In this document: positions 1 to 64,000 of the stretch, piece after piece
Position numbering within the stretch: the stretch's first letter is position 1
How the letters are laid out: the number at the start of each line of letters is the position of its first letter
DNA from: a virus
Lineage: Duplodnaviria > Heunggongvirae > Uroviricota > Caudoviricetes
Length of the DNA stretch: 64,000 bases
Direction: 5' to 3' (one strand)
Virus record (IMG/VR): IMGVR_UViG_3300035210_000190
Position numbers and translations under genes: made by a program
The notes under the pieces: generated by a model
The model's database searches: none
What the model saw: the letters and a program-made list of their open reading frames with translations, nothing else
Told to the model about the DNA's origin: nothing

Positions 1-59
1 TGAAGGAAAAACGGTTCAGTGGACTGGCATTCAATAACAAGAATGTTCTCAAAATAAAG

Positions 60-83
60 AAAGGGCTTCGGCCCTTTTTTTTG
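60..83 (+). terminator. rho-independent terminator (GGGCttcgGCCC + T8); identical copy at 18958-18982
   Basis: GC hairpin with UUCG loop followed by T-run. Confidence 0.7.
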
Positions 84-163
84 CTGTCTTATTTTTAATG
101 ATATCTATCATTATTGAGCGATTTGTGATATTATAGTCCAAACATTTCGAGGATTCTTTTTTT

Positions 164-1405
164 ATGTCAAATTTTGTTAAGCAGGCTCTTACATTGGTTG
201 ATAAATCTATCAAGGATCTTGACCTTCCGGTTTTTGAAATTGGTTTAGGTGCCACAAAACCAAAAAATCCTGTGATTCTTCATGCCAATGATCAATGTAT
301 TAAGTCCAACATGAAAGATCAAACCATTTACATTTTGACGCATAATGATATTCATATCGTTGATGACCTTTTGAGTTTAACACCCTATTTGAAGAATAAA
401 ATTCAGCGAGTTGGTCAATTTACTTCTGGAATGTATGGCGAAAAATCTCTTTTTAATCAGCCATCACATAAAGTTGTCCTTTTTTCAAATAAAGACATGA
501 TTGAACTTACCATTATTGGCACAACACTTAAATTTTTATTGAGTGCAGACAATATTAATATAAAATCTAACTTAGTCTGTGAATTTGGAGATTTCCCCTT
601 TTCTGATGTGTCTAGTCTTCATCGCATTATTGATGAATGCCTTGATAAACTTGTTGCAGATGTCCTGACAATTACTGGCTTCCCTAACTCAACGGAAACC
701 TCACTAGAAGTTTTAGATTTTCTAAACAAATCAGCAGTTGAATTGCTGTTACCATCACTTGTTAACAGTCGTTGTTCTTTTGTTAAGCCTAGCGAATACC
801 TTGACGCCTTGAAAATTGACTGGCCTGATTTTGTAGATATCAGAATGAAAGACGGCAAAAATAAAAATATTGATGACAATTTTTTCCCATGTGTGTTCAA
901 GGATGACGAACAATTAATATTTATCAGCACATTTTCTCAATTAATTAAGGATAAAAAATCGCACCACAAGTTCGAACAGCTAGTTGGATTAATGTCTTTT
1001 TACAGTTCTTTACTGGACAGGCCACTTAGTTTCCAAACCAATTTTTTTGGTGTTCGGAAGCCTACGTTTTTTGCAAACAAATCATGTGAACATGCTTTTT
1101 ATTCGTTTACTCTTTCTGACCTAACGCTTTCGGTGGGTCATAATATTGTGAGTGGTGAATTTAATGATGGAATTGCTGTTTATGATGTTAAAGAAGACAA
1201 TGAAACTTACAACTATAGTTTCAACTTTACAGTAGGTAAAAAGAAAGATTATGGAACGACAGTTGAACATTTAACCAATGATCTTGATTATGTGTATAAC
1301 TTTGTATTAGAAGCTATAAAAAAACATATTAATCAGAGCATTAGTAATGTTGATGGAGTCATTAATAAAGAACACATTGAAGTCTTTAAAATGTTAACTT
1401 TTTAA
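164..1405 (+). CDS. hypothetical protein, member 1 of tandem 415-aa paralog triplet
   Basis: long ORF; shared N-term and C-term motifs (DLDYVYN...I..HL.VFKML) with next two ORFs. Confidence 0.7.
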   Translation: MSNFVKQALTLVDKSIKDLDLPVFEIGLGATKPKNPVILHANDQCIKSNMKDQTIYILTHNDIHIVDDLLSLTPYLKNKIQRVGQFTSGMYGEKSLFNQPSHKVVLFSNKDMIELTIIGTTLKFLLSADNINIKSNLVCEFGDFPFSDVSSLHRIIDECLDKLVADVLTITGFPNSTETSLEVLDFLNKSAVELLLPSLVNSRCSFVKPSEYLDALKIDWPDFVDIRMKDGKNKNIDDNFFPCVFKDDEQLIFISTFSQLIKDKKSHHKFEQLVGLMSFYSSLLDRPLSFQTNFFGVRKPTFFANKSCEHAFYSFTLSDLTLSVGHNIVSGEFNDGIAVYDVKEDNETYNYSFNFTVGKKKDYGTTVEHLTNDLDYVYNFVLEAIKKHINQSISNVDGVINKEHIEVFKMLTF

Positions 1406-1449
1406 TATTATTGATAACTAACAAAAAAATCTTGAAGGGTATTTTCAAT

Positions 1450-2667
1450 ATGAACGATAATTTAAAAAGATTAGAAGCACTTATTCAATCATTTACGGTT
1501 GATAAAAACATTCCCATGATTAATATTCGTGAAAAAAATTGTTCTATTAATGGTGAAAACCAATGTTCTTTTGCGACAATAAAAGATCAGGATATTTATT
1601 TTATTGCACATGATGATGTAGACATTTTAGAAAAATATTTAAATTTAAGTGTACAGACTATTCAAAAAATAGAACAACTTAGGCAGTTTGCATTTGATAT
1701 TTATGAAAAAACTAATGAATGTCTTTTTAAACGATCAAAGATTAGACTTTTTCATAATAACACAATAGAATTTGCTATACTTGGCTTAGGTCGTTCAGGA
1801 TTAGTTGTCAATCTAACTGATAATATATTGACTGTTTCTCTTGTGGATATTTACAAAGAAACATCAGTTGAATTCATGTCTTTTGATGACATTGACACTG
1901 TATTGTATACGGCAATGGATTCTTTAACTGCTATGCTTATCAATCAAATTGGATTTGAAGGGAATGACCCACTTTCAGAAGATATTCTTAAATTTATCAA
2001 TAAATCTAAAGAACAACTGTTAGCTGATTATTTTAGTGTATTGCCCTTTAATTATATCGATCCCTCTCAATTGATTAAAGGTAGTTGCAATGATTTAAAC
2101 TATGATATTGAATCCATTAAACTAACAAGTGATAATGCTAGAATTCCATATCATATGATAAATATATTATCAAATGCCATTAAAAAGATTATTCCACGAA
2201 AAGAAGACAGTTATAAAATGAGTCAGCTTATTAGTTTAATGAACTTTTATTATAATCTAATAAATATTAGTCCAGAAAATAATGCTTCTAATATTTCATT
2301 TAAATGTTCAGAAAAGGCTTATATTGGTAAAAATAGTGAACTTGATAATATTTATTATTCATTTCATATTGGTTCAAAACTATCTCTTTATGTTGGTTAT
2401 AATTTAAAACATCATAATGATTATTACGTACCTATTTTAGATGCTAATGCTCCTGAACATGGCACTTATTATAAATTTACAACATCTATCAATAATAAAA
2501 AATCTGTAGATTCATATAAAATTTATGAAACTTATACAGATGATCTTGACTATGTTTACACCACTGTTTTAAACGAAATTAAAAGTGAAATAAATGAAAA
2601 AATTAACAATATTGGCGACACCATTACATCTAGACACCTTGATGTTTACAGGATGCTTGTGGTATAA
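1450..2667 (+). CDS. hypothetical protein, member 2 of paralog triplet (alt start 1411)
   Basis: paralogous to 164-1405 and 2710-3957; start chosen by alignment to paralogs. Confidence 0.7.
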   Translation: MNDNLKRLEALIQSFTVDKNIPMINIREKNCSINGENQCSFATIKDQDIYFIAHDDVDILEKYLNLSVQTIQKIEQLRQFAFDIYEKTNECLFKRSKIRLFHNNTIEFAILGLGRSGLVVNLTDNILTVSLVDIYKETSVEFMSFDDIDTVLYTAMDSLTAMLINQIGFEGNDPLSEDILKFINKSKEQLLADYFSVLPFNYIDPSQLIKGSCNDLNYDIESIKLTSDNARIPYHMINILSNAIKKIIPRKEDSYKMSQLISLMNFYYNLINISPENNASNISFKCSEKAYIGKNSELDNIYYSFHIGSKLSLYVGYNLKHHNDYYVPILDANAPEHGTYYKFTTSINNKKSVDSYKIYETYTDDLDYVYTTVLNEIKSEINEKINNIGDTITSRHLDVYRMLVV

Positions 2668-2709
2668 TGCTCAATCTATTATTTATCCAAAATTTGAGTT
2701 GAGTTTATT

Positions 2710-3957
2710 ATGATTATAAGTGAACGTATCAATGAATTAAGAGCAAACATTACATCATTTGTTTTGGAAAAGAACATTCCAATATTTAACACAAAACAAG
2801 GTTCTGGTCAATCTCTTGATGGTCAAAATCAGTGCTTTTTGGCCGAAATGAATACGATGGATGTGTATTTAATTGCACATGAAGATTTAAATATTGTTGA
2901 AAGATTCTTAAATCTAAATGATGAAACCATGAATAAGATAAACAAAATCAGGACATTTTGCTTTGGTTTTTATGCTAGTAGTCATCATGTGGGCAGTCAT
3001 AAACGTTTAAAAGTTAAACTCATTAATGGCAAAGGGATTGAGTTTTCAATCATTGGTGCTGGATTACCACCTTTTATCATTGATTTAAAAGATTATGAAA
3101 TCGTTGTTTCAGTTATGACGCAAAAACATTCTTCAACTGTGGTTTATTCTGGTGCTGATAATCTTGAAGATAAATTAAATTCAGCACTCGATTTAATAAT
3201 CCCTAATATGTTGAATGAATTAGGATTTTTTGATTGCACAGAAAATTCAAAAGAAGTTATTGATTTTATGAACAAGTCAACTGATGACCTGTTAGTTGAA
3301 CATTTTTCTGGATCAACTTTTAACTATATTAATAAAAATGCCTTACTTTTGAGTGCCTGCTCTGATTTGAATTTAAACTTTGATGATTTGCTTAATTACA
3401 ATAAAGATAATAATAATATTGCTCAACATCTGAAAATACCTCCTAACATGATATCTGTTTTTTCCAAAGTAATTAATAAATTAACACAATCCCCCGGAAG
3501 TGATAAAAAAATTAATCAACTCATTAGTTTGGTTTCTTTTTATAATTATTTAACATCTACTAATAGTGAATGCTCTATTACATTTAAAGCATTTTCAAAA
3601 ATTAGTTTGGTGCCTTCTTCAACTCTTGAATTTGATTATTGCTATTTTAATTTTTCAGATATTCTAAATATTACTTTGGGTCATCAATTGAAGCCTAGTT
3701 ATGAATACAATGGTATTTATGAGCACATAATTGATCAAGAAAATGAAAATGGTTATCTTTATAATTTTTTAATTGATATCGAACATAAAGACCCTAAGCC
3801 GGGTGATAAATTTATTAAATATTTCACCAATGATATTGATTATATCTATAATGTTCTTTTGATGGAGATTAAAAAATTAATTAATAAAACGATCTCTAAC
3901 ACAGAAGATGTTATCACATCAAGACAGCTTGAAGTTTTTAAAATGGCGACTGTTTAA
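2710..3957 (+). CDS. hypothetical protein, member 3 of paralog triplet
   Basis: paralogy; RBS. Confidence 0.7.
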   Translation: MIISERINELRANITSFVLEKNIPIFNTKQGSGQSLDGQNQCFLAEMNTMDVYLIAHEDLNIVERFLNLNDETMNKINKIRTFCFGFYASSHHVGSHKRLKVKLINGKGIEFSIIGAGLPPFIIDLKDYEIVVSVMTQKHSSTVVYSGADNLEDKLNSALDLIIPNMLNELGFFDCTENSKEVIDFMNKSTDDLLVEHFSGSTFNYINKNALLLSACSDLNLNFDDLLNYNKDNNNIAQHLKIPPNMISVFSKVINKLTQSPGSDKKINQLISLVSFYNYLTSTNSECSITFKAFSKISLVPSSTLEFDYCYFNFSDILNITLGHQLKPSYEYNGIYEHIIDQENENGYLYNFLIDIEHKDPKPGDKFIKYFTNDIDYIYNVLLMEIKKLINKTISNTEDVITSRQLEVFKMATV

Positions 3958-3995
3958 ATGTTAACAAAATAACCAATCACAATTGTATTTTTTGA

Positions 3996-4361
3996 TTGTG
4001 GTTGGTTTTCATTGATGCTATAATTATGGCTCAATTCAAGAGGATTACAGAAATGGCTGCAATTATTCGTCACTTGTTTGCAAATGAAGAACTCACTCAG
4101 CGTGCGAAATCTGTTTTTGGTGACATCGTTGAAGAAGCCTACCTTTGTTTCAATAAAGAAGATGATGGTGAAAATGAGGCTTTCATCAAATACAGTGAAG
4201 GTATGACGGCTTTTTTGTCAACGCCACAATCACTTCAAGGTTGTCTTGATAGTGATCGACCTATTGCTATTAAATTTAAGAATGGACGCATTGTTGAAAT
4301 GTCGGCCCGTGATGAATTAATGATTGAACGTGTTGATCAGGAGCCATTGCTGGTCGTTTAA
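3996..4361 (+). CDS. hypothetical protein (start may be 4026)
   Basis: ORF followed by hairpin plus T9 terminator at 4383-4428. Confidence 0.55.
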   Translation: MWLVFIDAIIMAQFKRITEMAAIIRHLFANEELTQRAKSVFGDIVEEAYLCFNKEDDGENEAFIKYSEGMTAFLSTPQSLQGCLDSDRPIAIKFKNGRIVEMSARDELMIERVDQEPLLVV

Positions 4362-4429
4362 TCGTTCATACGTGACGTATGTAGGCATATTTTTGTTTAC
4401 ATACGTTTTTTTTTACGCTATACTAACCA

Positions 4430-4655
4430 TGAATTTTAGCACTTCTGCGAAAACTTATTGAGAAGTAATTTTTCGCAGTGGTGGCGGAATTCCACCTCGT
4501 TGGCCGAGGACTATTGTGAAGGGAGTTGGGGGCGGAACCCAATGAAATGTCACAAGGACAATACCCCTTGTGTAACTCTAATGAGACAAATGGCCTTGGC
4601 GACCCGCCAGTTAAACGCACCTGCGGAATCAGGTCGAGGGGTAAAAATTTTTAAC
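4430..4655 (+). ncRNA. candidate structured non-coding RNA (GC-rich, multiple hairpins, between promoter and next promoter)
   Basis: TTTACA-17-TATACT promoter at 4393-4426; GC-rich island in AT-rich genome; hairpins GGTGG-cggaatt-CCACC, CACAAGG-CCTTGTG, ACCTG-CAGGT, CTGCGAAAA-TTTTCGCAG; only overlapping spurious ORFs. Confidence 0.45.
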
Positions 4656-4720
4656 AATCGTTGTCATTGGATAATGATTGTGTCATACTAACTTACATTC
4701 AAAAAAGTGGAGTATTCAAC

Positions 4721-5035
4721 ATGACGCAGTTGACCGAAATTGTAAAATTAGAAGACAAGTCGGCATTGTCTTCATTGTTGTCGCAACCCGGTGTTGTCAT
4801 TGATATTGATCGGTCTGGTAGTATCACTTCCGATGAAATGGAATCGTTTCTCAATGAACTGTCCATGATTACTGCAGCTTCTGAAAAGAAAGATCGTTGG
4901 TTGAATTTTAGTCACAAACTCCGAAATAAAGGCAAAGAAATGACGCCTCGGGTTTGCAGTAAACGCAATGAAGCTCGTTTTAAATTGAGCAAAATTCACC
5001 CTAAATATGAATTTATGTTTACGGATGGTGAATGA
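4721..5035 (+). CDS. hypothetical protein (internal start of ORF 4661-5035)
   Basis: RBS GTGGAG before ATG 4721; promoter TTGTCA-17-CATACT at 4655-4688. Confidence 0.6.
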   Translation: MTQLTEIVKLEDKSALSSLLSQPGVVIDIDRSGSITSDEMESFLNELSMITAASEKKDRWLNFSHKLRNKGKEMTPRVCSKRNEARFKLSKIHPKYEFMFTDGE

Positions 5036-5048
5036 TAGAACAGTTGTA

Positions 5049-5075
5049 AAAAAACCAGCTTCGGCTGGTTTTTTG
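5049..5075. terminator. bidirectional rho-independent terminator (CCAGCttcgGCTGG)
   Basis: hairpin flanked by A-run and T-run. Confidence 0.7.
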
Positions 5076-5088
5076 TTGTTTTCATCTT

Positions 5089-6117
5089 TTAGTTTTTTGA
5101 CTTCACATAAATTTCTTTCAAGCTGCTCACATCGAAATGTGGAGCCGTTGCATAAGAGAAGCTTGGACAGATTCTGTTACCACCCGCTATACCCTGACCA
5201 CCACAAGGCCCACCAGCACCCGCGACAGGCCATAATCCAAAGGTGTCTGTCATATCAGTAGGTCTTAAACCTATCCAACCAGCAGCTTCTGGGTAAAGTG
5301 TTTTAGACCCAATAGGTGTGTTTACTGTGAATCCACCTCCAATGTTTTGACCTTTGTTGAAGGTGCTGAATGTTTGCCAAGCACCAAACATACTAGTCCA
5401 TGTTGCGTTAGCATTCTTTACCATCATAGCAGAACTTATATTTACCGAACCACTTGGTATTACTGGATACGCTGTTGTATTATCTGAATAACTAAGTATT
5501 TTACCCGTTTTCATTGCGATATCTTGGAAGTTACGTTTAGTAGAGCCAGCCGGTAATTGTGTCCAACGACCTACCAATATCCAATTACCTCCTGCAGTGT
5601 TCATATCAACATAAGCCTTAGCTTTATTACCTAAACCATCAGTAATGTCGTAGATACCACTTTGTCCTGCAATTGGATTCATGATCATTAGATAACTTGT
5701 AGCCGTTCCCACTGCCTCTTTGGTATTCGTCAAGTTGCTCATTTCCTTACCCGATGCTTCATCGTTATAAGCAACACCTTTATCACGAATTTCACCCGTT
5801 ACAGCATTTTTTTCTTGCTTGATATAACTTTCATATTTCATACCCTTACAGTTTGTTGCGGTCTGAGTGTAGGTTGTATTGATCAACTCATCTGCTGGTA
5901 ATGGTGCCCAATTTGTACAACCGTATCTATATAATGGATCGTCTTTTGGCAAATCAACTAAACCTAATGATTTAGGTGCAATTTCTAACCACTCAACTTG
6001 TTTGAATTTTATTTCGACAGTGCCCATTATTACTTCGTATTTTGCGTAAGATATTCCGCAAAAAAGAGCAAGTGAAGCCATTGATAATACTTTTACCTTC
6101 TTGTTTGTCATATTCAT
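5089..6117 (-). CDS. secreted protein with signal peptide, Cys-repeat (CTxWxP...TQTAxxC) family, Gly-rich C-terminus
   Basis: N-terminal signal peptide MNMTNKKVKVLSMASLALFCGISYA; shares repeat module with 14742-15686 and 56615-57481; extremely AT-rich upstream flank 6118-6250. Confidence 0.75.
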   Translation of the reverse strand: MNMTNKKVKVLSMASLALFCGISYAKYEVIMGTVEIKFKQVEWLEIAPKSLGLVDLPKDDPLYRYGCTNWAPLPADELINTTYTQTATNCKGMKYESYIKQEKNAVTGEIRDKGVAYNDEASGKEMSNLTNTKEAVGTATSYLMIMNPIAGQSGIYDITDGLGNKAKAYVDMNTAGGNWILVGRWTQLPAGSTKRNFQDIAMKTGKILSYSDNTTAYPVIPSGSVNISSAMMVKNANATWTSMFGAWQTFSTFNKGQNIGGGFTVNTPIGSKTLYPEAAGWIGLRPTDMTDTFGLWPVAGAGGPCGGQGIAGGNRICPSFSYATAPHFDVSSLKEIYVKSKN

Positions 6118-6298
6118 GTTAATCTTTTGTTTTTATTATTTATACATATCTTAATATTTTTAACAATATATTTCAAGTATTATAGTATATATATTTATTT
6201 ATTTTCTTTAATATAGAGGAAAAAAATAAAAAACACCTTTACATAAAATCTGTTTTTTGATATGATACACCTACTAAAAATACACAGGATATAACAAA

Positions 6299-6565
6299 AT
6301 GCCCCGCACATCAGAAGACGCTTTTCAAAACAGTCAGCACTACAGCATTTGTGACAATACTGGTTTTGTTGAGGCTAATGCTAGCTTCATTTACCGTGGG
6401 CACTTGATTTCGTTCTCGACTATCGGTTATAATAAGCCGATTCAGCAGAACCATGTTTTGGTTATCGGTAGCAATGGTAACAGCGACATTATCAAAGAGT
6501 TTGATAGCGTCGAATCCGCCATCGTCAACATCAATAGCTGGTTGAGCAATCATAATCCGAGCTAA
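6299..6565 (+). CDS. hypothetical protein
   Basis: ORF with upstream TGaTATGAT promoter. Confidence 0.55.
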   Translation: MPRTSEDAFQNSQHYSICDNTGFVEANASFIYRGHLISFSTIGYNKPIQQNHVLVIGSNGNSDIIKEFDSVESAIVNINSWLSNHNPS

Positions 6566-6594
6566 TCAGCAATCATTTTCTTAGGAGACTTATC

Positions 6595-7356
6595 ATGCTT
6601 CGTAACGTAACCATTCAGGGCCGATACATTGAAGGCACTTGGCTGCTTTTGGAAACATTCAATGAGTTGACTGAATACATGGAGTTCACTTCGGGCCGTG
6701 TTGTTCAGCAAATTACTCGCCTGTTGAGAAGCAAGGTTGGCCCTGAGCGGTGGGATCATATGATCACTCGCACACCAGAAGGCAGTATCTTGGCGGCTTC
6801 CATCATCTATTGCCAAGCCCACGGCAAAAGCCCATTGATTGAAATGGACGGAATCATTCAGCAAAAGTTTTTGAACATGGCTAATAATATTTCCCAAGGC
6901 AAAAAGCTTCTGGTTAACCCGTTGGGTGGCTATTGCTACATGACAGACGATATTTCCATTCTGTCGGAAGAAGCCTTTGAAACAGGCTTTCAGTTGACTT
7001 ACACCGTCAATGAAAACACTCAATATATCAATCTGGAAAATGATCCAGAACTGGAAGAACGCACACGCCAGTATTTGGGTGAACGAGATCCGAATTACTC
7101 TTATATCTTGAACCTTCACAAGTTCAGTAAAGACGATTTGATCAAGGTATTCACTGAATTCAAAGAAAATGGCGGTTCGATTGTTCATGTCTACACCACG
7201 GGCACCAACGTGCCACAAATGTATGAATACTTTGACGCGGCCAAAGAAGCTGGCTTGAATGACTTTGTGTTTGAATTCAATGCAGGCACTGAAAACGGTA
7301 TTGCAGAGTTCATCAATCATATCAAACCATTGTGCAACCTTAGTTTGGTAGAGTGA
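6595..7356 (+). CDS. hypothetical protein
   Basis: ORF, RBS GGAGAC. Confidence 0.65.
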   Translation: MLRNVTIQGRYIEGTWLLLETFNELTEYMEFTSGRVVQQITRLLRSKVGPERWDHMITRTPEGSILAASIIYCQAHGKSPLIEMDGIIQQKFLNMANNISQGKKLLVNPLGGYCYMTDDISILSEEAFETGFQLTYTVNENTQYINLENDPELEERTRQYLGERDPNYSYILNLHKFSKDDLIKVFTEFKENGGSIVHVYTTGTNVPQMYEYFDAAKEAGLNDFVFEFNAGTENGIAEFINHIKPLCNLSLVE

Positions 7357-7414
7357 TAACGGAAAAATAACCCCTTTATTGGGGTTTCTTAAATCAAATC
7401 AGGAGTGACAGGTA

Positions 7415-8002
7415 ATGACTATGACGGCTATTGAACTTCGCAAAGACCTACTTATTTGGGTGGATCTTGAAACGACTGGCTTAGATATTGCTGACAAGTT
7501 GTCGGGTGCTCAGTATCACAAAATCCTTGAAGTCGGTATTCATATTACCGATTCGAAATTCAATATCATTGATGAAGGCTTTGAAGTGGTTATTCATCAT
7601 GACGTTGAAGAAGCCAAAGCACTGGCTAATGATTACGTCCGTAACATGCACATCACCAGTGGGTTATGGGAGCGTGTGGATGCCTCTCCTGTTTCATTGG
7701 CCGAAGCCGAGAAAATGATCTTGGCGTATATCGATCAGTTCAATATTGCCCCCGGTTCTAGCCCTATTTGTGGTAACAGTGTTTCGCTGGATCGCAACTT
7801 TATCATGGCCCAAATGCCAACCTTTGCCAGCATCTTGCATTACCGCATCATTGATGTAAGCACTCTCAAAGAAATCGTTTGGCGTGTAAAACCAGAAGTA
7901 GGCATGATGGTTAAGAAGCAAGAGAAACACCGTGGACTTGAAGATATTAAAGAGTCTATTGCCGAATACAAAATCTATGAAGAGTTCTTTTTTGTTAAGT
8001 AA
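7415..8002 (+). CDS. orn: oligoribonuclease (Orn) homolog, DEDDh 3'-5' exonuclease
   Basis: motifs LIWVDLETTGLD, SPICGNSVSLDRNFI, HYRIIDVSTLKEI, HRGLEDIKESIAEYKIY closely match bacterial Orn. Confidence 0.85.
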   Translation: MTMTAIELRKDLLIWVDLETTGLDIADKLSGAQYHKILEVGIHITDSKFNIIDEGFEVVIHHDVEEAKALANDYVRNMHITSGLWERVDASPVSLAEAEKMILAYIDQFNIAPGSSPICGNSVSLDRNFIMAQMPTFASILHYRIIDVSTLKEIVWRVKPEVGMMVKKQEKHRGLEDIKESIAEYKIYEEFFFVK

Positions 8003-8127
8003 AACTACATTAAGACGCTATATTTATAAACCTCTTCGGAGGTTTTTTCTATTCAGATGAATTAAATCCTTTTTTTTTGAAACCACTTTGTGCTATACTC
8101 ATTTCATAATTTAAAGAGGCTTTACCC

Positions 8128-8580
8128 ATGAAAGAACATCAAAACCTTATTACTGCTACTAACATCTATGCTTGCATTGTAAACGTCAATAAACTGAAAC
8201 GGGCACTAGAAGAAAGCCCCGAAGGTTTTATTGAACGACTGACTTCATTGTTGCCAGATACTGGTGAAGACTTGATTAAAGCCGATCTGGAAGAAGTGGC
8301 GGAAGCTTATATCTCTGATCCTTGCAAAGAACATTTGCAAAACCTGATGGAATTCATCATGGAAATTGATCATGTAATCATTTTTGACAAAGTGGCTCTT
8401 GAAACCACTGAACTCAACAAGCTGGCTCAGTATGCCGCAGATACTTTTCTGGATGATGACTATCCCCGAGAAACTGAACTGAGCACTTCACGGGTTAACC
8501 AACAAATGAAGGGCAATGAAGCTGCAATTAAAGCCGCTACTGCTGCTTTTGAAAAGTCACTTCGTGAAAAGTTCATGTAA
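8128..8580 (+). CDS. hypothetical protein
   Basis: promoter TGTGCTATACT, RBS AAAGAGG. Confidence 0.65.
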   Translation: MKEHQNLITATNIYACIVNVNKLKRALEESPEGFIERLTSLLPDTGEDLIKADLEEVAEAYISDPCKEHLQNLMEFIMEIDHVIIFDKVALETTELNKLAQYAADTFLDDDYPRETELSTSRVNQQMKGNEAAIKAATAAFEKSLREKFM

Positions 8581-8690
8581 GTAAAACAGAACTCTAAAAA
8601 GGTCACTTCGGTGGCCTTTTTTATTTCTTAAAAATGTTGTTTTTAATGATGACTTTTGGTATAATAGTTTATCAATCCGATAGGTGACTT

Positions 8691-8981
8691 ATGACCCAAG
8701 TATACGAATTCCCACTGTTGACCGAAGCTGAATACAATGCAATGAGTCTATTGCGTACTCAACTGTCGATCTCTGTCGATAAGATCGAAGATAAATCGTA
8801 TGTTGATTGCATGAGAACTATCATTCCGGGTCGTAGTATTTTTAACAAGCTGATTAAGAAAGATCTGTGCTATGAAACCATCGAAGATCCGATGGAAGAT
8901 GGTACCGAGTTTACGCCGTCAATTGACTTGACTGATAAAGGTGTGGCAATGTGCCATGAGCTTGAAAAATACATGAAATAG
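8691..8981 (+). CDS. hypothetical protein
   Basis: ORF with promoter GGTATAAT. Confidence 0.6.
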   Translation: MTQVYEFPLLTEAEYNAMSLLRTQLSISVDKIEDKSYVDCMRTIIPGRSIFNKLIKKDLCYETIEDPMEDGTEFTPSIDLTDKGVAMCHELEKYMK

Positions 8982-9091
8982 TGGAATATTTTCGCACTAT
9001 TAAAAAGTTTTTAAAAAATATCATTTTTGCTATTTACTTGATGTGTTTTTTGTTGTATAATAAAAGTCTAATAAACAAAGGTATTTATATT

Positions 9092-9223
9092 ATGCAAGGT
9101 TCATTTGGTGACGCAACAGAACGTTTCCGTGGTGGCAAAAAACGTGACACAGAAAAAGCAAAAACTCATGAGCAAGACAAGAACTGGCGAAAGAAGCGTC
9201 GTGATCGTCACGTTAACGAATAA
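9092..9223 (+). CDS. 43-aa highly basic peptide (MQGSFGDA.ERFRGGKK...), copy 1 of 3; KGG-stress-protein-like motif
   Basis: three near-identical small ORFs (9092, 54776, 62268) each with own promoter and RBS. Confidence 0.6.
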   Translation: MQGSFGDATERFRGGKKRDTEKAKTHEQDKNWRKKRRDRHVNE

Positions 9224-9239
9224 CGAATTTTACAGTTTT

Positions 9240-9313
9240 GGCTGTTTGTAGTTCAGTCGGCAGAACTCCGTCGAAAAACGGTAGTCGTGGGTTCGAATCC
9301 CATCATACAGCCT
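9240..9313 (+). tRNA. tRNA-like gene with atypical anticodon arm (4-bp stem, 6-nt loop CGAAAA); identity undetermined
   Basis: acceptor stem, D-arm GTTC/GAAC, canonical T-arm GTGGGTTCGAATCCCAT; co-transcribed with basic peptide gene; terminator at 9320-9350. Confidence 0.5.
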
Positions 9314-9504
9314 TTATACACTAAGACCACTTTCGAGTGGTTTTTTTATTACTTTTTTACATTGTGTAATGATAATCATTTTCATTATTTATTGACTTTT
9401 TACATCACTGTGGTAAATTATTAATACTTTATATCATTATAATTAAAGCAACTAATGCAATCTAGATTGTGTTGTTAACAACTAAATATTAGGAGAATAC
9501 GATA

Positions 9505-9816
9505 ATGAAAAAGATCATGTTTGCATGTTTACTTGCAGTCCCATTAACAGCTATTGCTGTCATTGCTGACACCACTGATGTCATTAAATCTAGAAATGAT
9601 CAATTAGCCACATTGGTTAAAGAATCATTTTACTCTGATGTGTCTCGTTTGAACTTGACGCCTGAACAATACACCACCATTGTAAAAAAAATCAGAACAA
9701 CCGATGAAGGACTGACGACTGAAATTAAAGAAGTCTTAAATGATGACCAAAAAGATACATTTGAAATTATTATGGCTGAGAAAAAAGAAGCTATGGGTGA
9801 TAAAGTTGGCTTTTAA
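9505..9816 (+). CDS. small secreted protein (signal peptide)
   Basis: MKKIMFACLLAVPLTAIAVIA signal peptide; RBS AGGAG. Confidence 0.65.
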   Translation: MKKIMFACLLAVPLTAIAVIADTTDVIKSRNDQLATLVKESFYSDVSRLNLTPEQYTTIVKKIRTTDEGLTTEIKEVLNDDQKDTFEIIMAEKKEAMGDKVGF

Positions 9817-10001
9817 AATTTCAATGACAGACTAAACTTAAAAAAGAAACCTGTGATGGTTTCTTTTTATTTTACTTTTATATAATTACTTTTTATAAAA
9901 ATATCTTTTTTTAGATTAATTATATATTTAATAATTACGCTTGCCTTTTTACTTTAATACTATTTAATAAGAAATAAATAGTTCATTAATTTGAGGTAAA
10001 A

Positions 10002-10859
10002 ATGACAAAAAAATATATTTTAGCGTTAATTGCTCTATCCAGTTTAGGCACTTTATCGCAAGCTGATTATCAAATTCATATTCCAATTCAACATGCAATT
10101 TCTTTCAATGATAACACTTCCAGTGGTGGCTCAGGCGGTAGTGGTGGTGGTGGATTAGTTTTTACTGACCCTACTATATTGGCTGCATATGAAGCTAAAT
10201 GTGGTTCGTTTCCTAATAAAATAAACCCTTTGACTGATCCTATACGAGACTATGACATTAGTTGTGGTGATTATTCAAATAGAAATCTTTCTGGTTACAT
10301 GCTTGATAAAACCGGTATGCTTTTTACTAATTTTGCAAATTCAATATTAGATGGAGCTATATTAGGTAATTCTAACTTAACTAACAGTAATCTATCAGGA
10401 GCATCCCTAATAGGCACTCAGTTTACCGTAAATGGAGAAAGCACTGCATTAACGAATGCCGATGTTAGTAATGCTAACTTAACAAATGCTTATATGGATA
10501 AATCATATTTAGAAAAAACTAATTTTACTGACTCTAATTTAACAAGTGCTGTATTAACTAATGCTGCTTTTGTTGGTGCAAACTTGACCAATGCTAACTT
10601 AACGAATGCTAATTTTGATACTTCCTATGTCACTGACACGAACTTTACTAATGCAAATTTTACAGGAGCTATATTAACTAATACTGCATTTATTAATACG
10701 AACCTAACTAACGCAAATTTGATTGGAGCTGATCTCAGTACGAGTAGTTTTACCAATGTTGATTTCACTAATATCTTGTATGATTCGACTACAAAATGGC
10801 CTTCATGGTACACACCACCAAAATCAAGCAATGGATATCAGTTCACACCGCAGTGGTAA
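10002..10859 (+). CDS. secreted pentapeptide-repeat protein
   Basis: signal peptide plus long run of A(N/D)LTN pentapeptide repeats; Gly/Ser linker. Confidence 0.75.
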   Translation: MTKKYILALIALSSLGTLSQADYQIHIPIQHAISFNDNTSSGGSGGSGGGGLVFTDPTILAAYEAKCGSFPNKINPLTDPIRDYDISCGDYSNRNLSGYMLDKTGMLFTNFANSILDGAILGNSNLTNSNLSGASLIGTQFTVNGESTALTNADVSNANLTNAYMDKSYLEKTNFTDSNLTSAVLTNAAFVGANLTNANLTNANFDTSYVTDTNFTNANFTGAILTNTAFINTNLTNANLIGADLSTSSFTNVDFTNILYDSTTKWPSWYTPPKSSNGYQFTPQW

Positions 10860-11037
10860 GAAAAAGCTTGACAACTTTGAAAAAGTGTTGTCTAAAACAA
10901 CAACCAAAATGATTGAGATCTTCAATTATCAACCATTTTGAATAAGGCATTTTAACCAAATGTCTTATTTTTTGTCTGAAGTTGCGTTATTGAACCTTTT
11001 GGGCTAAAATATTTTTAAATTAACATGGGGCTGTCTA

Positions 11038-11493
11038 ATGATTTTAACTATCGAACTTGTACCTAAATCTTGCTGGTTTTCCAATTTGAGGGATCACCTC
11101 ACAGAAGCTCAATGGAAAGAAGTCAAACTCAGCACATTTAAGGCTGCAGATAATCGTTGTGAAATTTGTAATGGTGTTGGTGACAAGTGGCCGGTTGAAT
11201 GTCATGAGGTTTGGGAATATGACGATATCAATAAGGTACAACGTCTGGTGAGAACTGTTGCTCTTTGTCCTCCCTGCCATCAAGTGAAACATATCGGCAT
11301 GGCGATGGTGACAGGTCGTTACAATCATGCTAAATCTCATTTCTCGGCTATCAATAAAGTCCCCATGAGACAAACAGAACGCTATATTGAAAAAGCTTTC
11401 AATTTATTTAATGACCGATCAAAGTTTCAGTGGAAACTTGACGTTTCTTGGATTAATGAACACTTCGGATTTATAATAAAGGAAAAACGTTAA
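11038..11493 (+). CDS. HNH-family endonuclease (putative homing endonuclease)
   Basis: CEIC...ECHEVWEYDD...N...LCPPCHQVKH zinc-ribbon/HNH pattern. Confidence 0.5.
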   Translation: MILTIELVPKSCWFSNLRDHLTEAQWKEVKLSTFKAADNRCEICNGVGDKWPVECHEVWEYDDINKVQRLVRTVALCPPCHQVKHIGMAMVTGRYNHAKSHFSAINKVPMRQTERYIEKAFNLFNDRSKFQWKLDVSWINEHFGFIIKEKR

Positions 11494-11669
11494 TATATTT
11501 ACTTTTTCATAATTCAACTTAAACTATATTAATAACATTTTGGAGTATTATGTTTTTTTCTTTATTTTTAATATCATATTTGATATTAAGTTTAACATTG
11601 AGTATCGTTTATTATTACTATTATGCTTCATTTTATTTGGTTGCAGTTAATCTTATCATGATGATATTA

Positions 11670-13240
11670 ATTGTAAATAACCCCGACCTGAAGGACGGAG
11701 CTTTTGTTTTTCTAGAAGCCAAAATTAGTGTGTAAACACTCTAATCTTATTTTCTTGGGGCAGTTTACTATGCCTCTACTGGCTTCTTCGAAATATTGAT
11801 CTCTCCACATTTCAAAATCACCTTTACTTTTTAACCATTTTCTCAATATATTCCCTGCTCCATTCACATCTGCATTTAGCAACTTTCCTAATGAGGATTT
11901 GAACAATCCTCTTTTGGATCTTGTTCCTAAATAGCTCTTATGTTTTTTAACTTCTTCTAAATCTAAAAAGCTTGTTTTTGAAGTATATGATTCTTCATGT
12001 TTAGCAAAAAGCAAACCTTTACTTTTAGCTTTATATTCAAGCATGTTTTTAAATTTAAAAAATGGGACAGATACAAAACTTTGATTATTAACAGACCCAA
12101 TATTGATGGATTGTTTCTGTTCTTTATTTTCACCAACTAGTATGGTGTTGAGATTGTTTTTCAAACAATACTCCACAATATAATTAGTTGATCGATGATA
12201 ATAATCGTTGATTTTGTTGGTTCTATTACGAGATAGTTTGTTTTTCTTTTTAATCATAGCACTAACATCTTGGTTATTGTTTCGACCAAGATCTATTTTA
12301 CTTGATAATTTAGCGACTTTCTTATTATACCATTGGTTTAGGGATTTTAGATAACGCCCATCAAGGAGGATGGACGAACCATTGGTGGAATTAAGGCATG
12401 CACCTAAATTATTCAAGCCAAGGTCAATGGAAAGATAACGACCGTTATCTTCCATTGCCTTATCTTCTTCAACTTCATAGACTACTTCTACTTTAAATTC
12501 TTCTCCATTACTTTTAGGCAAGATACGCACTTCGTTTATCTTTTTTATATGTTTTGGAATTGAAATTTCAAGTTTAGTAAGTAAATGAGGATATTCTTTT
12601 TTAAAGTTCTTTGAACAATTAATAACAACTCTATTAACAGTATCTTTTTCTAGTTCTGTTTTATTTTTAACAAATCGAACACTACGCCCTTGAATAACGA
12701 TATTGGAATAGGTTGGTTTATCTTTTTTTCGATTCTTCTTGTATCGTGGTAAATTAATGGTGTTGGTTTTGTTTACTGACTTTTTAGCTTTCAAACTACC
12801 AAAGAAAGCCTTCATATCTGAGTAGGCCACTCTTCTTATTTGTTGAGAACAATCATTCAGTAACAATGAAAAGTTCTCATTAAGTTTAGTGGCATGATAG
12901 AGTTCAGTATCAGAAGGCATTTTTTCTTTGTTGAAGAAAGCTTGACGTAAAGGATATAAGCAAACATTATACATTTGAGAAGCATGGACAGAGAGCATTT
13001 GAACTAATTCTTTTTCTTCTGGGCTAAACGATTTACACCACATAGAAAGTGTGCGTAAATATTTAACTCTTTTTTTAGATTTATTAGCCATAACACTCCA
13101 AAAGCCAACTAATAAAATAGTTGACTAAAATATGGTTATTAGTATACAATATAAAACTTAAAAGTCAACTATAATGAGTTGGCAAAAAAACAACCCTATT
13201 CCTCCCCTGCCTGAAGGAAGAGGTATCCAAGGGTTTAACT
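11670..13240 (-). mobile_element. tnpB-only IS200/IS605-family element (IS1341-like) with similar imperfect hairpins at both ends in direct orientation; boundaries approximate
   Basis: TnpB ORF flanked by CCCCGACCTGAAGGACGGAGC (11681-11701) and CCTCCCCTGCCTGAAGGAAGAGG (13200-13222), plus 86-bp imperfect palindrome 13104-13190. Confidence 0.6.
11712..13091 (-). CDS. tnpB: TnpB (IS605 OrfB-family RuvC-like RNA-guided nuclease/transposase accessory protein)
   Basis: RuvC-I IDLGLNNLGA, RuvC-II ESYTSKTS, RuvC-III NADVNGAGNI motifs; 459 aa. Confidence 0.85.
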   Translation of the reverse strand: MANKSKKRVKYLRTLSMWCKSFSPEEKELVQMLSVHASQMYNVCLYPLRQAFFNKEKMPSDTELYHATKLNENFSLLLNDCSQQIRRVAYSDMKAFFGSLKAKKSVNKTNTINLPRYKKNRKKDKPTYSNIVIQGRSVRFVKNKTELEKDTVNRVVINCSKNFKKEYPHLLTKLEISIPKHIKKINEVRILPKSNGEEFKVEVVYEVEEDKAMEDNGRYLSIDLGLNNLGACLNSTNGSSILLDGRYLKSLNQWYNKKVAKLSSKIDLGRNNNQDVSAMIKKKNKLSRNRTNKINDYYHRSTNYIVEYCLKNNLNTILVGENKEQKQSINIGSVNNQSFVSVPFFKFKNMLEYKAKSKGLLFAKHEESYTSKTSFLDLEEVKKHKSYLGTRSKRGLFKSSLGKLLNADVNGAGNILRKWLKSKGDFEMWRDQYFEEASRGIVNCPKKIRLECLHTNFGF

Positions 13241-13487
13241 AGATGACAAAGGATGAAAGATAGAATCTTTGTTAATTTATACAAAAAATTAGAGAAAAAA
13301 GATCCTTCTATTTCAATAGATCTAGGCATTTTTCAGTGTGTCTACATGATTTTAATTTTGCCTATTCTTTTCTTTAAAATCATGACAAGCATTGTTTCAT
13401 ATTTTGTTTCTTAATTATAAAAAAAATACGATATTGCTTGCCCCAAAACCATATTCTTGCTAGAATAGCCTCATCAAAACCTAGAAG

Positions 13488-13730
13488 GTGATTATTATGA
13501 CTATTCGTTCTCGTAGTGAAAAAGCTAAAAAAATTCAGATTGATTTGGCCGGTGAGCAGGGTAATGCCCATTGCTTGCTGGGGATTGCTGCCAACATTGG
13601 TAAGCAACTGAAAAAGACACCAGAAGAAATTCAAGCTATCACTGCAGAAATGACTTCTAGCGACTATGAGCATCTTGTTGCTACGCTCGAAAAACATTAC
13701 GGTGATTATATCGACATTTACGAGGTGTAA
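13488..13730 (+). CDS. hypothetical protein
   Basis: promoter TTGCTAGAAT, ORF. Confidence 0.6.
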   Translation: MIIMTIRSRSEKAKKIQIDLAGEQGNAHCLLGIAANIGKQLKKTPEEIQAITAEMTSSDYEHLVATLEKHYGDYIDIYEV

Positions 13731-13829
13731 CCTGTTTTTTAGTGTGGTTTTCGCCTAAAAATGATAGCCACACTCATAAAACTCTGTTATAATACATCTA
13801 CACAATCAGCAAGAGCAAGGATATACATC

Positions 13830-14153
13830 ATGTTCCCTCAATCAATCGTCACTGCCGATGTCATCAATGTTGACTACGACTCAGCTAAGTTCGTGGTTGA
13901 TGGAAAAAATGGTGAGCAAGAAGTTGCTGTCCGCTTCTTTTGCACTATCCTTGTTCGGGGTGGTTTTATTTTCCGCCATACCAGTCAACTGCTGGATGAG
14001 GCAACAGCTTCTAACGTTACTGAAAAAGTTTACAATCATGTCTTTAAAGATAAAGGCACTGTGAACATGAAGTTTTGGCAAGAATATTACTCAACACCTA
14101 GCACACCACTGCTCGAAAAAATGCAGCTTGAAGCTCATCTCGAAACAGCGTAA
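13830..14153 (+). CDS. hypothetical protein (internal start of ORF 13761)
   Basis: promoter TGTTATAAT 13783; RBS AAGGA. Confidence 0.6.
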   Translation: MFPQSIVTADVINVDYDSAKFVVDGKNGEQEVAVRFFCTILVRGGFIFRHTSQLLDEATASNVTEKVYNHVFKDKGTVNMKFWQEYYSTPSTPLLEKMQLEAHLETA

Positions 14154-14205
14154 ACTACTACTTTTTTGGGAGTGTTTAACTCCCACATCTCTTTTAAGGA
14201 TCACA

Positions 14206-14604
14206 ATGACCCAAGTTACTCAGCTAGAACGCGAAGTTATCTCCAGTATTGCCAAACTGGGTTATCGTTCTGTTAAAACCTCGGAAATTCACACTATTTC
14301 TGACATCATCAAAAAAGCCCAAGTGAATGCCGTCCTGCTCAACTTGAAACGCAAAGGCATGGTGACTCTCATGGTCGATGGGATTGCTTCGCTGACCGTC
14401 CAAGGTTTGAACTCGTTCAATACCAACTATGGCGATAAAGCCACTTTTGATGCTCAAAGTGCTCACAACGCTAAGATGCTCTTTGGTCGCCCAATGAGCC
14501 GTGATGAATTGAGGTTTGTGAACAAGTGCATCGACATTCGCAATCAAGGTGTTAAAGTGGGTAAAACCATCAAAGGAATCAAGGAATGGCTCAACCGCCG
14601 TTAA
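14206..14604 (+). CDS. hypothetical protein, possible winged-helix DNA-binding
   Basis: RBS AAGGA; N-terminal helix-rich region. Confidence 0.5.
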   Translation: MTQVTQLEREVISSIAKLGYRSVKTSEIHTISDIIKKAQVNAVLLNLKRKGMVTLMVDGIASLTVQGLNSFNTNYGDKATFDAQSAHNAKMLFGRPMSRDELRFVNKCIDIRNQGVKVGKTIKGIKEWLNRR

Positions 14605-14741
14605 TTTGACATTTATTGTGAAAAAAGAGAAGCTTCGGCTTCTTTTTTTTGTATGGTAAAAAAAAAGTAATTTTATATAACAATAAATTGACACAATATA
14701 AAACTACTTGTATTATAGTATTAATAATAATAATAAAAATC

Positions 14742-15686
14742 ATGTCCATTAAAAAAATACTCTTAGTTCCTGTACTTTCATTGTTAGGAATGAATTCTTT
14801 CGCAGAATATCAAATACAATATCCAAATGTTCCTGTAATCTTTAAAGATCTTGGTCAATGGGTTCCAACGAATCCTGTCATCTCTATTTGGGTTAATGTG
14901 GGAACTCCACATGATTGTACAAGTGCTGCACCACTTGAGAACACACAACAACTTGGTGTGTCTTATGAAAAAACATTCTCGGGCTGTAAGCAGTCCCAAG
15001 AAAGAACTGTAACCACTTCTGAAAAACAAACTGTTACTGGGGCTATTCGTAATCAAGTCAGCACCAAAGAAACACAAGTGTTAACTGATGCTAGTTATAA
15101 AGTAAATGCTATTGGCACTACCGATTTTGGTCAATGGTTAGAAACTGCTCCAGTTTATACAGGTTGGAGAAATCTTGAATCTCCACATGATTGCACAAGT
15201 GCTGCACCACTTGAAAACACACAAACACTTGGTTCAACTTATGTAAAAACATTTTCTGGTTGTAAACAATCACAAGAGCGTGATGTTACGACATCTGAAA
15301 AGAATACTGTTACAGGCAATGTTCGTAACGTGAAAACAACGAAGGAAACTCAGCTTATTACTGATGCCACTTATACTACAAATGCCACAGGCACTAAAAT
15401 AGTTAAAGAATGTGGATATTCAGCAGCAAGTGGAGCTTTTGCTAGATGGTATGATATTGCAACTTATGATGGTTATACAACTACTTATGGTATGGGCTTA
15501 CAATGGGCTGGTGCCACACTTGTTAACACTGCAAACAGCAGCACAACTTATCCAAAATCTGCGAATTATGTCAAATCTGGCTATGTTTACACACGCGGTG
15601 CGTTTAAAGAGAAATCTGGTCATAATGATAATATACGCACTTTTTACTACTATTATGAAGTCTGTAGAGAACCTGTTGCACCATAA
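14742..15686 (+). CDS. secreted protein with two tandem ~90-aa Cys-containing repeats (HDCTSAAPLENTQ...FSGCKQSQER...TVTG.IRN)
   Basis: signal peptide MSIKKILLVPVLSLLGMNSFA; internal duplication; perfect TTGACA-17-TATTAT promoter 14689-14717. Confidence 0.75.
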   Translation: MSIKKILLVPVLSLLGMNSFAEYQIQYPNVPVIFKDLGQWVPTNPVISIWVNVGTPHDCTSAAPLENTQQLGVSYEKTFSGCKQSQERTVTTSEKQTVTGAIRNQVSTKETQVLTDASYKVNAIGTTDFGQWLETAPVYTGWRNLESPHDCTSAAPLENTQTLGSTYVKTFSGCKQSQERDVTTSEKNTVTGNVRNVKTTKETQLITDATYTTNATGTKIVKECGYSAASGAFARWYDIATYDGYTTTYGMGLQWAGATLVNTANSSTTYPKSANYVKSGYVYTRGAFKEKSGHNDNIRTFYYYYEVCREPVAP

Positions 15687-15824
15687 TTGAAAAACAATTG
15701 AAAAAATTAAAAGAGGCTTCGGCTTCTTTTTTCTTGCTTAAAATATGGTTTTTATGTATAATAATCTCATTGAAATCCACTATAAATATTGCCGAAAGGC
15801 ATACTTTTAAAACGGAATATTAAC

Positions 15825-16325
15825 ATGACAGAAACCACAGCAGAATATCAGAAAATCCGTAGCGATGTGCTCAGCCATCTTCGCCGGAAAGGTTATTATA
15901 CCCAACCCAGTGTCCGGGCGTATCCTGTTACCATTCAAGTCCTTAAAGATTTGATTGCAGAACGATTAGTTACCGAAAATGAGCAATATGGTGGTAGTCA
16001 ACGTTTGTTTAATTCGACCTCACTGATGCCATCTACCGTTGTTGTCCGCAACCAGTTCACTCAAAATCTGAAAGTTGGTAATCATTGTGGTCACTCTGGT
16101 GAATTCTTTTCTAAATTGAATGAACGCTTTGATGAAGTTAACAGCAAGAGTTTTGTTGACGTTGGTGTGGTTTCTGCTGTCGAAGTCAAAGACCTGCCTA
16201 AAAACTTATGGGAAAAATTGTTGGGTCGTAAAAGTGACCGGGCTGTTTTTATCACCCTGAACAATGGTAAGGTGGTGAAGACTGTCTATAACGCCATCTA
16301 CCAAGTCACTCGACCAGAATTTTAG
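15825..16325 (+). CDS. hypothetical protein
   Basis: ORF after promoter TGTATAAT and terminator 15705-15733. Confidence 0.6.
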   Translation: MTETTAEYQKIRSDVLSHLRRKGYYTQPSVRAYPVTIQVLKDLIAERLVTENEQYGGSQRLFNSTSLMPSTVVVRNQFTQNLKVGNHCGHSGEFFSKLNERFDEVNSKSFVDVGVVSAVEVKDLPKNLWEKLLGRKSDRAVFITLNNGKVVKTVYNAIYQVTRPEF

Positions 16326-16392
16326 TAAAAAAGCTTGTTTTAGAATGCTTTTTTTGCTAGAATAGCTTTATCAAAATCAAGGAGTTACAACA

Positions 16393-16797
16393 ATGCATCC
16401 AGTAGACGCCCAACTCATTCAAGACCACGGCAATGTTTCCGATGACTATGAGACTTGGGTTTCCAGTAACGGGGTTGATGACTTCGTTAAAACCGAATTT
16501 ACGTGCGGCAATTGCTTCATGCTTGCTTTGGCACTCCACTACAAAACCCAGTGGCCTATTAAGGCTAAAATGATTGATGGTGATGTTGTTCACTGCTATG
16601 TGGTCAACCCAGAAGGGAAAGCTGTTGATATTTACGGCGTTCGTCCTACAGAACAGGCTCCTACACGTTATGACGCCGATTTGACAGAAGGCTTCACAGT
16701 TATCGACGCTCGCCCAGAAACGCCTTGGCCTTCGAACAAAGATTATCAGTGGGCAGAAGAACTGGTTGACAAGTTTCCTGAACACTTCGGTCTGTAA
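16393..16797 (+). CDS. hypothetical protein
   Basis: promoter TTGCTAGAAT, RBS AAGGAG. Confidence 0.65.
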   Translation: MHPVDAQLIQDHGNVSDDYETWVSSNGVDDFVKTEFTCGNCFMLALALHYKTQWPIKAKMIDGDVVHCYVVNPEGKAVDIYGVRPTEQAPTRYDADLTEGFTVIDARPETPWPSNKDYQWAEELVDKFPEHFGL

Positions 16798-16925
16798 TTC
16801 AATCTGTCAAAAGACGCCTTTCGAGGCGTTTTTTCCTCTAAATCATAAAAATATTTAAAATAAGTGTTGTTCATCCGATTGTTTGTCGGTATAATTCACA
16901 CATTAACTAGAACGGAATAAAGACT

Positions 16926-17210
16926 ATGCAAACCACTATCAAGTTCAAAGAAAACGCTGACGAAACCAAACTGAAATCCATCAAGGTTTCCAGCGACCAA
17001 TTCCATGAAATGTCGGATACTCAGCAAATCATGGTAGATATTCGCCAGTTGGTATTGAAAACCGTTGACAAGACTGTCCCTGATTATGCTGATAAGCTGG
17101 TCATCGAAGACCTTGAAGCGGCGGCTAACAAAATTCGTCTGCACTTTGTTGATATGCGTCAATACATGCTTAAAGATGAAGATTTGGCTGACAATAGCGA
17201 TTACTGCTAA
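16926..17210 (+). CDS. hypothetical protein
   Basis: promoter GGTATAAT, ORF. Confidence 0.6.
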   Translation: MQTTIKFKENADETKLKSIKVSSDQFHEMSDTQQIMVDIRQLVLKTVDKTVPDYADKLVIEDLEAAANKIRLHFVDMRQYMLKDEDLADNSDYC

Positions 17211-17251
17211 GTTTTAAACAAGACTTACCAACCATTTAAATCTTGTTTTTC

Positions 17252-17285
17252 AAGTGAGCCAGTGTTATAATTGTCTCACTTGTTT
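17252..17285 (+). promoter_or_regulatory. promoter with palindromic operator-like arms flanking -10 (GTGAGcCAGTGTTATAATTGTCTCAC); second copy 17917-17950
   Basis: 22-nt identical core CAGTGTTATAATTGTCTCACTT repeated 664 bp apart before two different genes. Confidence 0.55.
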
Positions 17286-17319
17286 AGCTTCAGCCAATCA
17301 AATCCTTAGAGGTGTTCTC

Positions 17320-17835
17320 ATGATTAACAAAGAAACTCAACAGCATGTCGATCAAATTCTGACACTCATTAATGTTGTTGAACTCATTCAGGGCGTTAGT
17401 CTCAAAGGTTTCTTTCTGGAAACTTCTAAATGGCGTGCATTTATTGCCGAAGAAGAATTCAAAGCAGTTTATGATTACATTGTTGAATTGAAAGCGTCCC
17501 TTGAACGATTTGAAGCAAAACCAGACATTATGCAAATGTTTGATAAAATTGAACGAGATCTCTTGAAAGTGATGATCTGTGTCGAGCATGAGCAACAACA
17601 GGCTCTGGCTACCGTTGTTATTTCTGCTTTTACTCGTGCTGGCCGTTGGACGAGTTCTTTTGAGCGGGCTATTGAATCGTCTCACTATGCAAGTAAAAGT
17701 GATGATTTGAAATCAGTTATTAATAAAATTGAAGACTTTTCTTTTGTGGGAAGTGATATGGTTATTACATTGCTCAATATGATTATTGAATCCAATGAAC
17801 GTGTTATCAAACTTGACGATTTGATTGAAAAATAA
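17320..17835 (+). CDS. hypothetical protein
   Basis: RBS AGAGGTG; follows operator-promoter. Confidence 0.6.
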   Translation: MINKETQQHVDQILTLINVVELIQGVSLKGFFLETSKWRAFIAEEEFKAVYDYIVELKASLERFEAKPDIMQMFDKIERDLLKVMICVEHEQQQALATVVISAFTRAGRWTSSFERAIESSHYASKSDDLKSVINKIEDFSFVGSDMVITLLNMIIESNERVIKLDDLIEK

Positions 17836-17978
17836 ATAAAAACAAATCACCAGCTTGTTTGAATTTGTTGAAACTGTTTTGCGAAATGATTGATTTTTGT
17901 TTTTAAAAACCTTGTTTATGATGTGGGACAGTGTTATAATTGTCTCACTTAAACGAAATCTACCAAGGATACAAGACC

Positions 17979-18206
17979 ATGAAAGAATTGACTTCCTTCG
18001 AATTCTACAAAGCACGTAACGAACTGCCAGTCGGTACTTATCGTGTTATCGAAGAAGATGAAACTATCAGTATTGCAGTGGTTGAATCTCACGATATTAA
18101 ATGGTTCGATGAAGACGAATATCTTGAAATTGAACGCCGTGAGTGTGAAGATCGCATGTGGGCTAATGATGGCATGGACTTGATTTACGGCTGCGAAGAC
18201 GACTGA
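17979..18206 (+). CDS. hypothetical acidic protein
   Basis: RBS AAGGA; follows second operator-promoter copy. Confidence 0.6.
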   Translation: MKELTSFEFYKARNELPVGTYRVIEEDETISIAVVESHDIKWFDEDEYLEIERRECEDRMWANDGMDLIYGCEDD

Positions 18207-18302
18207 TTTATGAAATAAAATCAAAAAGCTCAGAAATGGGCTTTTTTTTCATCTCTAATACTGCTATACTTGCGTTATCAAAACTTATTAAGGAAATCAT
18301 TC

Positions 18303-18935
18303 ATGTCGCTTACTCAAATCATTGAAGCTGTCAAAAAGTCACAAGAAACTCAGCGAGAAATTCTTTCTCGTTTGTTACCAATATCCGAAGCTCAAACCAT
18401 CTATTTTGATGATTATGAGCAGACTATTCAATTGACGGAATTTGCAGAAGCATTGGAAAACACTGATGACGCTGGCCTTTCCGATAAAGCTGTGGATATG
18501 CGTGATGAACTTGTGGCATTGTTGAAAGCTTTCAATGATGAAGTAGCCGAATGTGTCAAAGAAAACCAAGAGTCTAACAGACCCATTTTTGCAGAAAAAG
18601 AAGTCGAAGTTAACAATATGGAAAATATTCTCGCCACCGCAGCAGAAAAAGTGTTGACTCAAAAAATTCTTATCAATAGCACCAAATTTACTGATGAACA
18701 GATGAAAGCATTCCGTGAGATTTATCTGGAACTTGGCGTTACTCACTTCTTGATTGAAGACCTTCGTGATGTTATTTACTACAACCCAGAAGCACAACCA
18801 TATCTTCGAGATCTCATTGCAGAACGTTTCATGGGGCGGTTCCCAACCTATGTAAATCCTAAAGGTTACATGAATATGACTTCGGTTGACTTCATGAACA
18901 ACCTTGATCGTATTCAGAAGGCCGCTGTTAAATAA
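18303..18935 (+). CDS. hypothetical protein, 4-member paralog family D (with 20809, 44392, 45160)
   Basis: shared C-terminal motif Y..LG.TH/NY...D..YYNP. Confidence 0.65.
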   Translation: MSLTQIIEAVKKSQETQREILSRLLPISEAQTIYFDDYEQTIQLTEFAEALENTDDAGLSDKAVDMRDELVALLKAFNDEVAECVKENQESNRPIFAEKEVEVNNMENILATAAEKVLTQKILINSTKFTDEQMKAFREIYLELGVTHFLIEDLRDVIYYNPEAQPYLRDLIAERFMGRFPTYVNPKGYMNMTSVDFMNNLDRIQKAAVK

Positions 18936-19021
18936 AAGAAGACACTTATCCATTAAAGGGCTTCGGCCCTTTTTTTTATTGTTTATTTATGTTATATTAC
19001 ACGTCTTAATGGGAGATATAT

Positions 19022-19267
19022 ATGTCAGATAACACAGATAATGGTTGGACAGAAGTTGTTCCACAAGAAGTCGGTTCATATTACTTCTATGGCGATATTT
19101 CGTTTAAAAAAGATGATCCAAACTTTAAAGCAGAACTTTCAATTTTACACATCCATAAAATTTCAAATGGAATCATGCATGTGATTGCAGGTCAGTTCTT
19201 TTTTCCTGATGACAACGGTGGTTATGGTTTGTTTAAAAAAGTTGATTTGGAACTTCCGACACTGTAA
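19022..19267 (+). CDS. hypothetical protein
   Basis: RBS GGGAGA. Confidence 0.55.
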   Translation: MSDNTDNGWTEVVPQEVGSYYFYGDISFKKDDPNFKAELSILHIHKISNGIMHVIAGQFFFPDDNGGYGLFKKVDLELPTL

Positions 19268-19294
19268 CGATACATTTAATTAGGAGTTTTTACG

Positions 19295-19783
19295 ATGTTA
19301 ACAGTTATTCAAAACCCTTTAAATGCCAGTTACGCGGGCATGTTGAAAAAGCCTGACATGTCTTTGGCGATTGGAGACTTGTCAGATAACGAATATGACA
19401 TTGAAACAGTTGAAGACCTTTCGATGCTGTTTGATGAAGATAATTCGCATGATTTGATGTTGGGACTCTTTGATCCGAAAATTGCAGTAGATGTGTTTAA
19501 GCTATTTACCACGAATACTTATTTGAACGCTTTAGAAGGTTCTCGGGATCTGATTTTTGTTGGGTTATATCAGTTAGGCGAGCAATCGCTTATTATTTGG
19601 GCTGAAACGGTTGCTGCTGGACAATCTACTCTCCGTTCTGCATATTCTATTCTTGATGAGCTAAGCTTTATCAATAGTTTTTGTGTTAATAAATCAATCT
19701 TGGATGATGAAAGGAATGAATTTCATGAGGCTATTCAAGACTCGCCAGAACTTAAAGCCGCTTTATATCAAGTCATCCTTTAA
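19295..19783 (+). CDS. hypothetical protein
   Basis: RBS AGGAG. Confidence 0.6.
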   Translation: MLTVIQNPLNASYAGMLKKPDMSLAIGDLSDNEYDIETVEDLSMLFDEDNSHDLMLGLFDPKIAVDVFKLFTTNTYLNALEGSRDLIFVGLYQLGEQSLIIWAETVAAGQSTLRSAYSILDELSFINSFCVNKSILDDERNEFHEAIQDSPELKAALYQVIL

Positions 19784-19808
19784 AACAACTAAGGAGCCGA
19801 CTGGCTCC

Positions 19809-20672
19809 TTATACTTTTACATCATATTTTTCTAAATTATCTTTGACAGCAGCAGTCATTTCATTCCAGAAACCATTAAATGTCCTGTTCGCAAGGTTAT
19901 AGGGTTCAACTAGCCTATTCCTTTCATTATTCATTATATTGTGTGCGACTTTCATGACGGCTAATGAAGTATTAATATCAGCCATGTTAGCTTTCAACTG
20001 TCTTCTGGAATTTCTTATTGTTATATATTGGCTTTTATCGTCTTTCAGGACATTTGAAGTATTTTCCCAAATAGATACATCTTCAAGAGAGTTCACACCT
20101 TTAACTTGAATTGCTCCATAAGTTACACTCTTTTTAAAAAACTCTATAAAACCAATAGTATTAACAATCTGTCTATTTATTTCTGGTATGAATATGTCAT
20201 CGTAACTCGTCGTTAATGCTTCACAGGCTAATATATTATTGATCTCACCAATGGTTGAATAGAGCGATTCTACTGCCTTTCTTCCATGTTTCTCAGCAGT
20301 GCTCATAATTTCAAATATTGATTTTTGAGTGTTAAAATTATTCTTTAACCGATGATATTCAGCAGATCTTTCTTCATCAGCATTAATATAATCATCAATA
20401 CAAGTTTTGATTAACATATCTTTATCATTTTCTAAAGACTTTTTTGTTTTTTGTATGAGATTAGTTGATATATTGATGTATTCATTTACAGTTTGAATAT
20501 CATTTTTTTTATTTTTATTCAATAAACGTTTAAGAAAAAACATTCTTTGATATTCTTGTTTTTTTTCTATTAATAATTCTTCATATTCAAAAAGTTTTAT
20601 TTTTTCTTCGTAGATTATAGCAGCATATGATTCTACCGCCTTTTTGTAATTTTCTATTCGTTTATTGTCCAT
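19809..20672 (-). CDS. hypothetical coiled-coil protein, very AT-rich, opposite strand (moron-like)
   Basis: own promoter TTGATT-17-TATTAT and RBS GAGAGG on minus strand; bidirectional terminator 19784-19808. Confidence 0.65.
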   Translation of the reverse strand: MDNKRIENYKKAVESYAAIIYEEKIKLFEYEELLIEKKQEYQRMFFLKRLLNKNKKNDIQTVNEYINISTNLIQKTKKSLENDKDMLIKTCIDDYINADEERSAEYHRLKNNFNTQKSIFEIMSTAEKHGRKAVESLYSTIGEINNILACEALTTSYDDIFIPEINRQIVNTIGFIEFFKKSVTYGAIQVKGVNSLEDVSIWENTSNVLKDDKSQYITIRNSRRQLKANMADINTSLAVMKVAHNIMNNERNRLVEPYNLANRTFNGFWNEMTAAVKDNLEKYDVKV

Positions 20673-20808
20673 ATACAACCTCTCAAATAGTTTCAATAAT
20701 ACTACAAAGTCAGTAAAAAATCAACATTTCATTAAATATTTTTTAAGATTACAAAACCATTTTTTTGTGGTATAATAGCTTCACTTAAATATAAACAGGA
20801 TTTTCCAA

Positions 20809-21441
20809 ATGAACGCCCAAAAAGCTCAACAACTTGCCAAAGATACAGCAGTAAAAATTGAGAACCTTCAAGAGAGTCGGCTCCCTGTTGTTGAAGTGTT
20901 GGATATTTACGCCGAAGATGGTTTTGTGATTGGGCCTGCAGAAATCCTGCGTGCATTTACCCAGTTCAATACTCAGAACCTTCCGAAACGGGTTGAAGAA
21001 CTGAAAAAGTCGATTATTGCCTCCATGAATGAGATGAATGCTCTTGTTGAGGAAGAACAGGCAAAAGTCGCGTTGCACAACCAAAAGATTGATCTGGAAG
21101 TTGGTAGCTTGACAGCCACTCTGTTGGACAACATCCGTGATGTGCCTGAAAGCCGATTGACTCGAAAACTTCGCATTGGTAAAAAAATCATTTCAGAAGC
21201 GGATCGGCCACTTTTGAAAGAAGCTTATCGAAACCTTGGCTTCAAACATATCTCCATTGAACCAATCAGTGACTATATCTACTTTGATCCAGAAGCTGAT
21301 GAAATCCGTCAACCGTTTCTGAGAGAATTTCATCGTTTGACTGATAACAAATATCCGTCCCTCAGTCAGTATGTGCAATATGACAATTCTCGTATTGAAA
21401 ACATGGATGTGTTGTTGCATGTTGTTGGTTTGAATAGTTAA
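20809..21441 (+). CDS. hypothetical protein, paralog family D
   Basis: promoter TGTGGTATAAT; paralogy. Confidence 0.65.
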   Translation: MNAQKAQQLAKDTAVKIENLQESRLPVVEVLDIYAEDGFVIGPAEILRAFTQFNTQNLPKRVEELKKSIIASMNEMNALVEEEQAKVALHNQKIDLEVGSLTATLLDNIRDVPESRLTRKLRIGKKIISEADRPLLKEAYRNLGFKHISIEPISDYIYFDPEADEIRQPFLREFHRLTDNKYPSLSQYVQYDNSRIENMDVLLHVVGLNS

Positions 21442-21471
21442 TACATTCATGGCAATTTTTGAGGATGAAAT

Positions 21472-21760
21472 TATGCAATTAGATCAAATTAAGTCATGTT
21501 TAAATACTGTTGACTTTAAAGAAAAAGTGGAATATTTGTTCCCTAAATCTTTGCGTAAAGACATTGATTTTGATTTTTCTATTTCTGTCAAAAAATTGAA
21601 TTCCGATAAAATTGAAGTCAAGGCATCTGACACTTCATACGATTGCGATGGAATGGGTATTCCTACTTTGGTCGCCAGTCTGAGTATTACTGATCTAGTT
21701 TTCATTGAACAAGAAGTCCTCAATCAATTTAAATTGGCAGTGGATTTATTAGAAGATTGA
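21472..21760 (+). CDS. hypothetical protein
   Basis: RBS GAGGATG. Confidence 0.55.
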
Positions 21761-21894
21761 GTGGATGTAAACCTAAAGGGGCTTAGGCTCCTTTTTTCAT
21801 TTTTCCGTAATATAAGACAGTTTTTGTTGATAGTTTTGTATGGTTGGTGTATAATCAGGTTTCTTTCTTATAAACACATTTTTTGGAGTTTTAC

Positions 21895-22416
21895 ATGGCT
21901 AATAAAACAATCAAGGCGACATTGCTCATTGAAGACAAGAACATCACTGTTGATGAACTCAATGACCTGTTTGCCGGTGCCACGAACAAAATCAAAGGCT
22001 TGAGCTTTTTGATTAACGAGCAAGCTTATAAGGCCAATAACCTCAGTAAATATCTGTTGACGGCGATTAAAGATGAAAAATCATCGGCTATTGAAATTGA
22101 TGAAATCGATCTGCCTAAATCGCTACCTAAATTGGTGAAGCTGGCGGCTAATGTTGGTAACAAGATTGACGCAGCCGTCTATGCAGAAGCCTACGATATT
22201 TTCTGTCGAGAACTGGCAACGGCTGATAGCGTCTATATCTGCACCCATTTCTTGGGTATGCGATTGGTTGTTACTCGCTTGGTTGATACTAATCAAGAAC
22301 AAAAATCTCGTTGCAACAAAGCATGGCTTGAAAATTTTGTTGACATTAACCTCAACAAAGAACGTAAAGGTTTGACCCTTGATGTTAGTGCTGTCTTCTT
22401 CGGCCAGCCAGATTAA
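21895..22416 (+). CDS. hypothetical protein
   Basis: promoter TGTATAAT, RBS GGAG. Confidence 0.6.
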   Translation: MANKTIKATLLIEDKNITVDELNDLFAGATNKIKGLSFLINEQAYKANNLSKYLLTAIKDEKSSAIEIDEIDLPKSLPKLVKLAANVGNKIDAAVYAEAYDIFCRELATADSVYICTHFLGMRLVVTRLVDTNQEQKSRCNKAWLENFVDINLNKERKGLTLDVSAVFFGQPD

Positions 22417-22489
22417 CAGTTGACGCTTTTGTAAAAAATCTATATAATAAGGGAGATCTTCGGATCTCCTTTTTTTTGAGATTGAAATT

Positions 22490-22954
22490 ATGAACTTACA
22501 ACTTAGACACCGTTGTCTTCAATTTAACACGGAAGGGACTATTGTTTACGACCCCGACCGTGGCACCATGAAGAAAAACATTGAACATTGGGCTGTTATC
22601 ACGATAGAACCGGATATCGCGGCTTACTATCGCCATCAGTTTTATCAACGGTATGGCATAGAGTTGGATAAGCCTAACTGGGATGTTCATTGCTCAGTGC
22701 TGAAAGGATATACCAATACCGACACGTCTAAGCCGTGGGGTTGGCTCGACCAACAACCTGTTGAACTGCATTACACCCATGAATTGTTCTGGAATGATTC
22801 TCATGTATGGATAAACTGTTATTCAGCCGAGTTTTTTAAAATTCGTGAATACTATAACGTGTTGGGGACAGACCAAGGACATATTACTATTGGGAAGTTT
22901 AAGCATTATCAAAAAGACAGGCTAAAACCCTTCAAAAACTACGTTCAAGATTGA
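22490..22954 (+). CDS. 2H phosphoesterase superfamily protein (LigT/cyclic phosphodiesterase-like; possible Acb1-like anti-CBASS nuclease)
   Basis: two H-x-S/T-x motifs (VHCSVL ~res 66, GHITIG ~res 133) with spacing typical of 2H fold; 154 aa. Confidence 0.5.
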   Translation: MNLQLRHRCLQFNTEGTIVYDPDRGTMKKNIEHWAVITIEPDIAAYYRHQFYQRYGIELDKPNWDVHCSVLKGYTNTDTSKPWGWLDQQPVELHYTHELFWNDSHVWINCYSAEFFKIREYYNVLGTDQGHITIGKFKHYQKDRLKPFKNYVQD

Positions 22955-23002
22955 TTTATTTCTAAGGTTTTGCTATACTCAAAGCCTACTTGGAGTGTTC
23001 CC

Positions 23003-23374
23003 ATGATTAAACAAATTAAAGACAGCGTTCCTAATGAACTCTCAGAAGAATACCTGTCTGCAAAATCTATTTTTCTGGCGGTCGCTTTGTGGCGAACATT
23101 TGGCGGTGAAATTCAAATTCTCACAGAAGATGATTTGTCGATAAAAAATATCGAACATGCATGGTTGTCTCTGGATGGTTGTCAAATCGACATTGATGGA
23201 GCCTATCCACCTATCGTAGCACTTGATGAAAGTGATGAAGACCTTGTGTTAGGTTTGGACGAAACAAAAGCTCTGGCCTTTGTCAGAACACTCGTTGAGG
23301 TCAGTGATAAAGAGTGGGAAAAAGAAGTTAAAAAAGCCCTTAAAATCGTTAAACGTTGCTACATTAAGGAATAA
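23003..23374 (+). CDS. hypothetical acidic protein
   Basis: RBS TGGAG. Confidence 0.55.
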   Translation: MIKQIKDSVPNELSEEYLSAKSIFLAVALWRTFGGEIQILTEDDLSIKNIEHAWLSLDGCQIDIDGAYPPIVALDESDEDLVLGLDETKALAFVRTLVEVSDKEWEKEVKKALKIVKRCYIKE

Positions 23375-23377
23375 AAT

Positions 23378-23752
23378 ATGATCATCTTTTTTCAAATTTT
23401 GTTGATGCGATTTCTGGTTGGCATGAATCTTGGTTATTCTTTGCCCGTTGAATATTTCAGCAAGGATAAATTTAACAGAGTTGGAGCCAGAATTAAGTTT
23501 AGCAAATCAACCAGTCAGCCCGTCATTCATCCGGTTTCTGGTAAAGTCACTTACTACAAGTATGATTATAACTCAGTCACTCTGATGATTTTTCGTGGTG
23601 GTATGGTGATTGACCATTGGAAAGGAAATACTTTGTATACCTATCACAGTTCTCAATTTTCTCCAAAAGGTTTTTGGAAAAAACTCAAATTTATGACCTT
23701 CTTTTTTTGCGAACTCATTGAAAGAAGTTCACCAAAAACCTTGATTATCTAG
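23378..23752 (+). CDS. hypothetical protein
   Basis: ORF coupled to upstream gene. Confidence 0.5.
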   Translation: MIIFFQILLMRFLVGMNLGYSLPVEYFSKDKFNRVGARIKFSKSTSQPVIHPVSGKVTYYKYDYNSVTLMIFRGGMVIDHWKGNTLYTYHSSQFSPKGFWKKLKFMTFFFCELIERSSPKTLII

Positions 23753-23774
23753 GTCGATATTGATATAATTACTC

Positions 23775-23826
23775 CATCGAAGCAGCAAGGGGCGAGCAAG
23801 CCAATAAGCCTTTCCCCTTGCAGTTG
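23775..23826 (+). promoter_or_regulatory. conserved GC-rich leader hairpin (CAAGGGGcgagcaagccaataagcctttCCCCTTG) downstream of promoter; second copy 54697-54748
   Basis: ~50-nt element about 85% identical at two loci, each between a TATAAT and an AAGGATAC RBS. Confidence 0.55.
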
Positions 23827-23863
23827 CTCATTCGACCTTAATTGATACGAGAAGGATACGACC

Positions 23864-24202
23864 ATGAAAGTAATGAAAATTGTTTTTGCTGCTCTTGCCC
23901 TTGTAATGATGACTGGCTGTGTGTCTTCGGGCCAGTATGGCTCCTATAAAGAACGTCAAATTGAACGCAAGTGCATCGTGAATGCGGACAAACAAGCTCA
24001 AAATGCCTATATTCGCCGTGCAACTGATGTTCGGTTTGCTGACTCTCAAAAAGAAGCCCAGCGAGCCAATCAAATGTTCCAAAAGCGTATTGCCAGCATC
24101 GAAACCAGCAAAGACCGTTGCTTGTCCAGTGGTCAACGTCGGGTGTTTGAAGAACAGCTTCGTCGCACGACTAACCGCCTGTATAACCGTAGCTACTATT
24201 AA
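23864..24202 (+). CDS. lipoprotein
   Basis: signal peptide with lipobox LVMMTGC. Confidence 0.7.
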   Translation: MKVMKIVFAALALVMMTGCVSSGQYGSYKERQIERKCIVNADKQAQNAYIRRATDVRFADSQKEAQRANQMFQKRIASIETSKDRCLSSGQRRVFEEQLRRTTNRLYNRSYY

Positions 24203-24297
24203 CAGTAGACAGCTTAAAAAAAGCCCGCTTCGTGCGGGTTTTTTGTTTATCTTTTTTAAATTTTATGGTATAATTTAACAAATTTTGGAGGTCAATC

Positions 24298-24597
24298 ATG
24301 CCTTATCATACTGCAGCACCCACCAAAGCCGTTATTCACGAATCCTATAAACTGGTTTTTGAAGCTAATGGTTATACCGCTTATGAGTGGAGTGGTCGCC
24401 TGTTCCTTTATCGCAAAGGTCTTTCGCTGGCTCAACTGGTGAATGGTTTTGAAAGCTTGAAGAAAAGTTATCGCAATAGCTTTGAAATCTGGATCGATAA
24501 AGTGAAAGAAAAGGATCTCGCCAAAATTGAAAGCATTAAGGCTGACATGGCGTTAATGGTTAAAGATTGCGAAACTATTTTGGATGTTCATTCGTAA
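24298..24597 (+). CDS. hypothetical protein
   Basis: RBS GGAGG. Confidence 0.6.
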   Translation: MPYHTAAPTKAVIHESYKLVFEANGYTAYEWSGRLFLYRKGLSLAQLVNGFESLKKSYRNSFEIWIDKVKEKDLAKIESIKADMALMVKDCETILDVHS

Positions 24598-24676
24598 TCA
24601 TTTTTAAGTTTTTTATTGTCTTTTAATGGGCTAACGTGTATAATTCAGTCATTAATTGATTTGAAGGCAGCTTAAA

Positions 24677-25087
24677 ATGCTCACAGTTAAAGACATTCGC
24701 AGTGTTTATCCAGCTAAAATAGCCTACACCGAACATAACATGATTCGTGCCAACATTGCATTGGATTTTATGTGGGAAGAACGCTGTGCTGAGCGTGGTA
24801 TTAATTATACGGGTGATCGCTCTGGTAGCTGTAAGTTTGCTGCTTTGCTCGCTCGTAGCCTGTTTGGTGGCCGTTTAGTGGGCAATCAAGAGCATGTTTT
24901 CACTGTCAGTGGTTGTGACATCATCGATCTCAATATTGTTCAAAAAGACGTGATTGACTTAAATCATTTGGCTCATGTCCGATTCGATCAGGAATTGACT
25001 CATAAAGATTATCGAGAAGCTTTGTTTTCATGCCTTCCCCGTGTCCATAAATGGGAACAATGGGTTTTGGATGGAATGAAGAAATGA
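24677..25087 (+). CDS. hypothetical protein
   Basis: ORF, promoter TGTATAAT. Confidence 0.6.
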   Translation: MLTVKDIRSVYPAKIAYTEHNMIRANIALDFMWEERCAERGINYTGDRSGSCKFAALLARSLFGGRLVGNQEHVFTVSGCDIIDLNIVQKDVIDLNHLAHVRFDQELTHKDYREALFSCLPRVHKWEQWVLDGMKK

Positions 25088-25151
25088 CTAGACTATAATC
25101 CAGTTTTTTGGTAAAATAACCCCATCATAACGACATAAAGGATACACCATC

Positions 25152-25706
25152 ATGACTCAAGTTAAAATCAATTTGAACAATGCAAAAGATGCTCAGTCTG
25201 CAGTCAATGCGGTATTGTCGGTTCAGTTGAAGCTGGAAAAGATCGTAGCTGCTTTGCAACACACTAATGCGGCACCTCACTATAAATACTTGATCAATTA
25301 CATGGTTGGTCCAGTTGGTATGGCTATCTCTGTTAGTTCAACCGAGTTGACAGAGGAAGGTTGTCATTTGGGAAATCGTTTGGCGGATGCTGGTGTTTTG
25401 GAACTCAAGCATGAGAAACCTTACGCTGAAATTTCTACGGCAACGCTTGATTACATGATTGATGAACACATGAAAAACAATACGCTGGTTATTAAAGGTT
25501 CTGATATTCGTTATTACCCAAAAGAACCTGTCAAAAACCAACGTTGGGCCACTTTGACTGATGATGTTAAAATCATTGTGACTAAGCTGGAATTGACTAA
25601 TGAAGATCATCAGGAATTTCGTCAACGTCAACTGAAAGAAGCTTTTGATGCCGTGGCAAAATTGGGTTACACAATTGACGAAGAAGGTGTTCTGACCGTA
25701 GTCTAA
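25152..25706 (+). CDS. hypothetical protein, paralog of 38617-39192
   Basis: shared IKGSD(I/V)R and W..LTD.V.I.VT.L motifs. Confidence 0.65.
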   Translation: MTQVKINLNNAKDAQSAVNAVLSVQLKLEKIVAALQHTNAAPHYKYLINYMVGPVGMAISVSSTELTEEGCHLGNRLADAGVLELKHEKPYAEISTATLDYMIDEHMKNNTLVIKGSDIRYYPKEPVKNQRWATLTDDVKIIVTKLELTNEDHQEFRQRQLKEAFDAVAKLGYTIDEEGVLTVV

Positions 25707-25865
25707 ACACTCTAAGATAAGAAAAAAGGCCGACTAGTTCGGTCTTTTTTTTGTCCATAAGAAACTATGATATTCCTGAAAAAACGGAATTATGCTAATT
25801 TTAAAAAATCTGTTGTTTATTTCATGTATTTGTTGTATAATTTGGAAAATTGGAGACTTTAAAAT

Positions 25866-26432
25866 ATGTGTATTATTATTCGAAAAATAGGTCTTGGCGA
25901 TGATGTTCAAGCCATCTATCGGGCAAAAACAGCTCAAAATTACACCTATGAGAAACTTCCACAAAATAGATTGTTTTATAATTTGTTTAGTCTAAAAAAA
26001 GATAATGAACGTATTCTGGTAGGGTCTAATAAACTTAATCAAACGGCTATGTTTGTTTATAGCGAATCCTTCGAAGCGGGAAAAATTAATGATATCTATG
26101 TTAAATACCTTGAATTCTTTTTCAAGCTAGGATTGAAGCCTATGCCAGAACACTTTAAATCTAAGTTTTCTGTTGATGATGATTTTCAGTTGCTTAATGG
26201 AGCAATGGATTCTGCTGGCGATATGGTAATTTTGGGTAAATCGAAAGATCCTAAACAAGAAGATAGAGAACTTTGGATGGCGATTGTTTTGTCTCCAAGC
26301 AAGTTAGGATACCGTGTGCCAGATAGAACACGATACAGCCCAACATCTGCTGGCGAAACTTCTCGTTCTCTTGATATTTGGGACATGATTGGAACTGCAG
26401 GGACGGTGGCAGGGCTTTTTAGCCTGTTTTAA
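25866..26432 (+). CDS. hypothetical protein (AT-rich)
   Basis: ORF with RBS GGAGA. Confidence 0.55.
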   Translation: MCIIIRKIGLGDDVQAIYRAKTAQNYTYEKLPQNRLFYNLFSLKKDNERILVGSNKLNQTAMFVYSESFEAGKINDIYVKYLEFFFKLGLKPMPEHFKSKFSVDDDFQLLNGAMDSAGDMVILGKSKDPKQEDRELWMAIVLSPSKLGYRVPDRTRYSPTSAGETSRSLDIWDMIGTAGTVAGLFSLF

Positions 26433-26498
26433 TGATTAAAATGCAAGCACAAAAAAAGGTGTCCTAAGACACCTTTTCTTTTTCAACTTACCGGAGAA

Positions 26499-26621
26499 TT
26501 ACATCTCCTTGAGGTAAGCACGCTTATCGCGTTTGTTTTTGTCTTTGCGTTTCTTGTCAACATGAGTAGCCGCTTTATTGACGGTGTTCATGTGTTTTGC
26601 TACGAAGTTTTGAACTTTCAT
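26499..26621 (-). CDS. 40-aa highly basic peptide on minus strand (not in ORF track)
   Basis: RBS GAGGTGA before ATG; bidirectional terminator 26440-26480 downstream. Confidence 0.45.
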   Translation of the reverse strand: MKVQNFVAKHMNTVNKAATHVDKKRKDKNKRDKRAYLKEM

Positions 26622-26788
26622 GGTGTCACCTCAATAATAAGTTTGGTTATCTTGTTTAAGTGAGGCTATTATACCAGTATTTTAATACTTTGAAAAGCGT
26701 TTTTTGATTTATTTTTGCAAAAAAACTCCTTTTTATATTGGCCTTTCTTTGCTATAATAGCTGAAATCATCAAGTGAAGGTCGTTATC

Positions 26789-26959
26789 ATGGCTAGTTGC
26801 AAATGTGTTAAATGTGGTGGCACTGACAAGAAGGCTGTGTGTGTGAACACCATGTCCGCACTGAAAGGTGCTGTGTACATTCAGGAAAAATTTGGGGTCT
26901 GGTTGTTTGTCATTGCTCTTTTGATTGCTTCTTGCGGCATGTTTGGTCTTTTTAATTAA
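26789..26959 (+). CDS. small membrane protein with CxxC zinc-ribbon N-terminus
   Basis: RBS GAAGG; CKCVKCGG then TM helix. Confidence 0.5.
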   Translation: MASCKCVKCGGTDKKAVCVNTMSALKGAVYIQEKFGVWLFVIALLIASCGMFGLFN

Positions 26960-27023
26960 CCATTTAGATTGACTTAAACCTTATTTTTAGTTAAAATATC
27001 CATTCAAATTTTGGAGTTCTACC

Positions 27024-27530
27024 ATGCTGACTACCATCAAAGAAAAAGTATTCCTGACCTTTCAAACCTTATTTCCGGCTGAGATGTATCAGATGTCACA
27101 AGCTGCAGTGAACGCGGCTGAGCAAGAACGGCGTGAACGTGAAAACGCTATTGACCATGTGGCTTATGAAGTCTTGGTAGGTAAACCTGTTATTGCAGTC
27201 GGCAATGACTGGTCTAATCCAGTTATTGGCATGGGTCTTTTTGTTCAAGGCATTTCTAAGGCTAACCGGCCCCATCTTGTCATCAAAGACTATGTGTCTG
27301 GCGAAGAAGTCATGCCGTTTGGTGCTGTGATGGAATATAACGACACTCGTTTTGAAGCCATCATGAAGCTGACACCGGCTGAAATCACCAGTCTGGTTTA
27401 TCGTCATTCTACCCCGCAAGCTGTGCGTGAGGATCAGAAAGAACAACGCGATTCGCGGGATGTCATTCTTCAAAAGCTGACTGCCAATGGTTTCTTTGAC
27501 GCTATTGCCGTTGTCAAGGCCAATGAATAA
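27024..27530 (+). CDS. hypothetical protein
   Basis: RBS TGGAG. Confidence 0.6.
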   Translation: MLTTIKEKVFLTFQTLFPAEMYQMSQAAVNAAEQERRERENAIDHVAYEVLVGKPVIAVGNDWSNPVIGMGLFVQGISKANRPHLVIKDYVSGEEVMPFGAVMEYNDTRFEAIMKLTPAEITSLVYRHSTPQAVREDQKEQRDSRDVILQKLTANGFFDAIAVVKANE

Positions 27531-27635
27531 GACCGCTTAGGCGGTTTTTTTCATTTTAATGAAAAATGTTGTTGTCAAAAATGATATTTTCCATTATAAT
27601 CTGTTCATCAAAACCCATCATCAAGGATTAAAAAA

Positions 27636-27953
27636 ATGCCATTCAACTTTGAAAAAAAGCCTTTGGTCTACGTCTCTGACACCCTGACCAGCACGAAACG
27701 TGTTTGGGTTAATTGCACGACTTCTATGCTTTTCAGACAGGGTGAAGCTTCGGCACTGCTGAAATCTCAGTTCTATGCACTGGACTGCATTTCTTGCTGG
27801 GGTGGTCGTGATAAAGTGGATGAGGAATGTTCTGATGGCTCGTTGACTTCTTCGTGGGAAGTTCCAGCCGAGTTTGTTCCTGCCATGCAACACATGATCA
27901 TGAAATTCAAGTGGGAAGAAGAAAATTTCTTCTTGAAAGCTGATAAAAGCTAA
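27636..27953 (+). CDS. hypothetical protein
   Basis: RBS AAGGA. Confidence 0.6.
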   Translation: MPFNFEKKPLVYVSDTLTSTKRVWVNCTTSMLFRQGEASALLKSQFYALDCISCWGGRDKVDEECSDGSLTSSWEVPAEFVPAMQHMIMKFKWEEENFFLKADKS

Positions 27954-28011
27954 AACAACAAAAAAAGCCCTCTTCGGAGGGTTTTTTGATTATCATACAG
28001 GAGAACTTGCT

Positions 28012-28203
28012 ATGAAAGTATGGAACGATGAACATCCAACAGAACCCGGTTATTACTGGATTAAACGTGCGGTGACTGGTAGTAAAGACATTGTTTACCT
28101 ATCCAAAGAAATGCTTGTTCTTGAAGTCGGTAGTCGCAAACCAATCTCATCTTATTACGATATTCAAGCATGGGGTTCAAAGGTTGATGAACCGGATGAC
28201 TAA
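28012..28203 (+). CDS. hypothetical protein
   Basis: RBS AGGAGA. Confidence 0.55.
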   Translation: MKVWNDEHPTEPGYYWIKRAVTGSKDIVYLSKEMLVLEVGSRKPISSYYDIQAWGSKVDEPDD

Positions 28204-28324
28204 CTGTAAAATTTTCAGAAGATGTGAGTGATTACGAAGCTTTTTTCATTCAAAATTAAGTTTTTTGTTGTAATTTGCCTCATTCTTTGTTAAAATAAAC
28301 AAACGAAATTAGGAATTACCGACA

Positions 28325-28723
28325 ATGTTTACTAACGAATTTGTAAATAGCCCAATGGGACAAGCTGCAATGGATTACGCCGAACAGGTGTATGCGTCCA
28401 GCTATAAGGCTGAAGAATTCACGCTTGACCAATACCCAGAAATGCTTGATGAACTGGTTTCTTACCACATGGAACCGATTTATAAGCATCAACCGGCTGA
28501 CCCGTTGTTTTTGGATGATGATGAGTTTTTTGACTCGCCTGACAGCCCGGACTTGGAAATCATCCATGAAGGGATGACCCGTGAACAAGCCGAAGCAATG
28601 GCAAAGGTTTCGACCTATGTTTGGCTCGTTAACTACAAGGGTGAAGGGGAAGGTTTCATTCTCAAAGATCTGGCCTCAAAACTGAGTCGTTATCATGGAA
28701 AGTGGAATTACTCAGAAGATTAA
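28325..28723 (+). CDS. hypothetical acidic protein
   Basis: RBS AGGAA. Confidence 0.6.
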   Translation: MFTNEFVNSPMGQAAMDYAEQVYASSYKAEEFTLDQYPEMLDELVSYHMEPIYKHQPADPLFLDDDEFFDSPDSPDLEIIHEGMTREQAEAMAKVSTYVWLVNYKGEGEGFILKDLASKLSRYHGKWNYSED

Positions 28724-28837
28724 TCAGAACGTTTTAAAGAAGGTAATCTAGCGATAGGTTGCTTTTTTTTTGTAAAAAATAGATTCCTAAAAAAGCTCTG
28801 TTATGTTATAATCGAGAAAATTTAAAGGATATCCATC

Positions 28838-29416
28838 ATGAATGAGCATTCAGTTTTTAATACGAAAGATGAACAATTGGCTCAAGAAGTCGGTATTGCG
28901 GTGGCTCGCAGTATGTTCAAAGACCACCAAAATACTAAATATCAGTCCTTTTTGTTCTCTTGGCAGACACATGGCACTGTCGTGGCCGAAATGGCGTCAG
29001 GTAAGCTATTTATCTACTTTCGTGCTAATCCAGTGAACTATGCCGCTTTGCAAGCCATCACAGCCACGGCAGCACTCACTGAATGGAACATTTTGGTCAG
29101 TAATTCACCGGAATCGTTGCCGGTTGCTGTTTTTACTGTTGACGATATCGTGGAGCAATCCAAACAGTATTTTCATCGTTTTTACGAAATCCTTGAAATT
29201 GAATTCGCACACAATTTCACAAAAGAACATCCAGACGCTGCAGAACTTGACTGGAAAGTCGCTTTCAATCATTTGCACACACCGCTTTATGTCTATAACA
29301 AGGGTATTGAAAAACTCGAAAGTATTGTTCGTGAAAAAGGCTTTTCAGTAGAAGAAGCTGACGTTATTTTCCAAAATGTTCGACCTTACTTAAAACGTCT
29401 TTACATTGAAGATTGA
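28838..29416 (+). CDS. hypothetical protein, tandem paralog pair F (1 of 2)
   Basis: shared N-term (DE.LAQ.VGI..AR..F.D) and C-term (LHTP.YVYNK) with next ORF. Confidence 0.65.
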   Translation: MNEHSVFNTKDEQLAQEVGIAVARSMFKDHQNTKYQSFLFSWQTHGTVVAEMASGKLFIYFRANPVNYAALQAITATAALTEWNILVSNSPESLPVAVFTVDDIVEQSKQYFHRFYEILEIEFAHNFTKEHPDAAELDWKVAFNHLHTPLYVYNKGIEKLESIVREKGFSVEEADVIFQNVRPYLKRLYIED

Positions 29417-29423
29417 GGTTATT

Positions 29424-30023
29424 ATGAAAAAACATCAATTATTCCAAACAGAAGATGAAATATTAGCTCAAAATGTTGGTATTTCTTATGCTCGTGAATT
29501 GTTTCAAGATTCGCTTGATGTTGGACAACAAGACGTTTCTTTTTCTTGGGGTACTTTTGGAGACTCGGCAGTTCGTATTGCTGTTGTAAGCTTGGCTCTC
29601 TATTTTCCAGAGACAAAAACAAATATTATCGAACTCAAAAAAATTACAGAGATTTCATTTATCACAGAATGCGAAATTCTTGTTGAAAATGCTGGTTCTA
29701 CACTGGTAATTGGTTGTCACTCTGTTGATGAAATTCGTAATTATTTAACTAAAAATTTTGATGGCTTTTATGATAAATTGAAGAGCCGTTTCAAGCGTGA
29801 TTTTCGCCGTTCTAATCCTGATGTAGTCGATTTGGATGTTCATTGGAAAATTGCTTTTACCACTTTACATACGCCGACATATGTTTATAACAAAGCATTT
29901 GATTATCTGGAACGATACTTAAATAATAAAGGTCTTGAAAGCACTGTAATTCAAGAACTGCATATTGAGTTTACTCAATACTTGAAAAATCTTTTTCTTG
30001 GTGCAGATTTAAAAATTATTTAA
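29424..30023 (+). CDS. hypothetical protein, tandem paralog pair F (2 of 2)
   Basis: paralogy; RBS GAGGT. Confidence 0.65.
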   Translation: MKKHQLFQTEDEILAQNVGISYARELFQDSLDVGQQDVSFSWGTFGDSAVRIAVVSLALYFPETKTNIIELKKITEISFITECEILVENAGSTLVIGCHSVDEIRNYLTKNFDGFYDKLKSRFKRDFRRSNPDVVDLDVHWKIAFTTLHTPTYVYNKAFDYLERYLNNKGLESTVIQELHIEFTQYLKNLFLGADLKII

Positions 30024-30030
30024 AGATTGC

Positions 30031-30060
30031 TTATTTTTCAGTTTTTTGATATCATTGCTC
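30031..30060 (+). promoter_or_regulatory. MotA-box-like middle promoter (TTGCTTA ... TGATATCAT); duplicated at 30579-30608
   Basis: TTGCTTATTTTTCAGTTTTTTGATA repeated verbatim ahead of both paralogs. Confidence 0.45.
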
Positions 30061-30084
30061 TCTACATTACAGAGGTTACACATC

Positions 30085-30522
30085 ATGGGTATTGGTAAAT
30101 ATTCTCCAACAGTCAGCACTTCATACCGTAAAGATCAAAATTGGTATGAAAAGAATGGCGGTGGTTTTGGCAATGGTAAAAACCCTGAATCTGATTACGA
30201 TGATGATGGCTTCGATGCATACGGCTATAACGCTGATGATCGTGATCGAGCTGGTCATCATGAGAATGACTATCCTGCTAGTTTTCATTGGGATGATGGG
30301 GTTGAATATTATCCACTGCATGAATCTGTTCAATCTGAATGGGGTGGTCGTTGTATTCTTGCTATGCGTAAAGCCCGTGAAGAAGCTGCTGCTAATCCAG
30401 AAATGCAAGAAGCCTTCCGTCAACTTGCAGAAGTTCAAGACATTCTCCGAAAAGCTGCTGAGATTGAGCGTGGCCTGAAAGCCGATATTACTAAGGCTTA
30501 TCCTGACTTGCTGCTCGATTAA
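30085..30522 (+). CDS. hypothetical Gly/Asp-rich protein, tandem paralog pair G (1 of 2)
   Basis: N-term MG(I/V)GKYSPTVS.SY..D..W(Y/F)EKNGGGFGNG shared with 30632. Confidence 0.65.
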   Translation: MGIGKYSPTVSTSYRKDQNWYEKNGGGFGNGKNPESDYDDDGFDAYGYNADDRDRAGHHENDYPASFHWDDGVEYYPLHESVQSEWGGRCILAMRKAREEAAANPEMQEAFRQLAEVQDILRKAAEIERGLKADITKAYPDLLLD

Positions 30523-30631
30523 TTTTGTCAATACGATTAAAGACCTAGCTTCGGCTAGGTTTTTTGTTTTAATGGTTGCTTATTTTTCAGTTTTTTGATA
30601 GTATAGTCTTCTAATTAAAGAGGATACACAC

Positions 30632-31204
30632 ATGGGCGTTGGAAAATATTCCCCAACTGTTAGCCGCTCTTACAGTCAAGATAAAGACTGGTTTGAGAAA
30701 AATGGTGGTGGTTTTGGCAATGGGTTTATGCCCGAATCTCAATTCGATAATCAGGGTTATGATTCGTATGGCTATTCAGGCTATACTGATCGTGACCGGG
30801 CGGGTTATACCGAAAGTGATTACCTGAATGACTCTCATGGTGATAACCAGCGTGGTATCTATGATCGTGTGCGTGATTTGTGGGATCATTACAATGTGCC
30901 CACCATTCTCGATATGGCGATGATTGTTGCTACAAAAGTTGAAAACGACAATCTTTTCGCCTTTAACCATGCGAAAATGGTAACTGTCATCAATATCTAC
31001 GAAGCCGCCAACACAGCCAAACACCAATTGGATCAAACTTTCAAAATGGGTACTGGTGCCGAAGGTAACGAAATCTATCAAAAAGAGTTCAACGAATTTT
31101 TCAAGGAAGTGGCTAAAAACATTGCTGAACACAGTGTTTTCTTGGAAGAGTTTTATGACAAATTCTTGACTGATTTTGTCCAGCTTCAAAAAGCTTTTAA
31201 ATAA
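30632..31204 (+). CDS. hypothetical Gly/Asp-rich protein, tandem paralog pair G (2 of 2)
   Basis: paralogy, duplicated promoter. Confidence 0.65.
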   Translation: MGVGKYSPTVSRSYSQDKDWFEKNGGGFGNGFMPESQFDNQGYDSYGYSGYTDRDRAGYTESDYLNDSHGDNQRGIYDRVRDLWDHYNVPTILDMAMIVATKVENDNLFAFNHAKMVTVINIYEAANTAKHQLDQTFKMGTGAEGNEIYQKEFNEFFKEVAKNIAEHSVFLEEFYDKFLTDFVQLQKAFK

Positions 31205-31268
31205 CAAAAATGTTTGTTATGTTTCGCAAACAATGCTATAATCAATTTTCAATTTAAGAGGTGTCACC

Positions 31269-31502
31269 ATGAAAAGCCAACTTCAAGAAGACCAAGCAGA
31301 ATCGCAATCGAACAACACTGTCGAAGCCAAGGCGGTTGCCATGCTGATGGCCCGTAATGAACGCCTGATTTCTCTGTTGGGTTGCCTTGTGGAAAGTGTC
31401 ACCGCTGATACCGCAGGTAAAGAAATCAGTGAACAACTGAAAGCTGATCTTGATCTGGCTAACCTGACGCTTGATGAGTATGAACAAACCCCGCTTTATT
31501 GA
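31269..31502 (+). CDS. hypothetical protein
   Basis: RBS AGAGGTG. Confidence 0.55.
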   Translation: MKSQLQEDQAESQSNNTVEAKAVAMLMARNERLISLLGCLVESVTADTAGKEISEQLKADLDLANLTLDEYEQTPLY

Positions 31503-31580
31503 TTAATAAAGCTTGTTTTAAAAGGTAATATTTGCTACACTCGTTTTTCACTAACCTAAACCACATAAGGATACACATCA

Positions 31581-32435
31581 ATGCTTAAAAAGATTTTTGC
31601 TTCTCTTGTTCTTCTGGCCTCAGTTGCCCTCAGTGGGTGTTCTGAAACCGTAGATGCGGGTTTTGTCGGTGTGGTTGAAAAACACCCCTACTTCGGCACT
31701 GGTGGTGTAGAGAAAGAAGTTTATAAAGGTGGTGATCGCTATTATATCTCGCCAACTTCCATCATGCACCGCTATGACATTAAACCTATTCAGAAAGAAG
31801 AGGCGTTTAATGACTTGGCAACCATTAACTCGACTCCGGTAGACTTTAAAGCGGTGGTTCGTTATGAAATCATTCCTGAAAAAGCTTACATCTACCATGA
31901 AAGCTTTGGTAATGCAATGTATGATAATAACTTGAAAAAAGACTTTCAAAACATGCTTCGTGACTTTGCTCGAAAACACACTGTGAAGCAACTCACTACA
32001 GAACAGACAGTGACTGACTCAGGTGAAGACGATGTTTACAAGAAAATGGTTGACATTGTTGTAGCAAAAGGCATTCCGGTTCGAATTTTGGCTGTAACTA
32101 TCGGTGCAATTATGCCGCCAGATGAAGTTCTTGCAGAAACTGCTCGGACAGAAGCTCAAATTCAACGTGCATTAACTGAAATTGAACGAGCGTCTGCTGA
32201 AACTCAGCGAAAAGAAGCTGAAACCAACAAAGCTGCTGCTGACAATGAATACATGAGCAAAATGAAAATGACACCTGAGCAATACTTGCGAGGTCGTGAA
32301 ATTGACAACCAGCGTGAGATTGTTGAAACGGTCAAAAAGAAAGATAACGTCAACATGTTGATTGTCTTGGGTGGTGGTGGCTCCCTTCCACAAGGGGTAA
32401 CAGTTCCACAGCCCATCGTTCAACCAAAGCAGTAA
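31581..32435 (+). CDS. SPFH/band-7 domain lipoprotein
   Basis: lipobox LSGC; SPFH-like core and C-terminal coiled coil AETARTEAQIQRAL. Confidence 0.6.
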   Translation: MLKKIFASLVLLASVALSGCSETVDAGFVGVVEKHPYFGTGGVEKEVYKGGDRYYISPTSIMHRYDIKPIQKEEAFNDLATINSTPVDFKAVVRYEIIPEKAYIYHESFGNAMYDNNLKKDFQNMLRDFARKHTVKQLTTEQTVTDSGEDDVYKKMVDIVVAKGIPVRILAVTIGAIMPPDEVLAETARTEAQIQRALTEIERASAETQRKEAETNKAAADNEYMSKMKMTPEQYLRGREIDNQREIVETVKKKDNVNMLIVLGGGGSLPQGVTVPQPIVQPKQ

Positions 32436-32486
32436 AGCAACACAAAGAAAAAGGCCACTAGTTGGCCTTTTTTGTTGTTTTAATTA

Positions 32487-32906
32487 TTATTTAATAGTTG
32501 GATACCTGCAGACTTGATAGTAATCATATGCACTATCAGTTCTAGCTAATTCACCAGTTATATAAACATATCCTTCGGCTGTAAGTGGGAATTTTAATTT
32601 TTTTGTATATCCTGAATCTACATAGATTCTGTTTTGCCATCTTAAATATCGAATTGAGTTTCCATAAGTTATATGATTTCTAAAGACTTTTGTCCATGTT
32701 TTTGACTCACTATATGTATCACATTCATAGCCATCTGGCTTGGTTGGTTCCGTTACAATTGGTGGAATTGGTGGAACTTGTGTATCATTAATAAAAACTA
32801 TATCTCCTTTATTAAGATGTGATTCTGGCTTTATTACCACTTCATAACTTGCAAGTGATATTGATGTAATCATTAAAATTGACAGACTTATGATTATTTT
32901 TTTCAT
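32487..32906 (-). CDS. secreted protein (signal peptide), C-terminus related to Cys-repeat secreted family
   Basis: MKKIIISLSILMITSISLASY signal peptide; C-term YYQVCRYP resembles GYQVCQVN of 56615; AT-rich flank. Confidence 0.65.
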   Translation of the reverse strand: MKKIIISLSILMITSISLASYEVVIKPESHLNKGDIVFINDTQVPPIPPIVTEPTKPDGYECDTYSESKTWTKVFRNHITYGNSIRYLRWQNRIYVDSGYTKKLKFPLTAEGYVYITGELARTDSAYDYYQVCRYPTIK

Positions 32907-33044
32907 TTTTAGTATTTTTTGTATTTATTCTCTTATATCATAATACTTTTATTTATTATAAAGTCAAAAAAATCATCCTAATTGTGTTTGCTATAAATCA
33001 CATTTTATTGTATAATCAGCCTACATTTACGAAGAGGATTCGCC

Positions 33045-33299
33045 ATGACTACCGTTCAAACTCCAAAAGAAAGCGTGATTGATGAAGCTACTGACATGAT
33101 CGACCGTGTTCTGGCCGACGCTCGGGCTAAACTGCTGAAAGCTGTTGAATGTGGTGCCCTGAACATCACCGAAGACACCTCGACACATATTGCCCTTGGT
33201 AAAGTTGTTGCCAAAGCTGTTTTGCTGGATGCTATCGACAATCAGTTGACTTTGGGTAGCCGTGACAAAGAAGTGAAGAACCTTCGCCGCCAGATTTAA
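33045..33299 (+). CDS. hypothetical protein
   Basis: promoter TGTATAAT; RBS GAGGA. Confidence 0.6.
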   Translation: MTTVQTPKESVIDEATDMIDRVLADARAKLLKAVECGALNITEDTSTHIALGKVVAKAVLLDAIDNQLTLGSRDKEVKNLRRQI

Positions 33300-33426
33300 G
33301 CAGTAGCGACGGTCAGAAAAGCAGGCTTTCGGGTCTGCTTTTTTTTGACTTAAACTAAGATAAATGTTGTTTTTGTTTTCACTCGTTGTTATAATGGCTC
33401 CATCAAAACCAAAGGGGTTTACCATC

Positions 33427-33705
33427 ATGTCCATCACTACCGTAACCATCACTTTCAAATTGGATACTGTTCTTCGTGACGACACCTACGACTTTTTTCA
33501 CTTGGATGCTGAAATCTATCATAAGAATGTTTATGAGTTTCAGGTGCTGAGCTTTGACAAAGAACGTAAAATTTGTGTGGCTGAACTCTATTTGCACAGT
33601 GCAGTAGACGAAAGCAAACTGCCAACCCTTTTCGATGGTTCCCGCCTGTCGGTCAGTGTTGATTGCCGCGAAGTTGAATACTCAGGTTTGACGATTACGG
33701 CATAA
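33427..33705 (+). CDS. hypothetical protein
   Basis: RBS AAGGGG. Confidence 0.55.
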   Translation: MSITTVTITFKLDTVLRDDTYDFFHLDAEIYHKNVYEFQVLSFDKERKICVAELYLHSAVDESKLPTLFDGSRLSVSVDCREVEYSGLTITA

Positions 33706-33832
33706 TCTCAACAAGGTTATTAATTAGCAGTCCTTCGGGGCTGCTTTTTATTTTAAAAATATCATTTTTGACTTGCCTTCACTGCTGTATTTCGATATAA
33801 TAGCTCAACTCAAACCAGTAGAGATTTGAATC

Positions 33833-34954
33833 ATGTCCAGCATCTTCCCCCGTATTGAAACCCTTGATGATATGATTCCTCATATCAAAGACCGTGCCTA
33901 TATTTCTCTTAACAAACAGGATAACGGTGCCGACATCGTTTGCTACAACATCAGCAACGGTGACTCTTTCAACACTCCGGTTGAAAAGGAAGCTCGCGGT
34001 ATTACCTTTGACGACAACGGTAAAATACTGTCGCGTCCATTGCACAAATTCTTCAACTTGGCAGAGCGTGCAGAAGTCCAGCCAGCCGTTTTGGATTGGA
34101 ACACTATGGTTGCCGGGTTTGATAAAATGGATGGCTCCATGATTACCACAGGGCTGTTCAAAGGCGAATTCTTTGCTAAGTCCAAGAAGTCTTTCAAATC
34201 GGATGTGGCTGTTTCGGCAGAAGGCTTTGTGTCTCGTAACCAGAAATACTACGAGTTCACCAAATATTGCTCTCAGGCCCAACTGACGCCAATTTTTGAA
34301 TTCACTTCGCCAAAGCATCGTATCGTTTTGCGTTATGACGAAGACAACATGACATTGCTTCATGTTCGTCACAACATCACAGGCGATTACTTAATGCCTG
34401 CTGAAAAAGACCAACTGGCGTTGTTGTTTGATATTCCTGTTAACAAGCCACTGTTTGGTGAAGAATTTGATTTGGCTTCCCTGTTGAAGTCGCTGAACAC
34501 GGTTGAAGGGATTGAAGGCTATGTTATTCAATTCGTTAACGGTAACATGATCAAAATCAAAACCAAATGGTATATGAATCTCCATCATGCGGTTAGCTTT
34601 GTTCGTGAACGTGATATTGCTCGTTTGGTGGTCGAAGAAAAACTTGATGATTACATTGCTTATTTGTCGCTAAACTCGCCAACGGCTGATTTGAGTGAAA
34701 TTTATCGTATCAATGACGCTATCAAAGCTTCGATTGAAGCGTTGTCGAAAGAGGTTGATGATATTGCTGCTGCATTCCAAGGTGTTGACGTGAAAACTGC
34801 AGCAATCCAACTCAAAGGCCACAAACACTTTGGTTTTGTTATGGGGGCAATTCGTGGTCACAAAAACGACTACCTGTATCACTACTCTAAAAACCATCTG
34901 GTGGATTGGTCGTTGGACCAAATTGAGCTTGGCGACTTGTCCGCTCCCGTTTAA
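33833..34954 (+). CDS. RNA ligase, Rnl1 family (divergent paralog A)
   Basis: KFFNL, nucleotidyl-lysine motif DKMDGSM, EGYVIQFVNGNMIKIKTKWYMNLH matching T4 Rnl1 motifs. Confidence 0.8.
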   Translation: MSSIFPRIETLDDMIPHIKDRAYISLNKQDNGADIVCYNISNGDSFNTPVEKEARGITFDDNGKILSRPLHKFFNLAERAEVQPAVLDWNTMVAGFDKMDGSMITTGLFKGEFFAKSKKSFKSDVAVSAEGFVSRNQKYYEFTKYCSQAQLTPIFEFTSPKHRIVLRYDEDNMTLLHVRHNITGDYLMPAEKDQLALLFDIPVNKPLFGEEFDLASLLKSLNTVEGIEGYVIQFVNGNMIKIKTKWYMNLHHAVSFVRERDIARLVVEEKLDDYIAYLSLNSPTADLSEIYRINDAIKASIEALSKEVDDIAAAFQGVDVKTAAIQLKGHKHFGFVMGAIRGHKNDYLYHYSKNHLVDWSLDQIELGDLSAPV

Positions 34955-35072
34955 CTCAGCATGAAGAAAGAAGCCCTGCATTTGCAGGGCTTTTTTATAA
35001 AAATCTATTTTTTGGTTGTTAATTTTTAGTTTTTGATGTATAATCAATTTATTCAAAACAGAGGTTTATTCG

Positions 35073-35456
35073 ATGAAAACTATTCGTGAAAAAGCAGCCG
35101 ATGTAGATATTACAAACACAGATTTTTTGAATTTCATAGCACGGTTCCGTAAAGGTGACACGTCTGTTGTTTGTTGGTCTTTGGTTGAAGATGGTTCTTC
35201 TGGTATCGAGGAAACTATTGCTTGCCCACCCAACTTTCAACTGGTTGCCATGATGTTTCCAGACGTTTCGGCGGTGGTTATGATGGAACTGGCTCAAAAA
35301 CTGCGTAGCTTTTTCAACTCTTGGTGGATAACCGAAGAACCCGAAGCGTATTCAGAGCCGCCACGGAACTATTCGCGTTTTTCAGCAACCATTGAATACA
35401 CTCGCCTTTATGTCTTCTATCTTGAACAGAAAAAAGCGATGGACGCAAAAGCGTAA
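35073..35456 (+). CDS. hypothetical protein
   Basis: promoter TGATGTATAAT; RBS AGAGG. Confidence 0.6.
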   Translation: MKTIREKAADVDITNTDFLNFIARFRKGDTSVVCWSLVEDGSSGIEETIACPPNFQLVAMMFPDVSAVVMMELAQKLRSFFNSWWITEEPEAYSEPPRNYSRFSATIEYTRLYVFYLEQKKAMDAKA

Positions 35457-35547
35457 AGATCACAATAAAAGGCAGTCTTTGACTGTCTTTTTCGTTGTTT
35501 GAAAACAATATTTCATGTATAATCCACTGATTACCACAGAGGTTTCT

Positions 35548-35868
35548 ATGACTAAATTTCGAATTACCTATGATCCAACAAATGGTGTTGCAACCCCAGA
35601 TGGATTGTGTGTCGGTCTGGTGGATGAACTGATTTCTTTGCGTCATCTTGGCGATGTAAGCTACACGACTTCGACGGCCAGTGTCATCACAGCATTCCGC
35701 TTAGCCGCTGCTGAAAAGAAAATCAGTGTTGACGATGTTGTCTTTGCCTTTGATGATGCCGATATCACAATGGATAGCAAATTTGAACTGTCTGCTTGGC
35801 CGAAAGGTTTTTGTGATGTTCAAGGCGACATGCTCAATAAAATTATGCAAGCACGAAGAAAAGTTTGA
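35548..35868 (+). CDS. hypothetical protein, paralog of 55253-55564
   Basis: ITYDPTNGVATPDGL / LVYDPIHGVPTSDGL and GFCD motifs shared. Confidence 0.6.
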   Translation: MTKFRITYDPTNGVATPDGLCVGLVDELISLRHLGDVSYTTSTASVITAFRLAAAEKKISVDDVVFAFDDADITMDSKFELSAWPKGFCDVQGDMLNKIMQARRKV

Positions 35869-35912
35869 ATTAAAAATCAGTTTTTGATATAATAGATTCA
35901 GACAATTTAATC

Positions 35913-37046
35913 ATGGAGATTCACATGACTTATCAACAAGAACTGTATGCCCAACTGATGAACCTGTTGGTTACTAATCCGGGGTCTTTTAAATACCGTG
36001 ATGAAATCTCGGCGGTAGACGGTGGGACTTACCGTGTCTTCAACTATGACATTCCAAAGCACTCCGAATTCAAACTTCCGGGTGCCAAGGATTGCCGTGG
36101 AGTCATGTTCTACATGGGCGGTTCTGAGCCAATGCTGGTGGCATTGCCAATGCAGAAATTCTTTTCCTTGGGCGAAACCCCTGAAACGCAAAAGGTGAAG
36201 CCAGAAGAAGCCGACCACGCTTATCTGAAACCCGATGGCTCGTTGCTCACCAGCTATATTTCTCCGATCAATAATACTCTTTACTACAAGAGTAAAAAGA
36301 AGCCTACGTTTGCTGATTACGGCCTTGTTGAACAGTCTATCAGTCCAGAATTGCACGCAGACGTTGAACGGCTGACCCGCACAGGTGTTTCGGTTGACTT
36401 GGAACTGACCACGCCGAAAAACCGTGTTTTCATCGAATACACTACCTACGAAGTTCATGTGTTGAAAGCCCGCGACATGAACACAGGGGCTTATGTGGAC
36501 ATTCGTTCGGCAGAATTTGCCGCAGAATATCCGGTTATTGCGGCCCATTTGGTGAAACGTATCCCTATCAATGAACTCAACGTTAATGACCCTGAAATTG
36601 AGGGTTATGTGGTTGAATTTGGCCCTGACATGTATAAGGTCAAGACCATTCCTTACCTGAAAATGTCGGCAGTGGTTAACATTCAGGATCGTTCGAAGGA
36701 ACGTCAGGTTATTTATGAAGCAACTCTTCATGAAATTCTGGATGAAATTCGTTCGCTGTATCATTACCGGACACACAGCGACAACTTCCCACTGGCTGAA
36801 ATTCTGGCTCGCTTGGATGAAGTCGAAGACTACGCCCGTAAAAGCTACCATTACCTTGTTCGCACGGTTGATAGCTTCCACGATGAGCATAAAGGTTTGG
36901 AACGTGGCGATTACGCTCGTAAAGCCAAAGAAGTGGCTCCATTGCTTCTGTCGGTGTTGATGAGCAAGTTTTCGGGTGACGAGATTGATTACAAACAAGC
37001 CGCTATCATGGTGTTTGCTCGTAAACAAGTGCCTATCCCCGAGTAA
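35913..37046 (+). CDS. rnlA: RNA ligase 1 (T4 Rnl1-like; likely start 35925)
   Basis: TYRVFNY, DCRGVMFYM, QKFFSL, LKPDGSLL (lysine motif I), EGYVVEF...YKVKT match T4 Rnl1. Confidence 0.85.
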   Translation: MEIHMTYQQELYAQLMNLLVTNPGSFKYRDEISAVDGGTYRVFNYDIPKHSEFKLPGAKDCRGVMFYMGGSEPMLVALPMQKFFSLGETPETQKVKPEEADHAYLKPDGSLLTSYISPINNTLYYKSKKKPTFADYGLVEQSISPELHADVERLTRTGVSVDLELTTPKNRVFIEYTTYEVHVLKARDMNTGAYVDIRSAEFAAEYPVIAAHLVKRIPINELNVNDPEIEGYVVEFGPDMYKVKTIPYLKMSAVVNIQDRSKERQVIYEATLHEILDEIRSLYHYRTHSDNFPLAEILARLDEVEDYARKSYHYLVRTVDSFHDEHKGLERGDYARKAKEVAPLLLSVLMSKFSGDEIDYKQAAIMVFARKQVPIPE

Positions 37047-37174
37047 GTGACGGTTTAATAAAACGGCCCTAGTCTTCTAGGGCTTTTTTGTTTCTTTTTA
37101 ATAATCATCTTTACTAATATTCCATTTTTTGATATACTTCTTCTGTTGAAACACACTATTTTCAGGAGACTTAC

Positions 37175-37462
37175 ATGCCCTTTACTGCAAGCATTGTTAA
37201 CCGTCATGGTTATGCCCATGCTTTCTGCAAATCAAGCCACGGTCATTACTACATGGGTGGCCCTAAAACTGCAGAAGTGGTTTTTCAAACGGTAAAAGAG
37301 TTCAATGATTTTGTTGAGCATCTGGAACATTTGACTGTTGAAGACCCTCGTGTTTCTCAGTATGACCTTGATGTATTTGGTTTTGTCAAAGGTCGTGTTC
37401 AATTTGATTTAATTACACCGAAAACCGCTAGACCACCAGCACCGGTTCATAAACTTAAATAA
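37175..37462 (+). CDS. hypothetical protein
   Basis: RBS AGGAGA. Confidence 0.6.
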   Translation: MPFTASIVNRHGYAHAFCKSSHGHYYMGGPKTAEVVFQTVKEFNDFVEHLEHLTVEDPRVSQYDLDVFGFVKGRVQFDLITPKTARPPAPVHKLK

Positions 37463-37475
37463 TATTGGAGTTGTC

Positions 37476-37790
37476 ATGAAAAAATTACTGTGTTTTTTGA
37501 TTATCCCCTTTTTGCTAACTGGTTGTTTGGATGAGTTGAAGCCATCAAAAGCTGAACAATCAAGCACTGCTAATATGATTAAATATCAAAAGGAAATTGA
37601 TATTTATCGAGATAACGGCCCGCAAGATATCATTTGCAGTTCGGGTGGTATTGTTACTTATAAGCATGAGAATATTATATTGTATCGTGGTATTGATTAT
37701 CAAACTCTGAGAATTGATGTTTACGAGCAGGATACGCAAGAAAAAATCATTGTTTCTGGTGACTGTAATATTCGCCCCCACAAATCTTAA
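37476..37790 (+). CDS. lipoprotein
   Basis: lipobox LLTGC; RBS TGGAG. Confidence 0.65.
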   Translation: MKKLLCFLIIPFLLTGCLDELKPSKAEQSSTANMIKYQKEIDIYRDNGPQDIICSSGGIVTYKHENIILYRGIDYQTLRIDVYEQDTQEKIIVSGDCNIRPHKS

Positions 37791-37883
37791 ATATTTATAA
37801 AGAGCCGCTTTCGAGCGGTTTTTTGTTGTCTTTTTTTAAAAAACCTATATAATAAGGCAATAATTCATTTGCGAGGCTATTTT

Positions 37884-38534
37884 ATGTCACTCGAACATGC
37901 CGATATTATTGTAAAAAATCATCTGTTGAATTATCCTACGATTTTCAAAAGTCGTTTGGATGTTCTTATTCAGGTTCTCTTTCGAGATCCAGAGGCTTGT
38001 TGGACGGCAGATGGTTTTGTTGTTGTTAGTGGAATTGATTCTGTTAATAATCCAGAAGTCAAAATGGCAAAAGTTCCGCAGCTCGAAGTACCTCTTCAGA
38101 TGAATGATGATTTGCTTAAATTGGCCCCTGATTTTTATGATGTTCCAAAAATTGAGCGAAAAATGGAATTGATGCAATTAGCATTCATTGAAGAAAATAT
38201 TGATGTCTTCGCAAAAAACAACTTCAAATTTCAGGATAAAATGAATCTTTTTCATCTTGATACACTATCGAGCAATGCACTGATTCTGAATATTCCAGAC
38301 AATATTGAAAGTAGCTGGAAAAAGGCTGTTCTGGAATTGGTTGAATCAACAATTATTGCATTAAGTATGAAGCATAAAATTGATCCTGAGAATGCTTTCA
38401 CAGTTGATGGTTGGAGTTCTCCACGTTGGTTTGATACCTTCATGCAATTTCAGGCTATTCGAAAAACTCTCGCACCTCAGCCAACGATTTCATTATATGA
38501 CTTGTATTCCAGTCTAGGTGAATCAGTAAAATAA
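37884..38534 (+). CDS. hypothetical protein
   Basis: ORF after promoter TATATAAT. Confidence 0.6.
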   Translation: MSLEHADIIVKNHLLNYPTIFKSRLDVLIQVLFRDPEACWTADGFVVVSGIDSVNNPEVKMAKVPQLEVPLQMNDDLLKLAPDFYDVPKIERKMELMQLAFIEENIDVFAKNNFKFQDKMNLFHLDTLSSNALILNIPDNIESSWKKAVLELVESTIIALSMKHKIDPENAFTVDGWSSPRWFDTFMQFQAIRKTLAPQPTISLYDLYSSLGESVK

Positions 38535-38616
38535 CCGCTTTCGAGCGGTTTTTGTTGCTAAAATATCTTTTTTGTTTTATAATAGTCTCATCTTAACTTG
38601 CACAGGTAAATGAAAA

Positions 38617-39192
38617 ATGTCTACTATCAATGTTGGTAAACTCTCTGAAATCAAATCCAGTGTTGTATTGAAACGCAAGCTTGAACAAATCAAGTCTGGT
38701 ATCAAAATGGCCGTGAGCCAGTTGGAAAAGACGGCAGTGGTTGTTCCACAAGAATACCTGTTCACTTTCCGCATGGGTCACAAGATTTTCACCGTTGTTC
38801 CTAACACGGAAGAACTTTCCAAAGGCACCTTCGACTTGGGACAACAGCTTAAAAAACTGGAACTGGCTGACTTTCAAAAGGTCAATCTGCTGGTTGAGAT
38901 TGAATCTGTTTCTTTGGCCGACCGGCTTAACAGCATGAAATCGGATGTGTTGACCATTAAAGGTAGTGATGTTCGTTTTCGTGCAAAACACATCATCAAG
39001 CCAGCACAACCCGGCCAAGAACACCTGAACGCATGGTCGAATTTGACCGATGTTGTCTCGATTGTCGTCACCCGCCTTCCAGAAAATCCAGAAGTGCGTG
39101 TTCAAGCCGAATTGGCACACTTGAAAGACGTTATTGAAAATTCGAGCATTTTCGCAGTAGATAAAGATGAAAATCTTTTGATTAATCTGTAA
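38617..39192 (+). CDS. hypothetical protein, paralog of 25152-25706
   Basis: shared motifs. Confidence 0.65.
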   Translation: MSTINVGKLSEIKSSVVLKRKLEQIKSGIKMAVSQLEKTAVVVPQEYLFTFRMGHKIFTVVPNTEELSKGTFDLGQQLKKLELADFQKVNLLVEIESVSLADRLNSMKSDVLTIKGSDVRFRAKHIIKPAQPGQEHLNAWSNLTDVVSIVVTRLPENPEVRVQAELAHLKDVIENSSIFAVDKDENLLINL

Positions 39193-39264
39193 AAAAAGCT
39201 TGTCCAAATAAGAGTTTTTCGGTATACTACACCCATCAAATCAACGAAGTGAAGGAAATCAAAA

Positions 39265-39885
39265 ATGACGAAGACTACTGTTCTCAACCACTCCGCAATG
39301 TCCGCTAAACTGCGTAGCATCTTCACCGCTAACAAAGACATGAAGGCTGTTTCGAAAATGCTGACCCAAGAATTCACCCTGTCGAAAACCGACGTTCCAA
39401 ACGTCATGACGCTCACCATGAAAAACGGTGAAGCTCAATCGGTTACCATTATCGACAACCGTTTTGCAGTCATCAGCTACGCCAAACCGAAGGGTGCCAA
39501 GGCCAGCACGATTTTCCTGAACAAATCGACCCCAATCACTTCGCTGAAAGCCAGCAAAGTTGTGGTGGTTGACCTCGAAGAACGCACTGTCGAAAACGGC
39601 GACTCGTTTGTAGGTTTCTCGCTGAGCAACGGCGGTAACGTTCCGGTTGACTTCTTGCTGGGTAGCTCGCTGGAACTGGTCGCTGTTCGTAACTACATCA
39701 ACCACACTCAGCTCTATGTTGCCACCCTTGACAATAAAGTGCTGGTAGCTGACAACATCAAAGCAGTTCGTGCCTTCATCAACGCCGAAGTGAAAGTGGT
39801 TGCTGACGCTTTTGCCCCACGCGAAATGGAAGCCTTCGAAGCCGACATGACCACCGCTCTGGAAGGTTCGGTAGCAGCGGTTTAA
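39265..39885 (+). CDS. hypothetical protein (higher GC, probably highly expressed)
   Basis: RBS GAAGG; strong terminator 39900-39935. Confidence 0.65.
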   Translation: MTKTTVLNHSAMSAKLRSIFTANKDMKAVSKMLTQEFTLSKTDVPNVMTLTMKNGEAQSVTIIDNRFAVISYAKPKGAKASTIFLNKSTPITSLKASKVVVVDLEERTVENGDSFVGFSLSNGGNVPVDFLLGSSLELVAVRNYINHTQLYVATLDNKVLVADNIKAVRAFINAEVKVVADAFAPREMEAFEADMTTALEGSVAAV

Positions 39886-40013
39886 CCTTTCGAAGTAACC
39901 CAAAGCCCTTGACCAGTTCAGGGGCTTTTTTCATTCAAAAACAAGTTTTTTGTTGCCTTCCAAGGCCATTTTTGATATAATTATCACATCTTAAAACGAA
40001 TGAGGATTTTACA

Positions 40014-40886
40014 ATGTTCCATACCAACGGAAACCGTCGCCCTAATGCTGTTGCTTCGATTGCGATCATTCATCATGGTAAGACCTTCAATGATGTGGTT
40101 TATTTCGTAAACACCTATTTCCGTGATATTAACAATAGTCGTGCTTCGATGTTGTTGGACAAAAAGGTTTTCGCACAGGCACTATCTAAATTGAACACTG
40201 TCAACCGTGTGGAATGGAAGTCGGTTGAAGACACCTACAAAAGTGAAGGTAACTACACGTTGTTCAACATCACCAAAACAGCTTCCAAAAATGAAGCTCT
40301 GTTGAATGTCTATATCATTCCGAAAGAGATGTTGTTGGAACCGCCAAAGCAAAAAAATACCAACTTTGAAGCAAGTATGAATCCTGATTTCATCGTTCCA
40401 GAAAAACGTATCAGCCAAGGCCCGGTATTCAGTGTTTTTACGACCGAAGACATTGACGGCGTTCATTACTTCCAAAGCCAGACAGAAGCCTTGTATTACG
40501 TCAAAGGCGACCAATCTGCACTGTCTACTGTGGATGTTGTTCGTATCGGTGACGAATACTTTGAAGTGAAAGCCAAGCTGCCAGCGTTCAAAGCTGTCAA
40601 TGTGAACGAACACAAGCTATTTGCTTTCCAGCCACACAAGGCACCCAAAGGACAAACCATGTTCTCGGCCAGTGTTGAGCGGGATGACCGTAATGTTTTC
40701 AGCCATGACGTGGATAGCTTTGAAGATGGTCTTTACAAAGTGCAAGGTAGCTTGACTGGTGCTGTTTTGGTCGAAACTGTGACTAGTAAAATCAAAGGTA
40801 GCACTCGTAAAGCTTACTTCTTGAAATATGGTTCGGATGAATACAAAAAGGTAGTGGCTGAAATGTCAATGGTTACGACTGTTTAA
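40014..40886 (+). CDS. hypothetical protein
   Basis: promoter TGATATAAT; RBS GAGGA. Confidence 0.65.
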   Translation: MFHTNGNRRPNAVASIAIIHHGKTFNDVVYFVNTYFRDINNSRASMLLDKKVFAQALSKLNTVNRVEWKSVEDTYKSEGNYTLFNITKTASKNEALLNVYIIPKEMLLEPPKQKNTNFEASMNPDFIVPEKRISQGPVFSVFTTEDIDGVHYFQSQTEALYYVKGDQSALSTVDVVRIGDEYFEVKAKLPAFKAVNVNEHKLFAFQPHKAPKGQTMFSASVERDDRNVFSHDVDSFEDGLYKVQGSLTGAVLVETVTSKIKGSTRKAYFLKYGSDEYKKVVAEMSMVTTV

Positions 40887-41066
40887 TCAGTTATCACATT
40901 AAAAAAGACCTAGCGATAGGTCTTTTTTTTATTTTAAAAATTAGCCATTTTGAGAAATTTATTATCATAGTTGCAGAGTGTAAAATGTTAATATTTTTTC
41001 TTTTATTCAATAGACAAAACCTATATTTTTTGCTAAAATTAAGACAAATCACTGTGAGTCCATTTA

Positions 41067-41528
41067 ATGAAAACCATACAGATTCCTTCTGTGCCAATGC
41101 CTGAAAGCGGTCAATTGTGGCTCTACGTCGATGAGCCAGAATGTTCAGATGAGGCGACTCCATTAACGATTCTTGACGTTACTGATAATGTTGTTTATTA
41201 CACACCTGACGAAATCACTTTTGAAGATGGACAGTTTTCAGATAGAATTAGTATTCGTTCTGAACAGGGTATGGGTTATTTATCAGATGAATCATTTACA
41301 TTCAGAAAAGGGATTCCGAGTAGAATTCTTTTAGAAAAAGTGACTATCTATAAACTTCGGCTTGATTTGTTTCAAAAAGAATATCATTGTATTTCTGTTA
41401 CTGCGACAGTGTATGAATACAGTCATTTTGAGAAATTGATGCAGTCATTTTTGAAAAAAATAAAATTACGTCTTCTTCCATTTAAGATTACTAAGACTAA
41501 AAATTTGAAATCTTTTATCGACATTTAG
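41067..41528 (+). CDS. hypothetical protein
   Basis: ORF after promoter TGCTAAAAT. Confidence 0.55.
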   Translation: MKTIQIPSVPMPESGQLWLYVDEPECSDEATPLTILDVTDNVVYYTPDEITFEDGQFSDRISIRSEQGMGYLSDESFTFRKGIPSRILLEKVTIYKLRLDLFQKEYHCISVTATVYEYSHFEKLMQSFLKKIKLRLLPFKITKTKNLKSFIDI

Positions 41529-41581
41529 TCATTTTTTTGGTATAATTCATTTTATACAATAACGTCTGAAGGTGCCATAAC

Positions 41582-42364
41582 ATGTCTGCTATCAACGCCA
41601 AAGCTGTGTATGATATTTATTACAAAGAATCTTACATTCCTTTGAGTGAAACCATTCTTAGACTGAATATGTTGGCTAACTTTATTGAACAAAATTTTGG
41701 TACTTTGGCTTTTAAAAAAGCACATAAGACAAGTGATGATACCAGTGATCGTAAAGAAAGTCTCGACACCTGCAGTATTGTTGAGTCGGCTGCACAAACC
41801 GCTGAATTTAATGCCATTGGCCTTTGGATGACCTCAAAAGAAAGCACTCATGACCGTGATTTTGTTCCTACACCTTATCCACACTTCAAAACTTTCTATA
41901 AGCTGACCTATGCACCAGAAGCCACAACACAAAAAGAAGCAGACACTTTTCATAATAAATTTTTCCCAATGTCTGTTTTCTTTGGCTTGCATCCAGCGGT
42001 TTACAAATACCTCTTGTTTTCTCTGAATTATGAGTATGATTTTGGTATTTTTAAATACACCATTATTCATTGGCTCAAATCTCTTGAAATTCCTGAATTT
42101 TATTGGTCTACTTTAAAGTTTGATGAAACACAGGATAAATATTTCGATTTTGGACCAATCGCTATGGTAAAACGTATTCGACACTTTGTTAGCATTCTGG
42201 AACAATCACCTTTGACCAGTAGCTACGAAGCTACCTATAATATGCTGGATATTTCCGAAGGACAACTTGAATCAGAAGCGAATCGACTTGCTCTGAAAGT
42301 CAAAGATTTTATGAAAAAAATGTCGATTTTAAATTTTTTTGCGAATCGGTCAAAGGCCGCTTGA
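41582..42364 (+). CDS. hypothetical protein
   Basis: promoter GGTATAAT; RBS GAAGGTG. Confidence 0.6.
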   Translation: MSAINAKAVYDIYYKESYIPLSETILRLNMLANFIEQNFGTLAFKKAHKTSDDTSDRKESLDTCSIVESAAQTAEFNAIGLWMTSKESTHDRDFVPTPYPHFKTFYKLTYAPEATTQKEADTFHNKFFPMSVFFGLHPAVYKYLLFSLNYEYDFGIFKYTIIHWLKSLEIPEFYWSTLKFDETQDKYFDFGPIAMVKRIRHFVSILEQSPLTSSYEATYNMLDISEGQLESEANRLALKVKDFMKKMSILNFFANRSKAA

Positions 42365-42428
42365 TTAAAATCTAGTTTTTGATGTATACTTCAGTATCTC
42401 ATTAATTCATTACAGTTGAGGAATCATC

Positions 42429-42902
42429 ATGTATCTTGAAGAATCGAATGCCGCACCAGCAAAACGACCAATGTCCGTAAAAAAGACAGTGCCAGTTGTT
42501 GTAAAAGAAGAACCAACACCAGATGAAATGGCGTGGGCTTTTTTGGAACACTTTGGTTCACTCAATCTGCAAGAGTTTTTTAGTCATAACGATTTGTTCA
42601 ATGTGCAAGAAGTCATTCGTGAAATCAGGAACATTGAAACCTTTCAAATCGACCCACAAGAAACAGGCTACAACAACCTTCCGAAAAAAGGCTATCGTTT
42701 CGCCTACTTCCCGAATTACCTGTATGACGAGAAAAATCCCCATAGCTTTGATCCAGCAACCACTGAACTGATTGAAACTTGGGCTAAACGACATGACTAC
42801 TTCTTTTATGTTGATGATGCTTATGCGTATATCGGCATTCCAGAAGATATGTTCCCTATGCCTTATTTCAGCAAGTTTAAGACGGCTTTTGAAGACGCCT
42901 AA
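42429..42902 (+). CDS. hypothetical protein
   Basis: RBS GAGGAA. Confidence 0.6.
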   Translation: MYLEESNAAPAKRPMSVKKTVPVVVKEEPTPDEMAWAFLEHFGSLNLQEFFSHNDLFNVQEVIREIRNIETFQIDPQETGYNNLPKKGYRFAYFPNYLYDEKNPHSFDPATTELIETWAKRHDYFFYVDDAYAYIGIPEDMFPMPYFSKFKTAFEDA

Positions 42903-42929
42903 AAGTCAGTTTTCTTTAAAAATGGTGTG

Positions 42930-42968
42930 ACAGGTATTTCAAAGGATGATATACTTGTCACCTAATCG
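42930..42968 (+). promoter_or_regulatory. promoter embedded in palindrome GGTGTGACA...TTGTCACC (operator-like)
   Basis: inverted repeat arms flank a GATATACT -10 element ahead of 42976 gene. Confidence 0.4.
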
Positions 42969-42975
42969 AAAATAG

Positions 42976-43251
42976 GTGAACGTCATGGTTGATCGACATA
43001 TTGTTAAAAAATCTGCATTGGAACTGATCACTGATCAGAAAACCATGCCCGCTGATGCGACGATTGTCATTCTCGCCAGTGACGTTTTGGCTCTGCGTGA
43101 AAAACTTGGTTTTTTTGAAATTATTGCCAAAGAACACCGCGATCTTTTGCAACGTCTTCGCTATTCTGATAACGATGAAGGTGATCGTGATGCAGATCGT
43201 GCCCGCGAAACAATTCGAGTCATTAATCAAAAATTGGCTCTTAAAGTTTAA
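42976..43251 (+). CDS. hypothetical protein
   Basis: RBS AGGTGA. Confidence 0.55.
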   Translation: MNVMVDRHIVKKSALELITDQKTMPADATIVILASDVLALREKLGFFEIIAKEHRDLLQRLRYSDNDEGDRDADRARETIRVINQKLALKV

Positions 43252-43323
43252 ATATTCCTTGTAAATGTGATTTTTGATTGATATAATCATCACACACAAA
43301 CAGATACCTAAGAGGTTATCAAC

Positions 43324-43683
43324 ATGGCTACCCTTCAACAGTTGAAGAACAAAGAAATGTCCTACAACGAAACCAACAAAGAGCAATTTCACCGTGCTGG
43401 TAAAAAAGCCTTGAAAGAACTGGCTGTGAAATTGAATCTGCCAGCCGGTGGTTTTGAAGTTCGCAGCAACAAGGGCGGTATTGCAGTTTCTGGCGAAGTT
43501 ACCCTGCACAGCGAAAGCCTGTATGTTCAAATCTCCGACTCTTCTTCGGGCCGTGGTCTGCAGGTTCTGTTCCGCACTTGCAAAGGCATGAAAGATTATT
43601 CTGGTGGTCAGAACAATTTCGCTGACATCGACCGCTTCGAATCGGAAGCCTTTGTTGAACAACTGAAAAAAATGGCCGCATAA
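43324..43683 (+). CDS. hypothetical protein
   Basis: RBS AAGAGG. Confidence 0.6.
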   Translation: MATLQQLKNKEMSYNETNKEQFHRAGKKALKELAVKLNLPAGGFEVRSNKGGIAVSGEVTLHSESLYVQISDSSSGRGLQVLFRTCKGMKDYSGGQNNFADIDRFESEAFVEQLKKMAA

Positions 43684-43859
43684 CCAAACGGCTCACGAAA
43701 GACCCGGACTTGGTTCCGGGTTTTTTATTACTTCAAATAAACCTTCTCTGTCAAGCATTAAAAAAGCAATAAATCTCAGTTTTATTCGAAAAAATGCTTG
43801 TTTCATAAGCTATTCGTTGTTATAATAATCCCACTTAACCCAATCAAGGAAACAAAAAC

Positions 43860-44264
43860 ATGAAAACTTCGACACTTACTCTGCTCATCGGTGCTGTTGT
43901 TGTAGCAGTGAATGCCCTCGAAAAAAATATGCATGTTCTGGACAGCGTGACTGATTTCACTTCGATGGATCAAGACGCCAACGACCGCCTTGTCAGCAAG
44001 CATAAAGAAGTGGTTAGCCGTTTGGATGGTCTGGTTTGCACCATGCGGGCTGCTCAACTGTCGGGCGAACGTTCGGTTCACCTTGACCCAATGCAACTGC
44101 ACAGCGTCAACCGTGCGGTTCTGGATCAGATTGCTGAACTCGACAAGTCGATGGCTTATTTCTGCCAGATGGGCGAATCCGAAATGGTTGTTCGTTCCTT
44201 CCAGAACAAAATCCAAGCACTTCACATGGCCGTGTTTGAAGCCAATAGCTGGGTTCGTCGCTAA
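43860..44264 (+). CDS. hypothetical protein
   Basis: RBS AAGGAA; promoter TGTTATAAT. Confidence 0.6.
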   Translation: MKTSTLTLLIGAVVVAVNALEKNMHVLDSVTDFTSMDQDANDRLVSKHKEVVSRLDGLVCTMRAAQLSGERSVHLDPMQLHSVNRAVLDQIAELDKSMAYFCQMGESEMVVRSFQNKIQALHMAVFEANSWVRR

Positions 44265-44391
44265 CACTCAGCGACAAGTAACATAAAAAAAGGCATTCCA
44301 GTGATGGCGTGCCTTTTTTGCTTTCAATAAATCTTGTTTTTAAATTCGATAAATGCTATAATGTTGGCACTATTTAAACAACTTTCAACTT

Positions 44392-45048
44392 ATGGTGACC
44401 TTGATGAATCTGACCTATGAAGAACTTCAAACTTTAACCGACACCTATAAAGCGGATAAAGCTAAGTTGGAAGAAAAGTTTGTTGTCATCCCATTACGAC
44501 CCGAATTTCATGACGCCATCACTAAAAAGAAGGTTACACTTGTTGAGTTTCTTCATGCAATGAATGACACTTATATGCCCGAAGATGTAAAGGAAGCTCA
44601 TCAAGAAGCTATCAAAGCTACGCTTAAATTTCAAAACCTTATGAATGAAAAAATTTATATCGCACAAGTTAACAACTTGAATGTTAATGCAGAAATTCGG
44701 CAATTGAATACTGCTTATCTTGCGGCTACGGATATTCCTGAGCGTAAACTTAAATCCGTGCTGTTGATTAATAAAAAGAATATTGCTGTCGAAGACCATC
44801 CCGTGCTTATAGAAATTTACAAAACCTTGGGATTAACTCATTACACTAACGGCACTCAGCGTGACATTGTGTATTTTAACCCAGACCAGCATGATTTAAA
44901 TGGCCTGAAAAATATGTTAATCCTGAATGCACCCTCACTGTTTCAACACAACTACCCTGATTTTTGGGATTGGATAAAAGAAGAACCCGTAGACGCCAAC
45001 CCATTGACAGGTTGCATGTCGATGGTAATTCATGCTCGAAAATCTTAA
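44392..45048 (+). CDS. hypothetical protein, paralog family D (tandem with 45160)
   Basis: ~40% identity to next ORF incl. LLINKK.I..ED...L...Y..LG.T.Y.....RD.VY(F/Y)NPD; duplicated terminator GGCATTCCAGTGATGG.GTGCC. Confidence 0.7.
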   Translation: MVTLMNLTYEELQTLTDTYKADKAKLEEKFVVIPLRPEFHDAITKKKVTLVEFLHAMNDTYMPEDVKEAHQEAIKATLKFQNLMNEKIYIAQVNNLNVNAEIRQLNTAYLAATDIPERKLKSVLLINKKNIAVEDHPVLIEIYKTLGLTHYTNGTQRDIVYFNPDQHDLNGLKNMLILNAPSLFQHNYPDFWDWIKEEPVDANPLTGCMSMVIHARKS

Positions 45049-45159
45049 TTTTACAAAATATGGGCATTCCATATGGAGTGCCTTTTTCTTTTTAAGAATG
45101 TTGATTTTGTAGATTTTCAATGCTATAATTTCTCATTATTTTAGTAATCCAACCTACCT

Positions 45160-45819
45160 ATGGTGATAACAATGACATTAACTGTTGAAGACATTAAAAA
45201 ACTGACGGCTACTTTTGAAGTAGACAAAGCTGCACTGCAAGCTAAAATCCAGCGTGCTCCTGATTCTCCAGAGATTTGGTATGAAGAGCATGAAGACAGT
45301 CGTTCACTTGCTGATATTGTTCGTGGGTTGAGCACTGACTCTATGCCACCAGAAGCGTTTGCTATGCATGAAAAACTCATTGCTGATCTTGAATGTTTTG
45401 GCAATATCATTAATAAAAAAATTTCCGAAGTGTCGGATCACAACGCTCGGATTTATAGCCAAATTGAAAAACTGAACAAAGATTTCTTGGCAGCTATCCG
45501 CGTCCCTGAGAGCGATTTGGGAGCCGCTTTGCTCATCAACAAGAAAATCATCGATCCAGAAGATTATGACAAACTGGTGGCTGTCTACCGTGAGCTTGGC
45601 TTCACGAATTACAGTATCAAGGCTCAGCGTGACACCGTTTATTACAACCCTGATAAATGGCACTTCAATACGCTGAAAGATGAGATCTTTAATACGCTTT
45701 CGAAAGACTTGCGTAAAAAATATCCGACATTCCTGAATTTTATTCAGAACAGTGTTGTCAACACTAACCCAACTTATGGTAGTGGTCTTATTCATGTGAT
45801 GGAAGCTCGCCAAGAGTAA
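45160..45819 (+). CDS. hypothetical protein, paralog family D
   Basis: paralogy. Confidence 0.7.
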   Translation: MVITMTLTVEDIKKLTATFEVDKAALQAKIQRAPDSPEIWYEEHEDSRSLADIVRGLSTDSMPPEAFAMHEKLIADLECFGNIINKKISEVSDHNARIYSQIEKLNKDFLAAIRVPESDLGAALLINKKIIDPEDYDKLVAVYRELGFTNYSIKAQRDTVYYNPDKWHFNTLKDEIFNTLSKDLRKKYPTFLNFIQNSVVNTNPTYGSGLIHVMEARQE

Positions 45820-45956
45820 TAAGTTACTTGGTTAATTAGAAGGCATTCCAGTGATGGAGTGCCTTTTTTATTCGTGTCTTAAAAAAGTCAGGTTGCAATC
45901 AACTATTTTCAGGCACAAAAAAACCGGAATTAACCGGCTTTTCATTTCTGATGTAT

Positions 45957-46214
45957 TTAGCTTTTAGCTTCAACAGACGTAACACGTTCAACCAAATCAG
46001 TCATTGGACGTTTCAGTGTCTTGCCACGGTGACACCATGCTTCAAGGCCGCGATTCACTACACGCCAAGCGTTATACGTGTTGACACAATACCACTCGCC
46101 GTTTTCAAAACGATACCAGCTTTCCGCATATTGAAAGTCTTCACTTTCAGGAGCGTAGTGTGTGGTGCCAGCAGGAGCTTCATGCCACGGAATTTCTTTT
46201 TCAAGTGTGCTCAT
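45957..46214 (-). CDS. hypothetical Trp-rich protein on minus strand
   Basis: minus-strand promoter TGTATTATAAT (rc of 46230-46262); minus terminator CCGGTTAATTCCGG+T7 (rc of 45918-45945). Confidence 0.55.
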   Translation of the reverse strand: MSTLEKEIPWHEAPAGTTHYAPESEDFQYAESWYRFENGEWYCVNTYNAWRVVNRGLEAWCHRGKTLKRPMTDLVERVTSVEAKS

Positions 46215-46355
46215 TGTTAAGGTTCCATTAAGTAGTTTTGGATACCTATTATAATACAATTGACCATAAAAAACAATCTTTAAAAAAACGAGTAAATCTT
46301 GAAAAAATACAGTTATTCTGTTATAATTAGGTCATTACTTACAGAGGTTAATCTC

Positions 46356-46799
46356 ATGTGCAAGCCGACCCTTTCCGCTTCCGAAGTTGAATGCAACATT
46401 AGCAAAATTGCCAAACTGGTGCGTGAACGTGTTTCGGCTGCAGATTACCCTCATCAGGCTATCACCAATAAATTGCTTCATAGTTCTAAGCGTGATTGTC
46501 TCGACAATGATTTAGTGTTCACCTCCGAAATCCTCAACAACCCCAACATGTATTTCGACCTTGATCCAGAATTGTTCTTTATGGTCACTCAACGTCCAAG
46601 TTGGGAATCGGCCCCGGAATGGGCTAATTTCTTGACAGGTAGCCTTGATGGTTTTTGGAGCTGGCATGAGAAACGTCCAACTTTCAACAACCGTGAAATG
46701 TATCGCCCTTGTGGCCGTATGAAATCAGTTGATACTGGCATGATGAACGCTCTTTGGTTGGGCAAAATCTTTGAACGGCCTGTTCTGGTGACTGAATGA
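46356..46799 (+). CDS. hypothetical protein
   Basis: promoter TGTTATAAT; RBS AGAGGT. Confidence 0.6.
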   Translation: MCKPTLSASEVECNISKIAKLVRERVSAADYPHQAITNKLLHSSKRDCLDNDLVFTSEILNNPNMYFDLDPELFFMVTQRPSWESAPEWANFLTGSLDGFWSWHEKRPTFNNREMYRPCGRMKSVDTGMMNALWLGKIFERPVLVTE

Positions 46800-47221
46800 C
46801 TGTTTTGCAGGTGGGTGATATTTTCGAGTATCACCAATTTAGTGATTCATACCTTGCTTTTGTCGCTAAAGATGAACGGATTGTTCTTTTTAAACCAGCA
46901 ACGGCATATAGTCAATATTACTTAAAATATTGTGCTCCATTATCTGAATCCATTCATGCCCAGCATGTTGACAAAATTCAATTTAAAAAACTCCAATTGG
47001 ATAATATGCCCGATGATTTTAAAGCCTGTTATGCACAAGAATTTTCAACGTTGAAAAAAGGTTCGAAAGTGGAATTCAATTATTGTGGAACCATTATTTC
47101 TGGTGTTGTTGTTCAGCGTCATACATTAGTGATGGCGAAATTTTCTCTTAATTCAACCATCATTCATATCACGGCAGAACCTTATCTTTTCGCTCATAAA
47201 ACTGATTTATGTGTAGCATGA
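46796..47221 (+). CDS. hypothetical protein (translationally coupled, ATGA overlap)
   Basis: start overlaps upstream stop. Confidence 0.55.
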   Translation: MTVLQVGDIFEYHQFSDSYLAFVAKDERIVLFKPATAYSQYYLKYCAPLSESIHAQHVDKIQFKKLQLDNMPDDFKACYAQEFSTLKKGSKVEFNYCGTIISGVVVQRHTLVMAKFSLNSTIIHITAEPYLFAHKTDLCVA

Positions 47222-47276
47222 GACTTAGGTTTCTGTTACAATAGATTTAACATCAATAGAACAAGGCAACGCCATC

Positions 47277-47771
47277 ATGAAATCATTCAAAAAAGACGAA
47301 AAAATTCCCGGCTGTGGTTATTTCTTTGTGCGTGAACGTGGTGTTGATGGTATTCATGCTTTCGAAAAGCACCGTCGCCTTCGTGTCTTTTTTCATAAAG
47401 GTTTATCTTGTGTAACGCCCAACTGCCAGAATATCGGAAATCGGTTGATTTTCTCCCGTGATAGCCAAGGTGGTGGACATTGGGACTTGTTTACTGACGA
47501 TATGGTTTTGATGACCATTGACCATATTACTGCCAAGAAAAATGGCGGTAGCAATGAACTTGAAAACCTTCAGCCTATGTGCTGCCACTGTAATACTACG
47601 AAAGGTCATCAGGTTATCACGCTGGATGAACTGGCCGTCCAAATGCTCGATTTTGAGGCAAGAATGGATGCTAAAAAGCAAAAAAAACGTGAACGTCGAG
47701 ATCCTGTTGTTATTGCAAGGAAAAGAGAAGAACGGAAGCAAAAACGCGAAATGGTTGCCACAGCAGCTTAA
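47277..47771 (+). CDS. HNH endonuclease (free-standing homing-type)
   Basis: DHITAKKNGGSNELENLQPMCCHCNTTKGH canonical HNH motif; basic C-terminal tail. Confidence 0.8.
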   Translation: MKSFKKDEKIPGCGYFFVRERGVDGIHAFEKHRRLRVFFHKGLSCVTPNCQNIGNRLIFSRDSQGGGHWDLFTDDMVLMTIDHITAKKNGGSNELENLQPMCCHCNTTKGHQVITLDELAVQMLDFEARMDAKKQKKRERRDPVVIARKREERKQKREMVATAA

Positions 47772-47858
47772 AAAAACTATCAAAAGCCGCCTTCTTGGCG
47801 GTTTTTTGTTTCATTAAACTTAATTTTGTGCTATAATTACGCCAAATTAGGAGGATTT

Positions 47859-48665
47859 ATGGCTATCAGCAATCCCATTACCGCAACGCGAAAATACTTT
47901 TCAGACAAGATTGATAGTTTCTATATCAATGCACTCTGTCCTGTCAATAATCGTTTGGCTTGGTGTATGCGGGATATGATGAAGGCCACGCCTAACCGTA
48001 AAACGTGGAATCGTTTTTTTGTTGATAGTGACTTTGACCTTCTTCGTCATGCGGGTGAGGACATTGGCATTTTGTCTGATCAGCGTGATGCTGTCATGCT
48101 ATTCAATAATAATTATGTTGCATCCCTTAACATTACCTATCCTGATAAGTTCTTGGATTTGAGCAATCAAGTGCTCCAAGTGGCTTATATGGCGGCTTAT
48201 TACTATCCAGCCAGTAAAAATGAATCAGTCATGATGGATAATTCAATCGGGCTTATTCAAAGTAAAAAAGGCACGTTGCATCATGTTTATGAATTTCAAC
48301 GTAGCACTTACTACAAAAATAGTGGTTTTGACCATTGCACACAAATTTTAAAACGAAAAGGCCACGATGATATTTTCATTTGCCGTTTTGAAGTTGGTTC
48401 GATTTACGAAAATGAAAAAGTTAGTGTTTTTGTAGGTTATGACAATGAAAATCTGTATTACAATTACCATCCCAGTGAATCTGGATCTGTTTTTACCGTC
48501 ACACCTATGAAAACTGATGACTTGATGACTAAATTTAAAATCGTCACTCGGGATGAACTTTTTAAAAATCTGACTGTCGATTTGATTGGTTTTATGACTG
48601 GCGTTAAACCCGCTACCATTCCAACTCAGCGTGATAAGCTTCTTTTAGACATGATTGAAATCTAA
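47859..48665 (+). CDS. hypothetical protein
   Basis: RBS AGGAGG. Confidence 0.65.
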   Translation: MAISNPITATRKYFSDKIDSFYINALCPVNNRLAWCMRDMMKATPNRKTWNRFFVDSDFDLLRHAGEDIGILSDQRDAVMLFNNNYVASLNITYPDKFLDLSNQVLQVAYMAAYYYPASKNESVMMDNSIGLIQSKKGTLHHVYEFQRSTYYKNSGFDHCTQILKRKGHDDIFICRFEVGSIYENEKVSVFVGYDNENLYYNYHPSESGSVFTVTPMKTDDLMTKFKIVTRDELFKNLTVDLIGFMTGVKPATIPTQRDKLLLDMIEI

Positions 48666-48735
48666 GTCATAGGAAGTTGTTGCCAAAACATGGTTTTTTG
48701 GTTATAATAGCTTATCAATCAGGAGTTACATCTAC

Positions 48736-48939
48736 ATGACCAATAAAACAGTTAAACGCGAAGGTGTTGTCCATCTTACACTAAATGGTAAAATTTCCAG
48801 TGTTAAGTTTGCTGTTTCTAGTGATCTTCATGTTGATTTTCCCCGTGGTGGTTTTGGTGGGCATGTTGATAACGAACCCATGCAATTACCTGTCATGCGA
48901 GAGTTAAAAGAAGAACGAAAAGGCTTTCTATATTGGTAA
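48736..48939 (+). CDS. hypothetical protein
   Basis: promoter GGTTATAAT; RBS AGGAG. Confidence 0.55.
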   Translation: MTNKTVKREGVVHLTLNGKISSVKFAVSSDLHVDFPRGGFGGHVDNEPMQLPVMRELKEERKGFLYW

Positions 48940-48997
48940 CAATTGTGTAGAATATAGCTATTAGCAAGATATTAAATTATTAAGGAGTTTCACCTTT

Positions 48998-49600
48998 ATG
49001 ACCATCCCAGTATTCAATATTAAAAAAATCATTTCTCATGTTCACCGTTCCTTTATGCAAGTGGAACAGGTACAAGGCTCCTATGAGAGTATTTTTGGTG
49101 GCACCAAAGAAATCGATCATTATGTGCTCACTAAACCCTCAGCTATCTGCCTGACCTTGTATGACAAAGCGACTGATGAATTCGTTTTCGTGAAGCAATT
49201 CCGCATGGGTGCCTTCAAACATCCTGACGAAACTGACGCTTGGGTTATTGAACCTGTTGCCGGTCATATCGACCCGAAAGAAGACCCACTGCTGGCCGCT
49301 CAGCGTGAAGGTGAAGAAGAAACCAATATGTTGATCAAGTTGGAAGATATTCGTTACCTGTGCAAAGGATACACCAGTGCTGGTATCTCGAACGAAATGC
49401 ACCACACCTACTTTGCCTACGTGAACTCTTCGAGCTTCGACATGAACCGTTCGCATGGTATTGATGATGAAGACATTCAAATCATCAAAATCAGTCGTGA
49501 AGACACCATGAAGATGATTGAAAGTGGCGAAATTCGCACTTGCAGTGCTATCATCGGGGTTTCACTGGCAATTGCAAAAGGTTTGGTGCCAGCACAATAA
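48998..49600 (+). CDS. Nudix hydrolase
   Basis: Nudix box GHIDPKEDPLLAAQREGEEETNM (Gx5Ex7REUxEE). Confidence 0.7.
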   Translation: MTIPVFNIKKIISHVHRSFMQVEQVQGSYESIFGGTKEIDHYVLTKPSAICLTLYDKATDEFVFVKQFRMGAFKHPDETDAWVIEPVAGHIDPKEDPLLAAQREGEEETNMLIKLEDIRYLCKGYTSAGISNEMHHTYFAYVNSSSFDMNRSHGIDDEDIQIIKISREDTMKMIESGEIRTCSAIIGVSLAIAKGLVPAQ

Positions 49601-49665
49601 ACGCTTTCAATATCAAGGTCTTTGTTGTATAATGAAGACCTTCCCACCTTGTAGGAGTTTACACC

Positions 49666-49890
49666 ATGAACCAGCCTATTCACACTAACATTCCTGACAA
49701 ACTGACCATTGCCAAAGTATTGCGTTTGCATGAAGCTGGTGGTTTGCTGCATATCGAGCCTGCTTTCCCAACCAAAGACCTGTTGGTTGACACACCAGAA
49801 GCTCAAAAGTTGGCAAGCTTGTGGGACGACTTCAATAAGGCCAAGAAAGCTCTTGATTTGCATATCGCTGAGCTTTACGCTTCGGTTTAA
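49666..49890 (+). CDS. hypothetical protein
   Basis: RBS AGGAG. Confidence 0.55.
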   Translation: MNQPIHTNIPDKLTIAKVLRLHEAGGLLHIEPAFPTKDLLVDTPEAQKLASLWDDFNKAKKALDLHIAELYASV

Positions 49891-49990
49891 AATGAACATT
49901 TTTTACAGCCTATCGCTTGATAGGCTTTTTTTTACCTTTCATTTATGTTATAATGATTACCTAATTTGATAAACCAATTTGGAGAAACAC

Positions 49991-50317
49991 ATGACTAAGA
50001 TTCTTGTTGTTGGTTCGGATCTTGATATTCTTGCCCTGTTGAGAAAAAGACTTCCAGATTATGAATTTTTGGCAGTTCATGGTAATGGCTTGGATGAAGT
50101 AACCATTAATAAAAAAGAAGTGCTTATGATTGATAATTTTCCTGAATCTTGGGCTAGACAATTGAGCCATGATGACATGGAGTCTATGATTCTTCATGAA
50201 ATGCTTCTGTTGGAAAATCATCGTCAATTTTACCCCATTAAAACAATCAACGCCTCTGAACGGTATTACCATGCTTACACCAAGCCTTATGGTAAAAAAC
50301 ATCGCCAACGGTTTTGA
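49991..50317 (+). CDS. hypothetical protein
   Basis: RBS TGGAGA. Confidence 0.55.
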   Translation: MTKILVVGSDLDILALLRKRLPDYEFLAVHGNGLDEVTINKKEVLMIDNFPESWARQLSHDDMESMILHEMLLLENHRQFYPIKTINASERYYHAYTKPYGKKHRQRF

Positions 50318-50381
50318 CTTCCCATAAGGTAGCTGTTATACTGCACACCACACAAATACAGGGGAATACAGGGGACATCCT

Positions 50382-50666
50382 ATGATTATCACAATGGCAG
50401 GCGATGTGAAACACGCAATAAAAGTCACTCGCTTGCATGATTGCTGGGGCGTTCGTTGCTTTACGAATGGCACATTGAATCAGGAAATTCGTGTCCACTG
50501 TAAAGAAGACATCGGTGTGGCTGCAGCAGAAATGCTTCGCTTTGAAGACAAGTGTGGTAATATTTCTGAGCATGCTGCTTGTGCTCGGGAACGCTTTTTC
50601 AAAGCCGATGGTGCCAACTATCGCACTTACAAGAAGCCGCACCGAGAAATCACGATTACAAAATAA
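50382..50666 (+). CDS. hypothetical protein
   Basis: ORF; preceded by tandem ATACAGGGGA repeat. Confidence 0.5.
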   Translation: MIITMAGDVKHAIKVTRLHDCWGVRCFTNGTLNQEIRVHCKEDIGVAAAEMLRFEDKCGNISEHAACARERFFKADGANYRTYKKPHREITITK

Positions 50667-50771
50667 TAAATTATCTATTAAAAGACCCGCTTCGGCGGGT
50701 TTTTTGTTGTCTATTATTTGACTTATTATCCTTTTATGCGAGGATATATGAAATTTATTTAGGAGTTTTAT

Positions 50772-51545
50772 ATGTCTGAGCTTAAGCCTAACCTTACGGG
50801 GCAAGAAAATGTTGAATTTACACTTGTTCAAAAATTAATTGCAGTGCTAGTATCCATTGTTTTAGTTCCATTGGCACTCTATTATATAACACTGACTGTA
50901 ATGAACATGATTAATCATAAAATAGCTATTAGTGATGGTTACACGTATGCTGATTTGTTTCAACCGGGGGATTATTCATTCAACATCATGGCATTAATGT
51001 TTTTCTTTACTTATTTTGCATTCACACTCGCAACTGTTTTATCTTGGATTAAACATGATAATTTAAAAAAATCACTATTCATGACTATACTTTCCTTGAT
51101 ACCAGCAGTTTTCTTTGTTTATAATTATCAGAATACAGATGAATACATGTATCAACCGATTAGTGAACTTTATGAAAAATTAGTGTTGGCTAATCCAACT
51201 TTTGCAAAATCAGATATTGGATTACAATTTTCAAAGGCTTTAACTACTCATGATTATGCTTCATTGAAAAAGATAACTAATGATATGGATAGTCTTAAAA
51301 AAATGGATTTTAAGTGGAATAGTAAGATAGGTGAAGTTATCAATCTATTACCATTACCTAAATCAGTGGAAGCTTTCAAGGCAATGACTAGTGATAATAC
51401 ACGTTTCATATCAGTTTCTGACTACAAACATTTTTATGACAATCTTCTGATTGAATTTAAAGCCAGTGATATTGCTAGTAAAAAAGAGTTTATTTACCTG
51501 ATTGATTCAATTAATCCTGATAGATATTATTCACAATTACCATAA
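50772..51545 (+). CDS. integral membrane protein (multiple TM helices)
   Basis: hydrophobic segments; RBS AGGAG. Confidence 0.65.
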   Translation: MSELKPNLTGQENVEFTLVQKLIAVLVSIVLVPLALYYITLTVMNMINHKIAISDGYTYADLFQPGDYSFNIMALMFFFTYFAFTLATVLSWIKHDNLKKSLFMTILSLIPAVFFVYNYQNTDEYMYQPISELYEKLVLANPTFAKSDIGLQFSKALTTHDYASLKKITNDMDSLKKMDFKWNSKIGEVINLLPLPKSVEAFKAMTSDNTRFISVSDYKHFYDNLLIEFKASDIASKKEFIYLIDSINPDRYYSQLP

Positions 51546-51862
51546 ACTAAAAGGCCACATATGTGGCTTTTTTATACTTATTAGTTTTTCATAGACGAAA
51601 AAAAAGAGGCATTTAGCCTCTCCCAAAAAGAAGATTGGACTCCTTTTATGCGGTGCGGTTTTCCATCATACATCACCAGCGTATGACGAGCTACCATGTC
51701 GGCAGAGCCTCTGAATGGTCATCGGATGCTAAACATCAACCCTGAAAGATGAGTTTTTTCTCATCCCGCATCTCCAAATTAATAGTATCAAAATGGTCAG
51801 TAAAATGCAACTCTTTTATCATCACAACAACTATTTTTTTTTGAAAACACTTGATGATTTTG

Positions 51863-51891
51863 TTGACAGTTATGCCTGTTTTCTATATAAT
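51863..51891 (+). promoter_or_regulatory. consensus sigma70 promoter TTGACA-17-TATAAT driving tRNA-like gene
   Basis: perfect -35 and -10 hexamers with 17-nt spacer. Confidence 0.7.
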
Positions 51892-51938
51892 AAGCACATC
51901 AAGACTAAACAACTAAATCTTGATACAATGTAATATAT

Positions 51939-52010
51939 GGGCCGGTGGTGTTTAACGGGAACAAGTGTCCTTAACCGGATGAGTTCTGGGTTCGAGTCCC
52001 AGTCGGTCCT
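51939..52010 (+). tRNA. tRNA-like gene, atypical anticodon arm (5-bp stem with two G-U pairs, 6-nt loop UUAACC); monocistronic with own promoter and terminator
   Basis: acceptor stem GGGCCGG/TCGGTCC, D-arm TGTT/AACA, canonical T-arm CTGGGTTCGAGTCCCAG; terminator 52029-52053. Confidence 0.5.
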
Positions 52011-52149
52011 CCTAATTTAAAATACAGATAAACCGCCTTCTTGGCGGTTTTTTGTTTTAACACTTTTGAATAATAATCATTTTTCACTACCAGTATTATA
52101 GACAACAAAAAGCCCGCTTCTGCGGGCCTTTTATATTACTGTTGGAAAA

Positions 52150-52359
52150 CTACTTAGCCACTCGGGCGTGCTTCAAAAAGAGCCATTTCGGATGTTTCTT
52201 GGTATCACCATTGCAGTCGGCAATGACGACATTACCATCTTCAACACCTTTAAATGTCAGGTTGACAAAAAAGCAATAGCGTGCAATCGGTTGGCCTACT
52301 TCAAAACCTGCCAACATCTGTTCTGTTACCGGATGTTCGTTCAGTTGATTCTTTGCCAT
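52150..52359 (-). CDS. hypothetical protein on minus strand
   Basis: minus-strand promoter GGTATAAT and RBS AAAGAGG (rc of 52360-52400). Confidence 0.6.
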   Translation of the reverse strand: MAKNQLNEHPVTEQMLAGFEVGQPIARYCFFVNLTFKGVEDGNVVIADCNGDTKKHPKWLFLKHARVAK

Positions 52360-52428
52360 GATATTAAAGCCTCTTTGGTTTGTGTGGCTATTATACCTAA
52401 TACTTAAAGCAAAAACAAGATTTTTCTA

Positions 52429-52590
52429 TTACTTTTGAAGCTTTTTAGAATCTATCTGGGTGGTCGCTTCGCTTTTTATATCGCTTGTTTTCGAGTTGTC
52501 TTCGGCCATAACGCCAGTTCCAAATAATCCCATAAACACGCTTAAAACCAATCCAGTCATTTCTTTTTTCACATTTTCTTTCTTCATCAT
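52429..52590 (-). CDS. 53-aa secreted peptide on minus strand (not in ORF track)
   Basis: RBS AAGGTGA; signal-peptide-like N-term; upstream of 52150-52359 in same orientation. Confidence 0.4.
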   Translation of the reverse strand: MMKKENVKKEMTGLVLSVFMGLFGTGVMAEDNSKTSDIKSEATTQIDSKKLQK

Positions 52591-52739
52591 ATCACCTTTT
52601 ATATTGTTAGCTTGCTATCTACTTTATAAGTATACTCCTGTTATTTTTGATTGCAAGTGGCTGATTTTTGAAAGTTTTCATTGTCTAACTTGGCCGAAAG
52701 TGCTATAATAGACACTTCAAACAACGGAGAATTATCATT

Positions 52740-52931
52740 ATGCCACTCGCCCCGAACCCTAATCCAGTTGAAGAAGTATTTGGTATCTGCCCCGGCTGTA
52801 ACACTCAAATCGAGGCTCATGAAGTGATTCATTGCATTTGCCGTTGTGGTGATCAAGATGCTGATGTCTATGATCGTATGGCTGAAGAAATGGATGCAAA
52901 AGAAGCTCTCGACAAACAAAAATCCGAATAA
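52740..52931 (+). CDS. small Cys-rich zinc-binding protein
   Basis: CPGC...HCICRC; RBS GGAGAA. Confidence 0.55.
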   Translation: MPLAPNPNPVEEVFGICPGCNTQIEAHEVIHCICRCGDQDADVYDRMAEEMDAKEALDKQKSE

Positions 52932-53062
52932 TAGGCAATTGTCATAGTAAGGAATCGAAAGAGCTTGACGTTCTTTCTTTTCTTTGCTAACATTCTCCCC
53001 GTTAACGTTCTGTAGTCGAATACCTCAAACTTTCGTTTAGATAGTCAACTGAGGATACTATT

Positions 53063-53329
53063 ATGACCAAAACAGAACTGATTCACTTGCTGCAAACTGA
53101 TGTTGATGTTCGTTCGGCTGTTACCGAACTGTTGAAAGATTCTATTGTTGGTATGATGGAAGCTGATGTTGAGTTGAGGGCTGCTGTTGTGTCCATTGTC
53201 AAAGAAGATGTGTCGTTTGAGCTTAGTTGCTCAGATTACTATGATTACGATTACTCTGGTTATCGAATTGCACTTTCTCTTGATGGTTCAGAAGTGACAT
53301 CGGACTCTTTTACTGTAAAAAGTTCGTAA
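53063..53329 (+). CDS. hypothetical protein
   Basis: RBS GAGGA. Confidence 0.55.
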   Translation: MTKTELIHLLQTDVDVRSAVTELLKDSIVGMMEADVELRAAVVSIVKEDVSFELSCSDYYDYDYSGYRIALSLDGSEVTSDSFTVKSS

Positions 53330-53394
53330 TATAAAGCCCCAGCGATGGGGCTTTTTTGTTTCTCAATTTTATTTTCTTATAGGAGTGTTTTTTT

Positions 53395-53961
53395 ATGATT
53401 AAACGTTTGTTGGCTTTCATTGGCATCTCAGTGGTACTTTGTTCGCAAGTGTATGCCGAAACCCCAGCGTCCGTTAACTACCCTGTCAGTGGCTCACAGA
53501 TGGCTTCACAGGTGGGTAAATATCCATCGTTCAAAGTCTACAGAGCATCAGAAGATGGAAAGCAAATTACCATTACCGATATCTCTACCGATACTGACAG
53601 TATTCTGTCTAAAACACTTGTCGTAGAAAAAGGTGAACGTATTAATCCATCAGTCGAATATGAGTATATTAATGGAATTGTAAGGAGTGATAAAATCACT
53701 TATACGTTTAGTGATGTATACCGTTCAGATGACTTGTATTTAGCTGACAAAGCGGAACTTTATAAAAATGCTCTTTCAGTCTACGATAAAGCGAAAAGTG
53801 AACTTCTTGCTGCAGGGTATGAAGACTTAACAAAACCATCAGGGGCAAAATACAAAAAAGGTGATGTGGTGGTCGAAGTTCAAGCCCTAATGAACAGCTA
53901 TAATTTATTTGTAGTCATTGAGGCAACTTACCAGCCACCAATAGATTTATATCGTAATTAA
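53395..53961 (+). CDS. secreted protein (signal peptide)
   Basis: MIKRLLAFIGISVVLCSQVYA; RBS AGGAG. Confidence 0.65.
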   Translation: MIKRLLAFIGISVVLCSQVYAETPASVNYPVSGSQMASQVGKYPSFKVYRASEDGKQITITDISTDTDSILSKTLVVEKGERINPSVEYEYINGIVRSDKITYTFSDVYRSDDLYLADKAELYKNALSVYDKAKSELLAAGYEDLTKPSGAKYKKGDVVVEVQALMNSYNLFVVIEATYQPPIDLYRN

Positions 53962-54041
53962 ATTAAGCCCATTCATGGGCTTTTCTTTTATCAAAAATAA
54001 TGTTATAATCAAGCATATTTTTAAATGAGAATTTTTTTATC

Positions 54042-54632
54042 ATGACTCAATACTCTTCTTACGGCATCAAACTTGGCATGGATATTGGTGAAGCACGGAA
54101 AATCCTTGAAAAAAATGGATTCTTTACTCGGCCACTCAAAAACAGTTTTTTCAGCAATTGTATTGAATCCATAAAAGGTGAACTTAGCATCCTTATTATG
54201 GGCGGAATGCTCAATAAAGTGGCTGCATTAACCACGATTATTTCACATCACACTGAATTTACGGATCATGACAAGACTTTTCTGGAAAATGCTTGTCATC
54301 TTGAAGAACTTCGCGGCATGATCGGTCTTGATGGTTTGTATGCGGCGGCTGAAAATTCGCTTGCGGATATCTCAAAGCTTTATAAATATGAAGTGAAAGA
54401 TGCGATTATTAACATAGACAATGAACTTATGTTGTTCCTTTCTGATCGAAAGGCTCCAAAGGCTTACCGCTGGATTAAAGTTATTATGTCCAAAGAACCT
54501 ATGGGATTTTATGAATTTGATTATTCACCAATCAAGGAAGAAATTCAAAAAGATCCTACTGGTAAAGTCCAAGACTTGTATCGCATTTTGCTTATTTCGA
54601 ATTACTTTAAAACTGGTTTGGCTGAAATCTAA
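54042..54632 (+). CDS. hypothetical protein
   Basis: promoter TGTTATAAT. Confidence 0.6.
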   Translation: MTQYSSYGIKLGMDIGEARKILEKNGFFTRPLKNSFFSNCIESIKGELSILIMGGMLNKVAALTTIISHHTEFTDHDKTFLENACHLEELRGMIGLDGLYAAAENSLADISKLYKYEVKDAIINIDNELMLFLSDRKAPKAYRWIKVIMSKEPMGFYEFDYSPIKEEIQKDPTGKVQDLYRILLISNYFKTGLAEI

Positions 54633-54775
54633 ATGGTCTTTTGCTATAAAAAGCTTGTTTTTAAAGATTTACCTTGATATACTAACCATGTTGAAGCGGC
54701 AAGGGGCGAGCAACCCATTAAGTCTTTCCCCTTGTTAATGCTTACTTATTATAACCATTTAAAAGGATACAAAAC

Positions 54776-54910
54776 ATGCAAGGTTCTTTCGGTGACGCAG
54801 TAGAACGTTTTCGTGGCGGCAAGAAAAAAGACAATGAAAAGGCAAAATTTCACAAAAAAGATAACGAATTTCGGAATCGCCGCCGCAATCGTCATCAAGA
54901 CGCAGAGTAA
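54776..54910 (+). CDS. 44-aa basic peptide, copy 2 of 3
   Basis: MQGSFGDAVERFRGGKKKDNEKAKFHKKDNEFRNRRRNRHQDAE; leader hairpin upstream. Confidence 0.6.
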   Translation: MQGSFGDAVERFRGGKKKDNEKAKFHKKDNEFRNRRRNRHQDAE

Positions 54911-54979
54911 TCAACCAGTTAAGCAGTAGCCAGTCTACTGCTTTCTTGCTTAAGTCTTTCTTTAATGAGGATTTTCATC

Positions 54980-55228
54980 ATGAAAAATCAATCGGAAAGC
55001 GTTATGGGTCATCAGAAATACCTTAAACTTGCCTTGACTGTTTTGGCAAGCATCTTGATTCTGTCTACTTCGGCTGGTGTTGTTTATCAAATTTGGTTGG
55101 GCACTCACCTTATGGCCGTTGCTTTGAGTGTTGTTGTGGTGGCTGAAGCTTTCGTCGTATGCTACTGTAATGCCATTGTTCAACTGTTTAAAACGCTGGA
55201 TAATGTTGACGACCTTATCAGCGATTAA
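54980..55228 (+). CDS. small membrane protein
   Basis: two hydrophobic helices. Confidence 0.5.
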   Translation: MKNQSESVMGHQKYLKLALTVLASILILSTSAGVVYQIWLGTHLMAVALSVVVVAEAFVVCYCNAIVQLFKTLDNVDDLISD

Positions 55229-55252
55229 GCCAATTATTTAAGGAAATTTACC

Positions 55253-55564
55253 TTGAACATTCCACCCGGAACACGCATTCTTCTGGTCTATGATCCTATT
55301 CATGGTGTTCCAACATCTGATGGCCTAGCATCTGAATTTGTGGCCGATATTGTTGAGAGTAACGATGAACACTTGATTTATACATCCAGTTCGCTGGTTA
55401 TTGATTATTTCCGATTGGCTGTCTTCAAGACAGAGTTGTCACCAAACGATATTATCATTCGTTTTAATGATAAGGAAATTCTTCTCACGAAGGAAGGAAG
55501 GTTTTCTGATTGTCCAGTTGGGTTTTGTGACTATATGGAAAACATTCTTATGCAGATTATTTGA
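55253..55564 (+). CDS. hypothetical protein, paralog of 35548-35868
   Basis: shared motifs. Confidence 0.6.
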   Translation: MNIPPGTRILLVYDPIHGVPTSDGLASEFVADIVESNDEHLIYTSSSLVIDYFRLAVFKTELSPNDIIIRFNDKEILLTKEGRFSDCPVGFCDYMENILMQII

Positions 55565-55647
55565 ATCATCAAAAATGAGTTTTTACTTTACTCAACAAGG
55601 CTATCTTGATATAATACACACAAATCAGTTAGCCTTGGTATCTCACC

Positions 55648-56037
55648 ATGAAGACCAATAATCAGAAAATCCTTAATGCCATTGTAGAGCGTTGCAAAGA
55701 GCGTAAGGCTTCTGCTTACACAGAACGCTTGACGGTGAATGGCGTCGAGTATGCCTACATGTCTGAGGTTGACCCTCATTGTGATGAACCTATGGGCGAT
55801 GAGCGGGTTTGGACGATCACCTTTGTGGCTGTTTTGCCCGGTTATTTCTTCATCTATCATTTGGATGGTGAACGGTTTTGTGTTGAACCCGAACTGGATA
55901 AGCCATACCAGTTCAATTTCACAGAACTCCATGCTTTGTTGAAAAAGAAAAACGTCAAACATTTTGACAATGAAAGCATTTGGGATAACGAAATCGAACC
56001 CGATAAAAAATTGGCTTGTATTTTCACCATTGGTTAA
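55648..56037 (+). CDS. hypothetical protein
   Basis: promoter TGATATAAT. Confidence 0.55.
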   Translation: MKTNNQKILNAIVERCKERKASAYTERLTVNGVEYAYMSEVDPHCDEPMGDERVWTITFVAVLPGYFFIYHLDGERFCVEPELDKPYQFNFTELHALLKKKNVKHFDNESIWDNEIEPDKKLACIFTIG

Positions 56038-56055
56038 CAATAGGAATTAAAATTT

Positions 56056-56337
56056 ATGAAAACGTATACCAGTAACGACAACATCACTTGCCAAGCCGCT
56101 CAATATGGCACTGACCCAGAAGCGGCTGAACACATTCGCCAATGCTATATGGATTATGAAAACAAAATTGCCAAAGTTCCCGGTGATATGATGGGCACTC
56201 CTAAAAATGCGTTTTTTGGCGTAAAAACCAATGCTGGCTGGCAACGTATTGAAGTTGGTGATTTTGTTGTCGTGAAAAACGGCGAAACACTGGTAGTGCC
56301 TTACTCAGTATTCAAACTGACTTTCTCGGAAGTTTAA
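56056..56337 (+). CDS. hypothetical protein
   Basis: RBS AGGAA. Confidence 0.55.
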   Translation: MKTYTSNDNITCQAAQYGTDPEAAEHIRQCYMDYENKIAKVPGDMMGTPKNAFFGVKTNAGWQRIEVGDFVVVKNGETLVVPYSVFKLTFSEV

Positions 56338-56368
56338 AATCGAAATCCCTTTCTTTGGAGATGTGATT

Positions 56369-56539
56369 ATGCAAGGTTATATGGTTTATGCTTGGGATCA
56401 GTATTATCCAAGAACCGCTGATAAACAGGTGAAGGGTGTTTTTCTTGACGAAGTAAAGGCAGAAGCCTTGAAAAAGGAACTTGAGTCATCAGGTCATTAC
56501 AACTACGTTGAATGCGAGCCTATTCCTATTATTGAATAA
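56369..56539 (+). CDS. 56-aa hypothetical protein (below ORF-track cutoff)
   Basis: RBS TGGAGATG 7 nt before ATG. Confidence 0.45.
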   Translation: MQGYMVYAWDQYYPRTADKQVKGVFLDEVKAEALKKELESSGHYNYVECEPIPIIE

Positions 56540-56614
56540 TATTTCAGCTAACTTTGATTATATTAGGAATAACAAAAAACCCCACCCTTGGGGTTTTTGT
56601 TTGTATATTATAGT

Positions 56615-57481
56615 TTAGTTAACTTGGCAAACTTGATATCCGCCTGACTGATACGGCCCACGTCTGTATAGTTTACCATCAGTTCCTCTTACATCTGGAT
56701 AGTTAGTTAAGTAGTCTGGATTGACATAATTTCTATATACAATATTACCTTGCCATAAAACAGTTAATTCTGTAATGTAACCTTCATCTTCTTGATAACC
56801 CCATTCATAAGAACCCCATGCGAAGTTACATACTGTAGCTGGTTTCGTTCCAACGCTTGTTCTCGTTGAAGTAGCAGCAATTGATTGGTTTTCGATAATA
56901 ACTGAACCCACGTTTCTGATTGCTTGTGTGGTTGTTTCTTGCTCACGATTTTGTTTATTGCGAGTTTGTGGTTGCTGACAATCTGTGGCAGTTTGTGTGA
57001 ATGATTGACCAGATGTGACCGTTGATGTGGCTGGACTCCAGTTCGTGCAGCTTGTTACACCCCCACTGTTAACCCATGTGGTGACATCAGCAGCAATCGC
57101 CACCCACGTTTCTAATGTGCCTACAGCACTTCGTGTTTGAGTTGTGTTTATACTTTGGGATTCATTGTAAGGATTTCCAGTGTTACGAATACTGCCTGAA
57201 ACATTATCAATTTCTCGATCTTGCACTGTTCTGGTTTGATCTTGCTTACAGTCGCTTGCGGTTTGTGTAAACGTATTTCCGATGGTTATTGCAGATACTG
57301 CAGGACTCCAATTTAGACATGAATGCACACTTCCTGTGTTTTCCCAATCTCCGTATAATGGTGAATTGGCAGCCCAACTGGCAAATCTTACTGGTTCATC
57401 TAAGTTAAATTTAACAACATATTCAGCGTGTATTATGCCGCCAGCTAATGCCAGCGTTAATGATAGTAATGTTTTTTTCAT
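56615..57481 (-). CDS. secreted protein with two Cys-containing repeats (C.NWSPA...TQTA.DC.Q.QTR), same family as 14742 and 5089
   Basis: signal peptide MKKTLLSLTLALAGGIIHA; internal duplication; AT-rich upstream flank. Confidence 0.75.
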   Translation of the reverse strand: MKKTLLSLTLALAGGIIHAEYVVKFNLDEPVRFASWAANSPLYGDWENTGSVHSCLNWSPAVSAITIGNTFTQTASDCKQDQTRTVQDREIDNVSGSIRNTGNPYNESQSINTTQTRSAVGTLETWVAIAADVTTWVNSGGVTSCTNWSPATSTVTSGQSFTQTATDCQQPQTRNKQNREQETTTQAIRNVGSVIIENQSIAATSTRTSVGTKPATVCNFAWGSYEWGYQEDEGYITELTVLWQGNIVYRNYVNPDYLTNYPDVRGTDGKLYRRGPYQSGGYQVCQVN

Positions 57482-57691
57482 AAATATTTTATTATTTTTT
57501 TACATTCTATCATAATATTATATAAATAGAAGATTTTACCATCAAAAAAAACTATTATAACTTGGAATATCAATAAAATTTCTTTAATTAATTGTCTATA
57601 TTTTCTCTCTAAATACTTTAAATAATGAAAAAATGTTGTTTTAAAAACTGTTGTTTGATATAATGGTTCATCAATCACTTGGAGACACATT

Positions 57692-58603
57692 ATGTCAGTA
57701 TTCAAAGAAGTCATGGAGTCTCTTTTTGGGAAAAAAAATAGCTTCAATAATGTGACCATCATTAATGGTTCCATTGTTGGTGGTAAAATCCCCAAAGAAG
57801 ACTACGGCCCTGTTGTCAACCATCCCGTTCAATTTAAAGATTTCTCTTCTGTCAGTATTGTTGGCCCTTTTGAAACTGTTATCCAACAAGGTGAAAATCT
57901 TACGATTCAACTTGAAATCAATGAAAAACTCATTCCATTTTTAAAAGTGGAAACTGTTAAGGGCTGTTTTAAAATCAAGGTTGAAAAGGATGTTCTTATT
58001 AACCCTGTTATGAAGCTTTTCATTACTGCACCTCTATTAGAGTCCATTACTCACAATGGCTCAGGAAAAGTTGATATCCAAGAATTTAAACAAGAAAAAA
58101 TAAACATCGAGAAATCTGGGACGGGTAAATGTGCTTTGACTGGTGACTTTGACACTATCTTGCTTGATATTCTTGGAACAGGCTCCTTTAACGCAAAATT
58201 CAATGCATATGAAGCAACTGTCAATAAAGAAAGCACAGGGGATTGTTTTATTTCTGGTCGTGTTTTGAACTCGGTCTTTACCATCAGTGGTACAGGATCT
58301 TTTGAGTACGATGGTGAATCTTCCCAATCTATCAAAATAAAACAAGATTCAGTGGGTTCATCGACTTTTTATGGTGATTGCGAAAACCTTGATTTGACTA
58401 CTTCTGGAACCGGTTCTGTTGACGCAAAAGGATTGAAAGCCTATAATGTCACACTTATTTCTTCGGGTATCGGCAAGGTTAATGTGACTGCGTTAAAGTC
58501 CATTGTCGGATCTGCGACAGGTATTGGTGGTATCCATATCTTTGGTAACCCTGCAAATGCCCGAGTGACCAAAAAATCCATTGGTGAATTGGTCTATCAC
58601 TAA
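57692..58603 (+). CDS. repeat protein resembling DUF2807/GIN-domain beta-helical proteins
   Basis: repeated (S/T)G(T/S)G(S/K)... beta-strand repeats every ~20 aa. Confidence 0.45.
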   Translation: MSVFKEVMESLFGKKNSFNNVTIINGSIVGGKIPKEDYGPVVNHPVQFKDFSSVSIVGPFETVIQQGENLTIQLEINEKLIPFLKVETVKGCFKIKVEKDVLINPVMKLFITAPLLESITHNGSGKVDIQEFKQEKINIEKSGTGKCALTGDFDTILLDILGTGSFNAKFNAYEATVNKESTGDCFISGRVLNSVFTISGTGSFEYDGESSQSIKIKQDSVGSSTFYGDCENLDLTTSGTGSVDAKGLKAYNVTLISSGIGKVNVTALKSIVGSATGIGGIHIFGNPANARVTKKSIGELVYH

Positions 58604-58711
58604 AACCTACTTTTATGTCATCAAGACCTACTTCAGTAGGTCTTTTTTGTTGGTTTGTCAATCTATTTTTGAACTAAGTATTTGAAAAATAAGCTAAAAA
58701 AATGCTTGACC

Positions 58712-58740
58712 TTCACAGCGACTTTCTCTATAATTACTCC
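58712..58740 (+). promoter_or_regulatory. sigma70 promoter TTGACC-17-TATAAT ahead of tRNA cluster
   Basis: consensus hexamers. Confidence 0.6.
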
Positions 58741-58897
58741 ATCAAGACGAAACGGAGAAACAAACATCTTGCCAGAATAAACCAGCACTTCTTACAAGTG
58801 GCTTGTTTTGGAATAATAACTTCGGTTACCAATATAGCTTGTAAGTATGGAACACTACTCGGTGCAGATATAAATAGAGTAGTCCATATCATATTAA

Positions 58898-58982
58898 GCC
58901 CGAGTGGTGGAATGGTAGACACGGGAGACTTAAAATCTCCTTTCCTTCGGAAGTGCCGGTTCGAGTCCGGCCTCGGGCACCA
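58898..58982 (+). tRNA. tRNA-Leu (anticodon UAA), type II with long variable arm, CCA encoded
   Basis: acceptor GCCCGAG/CTCGGGC, anticodon stem GGAGA/TCTCC loop CTTAAAA, T-arm CCGGTTCGAGTCCGG. Confidence 0.85.
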
Positions 58983-59247
58983 AATTAAACGTTGCACAAT
59001 GTTCTTGAATGGCTTAAAATAGCCTAACTTTAATCAGATGAGGATTAACAGAGATTTTCGTAGGTTGGCATCCTGCGGATTCAGGCAGAACCTAAGACCT
59101 TTGGTAAACCAATAAATCCAAAGTAGGGGCTTCGATAAAGAGATTAGAAGTCGCTTGAAATAGATTGCTAGGTATTTATATTTTAAAATAGAGAATATAT
59201 AATTGAGGATACTGGGTGGTTTAGACGGGTTCTAAGCCACCAACCAC

Positions 59248-59324
59248 GGGACTTTAGCTCAGTTGGTTAGAGCATCCGACTCATAATCGGCAGGTCACAG
59301 GTTCAAGTCCTGTAAGTCCCACCA
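59248..59324 (+). tRNA. tRNA with CAU anticodon (Met, or Ile2 if lysidinylated), CCA encoded
   Basis: GGGACTT acceptor, D-arm GCTCAGTTGGTTAGAGC, anticodon loop CTCATAA, T-arm CAGGTTCAAGTCCTG. Confidence 0.85.
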
Positions 59325-59436
59325 GATTGAAAATAACATTAACCACTAGATAATATAATCGAGTGCCCGAGGTGAACTACCGATGCAGCTATAACCTTAA
59401 ACTAAATCAGAGAATTTAATTAAGATGATATGAAAA

Positions 59437-59460
59437 CCCCGTTGATACGGGGTTTTTTGT
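59437..59460 (+). terminator. rho-independent terminator closing tRNA transcription unit
   Basis: CCCCGttgataCGGGG + T6. Confidence 0.7.
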
Positions 59461-59532
59461 TTATAAAATATACAGCTTTACATTAATTGCTTTTTTTGTT
59501 ATCATAATACCATTCAAAAAAGGAATCTTTCT

Positions 59533-59862
59533 ATGACTAATAATGTTGAATTGTCGTCTCGGTATCAAACATTTGTAGACCGTGCAGTAGGCAATTTTCC
59601 AGATTATGAGAAAAATCTGAAAGGTGATGGTTCTTTTCAATATTCTGACCAAGTAGTTGAACTTCTTCAACTGTCTAATAAAATGAATGGAAACTTGTTG
59701 GTTTATTTGTTTGGTAAACAACTTGGAGAGCATTTAGCTGAAAAATTTGTGATTGAGTGCCGTCGAAACTTGCTTGAATTCTTCAATTGTATTGACAGTC
59801 AGTATCGGTTTTTTATCTTGCACGAACTTAAAAACGACAAAAATTTGTTTGCTTATTGCTAA
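59533..59862 (+). CDS. hypothetical protein
   Basis: RBS AAGGAA. Confidence 0.6.
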   Translation: MTNNVELSSRYQTFVDRAVGNFPDYEKNLKGDGSFQYSDQVVELLQLSNKMNGNLLVYLFGKQLGEHLAEKFVIECRRNLLEFFNCIDSQYRFFILHELKNDKNLFAYC

Positions 59863-59894
59863 GTCTAGTCAACCATTTAAAGAGGCTATATTCC

Positions 59895-60071
59895 ATGCAT
59901 GAAGAAATCCGTAAGACTTATTACCGTAAGCGTGCTGATGGCAGTATGGGTTATGCTGAAATCAGTAGTTACAGCTATCCCGATCAGGATCGTTTCCTTC
60001 AAGCCTGTTATTTTTTTGAGGCTGATGGTTATTACGAATACTTTGAAGACGCTCAAGACGCCAATGATTAA
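59895..60071 (+). CDS. small acidic Tyr-rich protein
   Basis: RBS AAGAGG. Confidence 0.5.
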   Translation: MHEEIRKTYYRKRADGSMGYAEISSYSYPDQDRFLQACYFFEADGYYEYFEDAQDAND

Positions 60072-60172
60072 TCTGTTTTTTGTTGTTATTAAGCCGCCAT
60101 TTTGGCGGTTTTTTATTGCCCATCCTTTTGTTTTTTGATATAATAGGTCATCAATCAAATGACAGGTTTATC

Positions 60173-60643
60173 ATGATTTCTATCGAACTTTATCCTAATC
60201 CAGCCGAAAACCCAGAAATTGTAAAACTGGTGTTTCAATGCATGCGGAATAAATACACTGCAGATTCAGACCCTGCTGGATTGACCTTTAAAGAAGTTCG
60301 GTCGATTATCACCACTCACCCTGTTACTGTCATCAAAGACGGTGATAGAATTGTTGGGGTTGTTAATGTCAATGAAGTTCACTTTTCGCTTAGAAAAAGA
60401 TTGGGTTTAGAGCATGAATATTTCAATCTTGGCATGATTTATATTGCGAAAAAAGAACGTGGTAATGGCTATGCCAGTCAGGTGGTTGAACATTTCCTTA
60501 AAATTCACAAAAACCTTATTTACATTGTTCATGAAAGTAATAAGGCCAGCAATAAAATTGCCGTAAAATATTTCAAGTTCTTTAAACAGCAAGGCTCTTT
60601 CAGAGCGACTGAACCCTATAATGTTTACAAGATAGAACAATAA
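60173..60643 (+). CDS. GNAT-family N-acetyltransferase
   Basis: motif A RGNGYASQ in IYIAKKERGNGYASQVVEHF. Confidence 0.5.
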   Translation: MISIELYPNPAENPEIVKLVFQCMRNKYTADSDPAGLTFKEVRSIITTHPVTVIKDGDRIVGVVNVNEVHFSLRKRLGLEHEYFNLGMIYIAKKERGNGYASQVVEHFLKIHKNLIYIVHESNKASNKIAVKYFKFFKQQGSFRATEPYNVYKIEQ

Positions 60644-60745
60644 CCTGTAAAAAACAGCAAACAATAATCCGGCCTAGTTGTCGGATTTTTTGCTTTAGTT
60701 TGAGCACATATGCTATAATCTAAGAATAATTTTAGAGGTGTTATC

Positions 60746-61354
60746 ATGAGCGATCTCATTATTCCTGACCATGTATTGGCGTCAGCCGAATCTTTTTTAG
60801 AAAAAGAAGCCTTTTTCTTTCAGGATCGTGTGAGTGCTGTATTTAAGCCGATGAGAATGGCTTATGATGATGTTGGCTGTTATTGTGTCATTACTATGCA
60901 GAATGGTGATGAGCGATTTTTTGATAGTTATCCGGCACTTAATAAAGTTGTTCGAAATAGAGTGCCAATTTCTATAAAAGAAGGAAAAAAAAGAATTCCT
61001 TATGCTATTGATTTGAACACCATCAATAGTTCAATAAAACTGAATCATAGAAACCTTTACCGTAATAATTTGTGGTTTGAATTTACTGGCAATGATTTAA
61101 ATAAGGTAATACTCAATCAATCTATTACACCAGATGGTTCAGAGGATGTTATTTACTTGTTATATTCTGATGCATTGCATCGTCAATTTAATTTAAATGA
61201 TAGCAATAGTGCTGCTTTTTATGTTTTCAATCATTTAATGACGCACACTCATTTGAAAGAGATTTTGCCAGAAGAAGATTACTTTTCTCAGTTTAAACAT
61301 TTTTTAAAGAGTGACATTGCTCATGTTGAACTCTTGAAAATGTATTCAATATAA
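60746..61354 (+). CDS. hypothetical protein
   Basis: promoter TGCTATAAT; RBS AGAGGTG. Confidence 0.6.
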   Translation: MSDLIIPDHVLASAESFLEKEAFFFQDRVSAVFKPMRMAYDDVGCYCVITMQNGDERFFDSYPALNKVVRNRVPISIKEGKKRIPYAIDLNTINSSIKLNHRNLYRNNLWFEFTGNDLNKVILNQSITPDGSEDVIYLLYSDALHRQFNLNDSNSAAFYVFNHLMTHTHLKEILPEEDYFSQFKHFLKSDIAHVELLKMYSI

Positions 61355-61433
61355 TCTTATATTCGTTGAAAAAACAATAAAAAAGTGATAAAATACACCC
61401 TTAGAAAATCCATCTATTACATTTGAGGTTATC

Positions 61434-61778
61434 ATGGTCGAAATTACAGTATCTCCGTCTGACATGGTTTTTGTTAATGATGCAGCCAATGAGTTGGAAG
61501 CTACTTTTTCTGATCTGTCTGGTCGATTGGTCGAAGATAAGCCCGGTGATTTTAAAGTAGCTTGCTTTCAAGTTGCTTATGAAATCCATGTAAAACTGGG
61601 AACCAACCAGTTTGCTGTTTATAAACTCTTGCGTGATCGTATTTTGCATAGTTCTATGTCTGATGTTATTGAGGAATATAATATCTTGAACAGTGTTTAT
61701 ATTCTGGGTATTAAAGAAGCATCTGAGCGATTTAACAACATCTTGGCCGATTTCAAGAGTAAACGTGAGATAGCTTGA
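61434..61778 (+). CDS. hypothetical protein
   Basis: RBS GAGGT. Confidence 0.6.
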   Translation: MVEITVSPSDMVFVNDAANELEATFSDLSGRLVEDKPGDFKVACFQVAYEIHVKLGTNQFAVYKLLRDRILHSSMSDVIEEYNILNSVYILGIKEASERFNNILADFKSKREIA

Positions 61779-61829
61779 TTTAAAAATGTCTTTTATGGTA
61801 TAATTAAACTCTACTAATGGAGATCTATC

Positions 61830-62018
61830 ATGAAGTTCACACCAAATTCTCAAATTTATGTCAATGGTCTTGGTGCATGGTTTCGCATTATTGACCAAAC
61901 TGATGAAAAAGTTCGGCTGGTGGACTGTGAAGGTCATTCAAAGTGGGAATCCAAAGCAGAAATCGAATCGTGGATGAATAAAAATGAACCTTCTCTTTGC
62001 ACGGATGGTGACCTCTAA
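61830..62018 (+). CDS. hypothetical protein
   Basis: RBS GGAGA. Confidence 0.55.
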   Translation: MKFTPNSQIYVNGLGAWFRIIDQTDEKVRLVDCEGHSKWESKAEIESWMNKNEPSLCTDGDL

Positions 62019-62155
62019 TGTGCAAGCCTTTTGAGTGGTTCTCAGTTGAAGCTTTTCCATTATGGCTTGTTGGCTCTTTCGGCTTGTGTATGATTCTTTT
62101 CATGGTGGCTTCGATGATTGAATATCATGTTAAATATGAACGAGTGGCGGGTTAA
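62018..62155 (+). CDS. 45-aa membrane peptide, translationally coupled (TAATG)
   Basis: stop-start overlap; single TM helix. Confidence 0.4.
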   Translation: MCKPFEWFSVEAFPLWLVGSFGLCMILFMVASMIEYHVKYERVAG

Positions 62156-62267
62156 GTTGTTTTGAAGTTTTTTGAAAAAAAATGATTGACCGATAAACCG
62201 CTTCTTGATATACTTATCCCATCAAAACGAAACAACACAAACAAACTAATAGGTTAGGAGATACAAA

Positions 62268-62402
62268 ATGCAAGGCTCTTTCGGTGACGCACAAGAACGT
62301 TTTCGTGGTGGCAAGAAAAAAGACAACGAACAAGCGAAGTATCACAAAAAAGATAGCGAGTTTCGGAAGCGTCGCCGGAATCGCCATCAAGACGCAGAGT
62401 AA
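62268..62402 (+). CDS. 44-aa basic peptide, copy 3 of 3
   Basis: MQGSFGDAQERFRGGKKKDNEQAKYHKKDSEFRKRRRNRHQDAE; RBS AGGAGA. Confidence 0.6.
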   Translation: MQGSFGDAQERFRGGKKKDNEQAKYHKKDSEFRKRRRNRHQDAE

Positions 62403-62515
62403 AATCCTGTAAAAAAGGCATCCGAGAGGGTGCCTTTTTTGTTTCCATTATAAAAATAGATTGCTTTGAAATCTGTTTTTTGTTATACTGTCACATCAAT
62501 TAAAAAAGGTGACAT

Positions 62516-62899
62516 ATGAAAAATGTTATTGTCTTTAAAGAGAGTTTTGGAAACGACATCCATCGAGTTTATCAATTAGACAGTAAACAGTCGTTCTATG
62601 ATTCTCTTACCGAGGAAGGTAAGGGCTTTTCGGTAGCCACCACAAATCAATATCCTCACTTATTTACGTTCTTTGATACCGTTGCAGACGCAGAAATGTA
62701 CATCAAAGAAAAACATGCTGGTGTGGTTGTTGACAAGTCAGAAGCTGATGTGTTTTGCCCTAAATGCAATCGCGGGTATATGGCGTGTGACCATTCAGAT
62801 TTAGAAGTCTTTTGGTCGTATAAAAAAACGTGTGCCTGCGACCACACATTCAAAATTGAAGGTCGCCAAATCATCTTGTATAACGTAGTGTCAGATTAG
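62516..62899 (+). CDS. hypothetical Cys-containing protein
   Basis: MotA-box-like GATTGCTTTG 22 nt upstream of TATACT; CPKC...C.C.H. Confidence 0.6.
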   Translation: MKNVIVFKESFGNDIHRVYQLDSKQSFYDSLTEEGKGFSVATTNQYPHLFTFFDTVADAEMYIKEKHAGVVVDKSEADVFCPKCNRGYMACDHSDLEVFWSYKKTCACDHTFKIEGRQIILYNVVSD

Positions 62900-62924
62900 T
62901 TTCATTAAAACAGGAGGACTGAAT

Positions 62925-63278
62925 ATGACTAAGAAAAAAGTAAAAGAAATCGAAGTCGATGAAAAATCACCAGATTTTATTGCCTTTGTGAAGCAGTTTA
63001 ACTACCGAATGAGCAAGGATAAGAAATATTTCTACATGAAAGTTACCAGTTCTTCCATTGCTGATGAAGCTGTTGCGAAACCGCCACATTATGAAATCAC
63101 GCTGGTTTTGTTTCCTGATAGTTCGTTGGCGAAGTTTTTGGAAATTGCTGAAGAAATTTATAACAAAGGTCAGGCTTGTATAGATGAAGTTCAAGACTAC
63201 TATGATACTCACTATCCAGAGTACAACTTTACTATTAAGTTTGTTGACTTGTATCGAATTTATTTAAAGCACATTTAA
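62925..63278 (+). CDS. hypothetical protein
   Basis: RBS AGGAGG. Confidence 0.6.
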   Translation: MTKKKVKEIEVDEKSPDFIAFVKQFNYRMSKDKKYFYMKVTSSSIADEAVAKPPHYEITLVLFPDSSLAKFLEIAEEIYNKGQACIDEVQDYYDTHYPEYNFTIKFVDLYRIYLKHI

Positions 63279-63324
63279 AAAACTGTTTTTTGTTAAATCC
63301 ATTGTAAGTGGCTCAGTATTTTGC

Positions 63325-63625
63325 TATACTGCAGTCACTTAACTAAAACGAGTAAAAGCCTTCTGGGTGTATTCTTCTATTCATGTCCACATGACCAACG
63401 AAGATGGCTTGATTATTGGTTTTGTTGAGCGTAAGCCAGTTCCTCAAAACATCTAAAATTTGTTGACATTTCAAGCTTCTTGTTATATTATTAGCGTCCT
63501 CCTCGGGCTTTAGTAGGTGATGTTGACCTCGCAACAATTCCAGCGGGCATACAGTGGAATCGAAACGCTGTATACACCCAAAGGGAAGCAATAACAAAAA
63601 GAGATCTTCGGATCTCTTTTTTGTT
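63325..63625 (+). ncRNA. candidate non-coding RNA: promoter (TTGCTATACT) to terminator with no + strand ORF; 5'/3' long-range complementarity
   Basis: 63361-63373 CTTCTGGGTGTAT pairs with 63565-63581 ATACACCCAAAGGGAAG; terminator GAGATCttcgGATCTC+T6 at 63600-63625; only minus ORF starts with TTG inside terminator. Confidence 0.4.
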
Positions 63626-63685
63626 GTCTAAAATTCTTAATTTTGTTATACTGTGTATCTATCTTAATGACCTATTCGGTGATTT

Positions 63686-63892
63686 ATGAAAATTCTTCAG
63701 GCAATCAAAAGTTTCTTCATTGAACTTAATCGTGTTTCCACCTACAACATCGCTTACGAAGCTTTGGAGCGTATCAAGAATTACAAAGAAATCATGGCGA
63801 ATGGCACACCAGAAGAAAAGAAAGCCGCTCGCTTGAAAAAGCGGGTTGAAACCAAGGCACGACTCAAATGTTATCGTAATATGAGTGCTTAA
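63686..63892 (+). CDS. hypothetical basic protein
   Basis: promoter TGTTATACT; ORF. Confidence 0.55.
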   Translation: MKILQAIKSFFIELNRVSTYNIAYEALERIKNYKEIMANGTPEEKKAARLKKRVETKARLKCYRNMSA

Positions 63893-63967
63893 ATTTAAAA
63901 AACATTGATAATGTGTTCATTTTTTGATATAATGGACACCTTCCCGAACAGAATAAGGTAACATAAA

Positions 63968-64000
63968 ATGAAAGAAGTATGCAAAGAAGATGGCGTAATG
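63968..64000 (+). CDS. 5' end of a gene truncated by window edge
   Basis: promoter TGATATAAT at 63925; RBS AAGGTAA. Confidence 0.4.
   Translation, partial: MKEVCKEDGVM

Follow-up and report, generated by a model that had tools for sequence, protein, structure and literature searches.

The window (the whole 64,000-nt stretch of phage DNA that was analysed) carries a candidate RNA gene at 4477–4644 on the + strand, ORF-free as judged from its sequence, between an ORF at 4026–4361 and a downstream gene that begins at 4721. The stop of the upstream ORF, at 4361, directly precedes a terminator-like hairpin (4374–4414), in which the terminator scan found a 14-pair stem (4374–4407) followed by TTTTTTT, scoring as an intrinsic terminator. 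Its palindrome and T9 run, picked out but not interpreted in an initial annotation of this DNA, most plausibly terminate the preceding gene. The site overlaps the −35 hexamer of the candidate RNA's own promoter, which that annotation had also placed correctly, and from which transcription is predicted to start near 4431; the predicted transcript likely extends to ~4650. The structured stretch was originally put at ~230 nt, but the conserved unit is 168 nt, or ~215 nt if counted from the predicted start. Promoters had been proposed on both sides, and a second promoter-like site is indeed present at 4661–4689, but the number of such sites in the region (4, vs. 2.9 ± 1.7 expected) is not above chance. 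The terminator scan found no terminator 3′ of the RNA element in the window. The features of the locus, all on the + strand, are as follows.

4374–4414 (+): terminator-like hairpin, ACGTATGTA / TACATACGT, plus T9 run (terminator scan and sequence)
4396–4424 (+): sigma-70-like promoter, TTTACA-17-TATACT (10/12 consensus matches)
4445–4478 (+): 5′ hairpin, 9-bp stem CTGCGAAAA (4445–4453) / TTTTCGCAG (4470–4478), with an inner TTATT/AGTAA stem
4477–4644 (+): conserved core, full length of covariance model R1 (167.7 bits, E = 1e-49)
4480–4496 (+): T-arm 1, 5-bp stem GGTGG (4480–4484) / CCACC (4492–4496), 7-nt loop
4497–4507 (+): closed acceptor-like stem, pairs 4497–4507 and 4498–4506 (helices 2 and 3)
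4510–4517 (+): mini D-arm-like hairpin, 2-bp stem, 4-nt loop (97% paired)
4518–4525 (+): conserved single-stranded joiner GAAGGGAG (nearly invariant in the alignments)
4525–4543 (+): T-arm 2, 6-bp stem closed by a conserved G-U pair, 7-nt loop
4551–4572 (+): hairpin H5, CACAAGG (4551–4557) / CCTTGTG (4566–4572) (7/7 pairs change on both sides)
4576–4585 (+): hairpin H6, CUC-UAAU-GAG, a second D-loop-like hairpin (98% paired)
4592–4595 (+): 3′ strand of pseudoknot 1, GGCC, partner of 4502–4505
4596–4610 (+): hairpin H8, TTGGCG-ACC-CGCCAG (helices 9 and 10)
4619–4634 (+): hairpin H9, ACCTG (4619–4623) / CAGGT (4630–4634) (5/5 pairs change on both sides)
4639–4642 (+): 3′ strand of pseudoknot 2, GGGU, partner of 4602–4605 (helix 10)

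The GC content of the 168-nt core is 0.536, against 0.373 for the whole window, in line with the early description of a GC-rich island in an AT-rich genome. Among all windows of 168 nt it ranks at the 99.8th percentile; three other places reach the same level, so the core is an outlier in composition but not unique. A GC-rich stretch at 43.9–44.2 kb was considered as a second RNA and rejected, as it is an ordinary small gene. The + strand of the candidate folds at −76.3 kcal/mol (z = −2.93), with 3 of 200 shuffled sequences folding equally well, and the − strand has z = −1.73. As first noted, the region is covered solely by mutually overlapping ORFs, and no reading frame is conserved: of 33 relatives, 2, 0, and 2 keep the respective + frames open through the core. 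In at least eight members the longest stop-free stretch is 38 codons or fewer in all six frames, and substitutions track base-pairing rather than a codon pattern.

A covariance model, R1, was built in this analysis. Besides the window, where 4477–4644 is its sole copy, it matches 81 loci that came out of two pattern scans of IMG/VR and 80/80 among the metagenome matches listed; the distinct members it finds in contigs from viruses and metagenomes number over 160. In the genomes of 185,579 bacterial and archaeal species it matches only 11 loci. Alternative anchor patterns recover just 4–14 of the 81 known members (local regex check). BLAST searches turned up 74–82% identical unannotated intergenic DNA in unrelated phages, including P. 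putida phages of ~74 kb and jumbo phages of Klebsiella, Pseudomonas, Salmonella, and Shewanella, with no match in E. coli genomes and plasmids. Cultured carriers include Klebsiella phages FBKp24 and Centimanus, Pseudomonas phage D6, and P. putida phage Ebordelon. The Rfam scan that the initial annotation had proposed was run, and Rfam 15 has no match for the window element or its relatives; since nothing was found there, this is not a described family. No description of it was found in the literature either, where it may still be an unnamed prediction in the IMG/VR structured-RNA survey (PMC10690425). The RNA family is previously undescribed and essentially restricted to phages.

Covariation was assessed in 33 members, aligned with MAFFT without reference to the structure. 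The 45 base pairs, in 11 helices, are paired in 91.4% of alignment cells vs. 67.5% in shuffled alignments, a value reached by none of 500 shuffles, and cells with double compensatory changes number 371 vs. 107 expected. When partners are slid by 1–3 columns as a control, 39–44% of cells are paired. Both pseudoknots covary, the aligned sequences are ~66% identical, and some 40 unpaired bases are nearly invariant. Because compensatory changes maintain the 11 helices, both pseudoknots, and a tertiary pair considered below, the conservation of the helices is purifying selection on the RNA fold. The earlier suggestion of a structured non-coding RNA of the tRNA, small phage RNA, or ribozyme type is, at this level, borne out by the very strong covariation and by the lack of any conserved protein-coding ORF among the 33 members.

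All four hairpins singled out at the start exist in the sequence. Three of them (T-arm 1, H5, and H9) are conserved, covarying helices, but the first, at 4445–4478, is particular to the window copy. This 5′ hairpin abuts T-arm 1 and is stable in the window (MFE −14.0, z = −3.67); averaged over the family, z is just −0.77, its sequence is not conserved, and relatives have a different hairpin or a tRNA in its place. It was therefore rejected as a conserved part of the family.

The first of two similar modules is a circularly permuted tRNA-like domain, in which the loop of the mini D-hairpin docks on the T-loop to form a tRNA-type elbow. The T-arm 1 helix is 94.5% paired, with changes on both sides in four of its five pairs. 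The third position of the D-loop (4514) pairs with the third of T-loop 1 (4487), in the manner of the G19-C56 pair of tRNA: all 33 sequences pair (GC 27, UA 3, AU 1, CG 1, UG 1), so that 6/6 departures from G-C are compensated, and cross-module controls in the 33 sequences show no pairing. Module 2 follows the same order, with T-arm 2 (97.5% paired, changes on both sides in 5/6 pairs), H5, and the D-like hairpin H6. H5 is missing from short variants of the family. H6 lies inside a conserved GUAACUCU...GAGACAAAU block, and compensating changes in it are visible in three sequences (L063, L068, and L084). The counts for module 2 (G-C 29, U-G 1, A-C 2, G-A 1) do not establish the corresponding tertiary pair. 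The resemblance of the family to tRNA is real and specific: both T-arms are canonical, and the tertiary pair between D-loop and T-loop covaries.

The window copy departs from the family consensus in its loops. T-loops 1 and 2 read CGGAAUU and GGCGGAA, where the consensus for each is UUCGAUU, and the loops of the mini D-hairpin and H6 read UAUU and UAAU, where it is UGGU, so neither module has the canonical pair of loops. If the elbow contacts of module 1 are kept here, they are non-canonical (U-G, A-G). The H5 loop is CAAUAC, compared with a consensus of CAAUAA or UAAUAG.

The 3′ domain consists of H8 and H9, the latter with a conserved CGGAAU loop. Pseudoknot 1 ties the acceptor-like loop, where bases 4502–4505 (GGCC) make up its 5′ strand, to the strand that follows module 2; it is 97% paired, all four of its pairs change on both sides, and one of them (26–119) occurs as five pair types with 99% pairing in 74 sequences. 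Pseudoknot 2 likewise ties the H8 loop (5′ strand ACCC, 4602–4605) to the 3′ tail, and is exchanged as a whole helix in several members: GCUA/UAGC (L008 and L010), ACAC/GUGU (L037), GCUC/GAGC (L045 and L072), and CUAG/CUAG (L047).

The genes around the element are ordinary replication and nucleotide-metabolism genes. At most three of the 119 ORFs directly flanking the element share any one Pfam family. No recurrent partner emerged when neighbouring ORFs were clustered by BLASTP and the top clusters scanned with Pfam, and integrases do not recur in the neighbouring genes that were checked. Element and neighbours always share one orientation, and ORFs often end 5–25 nt upstream and start 6–25 nt downstream of it. 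In 28 of 134 members (~21%) a same-strand tRNA ends no more than 10 nt upstream, with a gap of 2–4 nt, and in these the 5′ edge of the element often comes directly after the encoded CCA plus one base. A tRNA starts within 15 nt downstream in 6 of 130 members, and three members (L008, L013, and L023) sit between two tRNAs. The copies in Klebsiella and Pseudomonas jumbo phages, and some 30% of members, are in a tRNA cluster or region. The link to tRNA genes is non-random. About 70% of members are not beside a tRNA, and the window copy is one of these, its nearest tRNA-like gene being 4.6 kb away.

Several known RNAs offer points of comparison. The family shares with tRNA its 5-bp T-stems with UUCGAUU loops, a D-like loop containing GG, and the covarying G19-C56-type pair, and the order of T-arm, acceptor 3′ strand, acceptor 5′ strand, and D-arm is that of a junction between two tRNAs; unlike tRNA, it has no anticodon arm, open acceptor end, or CCA. 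Neither ARAGORN nor the Rfam tRNA model (RF00005) makes a call at 4380–4660, but both call other tRNAs in the window. With tmRNA, including its permuted two-piece forms, the family shares pseudoknots and a T-arm close to the 5′ end, after which come an acceptor-like pairing and a D-loop analogue of the UCUGG type; some phages also encode tmRNA. In the family, however, the acceptor is closed by a 5-nt loop and there is no CCA, G-U identity pair, or tag reading frame. ARAGORN makes no tmRNA call, and the Rfam tmRNA and tmRNA_permuted models (RF04321 and others) have no hit at E ≤ 10. The UAA or UAG of the H5 loop was considered as the end of a tmRNA-like tag and rejected, as the window copy reads UAC.

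Phage T4 makes two stable RNAs from its tRNA cluster, RNAC and RNAD, which have had no function assigned in 50 years (PMC3014915, PMC9697503). Like them, the RNAs considered here are small phage RNAs located, in part of the family, in tRNA clusters, and T4 RNAC ends in a canonical T-arm. RNAC is not permuted, however, its T-arm being at the 3′ end, and the window copy is outside any tRNA cluster. Homology was rejected: with filters off, R1 matches only T-arms in the T4 tRNA region, at 7 bits or less.

Taken together, these results are most readily explained, at about even confidence, if 4477–4644 (+) is the gene for a tRNA-shape mimic belonging to a phage RNA family, a molecule that would be stable and act in trans. 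The window copy would be transcribed from its own sigma-70-type promoter, while relatives within tRNA arrays may be co-transcribed with the tRNAs and released by the tRNA-processing machinery, at the 5′ side through 3′-end processing of the tRNA that ends 2–4 nt upstream and at the 3′ side through RNase P acting at a tRNA that starts 5–8 nt downstream. The RNA, which would be resistant to nucleases, could then bind a protein for which the tRNA elbow or T-arm is the recognition site, with the effect of sequestering, recruiting, or scaffolding that protein; candidate partners would be a host enzyme directed at tRNA or a factor in RNA surveillance or repair. Unrelated flanking genes, adjacency to tRNAs, and the location in tRNA regions of cultured jumbo phages support an autonomous role in trans. 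Counting against it are the ~70% of members that are not beside a tRNA, the many that are packed tightly between co-oriented ORFs, which would fit a role in cis as well, the non-canonical loops of both modules in the window copy, the module 2 tertiary pair, for which the counts fall short, and the absence of a conserved protein partner encoded nearby.

A more specific proposal is put forward tentatively, as something rather unlikely: that the element founds a class of viral non-coding RNAs not described before, tRNA mimics with a tandem “double elbow” that are independent of Ro60 and dedicated to the conflict over tRNAs. Such an RNA would be either a decoy or inhibitor directed at a host enzyme that reads the shape of tRNA (a nuclease used in defence, or an enzyme of processing or modification) or a new ribozyme that matures the 3′ ends of phage tRNAs.

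Phage non-coding RNAs are poorly charted, and this family is abundant in viromes, occurs in phages that differ widely in size and host, has a structure held by strong selection, a tRNA-type tertiary contact included, and has no Rfam entry. It extends the permuted-tRNA architecture of YrlA to a Ro60-independent, tandem form locked by pseudoknots. The RNA might serve in anti-defence, in the maturation of tRNAs, or in surveillance or repair of RNA, among other roles, and the cultured carriers make the purpose of phage tRNA look-alikes directly testable.

The alternative that holds up best, if still an unlikely one, is a cis-acting intergenic element, a very stable tRNA-like fold within polycistronic phage transcripts, that sets the level of neighbouring mRNAs and tRNAs: a “punctuation” site at which RNase P or RNase E would process them, a barrier to 3′-to-5′ exonucleases, or a put-like antitermination RNA. 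Constant co-orientation and tight packing between ORFs fit such an element, as do the lack of a terminator between the RNA and the next gene in the window and the diversity of flanking genes, which is what an all-purpose module for processing or stability would show. For punctuation or protection, however, a plain hairpin or one tRNA-like fold would suffice, whereas here ~165 nt with two pseudoknots and ~40 near-invariant unpaired bases have been kept across very distant phages. The three members lying between two tRNAs have no mRNA to protect, and in the window the RNA has a promoter-like site of its own and the downstream gene another.

An improbable alternative is a divergent Y RNA, whose tRNA-like module would be an effector-binding domain and whose partner would be a Ro60-type ring protein encoded by phage or host. 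The two would serve in the quality control or repair of RNA, a role in which YrlA has Rsr, PNPase, and RtcB as partners. YrlA has the order T-arm, closed acceptor, D-arm and a tRNA-like fold, and occurs in some phages, sometimes co-transcribed with tRNAs (PMC4201824; bioRxiv 10.1101/312249). The family has the same permuted order as YrlA (RF02553; PMC4201824), of variable region, T-arm, closed acceptor stem, and D-arm, and a similar T-loop/D-loop elbow, for which its helices 1, 2, and 4 covary and the tertiary contact is present. The window phage also encodes two T4 Rnl1-like RNA ligases, and YrlA loci are frequently linked to RNA ligases (bioRxiv 10.1101/312249). The differences are nonetheless considerable. 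The acceptor-like stem of the family is just 2–3 bp, extended by a pseudoknot; its D-arm is a mini-hairpin of 2 bp with a 4-nt loop where YrlA has GCUC...GAGC; it has no 5′/3′ Ro-binding stem; and it continues into a further tRNA-like module and then a pseudoknotted 3′ domain. The two models fail to cross-detect: the YrlA model, which finds the YrlA of Bxz1 at 32.5 bits (E = 3e-4) as a positive control, has no hit on 4200–4900 of the window at E ≤ 10 and none on the family members beside Ro-like genes, and R1 scores Bxz1 YrlA at just 4.7 bits. The Ro-binding motif GNCGAAN0-1G is absent from 4417–4476 of the window, and among relatives GNCGAA is found upstream in just 9/129 members vs. 2/129 in a downstream control.

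The Ro60 lead is equally mixed at the level of protein genes. A YrlA would be expected within ~4 kb of a same-strand Ro60 (TROVE) gene. With Bxz1 gp220 and a DUF2828 Ro-like protein as tblastn queries, no Ro-like gene was found in the 64-kb window or in ~170 of 176 loci; the 7/176 loci with a match come from three lineages independent of one another. In these, the strand that encodes the element also carries a gene for a DUF2828/DUF7788 protein, which lies ~400 nt downstream of the element in five loci (L064, L069, L171, L219, and L215), 2.4 kb downstream in L049, and 6.7 kb upstream in L223. Its product falls in phrog_850, “RNA-binding protein,” a PHROG shared with Bxz1 gp220, a TROVE and vWA_Ro60 protein. 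Three phages (VpaE1, Thrax4, and nt-1) have a Ro-like gene beside tRNA arrays with no family member there, so the Ro60 link is not general, and the co-location may reflect only a shared tRNA-array neighbourhood.

Less probable again is a new ribozyme, self-cleaving or processing, whose cut at the 5′ edge of the RNA itself would free the 3′ end of a tRNA 2–4 nt upstream. The 28/134 members that start at this distance from a tRNA, often after the encoded CCA and one base, are in keeping with this, as are the double-pseudoknotted fold and its many invariant unpaired bases; an endonucleolytic cut would be needed in such a case because so tightly folded an RNA would block exonucleolytic trimming. 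A precedent exists in the theta (minimal HDV-like) ribozymes, which adjoin gut-phage tRNAs and have been proposed to free their 3′ ends (PMC10879173). Like these, some family members are structured, pseudoknotted phage RNAs directly downstream of tRNA genes, in a position that could define the tRNA 3′ end. Unlike them, the family is ~165 nt long rather than ~60 nt, appears to have no HDV-like fold, and is mostly not adjacent to tRNAs, with no upstream tRNA in ~70% of members, the window copy included. No Rfam ribozyme model matches the window element, and the 5′ end is a T-arm rather than a P1-type helix around a cleavage site.

It is very improbable that the element is a decaying remnant, whether of degenerate tandem tRNA genes or of an attP-like tRNA 3′ fragment left by site-specific integration. 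The canonical T-arms of the family, the T / acceptor / D order as at a junction of adjacent tRNA genes, the association with tRNA arrays, and a weak hit of the YrlA model to a tRNA-tRNA junction in L049 would all suit an origin of this kind, but compensatory changes preserve 11 helices, two pseudoknots, and a tertiary pair at ~66% identity, the neighbouring genes checked include no recurrent integrase, and the spread of identities excludes recent copies of one mobile sequence. A small protein gene is refuted and has a negligible probability: ORF 4458–4691 (+, 77 aa, TTG start) and ORF 4423–4620 (−, 65 aa) both exist in the window, and a CDS has been annotated in one relative, but the frame counts, stop-free lengths, and substitution pattern given above are not those of a coding sequence.

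The annotated CDS, of 39 aa, is placed over the homologous spot in Salmonella phage SA002. It is a spurious annotation, which recognition of the RNA family corrects.

A single copy of the RNA family lies in the window, at 4477-4644 on the plus strand, where R1, the covariance model of the family, gives 167.7 bits. The initial annotation had described this region as a GC-rich, ORF-free transcript between two promoters. The four hairpins that it named were each found on direct reading of the region, and its palindrome and T9 run correspond to a terminator-like hairpin with a T-run, 13 nt past the stop codon of the ORF at 4026-4361. The signals are as follows:

4374-4407: terminator-like hairpin, then a T-run (consensus scan)
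4396-4424: promoter-like TTTACA-17-TATACT, matching 10 of 12 consensus positions (consensus scan)
4445-4453 with 4470-4478: hairpin strands (direct reading of the sequence)
4480-4484 with 4492-4496: hairpin strands (direct reading)
4551-4557 with 4566-4572: hairpin strands (direct reading)
4619-4623 with 4630-4634: hairpin strands (direct reading)
4661-4689: second promoter-like site, preceding an ORF that starts at 4721 (consensus scan)

Promoter-like sites flank the element, but the number found by the scan is no higher than chance (four, with 2.9 +/- 1.7 expected). The GC content of the 168-nt core (0.536, against 0.373 for the window) is at the 99.8th percentile, but this level is reached at three other places in the window. 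Folding z is -2.93 on the plus strand and -1.73 on the minus strand. The ORFs that cover the region all overlap one another and are unconvincing. Of the two small ORFs that neighbor the element, neither could be placed convincingly in a family; the downstream one (104 aa) gave a VWA-like match below threshold. Scanning against Rfam, as suggested in the initial annotation, assigned the element to no described family: Rfam 15 at gathering thresholds found three tRNAs elsewhere in the window and nothing else, a permissive scan of 4200-4900 (E <= 10) returned only noise, ARAGORN made no call at the element, and tmRNA models, including the permuted one, did not match it (Rfam, ARAGORN).

BLASTN with a 1,201-nt query spanning the gap and its flanking genes matched 15 phage records at 74-82% identity, confined to window positions 4489-4651 and in unannotated DNA every time. 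The carriers are two P. putida phages of ~74 kb and Klebsiella jumbo phages of ~300 kb; the flanking protein genes of the window are common to none of the matched phages. In the Klebsiella jumbo phages the element is within a ~700-nt ORF-free gap immediately 3' of a tRNA array. It takes only 168 nt of this gap, the rest of which (2300-2457 and 2626-3014 in locus L002, with an equivalent in L003) is conserved between Centimanus and FBKp24, contains a T-arm-like GCCGTTCGATTCGGT and GC-rich hairpins, and may encode further RNAs.

Two independent exact-pattern scans of IMG/VR (one for GTAACTCT..GAGACAAA, the other for T-arm 1 and the next hairpin), together with R1, which was built on 18 sequences, gave 81 matches of 22-182 bits. 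Bacterial and archaeal genomes (one per species, 185,579 species) contributed 49 loci, just 11 of them matched by R1, while metagenome contigs contributed at least 120, R1 matching 80 of 80 among the matches listed. The element was not matched in E. coli complete genomes or PLSDB plasmids. Three more phages in culture also carry it, namely Pseudomonas phage D6, Salmonella phage SA002, and Shewanella phage SXP01, each of them a jumbo phage. Given this distribution, with matches in phages and metagenomes and few in cellular genomes, the family is both large and diverse, and is in essence a phage family. No papers describing it were found, the unnamed candidate lists of PMC10690425 lying outside that comparison. 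In Salmonella phage vB_SalM_SA002, a 39-aa "hypothetical protein" (ACSA002_2056) annotated over the element (L157 2048-2167) is most likely a spurious gene call.

Among 33 full-length members, the three plus-strand frames are open across the core in only 2, 0, and 2 sequences, and in at least eight members stops interrupt all six frames so often that no open stretch exceeds 38 codons. The element is RNA, not protein, and no ORF is conserved among its relatives.

For the fold, RNAalifold was run on 18 sequences and predicted 37 pairs, of which 30 show compensatory changes; two pseudoknots were added by an all-against-all covariation screen and inspection of alignments. The full model comprises 45 pairs distributed over 11 helices; in the window copy its parts are:

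4480-4496: T-arm 1
4497-4498 with 4506-4507: acceptor-like stem, 2 bp
4502-4505 with 4592-4595: pseudoknot 1, acceptor-like loop GGCC with GGCC
4510-4517: mini hairpin (D-like), 4-nt loop, consensus UGGU
between mini hairpin and T-arm 2: invariant joiner GAAGGGAG
4525-4543: T-arm 2
4551-4572: hairpin H5
4576-4585: hairpin H6, again with a UGGU-type loop
4596-4610: hairpin H8
H8 loop with 4639-4642: pseudoknot 2, ACCC with GGGU
4619-4634: hairpin H9

In a MAFFT alignment of 33 members, fitted to no structure, standard pairs occupy 91.4% of cells, a value reached by none of 500 shuffles (67.5% after shuffling). Structural covariation is pronounced, with 371 cells changed on both sides (106.8 after shuffling), as are 38 of the 45 pairs (28.3 after shuffling); when partners were slid by 1-3 columns as a control, 39-44% of cells were paired. 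Pseudoknot 1 is 97% paired, with both-side changes at all four pairs, and in other members pseudoknot 2 shows whole-helix swaps (GCUA/UAGC, ACAC/GUGU, GCUC/GAGC, CUAG). With a covarying fold and no conserved ORF, both the initial observation and its interpretation as a structured RNA are upheld, and the element is almost certainly a structured RNA that has a function and belongs to a new family. In short variants (L094, L082, L050, L095, L096, L110, L113), the domain of H8, pseudoknot 2, and H9 is replaced by a conserved 3' hairpin, UGACA(G/C)C-NNGG-AAAGA-CCNN, in the 3' parts of the R1 matches; the family thus shares a 5' core with two T-arms, to which at least two different 3' domains are attached.

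The elements follow the order of a circularly permuted tRNA: a variable-like AAGG/AGUG, then a T-arm, a closed acceptor-like stem, and a D-like hairpin. In module 1 (T-arm 1, acceptor-like stem, mini hairpin), base 3 of the D-like loop makes a standard pair with base 3 of T-loop 1 in 33 of 33 members (G-C in 27, U-A in three, and A-U, C-G, and U-G in one each), so that departures from G-C are compensated without exception; pairing the loop of one module against that of the other, as a control, gave mismatches. This loop-loop covariation is the hallmark of the G19-C56 contact at the tRNA elbow. The same order is repeated in module 2 (T-arm 2, H5, H6), where the candidate tertiary pair (G-C 29, U-G 1, A-C 2, G-A 1) falls short of demonstration. 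The window copy is a variant, with both T-loops of CGGAA type and both UGGU loops UAUU or UAAU, all helices being kept. Overall, comparison of the members establishes a phage-restricted, strongly constrained RNA with two pseudoknots and, in at least one module, a bona fide tRNA-type elbow. It extends the tRNA-mimic class of non-coding RNAs as a new variant.

Among 138 distinct elements, a same-strand tRNA ends within 10 nt upstream in 28 of 134, a tRNA starts within 15 nt downstream in 6 of 130, and in 42 of all 138 a tRNA is present no more than 500 nt away. The gap to an upstream tRNA is as a rule 2-4 nt, often as ...CCA-G-AAGG, and the upstream tRNAs are of eight kinds (Lys, Ile, Met, Thr, Phe, Leu, Asp, Ala). 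The remaining ~70%, including the window copy, are between small co-oriented ORFs. Flanking genes are unrelated: BLASTP clusters span at most 8 loci, and no Pfam family recurs in more than three of 119 immediate neighbors. The element is autonomous of neighboring genes, and its attachment to tRNA genes is non-random.

The chances are about even that the element acts in trans as a tRNA mimic. On this reading the RNA would be stable and accumulate; its own promoter would drive it in the window, tRNA-processing enzymes would free it within tRNA arrays, and it would then show its tRNA shape to a protein. Given its presence in viromes and in cultured jumbo phages, it is well worth studying by experiment. 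That it is instead a cis-acting element for processing or stability is unlikely.

A Ro-type Y RNA is less probable still. The element has the architecture of YrlA (RF02553), the bacterial tRNA-like Y RNA that partners Ro60-type proteins. As a positive control, the Rfam YrlA model finds YrlA upstream of the mycobacteriophage Bxz1 Ro60 gene gp220 (32.5 bits); it does not detect the window element (4200-4900, E <= 10), nor does R1 detect the Bxz1 YrlA. The GNCGAA Ro-binding motif is absent from the window element and rare across the family, and local tblastn found no Ro-like gene in the window. Membership is therefore ruled out, leaving a YrlA architecture without YrlA membership. A Y-RNA-like role is kept as a minority hypothesis by genes near the RNA for DUF2828/DUF7788 proteins, seemingly a Ro-like family associated with tRNA clusters of phages. 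In the L064/L069 group the Pfam census revealed a gene for a 523-aa member ~400 nt downstream of the element, and the protein, present in 695 phage records, is in phrog_850 ("RNA-binding protein") together with Bxz1 gp220, a true Ro60 orthologue. Its gene is near the RNA in three independent lineages (local tblastn), and it immediately adjoins a tRNA array in Felixounavirus VpaE1 and in Bacillus phage Thrax4. Genes located are:

L069 1524-3092, minus strand: DUF2828/DUF7788 gene
L280 4959-6374: DUF2828/DUF7788 gene
L281 5001-6443: DUF2828/DUF7788 gene

However, the Ro-like loci of VpaE1, Thrax4, and Vibrio phage nt-1 have no family member, so the co-location may reflect a shared tRNA-array neighborhood rather than a dedicated partnership. 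In L064 and L069 a second T-arm-containing sequence, GCGAGGTTCGATTCCTCAAGG, is located directly 3' of the R1 match, before the Ro-like gene, an arrangement resembling the multiple T-arm RNAs upstream of rsr in Deinococcus and Mycobacterium.

A tRNA-3'-end ribozyme is very improbable; theta ribozymes are a precedent for structured RNAs just 3' of phage tRNAs (PMC10879173), but their fold differs. T4 RNAC and RNAD, the classical RNAs encoded in a tRNA cluster and still without a known function (PMC3014915, PMC9697503), were also compared, and homology was rejected. In L049 (662-737) the YrlA model weakly matches the boundary between two neighboring tRNA genes, which fits an origin of permuted tRNA-like domains from tandem tRNA junctions, and the tmRNA_permuted model has a sub-threshold match (32.5 bits) inside a Felixounavirus tRNA array (L280 7817-8000).

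Elsewhere in the window, ARAGORN reports two odd tRNA-like genes with undetermined anticodon, at 9242-9312 and 51939-52012 (plus strand); the first matches the Rfam tRNA model (44 bits) with a defective anticodon stem, and both may represent additional tRNA-like RNAs of non-canonical form. Three consecutive ORFs of ~415 aa (164-1405, 1411-2667, and 2710-3957, plus strand), a short way upstream of the RNA, have no Pfam matches; they are a tandem gene family, the first and third being paralogues (27% identity, E = 4e-40). A 459-aa ORF (11712-13091, minus strand) with OrfB_IS605 and Cas12f1-like TNB domains is a TnpB-type RNA-guided nuclease or IS element, in a genome resembling that of a jumbo phage. 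Two T4 Rnl1-like RNA ligase genes ~1 kb apart (33833-34954 and 35913-37046, plus strand), with their best phage relative in the Ralstonia jumbo phage RsoM2USA (41% identity), suggest that the genome encoding the tRNA-like RNA also has a capacity for tRNA repair.

Follow-up and report, generated by a model that had tools for sequence, protein, structure and literature searches.

What do the exported repeat proteins encoded in this 64,000-nucleotide stretch of DNA (the window) do, and what kind of element carries them? The first-pass annotation pictured them as periplasm-targeted proteins encoded by moron-like genes of a virulent phage. The reading that we prefer, for which we find the case evenly balanced, is that the gene products are exported rod-and-head binding proteins, stabilised by disulfides, and form a new family built like fibrillar adhesins.

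Four repeat-protein genes and a fifth relative

All four genes on which the proposal was built are real open reading frames. Gene A (5089..6117, minus strand) encodes 342 aa according to the ORF list, gene B (32487..32906, minus strand) 139 aa, gene C (56615..57481, minus strand) 288 aa and gene D (14742..15686, plus strand) 314 aa; the ATG of D at 14742 falls within a longer TTG-start ORF beginning at 14649. A simple n/h/c-region rule, a rule of thumb used instead of SignalP, predicts a Sec-type signal peptide at 4/4 N-termini (A, 6043-6117; B, 32847-32906; C, 57425-57481; D, 14742-14804), which agrees with the claim that the proteins are secreted. Such a signal would carry the protein over the inner membrane. 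The alignment of homologues puts the predicted cleavage after ..[TS]QA or ..SYA.

The similarity among A, C and D is far beyond chance in blastp comparisons (C and D, E=3e-33 over the full length; A and C, E=1e-13; A and D, E=6e-10). The shared module occurs once in A (aa 42-140, 5698-5994, minus strand, by blastp and module alignment) and twice in C (aa 35-124 and 125-214; 57110-57379 and 56840-57109, minus strand) and D (aa 39-128 and 131-220; 14856-15125 and 15132-15401, plus strand). The two copies are 49% identical to each other in C and 68% in D, so a module common to three genes and duplicated in tandem in two of them was correctly recognised. Gene B has no module. Its 'SYEVVIKP' leader is followed by a Pro-rich linker and a Cys-bounded head (32499-32726, minus strand), and aa 61-136 match positions 2-80 of the 81-position HMM of the C/D-homologue C-terminal domain with 23 bits. 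B therefore belongs to the family, as it has both the leader and the C-terminal head in common with C and D. In L036, a 358-aa 'variant' of C turned out to be a gene-calling extension with no change in the repeats.

The same type of signal peptide (predicted, 10002-10064) and leader was found in a fifth gene (10002..10859, plus strand, 285 aa). Its product consists of a 'DYQIHIPIQ' leader, a Gly/Ser linker and a pentapeptide-repeat beta-helix (Pfam PF00805, E=9e-30, 102 bits, cutoff 20), and the stalk module is absent.

The putative stalk module is a new repeat

The two cysteines of the module are invariant as proposed, while its length is ~90 aa and not ~85 aa. It is beta-rich: in the AF2 model of C (pLDDT 86 overall) the modules exceed 95 and form long antiparallel beta hairpins with strands of 16-23 residues. 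The best structural neighbours, SasG/Aap/G5 repeats, are weak matches. In the oxidising envelope the two cysteines of each module would pair, and the module would act as a stiff spacer of long antiparallel strands which can be stacked head to tail, and not as the business end of the protein.

The first-pass annotation called the module unfamiliar, and our searches bear this out. Searches with the four proteins returned no module match in Pfam, PHROGs or NCBIfam, the module profile found nothing in PDB sequences, and no well-known domain emerged from these databases. A match of the profile to Utp4 (E~0.08) was judged to be due to chance. Judged by its sequence, the stalk module is a previously undescribed extracellular repeat domain. 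Annotation pipelines label the proteins that carry it 'hypothetical' or at best 'Ig-like'. The module profile collected 620 protein clusters (clustered at 50% identity) at E<=1e-3, and 405 at <=1e-10. Relatives have up to 26 tandem modules and reach 3,139 aa; a 982-aa member on the plasmid pMPPla107 has 10 copies. With 0-2 modules each, the 'rods' of the window proteins are short, which counts against our reading.

Thrombospondin type 1 repeats (TSP1/TSR; Pfam PF23260, TSP1_2) are likewise elongated, Cys-stabilised extracellular repeats found in arrays. Of 80 multi-repeat relatives, 8 collect sub-threshold TSP1_2 matches at a 'C-x-x-W-S-P ... C' core, and the PF23260 cutoff is reached in relatives solely by summing repeats, with no single repeat significant. 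The likeness covers ~30/66 profile positions, and the window proteins have no match to PF23260 at E<=1. A TSR has ~55 aa and 6 Cys, whereas our module has 90 aa and 2 Cys, and the TSR fold with three strands, a Trp-Arg ladder and three disulfides does not apply to it.

Variable C-terminal heads

In the relatives, the module is accompanied by F5/8C discoidin, NedA-like galactose-binding, LRR, Big_1+Invasin_D3, FG-GAP, RCC1 and ILEI domains and by propellers. These varied binding domains are C-terminal where examined, and none of the domains found in module-bearing relatives is recognisable as a toxin. The variable C-terminal domain is thus predicted to be the ligand-binding head.

The head of A (5092-5685, minus strand) would be a fibrinogen/intelectin-like lectin domain. 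It was modelled within a whole-protein AF2 model of pLDDT 76, and its distal third is poorly modelled (pLDDT ~50). The best 50 Foldseek matches are fibrinogen-related domains in 50/50 cases (E 2e-3 to 2e-2). A profile of the head found 12 matches in the PDB, only to intelectin, tenascin and angiopoietin, and the E values of this search together with Foldseek span 2e-3 to 0.2. In NCBIfam, NF040941 (GGGWT_bact) matched with E=4.8e-5 and 23.3 bits, below its cutoff of 30, and Pfam Fibrinogen_C gave no match. An alignment with XEEL, tenascin and angiopoietin shows the signature G-I-Y-x-I...Y-V-D-M-x-T-x-G-G-N-W-I-L-V-x-R-W, in which the YxDMxxxGGGW-type motif reads Y-V-D-M-N-T-A-G-G-N-W. By three independent routes, all with sub-threshold scores, the head of A therefore resembles a fibrinogen-related domain.

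The heads of B, C (56618-56836, minus strand) and D (15405-15677, plus strand) would each be a small Cys-clamped beta domain. Pfam, PHROGs and NCBIfam gave no match to this head, and its profile found nothing meaningful among PDB sequences. In the fifth protein, the pentapeptide beta-helix would take the place of the head.

Relation to fibrillar adhesins

Fibrillar adhesins were defined by Monzon et al. 2021 (PMC8286594). Proteins of the adhesin-like class are recognised by several stalk domains, often arranged in tandem, by one or more adhesive domains that bind a ligand and lie distal to the anchor, and by a known anchor that attaches them to the cell surface (PMC8286594). Our family has the stalk, with two modules in C and D, one in A and far longer arrays in the relatives, while the module itself is missing from the published list of stalk domains (PMC8286594). 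Pfam and NCBIfam gave no anchor, and all that we found in place of one is a conserved stretch of 9 residues at the mature N-terminus.

Like SasG/Aap and intimin/invasin, the family combines tandem stalk repeats in variable number with a distal binding domain, which is predicted here. With intimin/invasin it shares the order of an N-terminal tether, putative in our case, and a C-terminal head. Intimin/invasin have a Big_1 rod and a C-terminal lectin-like head, and some relatives of the window family carry Big_1 and Invasin_D3. Unlike the stalks of SasG/Aap (G5-E) and intimin/invasin, the family stalk matches neither G5 nor Big nor any other Pfam domain, and each repeat has a probable disulfide clamp. 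The family also differs in having no beta-barrel, sortase, RTX or other known anchor, and the window members are very short. The architecture is of a known kind, and the stalk domain in it is new. Two things are newly defined here: this undescribed, probably extracellular repeat domain, and a short conserved N-terminal tag that could represent a novel signal for tethering or export in Gram-negative bacteria. For about half of the adhesin-like proteins no anchor is known (PMC8286594).

Autonomous cassettes

The first-pass annotation had the flanks of the genes drop to ~15-20% GC. We found this drop (16.6-23.2% GC) to be restricted to the upstream side, while the downstream spacers have 26-34% GC. 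Gene-body GC is 31-41%, like the 37% of the window. Of the seven islands below 20% GC in the window, 5 are upstream of the five leader genes. The upstream regions of A (6118..6298, 16.6% GC), B (32907..33044, 23% GC), C (57482..57691, 18% GC, common to a divergent DUF2807 gene) and D (14605..14741, 19% GC, with the terminator of the preceding gene at 14621-14650) lack a Shine-Dalgarno sequence in all four cases, compared with its presence in about two thirds of the window genes. It is present at the pentapeptide gene, whose upstream intergenic region spans 9817..10001 and whose start lies in a stretch of <20% GC (9801-10026, 150-bp scan).

Each gene was also said to have its own promoter and terminator. 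The terminators are clear: a hairpin with a T-run, in textbook form, lies 3' of 4/4 genes (B, 32448..32473, minus strand; C, 56573..56598, minus strand; D, 15709..15732, plus strand). That of A (5048..5074) is bidirectional, reads AAAAAACCAGC-cgaa-GCTGGTTTTTTT and lies between A and a convergent plus-strand gene. Sigma-70-like -35/-10 pairs are present upstream, and the candidates are at 6148-6176 for A, 32937-32967 for B (containing TTGACT), 57517-57545 for C (TTGATG-17-TATAAT) and 14688-14716 for D (TTGACA-17-TATTAT), the first three on the minus and the last on the plus strand. Since a scanner counted such pairs no more often than expected by chance in DNA this AT-rich, the promoters are only plausible. 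There is no enrichment of the T4 late-promoter motif TATAAATA, and a search of the AT-rich leaders with Rfam recognised no known RNA.

Opposite orientation holds for A, B and C, which are antisense to the ~79:11 plus-strand gene flow, while D follows it. Homologous loci elsewhere show the same style of cassette. In a relative with 80-86% nucleotide identity (L033), the C cassette is absent from the window-equivalent site and a copy with 69% nucleotide identity lies ~7 kb away, so cassettes may be relocated or replaced among related elements. On the other hand, synteny with an 82%-identical relative (L032) is kept by A, D and the pentapeptide gene, which are therefore not recent pickups. The moron-like character thus stands as far as self-contained units and the moved C are concerned, while the three stably syntenic genes show no such presence/absence difference. 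As in phage morons, we see an own terminator, a plausible sigma-70-like promoter, opposite orientation and, for C, a presence and position that differ among related genomes; unlike in morons, the identity of the host replicon as a phage is not established, gene-body GC is close to that of the window, and A, D and the pentapeptide gene keep their places. With its AT-rich promoter island, leader without Shine-Dalgarno and own terminator, such an autonomous cassette would uncouple expression from the operon-like flow of genes in a mobile element that is very large and rich in ORFans.

A conserved peptide at the mature N-terminus

In the homologue alignment, the mature protein opens with 8-9 nearly invariant residues, [EDSA]-Y-[TIM]-[VIL]-K-[IYV]-P-L-[ED], that is xY[TI]VK[IY]PLE. 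The window versions are 'KYEVIMG' in A (within 5995-6042, minus strand), 'EYVVKFNL' in C (57380-57424, minus strand) and 'EYQIQYP' in D, besides those of B and the pentapeptide protein given above. A loose pattern (signal peptide, small residue, any residue, Y/F, alternating hydrophobics) fits 113/239 collected proteins. Among these, mature position +2 is Y in 98 and F in 15, as one of the two is demanded by the pattern, and the commonest residues are K at position 5, P at 7 and L at 8. In the window, the leader is limited to five ORFs, four found by the pattern scan and D by eye, and variants specific to lineage were found on other plasmids. The peptide has low confidence in both AF2 models (54-60 in C, <50 in A). 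We suppose that this unstructured peptide is a docking/export peptide which would tether the N-terminal end of the rod to a partner in the envelope. The family proteins contain neither a lipobox nor an anchor domain from Pfam or NCBIfam, and in the window an anchor domain, a partner gene and a secretion system were all not found, which likewise counts against our reading.

The missing anchor and the lectin-type heads would suit unanchored secreted lectins or matrix proteins, exported for example by type II secretion, which cross-link polysaccharides or cells and in which the N-terminal peptide is the first strand of the fold and not a tether. In line with this, one megaplasmid member has a gene for a 'type II secretion system protein' and one that is DsbD-like nearby. 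However, conservation is far higher in the mature N-terminal peptide than elsewhere in the protein, yet the peptide is not packed on the module in either model, and a rigid spacer of variable length fits best when one of its ends is fixed. We consider this explanation unlikely, although it is the best of the alternatives.

The peptide is reminiscent of that in TcpF of Vibrio cholerae and CofJ of ETEC, which are Sec-exported and dock on, or exit via, a type IVb pilus by a flexible mature N-terminal signal (PMC10120004, PMC6048534). The key aromatic residue of TcpF is Tyr5, and the TcpF and CofJ signals vary with lineage (PMC10120004, PMC6048534). Our proteins likewise combine a predicted cleavable Sec signal with a short, conserved and apparently disordered peptide with a key aromatic residue, here Y/F at mature position 2, and this peptide also varies with lineage. 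They have no sequence similarity to TcpF or CofJ, and those have no stalk repeats. Unlike the TcpF/CofJ loci, the window has no pilus genes; a co-encoded pilus operon or minor pilin was not found, and none of the window ORFs has a prepilin motif. Pilin or prepilin-peptidase neighbours occur at three megaplasmid loci only (L029, L030 and L031).

These megaplasmid members beside prepilin-type genes or a prepilin peptidase, together with one relative (P0098) that has a Flp-pilin N-terminus in place of the signal peptide, hint at a more specific version of our reading, which we regard as speculative and rather improbable. The N-terminal peptide would be a portable docking/export tag by which the rod-and-head proteins are plugged either onto a type IV-like filament, at its tip, or onto another element-encoded envelope machine. 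The element would carry a library of interchangeable heads (among them lectin, Cys-clamped, pentapeptide-helix, discoidin and LRR heads) on autonomous cassettes and so retarget the adhesion of the host cell or of the transfer apparatus.

Distribution and nature of the replicon

A phage origin would lead one to expect the family among phages. It was absent from 50,697 phage genomes (tblastn with C), 12-kb megablast against phages gave no match, and a pattern scan of IMG/VR revealed no family relatives. In contrast, we found the family in 106 plasmids, mainly megaplasmids of Pseudomonas, with 22 family sites on pMPPla107, and also in a chromosomal island. Its distribution is thus typical of giant Pseudomonas plasmids and not of phages. 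A contig scan with a hand-made FTQTATDC pattern gave 16 loci, of which 14 were chance matches. The long contigs with homologues may be chromosomes with integrated elements.

These data bear on the original idea of periplasm-resident phage proteins, made during infection, which would prevent superinfection, conceal receptors or reshape the envelope from within. The Sec-type signal peptides and the independent cassettes would suit it, as would some phage-like content: two T4 Rnl1-type RNA ligases in the window, with the best match in a Ralstonia jumbo phage, an ORF similar to Salicola phage SCTP-2 and, immediately outside the window on its upstream side, a Phage_T4_Y00F gene. Against it are the absence from phage genomes and IMG/VR, the frequency on megaplasmids and the presence in a chromosomal island. 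PHROGs showed no similarity to known exclusion proteins, and nothing else points toward exclusion or receptor masking. The stacks of up to 26 modules with lectin or adhesion heads in relatives are hard to reconcile with a periplasmic blocker and argue for a reach-and-bind role, so we find this proposal quite improbable. Least likely is a TonB-box mimic whose acidic-aromatic-hydrophobic mature N-terminus pairs as a beta strand with the periplasmic C-terminal domain of TonB and hijacks or blocks TonB-dependent uptake: TonB boxes are also mature N-terminal motifs with alternating hydrophobics, which the peptide loosely recalls, and two TonB-C-domain genes flank one megaplasmid member, but xY[TI]VK[IY]PL is off the [DE]T[ILV][VT]V consensus, no TonB neighbours occur at the other loci examined, and rods and heads are left unexplained.

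The 'virulent phage' of the first-pass annotation is unproven, since none of the 20 window ORFs scanned matched a PHROG or a structural gene and the family is on plasmids, and we caution against taking the window for one. The literature on Mb-scale phages yielded nothing relevant. The assignment of the window to the pMPPla107 group or another PLSDB plasmid was also rejected, as 13 concatenated window ORFs had no plasmid match. Other sets of window ORFs matched plasmids only at orn, SPFH, DUF2807 and RNA ligase, and a Vibrio plasmid region has the SPFH gene alone in common with the window. The tandem ~415-aa paralogues adjoining A have no detectable similarity to the tandem ~410-aa genes beside the family cluster of pMPPla107.

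The family marks two kinds of element: Pseudomonas megaplasmids, among them the pMPPla107 group of ~1 Mb and those megaplasmids that carry multidrug resistance in P. aeruginosa and P. putida, and very large ORFan-rich elements from metagenomes. Its presence on them could bear on how these elements affect the surface behaviour of the host or their own transfer.

Architecture of the Cys-repeat proteins

The four genes that the first-pass annotation had described as a secreted Cys-repeat family were found as claimed: gene A at 5089-6117 (minus strand, 342 aa), gene B at 32487-32906 (minus strand, 139 aa), gene C at 56615-57481 (minus strand, 288 aa) and gene D at 14742-15686 (plus strand, 314 aa). 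Each of the four N-termini combines a basic n-region with a hydrophobic core and a small-x-small site. The alignment of C with D spans both proteins entirely (E=3e-33) and A aligns to each of them by one segment only (E=1e-13 and 6e-10, respectively), a likeness that, judged by these alignments, is beyond chance. In a tblastn search with the four proteins, we found no further family copies in the window.

The shared module is about 90 aa long and occurs once in A and as a tandem pair in both C and D, where the internal copies are 49% and 68% identical, respectively. B does not contain it. Two cysteines, one tryptophan, a proline and a Gly-Thr are invariant, within the core C-x-N-W-x-P...F-T-Q-T-A-x-D-C-x-Q-x-Q-x-R...I-R-N...G-T. 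The module had been called unfamiliar, and we likewise observed no match in Pfam, PHROGs or NCBIfam, or among PDB sequences searched with the module profile. A profile built from the window's five modules was then compared with 1.84 billion representative proteins and matched 620 clusters at E<=1e-3 (405 at <=1e-10). Since these relatives carry up to 26 module copies and reach 3,139 aa, the sequence matches identify the module as a genuine repeat domain that forms long arrays. The AlphaFold2 model of C, built with 27 homologues as input, had a pLDDT of 86 overall and above 95 in both modules, each made up mainly of antiparallel strands 16-23 residues long. In 8 of 80 multi-repeat relatives, sub-threshold matches to the Pfam thrombospondin type-1 repeat (TSP1_2) add up. 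The match is limited to the C-x-A-W-S-P...F-T-Q...C core and no single repeat is significant, so we set it down as a resemblance and not as membership.

The C-terminal domains, or heads, are of two kinds. An HMM built from the last ~80 aa of C/D-type proteins (C...W-x-G...G-Y-x-Y-T-R-G...Y-x-[IV]-C-R-x-P) covers B from end to end with 23 bits, which by profile comparison makes the head common to B and the C/D-type proteins. With this head match for B and the E values among A, C and D, the proposed family is real. The head of B, C and D, a small beta domain with two invariant cysteines at its borders, has no detectable relative. The C-terminal 200 aa of A contain G-I-Y-D-I...A-Y-V-D-M-N-T-A-G-G-N-W-I-L-V-G-R-W. 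A profile of A and 13 homologues matched only fibrinogen-related proteins in the PDB, namely intelectin XEEL (E=0.005), tenascins and angiopoietin-2. When the AlphaFold2 model of A (pLDDT 76) was searched with Foldseek, the best 50 matches were all fibrinogen-related domains (E 2e-3 to 2e-2), and the NCBIfam model for bacterial 'fibrinogen-like YCDxxxxGGGW' proteins scored 23 bits against a cutoff of 30. Each of these three independent routes is sub-threshold; combined, they make a fibrinogen/intelectin-like lectin domain the likely identity of the A head.

In the relatives, the module co-occurs with F5/8C discoidin, NedA-like galactose-binding, LRR, Big_1 plus Invasin_D3, FG-GAP and RCC1 propeller, ILEI, chitinase-N and beta-galactosidase ABD2 domains, and with two DUFs and one uncharacterised family (one match each). 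By their domain assignments, the named domains are binding-type modules, neither toxins nor enzymes. The best-supported reading is that A-D are an exported family of rod-and-head binding proteins, for which we infer localisation, ligands and tag partner. They would combine a new disulfide-clamped stalk repeat with binding heads that can be swapped and a tag conserved at the N-terminus, and their genes would travel on giant mobile elements as autonomous cassettes. Superinfection exclusion and receptor masking, the roles suggested earlier, found no specific support.

A conserved leader at the mature N-terminus

The predicted cleavage site is followed by K-Y-E-V-I-M in A, S-Y-E-V-V-I in B, E-Y-V-V-K-F in C and E-Y-Q-I-Q-Y in D. 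Across the window ORFs, the leader pattern picked out only A, B, C and a pentapeptide-repeat gene (10002-10859, plus strand), while D was recognised by eye. Since this fifth protein bears the family signal peptide, ending in SQA, and a 'DYQIHIPI' leader (DYQIHIPIQ after cleavage) with a Gly/Ser linker behind it, the leader appears to be a portable unit, able to be joined to unrelated heads.

A loose form of the pattern (signal peptide, small residue, any residue, Y/F, alternating hydrophobic positions) matched 113 of 239 collected proteins, with the mature N-terminus [EDSA]-Y-[TIM]-[VIL]-K-[IYV]-P-L-[ED]. Position +2 is Y in 98 and F in 15, one of which the pattern itself requires; the commonest residues at +5 (K), +7 (P) and +8 (L) are not demanded by it. 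A lineage variant, A-N-I-I-R-[MT]-x-A-P, occurs in pMPPla107, pBASL58 and the homologous protein P0111, and pBT2436-type megaplasmids have the fixed peptide D-S-W-K-P-I-R / S-T-W-E-K-I-R. In the models of both A and C the leader segment has low confidence and is not packed against the module. Because the peptide is short, strongly conserved, lineage-specific, unstructured and placed at the mature N-terminus opposite the head, it is what a tether or an export tag would look like.

Of the documented cases, the closest is the export/docking signal of TcpF and CofJ, which attaches to the minor pilin at the tip of type IVb pili and needs a key aromatic residue (PMC10120004, PMC6048534). Some relatives hint at similar docking: in one (P0098) a Flp-pilin N-terminus replaces the signal peptide, a P. 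aeruginosa megaplasmid member lies directly 3' of a 300-aa prepilin-type gene, the pNY5709-IMP member has another prepilin-type gene nearby, and the pBASL58 member is two genes downstream of an A24 prepilin peptidase. Against pilus docking, no prepilin motif or pilus gene was found in the window, in the homologous loci L001-L006 or in the pMPPla107 locus L028.

On the P. putida plasmid pNY5709-IMP (L029, stretches 3573-6193 and 10418-12106), the family member is also flanked by two TonB-C-terminal-domain genes, by a DsbD-like disulfide reductase and by the prepilin-type 'type II secretion' gene. The family gene starts annotated in L029 and L030 seem too far downstream, as the open frames contain a signal peptide.

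Cassette form and mobility

The extreme AT-richness reported for the flanks holds for the upstream spacers (GC 16.6% for A, 18.1% for C, 19.0% for D and 23.2% for B; window mean 37%) and not for the downstream ones (26-34%). Of the window's seven islands below 20% GC, five precede the five leader-bearing genes, that of the pentapeptide-repeat gene at 9801-10026. Each gene had also been credited with its own promoter and terminator. The terminators stand, since all four 3' ends have a G+C hairpin between A- and T-runs. Sigma-70-like hexamers lie 30-60 nt upstream (TTGACA-17-TATTAT for D, TTGATG-17-TATAAT for C), but the promoters are only plausible because the scanner found an equal number of hexamer pairs in shuffled sequence. 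None of A-D has a Shine-Dalgarno sequence, which is present in 59 of 90 crude gene calls, including most of the convincing plus-strand genes, and, unlike in A-D, in the pentapeptide-repeat gene. Homologues in L002, L003 and L006 repeat this style (AT-rich upstream, no Shine-Dalgarno, own terminator); L001 has a weaker form, with 35.5% GC upstream and a hairpin without a T-run. Across the window, TATAAT occurs 75 times on the plus and 35 times on the minus strand, parallel to the gene strand bias, and the T4 late-promoter motif TATAAATA shows no strand bias (5 vs 5).

In the relative L032 (~82% nucleotide identity) A, the pentapeptide gene and D are kept in place and orientation. L032 lacks the TnpB gene (OrfB_IS605 plus Cas12f-like TNB; 11712-13091, minus strand, with AT-rich 11451-11676 just downstream), and its absence from this collinear relative marks TnpB as a recent insertion. 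In L033, which is 80-86% identical in the flanks, the C site has no family gene and is occupied by 430 bp that contain a tRNA-like sequence and a terminator, and a C-like gene (69% nucleotide, 61% aa identity) lies ~7 kb away, flanked by homologues of genes just past the window's end. At least the C cassette thus moves or is replaced between relatives and, from its 69% against 80-86% in the flanks, diverges faster than its surroundings. A DUF2807 gene ('autotransporter adhesin head GIN domain'; 57692-58603, plus strand), divergent from C with a common AT-rich island, is retained in L033 where the C cassette is gone; its product has weak relatives on Pseudomonas and Ralstonia megaplasmids.

Carriers of the family and nature of the window

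A tblastn search of 50,697 phage records with C gave no match, and IMG/VR, scanned with patterns that would also match the window, yielded no relative. In PLSDB, 106 plasmids had matches (92 Pseudomonas, 13 Vibrio, 1 Stutzerimonas). pMPPla107 (972 kb) has 22 places with family matches, and three members, one with ten modules, sit in one 7-kb stretch. P. aeruginosa/putida megaplasmids of 380-640 kb have 1-6 matches, for which the annotation reads 'Ig-like' or 'invasin domain 3-containing'. In GTDB genomes, a pattern scan located four members on P. fluorescens plasmid pMPCFBP13716 (971 kb), and in P. shirazensis a member belongs to a chromosomal island that also encodes a recombinase, KfrA, a replicase and SSB. 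By these matches, the family is known from megaplasmids rather than from phages. Metagenomic homologues lie in long stretches of 32-36% GC with small genes, nearly all without a Pfam match, and scattered RND efflux, AI-2E transporter and OmpA genes. This recalls pMPPla107/pBASL58, described as having ~1,000 genes, most of them hypothetical, together with 44-54 tRNAs, RND pumps and a GC content lower than that of the chromosome (PMC6482414). The L002, L003 and L006 homologues lie within such gene runs on contigs of 0.14-1.9 Mb, with occasional Fapy glycosylase genes; these contigs may be plasmid or phage-like elements of Mb size, or chromosomes that contain islands.

The window itself has 37% GC, a strand ratio of ~79:11 in favour of plus, two or three tRNAs and almost no annotatable genes (TnpB, pentapeptide protein, SPFH lipoprotein, oligoribonuclease, DUF2807 protein and two T4 Rnl1-type RNA ligases). 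Identical copies of window proteins were found in JGI metagenomes 3300034156-196 and 3300034691; the contigs that carry them range up to the 0.2-1 Mb class. Some features hint at a phage: the RNA ligases match jumbo phage RsoM2USA at 41%, one ORF resembles Salicola phage SCTP-2, and a Phage_T4_Y00F gene immediately precedes the window. The ORFs scanned included no structural gene and none with a PHROG class, and 13 ORFs had no plasmid match. The 'virulent phage' of the first-pass annotation is not established. We therefore call the window, from its gene content, a very large, ORFan-rich mobile element and give neither a phage nor a plasmid class.

ARAGORN placed tRNA-like genes of undetermined anticodon at 9242-9312 and 51939-52012 (both plus); Rfam confirmed the former (44 bits) and not the latter. 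The oligoribonuclease (RNase_T) gene at 7415-8002 is intact in the window and some metagenome copies (L008 1116-1703) and is two ~95-aa ORFs in others (L009 1116-1697), which reflects a frameshift polymorphism or else a misassembly. Gene A is preceded by three ~415-aa paralogues in tandem (164-3957, plus), and on pMPPla107 four tandem hypothetical genes of ~410-437 aa (L028 1-5092) come just before a 982-aa family member. This parallel may be coincidence, since tblastn found no similarity between the two sets at E<=1e-3. The SPFH/Band-7 lipoprotein gene (31581-32435, plus) is convergent with B. Among plasmids, its closest relatives (38-39%) are carried by Vibrio plasmids of 290-380 kb, which are not necessarily among the 13 Vibrio records with the family, and a 31% relative on pMPPla107 lies ~16 kb from the three-gene family cluster (216.8-223.2 kb). 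The RNA ligases lie 1 kb apart at 33833-34954 and 35913-37046 (plus). Together with the AAA_33 (kinase-like), CinA and Phage_T4_Y00F genes that immediately precede the window (L037 4648-7000), they may form an RNA-repair gene set. On pMPPla107, an RNA 2'-phosphotransferase gene adjoins the family cluster.

Follow-up and report, generated by a model that had tools for sequence, protein, structure and literature searches.

Within the IS200/IS605 family, a layout with tnpB alone defines the IS1341 subgroup (PMC13565253). Elements of this group, as described in ISfinder and in the same 2026 review, consist of a single tnpB within about 1.6 kb of DNA, with hairpin-forming left and right ends (LE and RE) on one strand, neither terminal inverted repeats nor a target duplication, and insertion 3′ of a short motif. 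In ISDra2 of Deinococcus radiodurans and Geobacillus IS605, the scaffold of the omega-RNA (reRNA) overlaps both the 3′ end of tnpB and the right end, the guide is derived from the flank, a pseudoknot joins an internal loop to the nucleotides just before the guide, and the TAM is the transposon's own target site; a homing mechanism for TnpB has been described (PMC10055086). For co-infecting phages or plasmids as targets, homing has been treated as a theoretical case (PMC13565253). Altae-Tran et al. (2023) described TnpB clades in which RuvC-II is rearranged, some branches of which are enriched in viruses (PMC10691335).

Here we describe a tnpB locus in the genome of an uncultivated large phage. 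The window analysed is a stretch of 64,000 nucleotides from IMG/VR virus record IMGVR_UViG_3300035210_000190, and all positions refer to it. We conclude with high confidence that the interval delimited in Table 1 is a non-autonomous, tnpB-only insertion sequence of the IS200/IS605 family (IS1341 type), with an omega-RNA guide derived from its flank, lodged in a phage membrane-protein gene. It is a well-delimited but ordinary member of a known insertion-sequence family.

Table 1. Features of the element and its flanks (window positions)
Feature	Position	Strand	Basis or remark
Whole insertion sequence	11673-13252	minus (= top strand of element)	1,580 bp; very probably tnpB-only IS200/IS605 family, IS1341 type
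Left end (LE), non-coding	13092-13252	minus	conserved in all copies
LE imperfect hairpin, then T-run	13192-13235	minus	outer stem AACCCT/AGGGTT
LE inner stem-loop, CCTCTTCC-TTCA-GGCAGGGG	13204-13223	minus	part of LE hairpin
Palindrome, ~80 bp	13104-13183		two GYCAACT-N(6-8)-AGTTGRC units flanking the tnpB promoter
tnpB promoter, sigma-70-like, TTGACT-16-TATACT	13141-13168	minus	predicted from consensus match only
tnpB, 459 aa	11712-13091	minus	ORF, HMMs, structure model
RE subterminal hairpin, GCTCCGTCC-TTCA-GGTCGGGGT	11680-11701	minus	covariation
Omega-RNA (reRNA) scaffold	11673-11816	minus	overlaps tnpB 3′ end and right end; covariation, dS, fold
Omega-RNA 5′ hairpin	11787-11816	minus	recurs with different sequences
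Omega-RNA P1	11781-11787 with 11714-11720	minus	
Omega-RNA stem A	11771-11774 with 11759-11762	minus	
Omega-RNA pseudoknot	11763-11768 with 11673-11678	minus	
Omega-RNA stem B	11737-11744 with 11725-11732	minus	
Omega-RNA terminal hairpin	11680-11701	minus	= RE subterminal hairpin
Predicted guide segment, AATTAATATCATCATGATAA	11653-11672	minus	flanking phage DNA; length assumed
TTCAT target and TAM	13253-13257	minus	phage DNA abutting left end on its 5′ side; 7/7 insertions and 3/3 empty sites
Interrupted gene, 5′ part, codons 1-41	11550-11672	plus	frame continues into element to 11735
Interrupted gene, 3′ part, codons 42-94 and stop	13253-13414	plus	homologues and empty-site junction
HNH endonuclease neighbour	11038-11493		PHROG 5200, 5e-49

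Seven independent insertions of the element were found, the window copy among them. The other copies share 86.7-90.7% nucleotide identity with it, all seven measure between 1,578 and 1,583 bp, and their 3′ flanks are unrelated to one another. In an alignment of the flanks, homology begins directly after TTCAT and stops at GTTRTTTAC, and blastn of the six other insertion contexts against the window matches 11673-13257 only. The termini read CCTTTGTC... on the left and ...GTTATTTAC on the right, the latter at 11673-11681. The initial annotation had placed the left end at 13240, which is wrong: copy alignments and empty sites both extend the element to 13252. Target duplications are absent in all copies, as are terminal inverted repeats. 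Two of the seven insertion sites sit in bacterial contigs (1.5 and 1.9 Mb), and, apart from the window copy, five clusters of 88-91% identical TnpB proteins lie in different genomic contexts. Beyond the element itself, the window holds no second tnpB copy or solo end. The copies lie about 12% apart in nucleotides (dS 0.18-0.67), so that no recent transposition is among those sampled.

Alignment to related phages, which had been suggested for locating the empty site, the exact LE and RE boundaries and the TAM, yielded a clean empty site and the TTCAT target. Three related, syntenic phage contigs are empty (L020, 163 kb; L023, 57 kb; and L183); they read ...ATTAATT followed directly by ATGAAAG..., which is window position 11672 joined straight to 13253, with no repeated bases. 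Making the same junction in silico produces a 94-aa ORF for a membrane protein that is intact in all three contigs, with full-length homologues that measure 94 aa (95% and 84% identity) or, in one case, 89 aa (76%). The 61-aa hydrophobic ORF that had been seen to contain the RE hairpin proved to be chimeric, joining codons 1-41 of this conserved gene to 20 codons read from the element. The suspicion that a small phage membrane-protein gene had been disrupted was therefore correct, the 94-aa gene being split between codons 41 and 42; the TTCAT target, ATGAA on the plus strand, provides codon Met42. Two further contigs, L021 and L022, are occupied and 99.7-99.96% identical to the window, with which they form the one occupied phage lineage found, and flank identity to the nearest empty relatives is only about 90%. 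The presence of an adjoining HNH endonuclease gene was confirmed by its PHROG match (Table 1). Because this gene also occurs in phages without the element, there is no linkage between them. A megablast comparison of 10000-15000 with 50,697 phage records returned no match, and on this evidence the phage lacks a close cultured relative.

Ends of the IS200/IS605 type had been proposed on both sides and are present there, covarying across copies: subterminal imperfect palindromes lie in the same orientation, and a pentanucleotide abuts the left end. The two similar hairpins with TGAA loops, in direct orientation, were recovered within 1 nt of the positions first given. On the plus strand the RE hairpin reads CCCCGACC-TGAA-GGACGGAG (11681-11700) and the LE hairpin CCTGCC-TGAA-GGAAGAGG (13206-13223), and a repeat search paired 11681-11695 with 13204-13218 as a direct repeat (87% identical). 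As single-stranded DNA, neither hairpin has a folding energy better than that of shuffled sequence (z about -0.5); their significance comes from the cross-copy comparison instead. Across copies, 98.3% of cells in the LE hairpin are paired, against 31-62% in slid controls, and 5 of its 13 pairs have changed on both sides. In the RE hairpin, compensatory types were present among 32 relatives for every one of the eight pairs tested.

The palindrome, first described as 86 bp at 13104-13190, is real (DNA fold z = -4.6, with 0 of 200 shuffles folding as well) and somewhat shorter, at about 80 bp. Two relatives with 54% TnpB identity, L026 and L105, have kept it, and it may be an operator. The predicted promoter between its two units is the joint best match in the region (10/12), and its hexamers are kept across copies. 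We know of no description of a left-end promoter flanked by a double palindrome of about 80 bp in IS1341-group elements.

TnpB alone cannot separate IS605 from IS607, and the element interrupts an ORF, as IStrons do, so that another class of TnpB carrier had to be weighed, either the IS607 type with its serine recombinase or an IStron that splices from the interrupted mRNA. We consider either extremely improbable. Subterminal hairpins and duplication-free insertion 3′ of a 5-nt motif are IS200/IS605 traits, and the partner, in relatives that possess one, is Y1_Tnp rather than a serine recombinase. Scanned against Rfam with E up to 10, positions 10500-14500 yielded chance-level matches only, with no omega-RNA, group I intron or other family. 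Furthermore, the element lies antisense to the interrupted gene and so could not splice from its mRNA.

For an IS200/IS605-family element, the missing partner is tnpA. Its reported absence was confirmed within the window, and no tnpA adjoins any relative of at least 40% TnpB identity; relatives with TnpB 28-38% identical do adjoin the Y1_Tnp transposase (Pfam 1.6e-40). Because the element has no tnpA, its current mobility would depend on a helper, and a move to new sites would need a Y1 (HUH) TnpA acting in trans. An alignment-based scan of IMG/VR returned 423 TnpB relatives, none closer than 54% identity, and a single-protein scan of IMG/VR with TnpB found nothing. The left-end DNA pattern AGGAATAGGGTTNNTTTTT gave six IMG/VR matches, all due to chance on inspection. 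A scan of GTDB genomes gave only cyanobacterial TnpBs of about 30% identity and did not reveal a host. Beside one bacterial copy lies a MacB gene whose best named matches are in Shigella/Escherichia (62%) and Vibrio (58-60%), a vague gammaproteobacterial hint for the contig bearing that copy.

The minus-strand ORF had been read as a 459-aa TnpB, and family HMMs bear this out: it matches Pfam OrfB_IS605 (1.7e-19) and Cas12f1-like_TNB (4.7e-10), scores 145.5 bits against NCBIfam guided_TnpB (cut-off 100) and matches PHROG 506 transposase. Its AlphaFold2 model (pLDDT 88.8, pTM 0.81) matches structures of Cas12f, TnpB and Fanzor2 along the full length in Foldseek. The RuvC-I, II and III motifs had all been described as intact. 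This held for D223 and D408, which are invariant in 90 TnpB homologues, but not for RuvC-II, which is rearranged: the canonical Glu position aligns to an invariant G320, and the canonical RuvC D-E-D triad is not found. E321 is variable (E, D or Y among homologues), and E367, which stands in the model at the end of the strand following the RuvC-II position, is invariant in the same 90 proteins. RuvC-III carries an NADVN motif. The CCCC zinc finger of the TNB domain is absent throughout the clade, where the motif is YTSKTSF...RGLFKSSLG, with no Cys. From structure predictions, a clade-wide arrangement of Gly with an alternative Glu has been judged likely to be active (PMC10691335), and any nuclease activity of the phage TnpB would act through its alternative Glu. 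Judging from dN/dS values of 0.08-0.15 across the seven copies (about 0.1), tnpB is under purifying selection.

The RNA component had been predicted on the minus strand at 11494-11870. A scaffold at the tnpB 3′ end with a guide taken from the flank is indeed present, but that interval was far too wide, the RNA covering approximately 11816-11673 plus about 20 nt of flank. The scaffold is the final ~145 nt of the element, covers the last ~100 nt of tnpB and is made up of five helices and a pseudoknot. With the more distant RNAs, MAFFT misaligned stem A and RNAalifold returned the terminal hairpin only, so a covariance-model alignment was used. The fold check proposed at the outset thereby came out in favour of the scaffold, with 97.2% of positions paired and seven compensatory pairs, a result equalled by 0 of 500 shuffles. 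The pseudoknot was left out of the covariance model, yet it covaries: it is 95.9% paired, against 15-38% when slid, and four of its six pairs are doubly changed in relatives. The omega-RNA fold has a z of -4.1. Also, synonymous change is suppressed in the last 30 tnpB codons, where dS is 0.145 as against 0.32-0.76 elsewhere.

Whether the locus is an inactive relic, that is, an old insertion whose TnpB no longer cuts and whose sequence merely persists in the phage, can be judged from these results. Such a relic could well have a Gly at the canonical RuvC-II Glu position, no zinc-finger cysteines and no tnpA, and the ~12% divergence of the copies and the ~90% flank identity of the nearest empty allele would also suit it. 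We nevertheless hold this to be improbable, given the low dN/dS among seven copies in different genomes, the invariance of D223, E367 and D408, a Gly/alternative-Glu layout that is clade-wide and judged likely active, compensatory changes that maintain the RNA scaffold and both ends, and at least seven different insertion sites.

The position of the predicted guide follows from the sharp boundary between scaffold and flank, and each of the seven copies carries a different flank-derived guide. Against the L023 empty site, 27 of 27 positions after TTCAT match; the L183 site has a mismatch at position 16, and the L020 site (AACTAATATC...) differs at positions 3 and 18. Because TTTAC, not TTCAT, precedes the protospacer in the occupied genome, self-targeting by the element is not expected.

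Since the guide agrees exactly with the empty allele of related phages, competitors would be harmed or converted by it. Together with the abundance of the TnpB clade in viral contigs (the 423 IMG/VR relatives) and the lack of tnpA, this might suggest a domesticated phage gene, with TnpB and its RNA serving as an anti-competitor weapon or as a TldR-like (nuclease-dead) regulator and no longer as a transposon. Domestication in this sense is very unlikely. A 1.58-kb unit bounded by the same ends occupies seven unrelated sites, two of them bacterial; its guide differs from copy to copy, whereas domestication should leave both guide and locus fixed; the transposon ends remain intact on both sides and covary; and the catalytic Asp residues are kept, unlike those of TldR.

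For a mobile tnpB-only element, the following course can be proposed. The element very probably entered single-stranded phage DNA just 3′ of TTCAT, between codons 41 and 42. Once its RNA is transcribed and processed, as we infer, TnpB would bind the omega-RNA in the manner of the ISDra2 and Geobacillus IS605 proteins, and the complex would recognise TTCAT followed by AATTAATATCATCATG..., a combination present only in the uninterrupted allele, and cut that allele. Recombinational repair from an occupied genome would then copy the element back. Within one genome, such cut-and-repair would preserve the element after excision; with an occupied and an empty phage in the same cell, the same process would act as RNA-guided homing. 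The phages are polymorphic for the element, the occupied window, L021 and L022 standing beside L023, L183 and L020, which are empty with the target intact. Given one occupied lineage and empty relatives about 90% identical in the flanks, a single old insertion fits as well as homing.

A role in homing or phage-phage competition is plausible. Specifically, it is possible, and we put it forward tentatively as the less likely case, that during co-infection TnpB with its omega-RNA cuts the intact 94-aa gene at TTCAT-AATTAATATC... in related phages, and that the genome so cut is turned into the occupied state or destroyed, as RNA-guided homing or interference competition. If so, the L020 lineage, which differs at guide position 3, could carry a naturally resistant allele, and two low-GC, gammaproteobacterial-looking contigs with a near-identical element would mark the host and the source of TnpA.

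Phage TnpB genes are often annotated, usually without defined ends, target motif, guide or empty site. Here the ends, the TTCAT motif, the guide and the empty site are defined at single-nucleotide resolution, in a natural population of phages with both alleles. The system suits the question of whether TnpB elements pass from phage to phage during co-infection by RNA-guided homing, for which it offers a predicted guide, TTCAT as TAM, a target with a perfect match and a variant target with a seed mismatch. Additionally, the covariation-supported scaffold would ease the study of a TnpB clade without zinc finger and with a putatively relocated catalytic Glu. Apart from the homing question and this clade, the element is an ordinary insertion sequence.

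In length, the phage TnpB (459 aa) exceeds that of ISDra2 (408 aa). The two share an overall fold (PDB 8H1J and 8EXA; Foldseek E 4e-11 and 2e-8). The element has all four features given above for ISDra2 and Geobacillus IS605 (PMC10055086), namely the overlapping scaffold, flank-derived guide, pseudoknot and TAM identical to the target; it differs from them in sequence (~15% identity), in its TAM, in lacking the CCCC zinc finger, and in having Gly for the RuvC-II Glu with the invariant E367 one strand later. It shares the layout, ends, size and mode of insertion of the IS1341 group, with TTCAT where ISDra2 has TTGAT and IS608 TTAC, and stands apart in its carrier, an uncultivated large phage, and in a predicted LE promoter set within a double palindrome of ~80 bp. 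With the RuvC-II-rearranged and derived (NADXN) clades (PMC10691335) it has in common a Gly at the RuvC-II Glu position, compensated by another Glu as in RIIr-5, NADVN in RuvC-III, and loss of the zinc finger, as in some large branches; RIIr-5 keeps its zinc finger and the phage TnpB does not, and the likeness to these clades is one of motifs. Finally, like the free-standing homing endonucleases SegF, SegB and Mob of T-even phages (PMC13565253), it is a nuclease gene of patchy occurrence among relatives, whose product is predicted to cleave the allele without it. Unlike them, it would recognise its target by an RNA guide and TAM rather than by protein, has transposon ends and also occurs in bacterial chromosomes.

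Comparison with related phage contigs resolved both the site and the limits of the tnpB-only insertion. Three contigs lacking the element, L020 (163 kb, ~79-86% identical to the window), L023 (57 kb, ~79-93%) and L183 (~89-90%), carry an uninterrupted gene among the same neighbours, in L020 with the window's HNH gene on one side and its downstream genes on the other, and all give a clean junction of 11672 to 13253. In L023 this reads CTTATCATGATGATATTAATT / ATGAAAGG, equivalent to window 11652-11672 joined without a gap to 13253 and beyond. Two occupied contigs, L021 and L022, are 99.7-99.96% identical to the window. Joining 11672 to 13253 fuses a 61-aa ORF in frame with a 53-aa ORF (13253-13414), giving a protein of 94 aa; a search with it returned full-length proteins of 94 aa (95% and 84% identity), one of 89 aa (76%), and a 61-aa protein matching the truncated form. 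The initial annotation had suspected that a small hydrophobic gene was disrupted at the 61-aa ORF, and the intact form in relatives bears this out. The product is strongly hydrophobic in sequence and matches no family in profile searches, and its Met42 codon is supplied by the complement of TTCAT.

Copies of the element were found on six other contigs: L001 (124 kb, with aminoacyl-tRNA synthetase genes), the bacterial contigs L002 (1.54 Mb, adjoining macAB-tolC) and L025 (1.86 Mb), the phage-like L004 (carrying a T4 RNA ligase plus a weak match to RegB), L005 and L006. Their TnpB proteins, which make up five further clusters at 88-91% identity, lie in unrelated contexts. In flank alignments similarity starts directly after TTCAT and stops at GTTRTTTAC, and blastn matches of the copy-bearing loci to the window are confined to 11673-13257. 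All seven copies are 1,578-1,583 bp long, directly preceded by TTCAT, with unrelated 3' flanks. Because of the empty-site junction and these alignments, we place the element at exactly 11673-13252; it entered the minus strand 3' of TTCAT and produced no duplication. The span of 11670-13240 proposed earlier is corrected accordingly. That tnpB might be a domesticated gene is disfavoured by the seven sites, each with a different guide. As for the bacterial copies, their TnpBs are 88% identical, their contigs are low in GC (0.31-0.33), and the MacB beside the L002 copy has its best named matches in Enterobacteriaceae and Vibrio (~60%); these contigs may offer a clue to the phage host.

Both ends carry the TGAA-loop hairpins described in the initial annotation. 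In nine copies, including relatives with TnpB 54% identical, the LE hairpin has 98.3% of cells paired (slid controls, 31-62%), and both partners have changed in 5 of the 13 pairs. The RE hairpin is retained in 32 distinct relatives despite very different stem sequences, with compensatory types at all eight tested pairs. Taken alone as single-stranded DNA, the two hairpins fold no more stably than shuffled sequence, and the support for both is comparative only. The palindrome noted near 13104 is likewise present. It comprises two GYCAACT-N(6-8)-AGTTGRC units bracketing a promoter-like TTGACT-16-TATACT, an arrangement conserved in L026 and L105 (TnpB 54% identical), and may be an operator for a repressor. 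A megaphage-sized contig (L104 and L105; IMGVR_UViG_3300031133_000383, 437 kb) holds at least two copies of a related element, TnpB 54% identical, at different sites, sharing hairpin, promoter and RNA architecture with the window element.

Coordinates and descriptions of features in the window
Feature	Coordinates	Strand	Description
Paralogous ORFs	164-3957		three in tandem; 413, 418, 415 aa; 27-33% mutual identity
tRNA-like genes	9242-9312, 51939-52012		ARAGORN; anticodon undetermined
Pentapeptide-repeat protein	10002-10859		285 aa; 0.8 kb from element
HNH endonuclease	11038-11493		directly upstream of interrupted gene; PHROG 5200, 5e-49
RE hairpin (terminal hairpin of omega-RNA)	11680-11701	minus	32 distinct relatives
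Stem B	11737-11744 with 11725-11732
P1			AGAAGCC with GGCTTCT
Stem A			GGCA with UGCC
Pseudoknot			loop GUAAAC with last six nucleotides of element
Further hairpin	11787-11816		just upstream of scaffold helices
tnpB	11712-13091	minus	459 aa; one long ORF of region
LE	13252 down to 13092	minus	contains hairpin, then T-run
LE imperfect hairpin	13192-13235	minus	44 nt; T-run after
Palindrome	13104-13183		~80 bp, between LE hairpin and tnpB; fold z = -4.6
345-aa ORF	14649-15686		internal duplication
T4 Rnl1-type RNA ligases	33833-34954, 35913-37046		PHROG 562; diverged paralogues, 26% identity
tRNA-Leu(taa), tRNA-Met(cat)	58898-59324		ARAGORN

Across the last 30 codons of tnpB the mean dS falls to 0.145, against 0.32-0.76 in the rest, which points to a second constraint on this end of the gene. 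A scaffold of four nested helices and one pseudoknot was defined there on ten sequences, with 97.2% of cells paired and double changes in seven pairs. In a test with 500 shuffles and five measures, four of the measures had no shuffle as high as the real alignment, and the remaining one had 2. A covariance model built from the nested part, the pseudoknot being left out, has matches at the 3' end of tnpB in many relatives that are more distant. Over the 32 distinct matches at that position the pseudoknot, though absent from the model, is 95.9% paired (15-38% when slid) and changes in concert (GUAAAC/GUUUAC, GUCAAC/GUUGAC, GUCAAU/AUUGAC, AUAAAC/GUUUAU, GUGGAU/GUUCAC). The further hairpin upstream recurs with different sequences in relatives. 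From helices, pseudoknot and this hairpin, the omega-RNA scaffold is therefore predicted to run from about 11816 to 11673, with a guide drawn from the adjoining phage DNA, 11672 downwards. A flank-derived guide had been anticipated, within a range (11494-11870) that proved too broad.

This putative guide matches the L023 empty site at 27 of 27 positions, with a mismatch at position 16 in L183 and at positions 3 and 18 in L020. The combination of TTCAT and the guide-matching sequence is confined to the empty allele. An occupied genome has TTTAC ahead of its protospacer, and the element would thus leave itself uncut. On the model of experimentally studied IS605 systems (PMC10055086), TnpB and omega-RNA would recognise TTCAT and then the guide-matching sequence, and the cleaved empty allele could recombine with an occupied copy, restoring or spreading the element. 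Homing into co-infecting phages is theoretical, with experimental support only for plasmids (2026 review, PMC13565253). For the phage of the window it is a hypothesis: the sample comprises one occupied lineage, and the empty relatives are ~10% diverged.

The surrounding DNA looks like that of a large phage, with a mostly plus-strand gene array, two T4-type RNA ligases, an HNH endonuclease and tRNA genes. Most ORFs match no family, and no close relative was found among 50,697 deposited phages; one RNA ligase has its best protein match in Ralstonia jumbo phage RsoM2USA (41%). The HNH gene, without a Pfam or NCBIfam match, does adjoin the insertion as annotated, but is not linked to it, since occupied and empty phages carry it alike, with no polymorphism among the sampled contigs. 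The pentapeptide-repeat gene, absent from L023 and shorter (254 aa) in L020, is a second variable locus of the neighbourhood. In L004 the same insertion sequence adjoins the T4 Rnl1-type RNA ligase. The three paralogous ORFs lie in unusually low G+C (0.27-0.31) and match neither Pfam nor PHROG; the 345-aa ORF, also without a family match, contains the motif ...PHDCTSAAPLENTQ...GCKQSQER..VTTSEK... twice.

Insertion 3' of a specific motif, here TTCAT, and the lack of a duplication are the defining traits of IS200/IS605 transposition. Neither tnpA nor a second tnpB was found in the 64-kb window, the former as first noted. A Y1_Tnp transposase adjoins relatives with TnpB 28-38% identical, and none lies beside those of at least 40% identity. 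Given the transposase beside these distant relatives and the end architecture, we assign the element to IS1341, the tnpB-only group of IS200/IS605, and the same evidence disfavours an IS607-type element. An IStron is also disfavoured: Rfam found no intron, and the element lies antisense to the gene that it interrupts. The main reading of the initial annotation, a tnpB-only IS200/IS605-type insertion with hairpin ends, is supported by boundaries, empty sites and ends, the latter with compensatory changes, once its coordinates and its RuvC-II claim are corrected.

The tnpB product matches Pfam OrfB_IS605 (1.7e-19) and Cas12f1-like_TNB (4.7e-10), NCBIfam guided_TnpB (145.5 bits; cut-off 100) and PHROG 506, and dN/dS is 0.08-0.15 over seven copies. 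An AlphaFold2 model from 90 homologues (mean pLDDT 88.8, pTM 0.81) has its best full-length PDB matches in Cas12f, ISFba1 and ISDra2 TnpB, and Fanzor2. D223 (RuvC-I) and D408 (RuvC-III, motif NADVN) are invariant in the 90 homologues. RuvC-II, first described as intact, is not canonical: profile alignment to AsCas12f puts the catalytic Glu opposite invariant G320, and E321, the Glu of a 'VGEN' motif resembling the RuvC-II acid, varies E/D/Y over the clade. E367, which the model places where the following beta strand ends, is invariant. The four zinc-finger cysteines are missing throughout the clade, a loss reported for some TnpB branches (PMC10691335). The element is a new, well-resolved example of an already known IS type, and its modelled RuvC-II arrangement appears to be that of the RuvC-II-rearranged TnpBs, with the same glycine and alternative Glu, which were judged probably active by Altae-Tran et al. 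2023 (PMC10691335).
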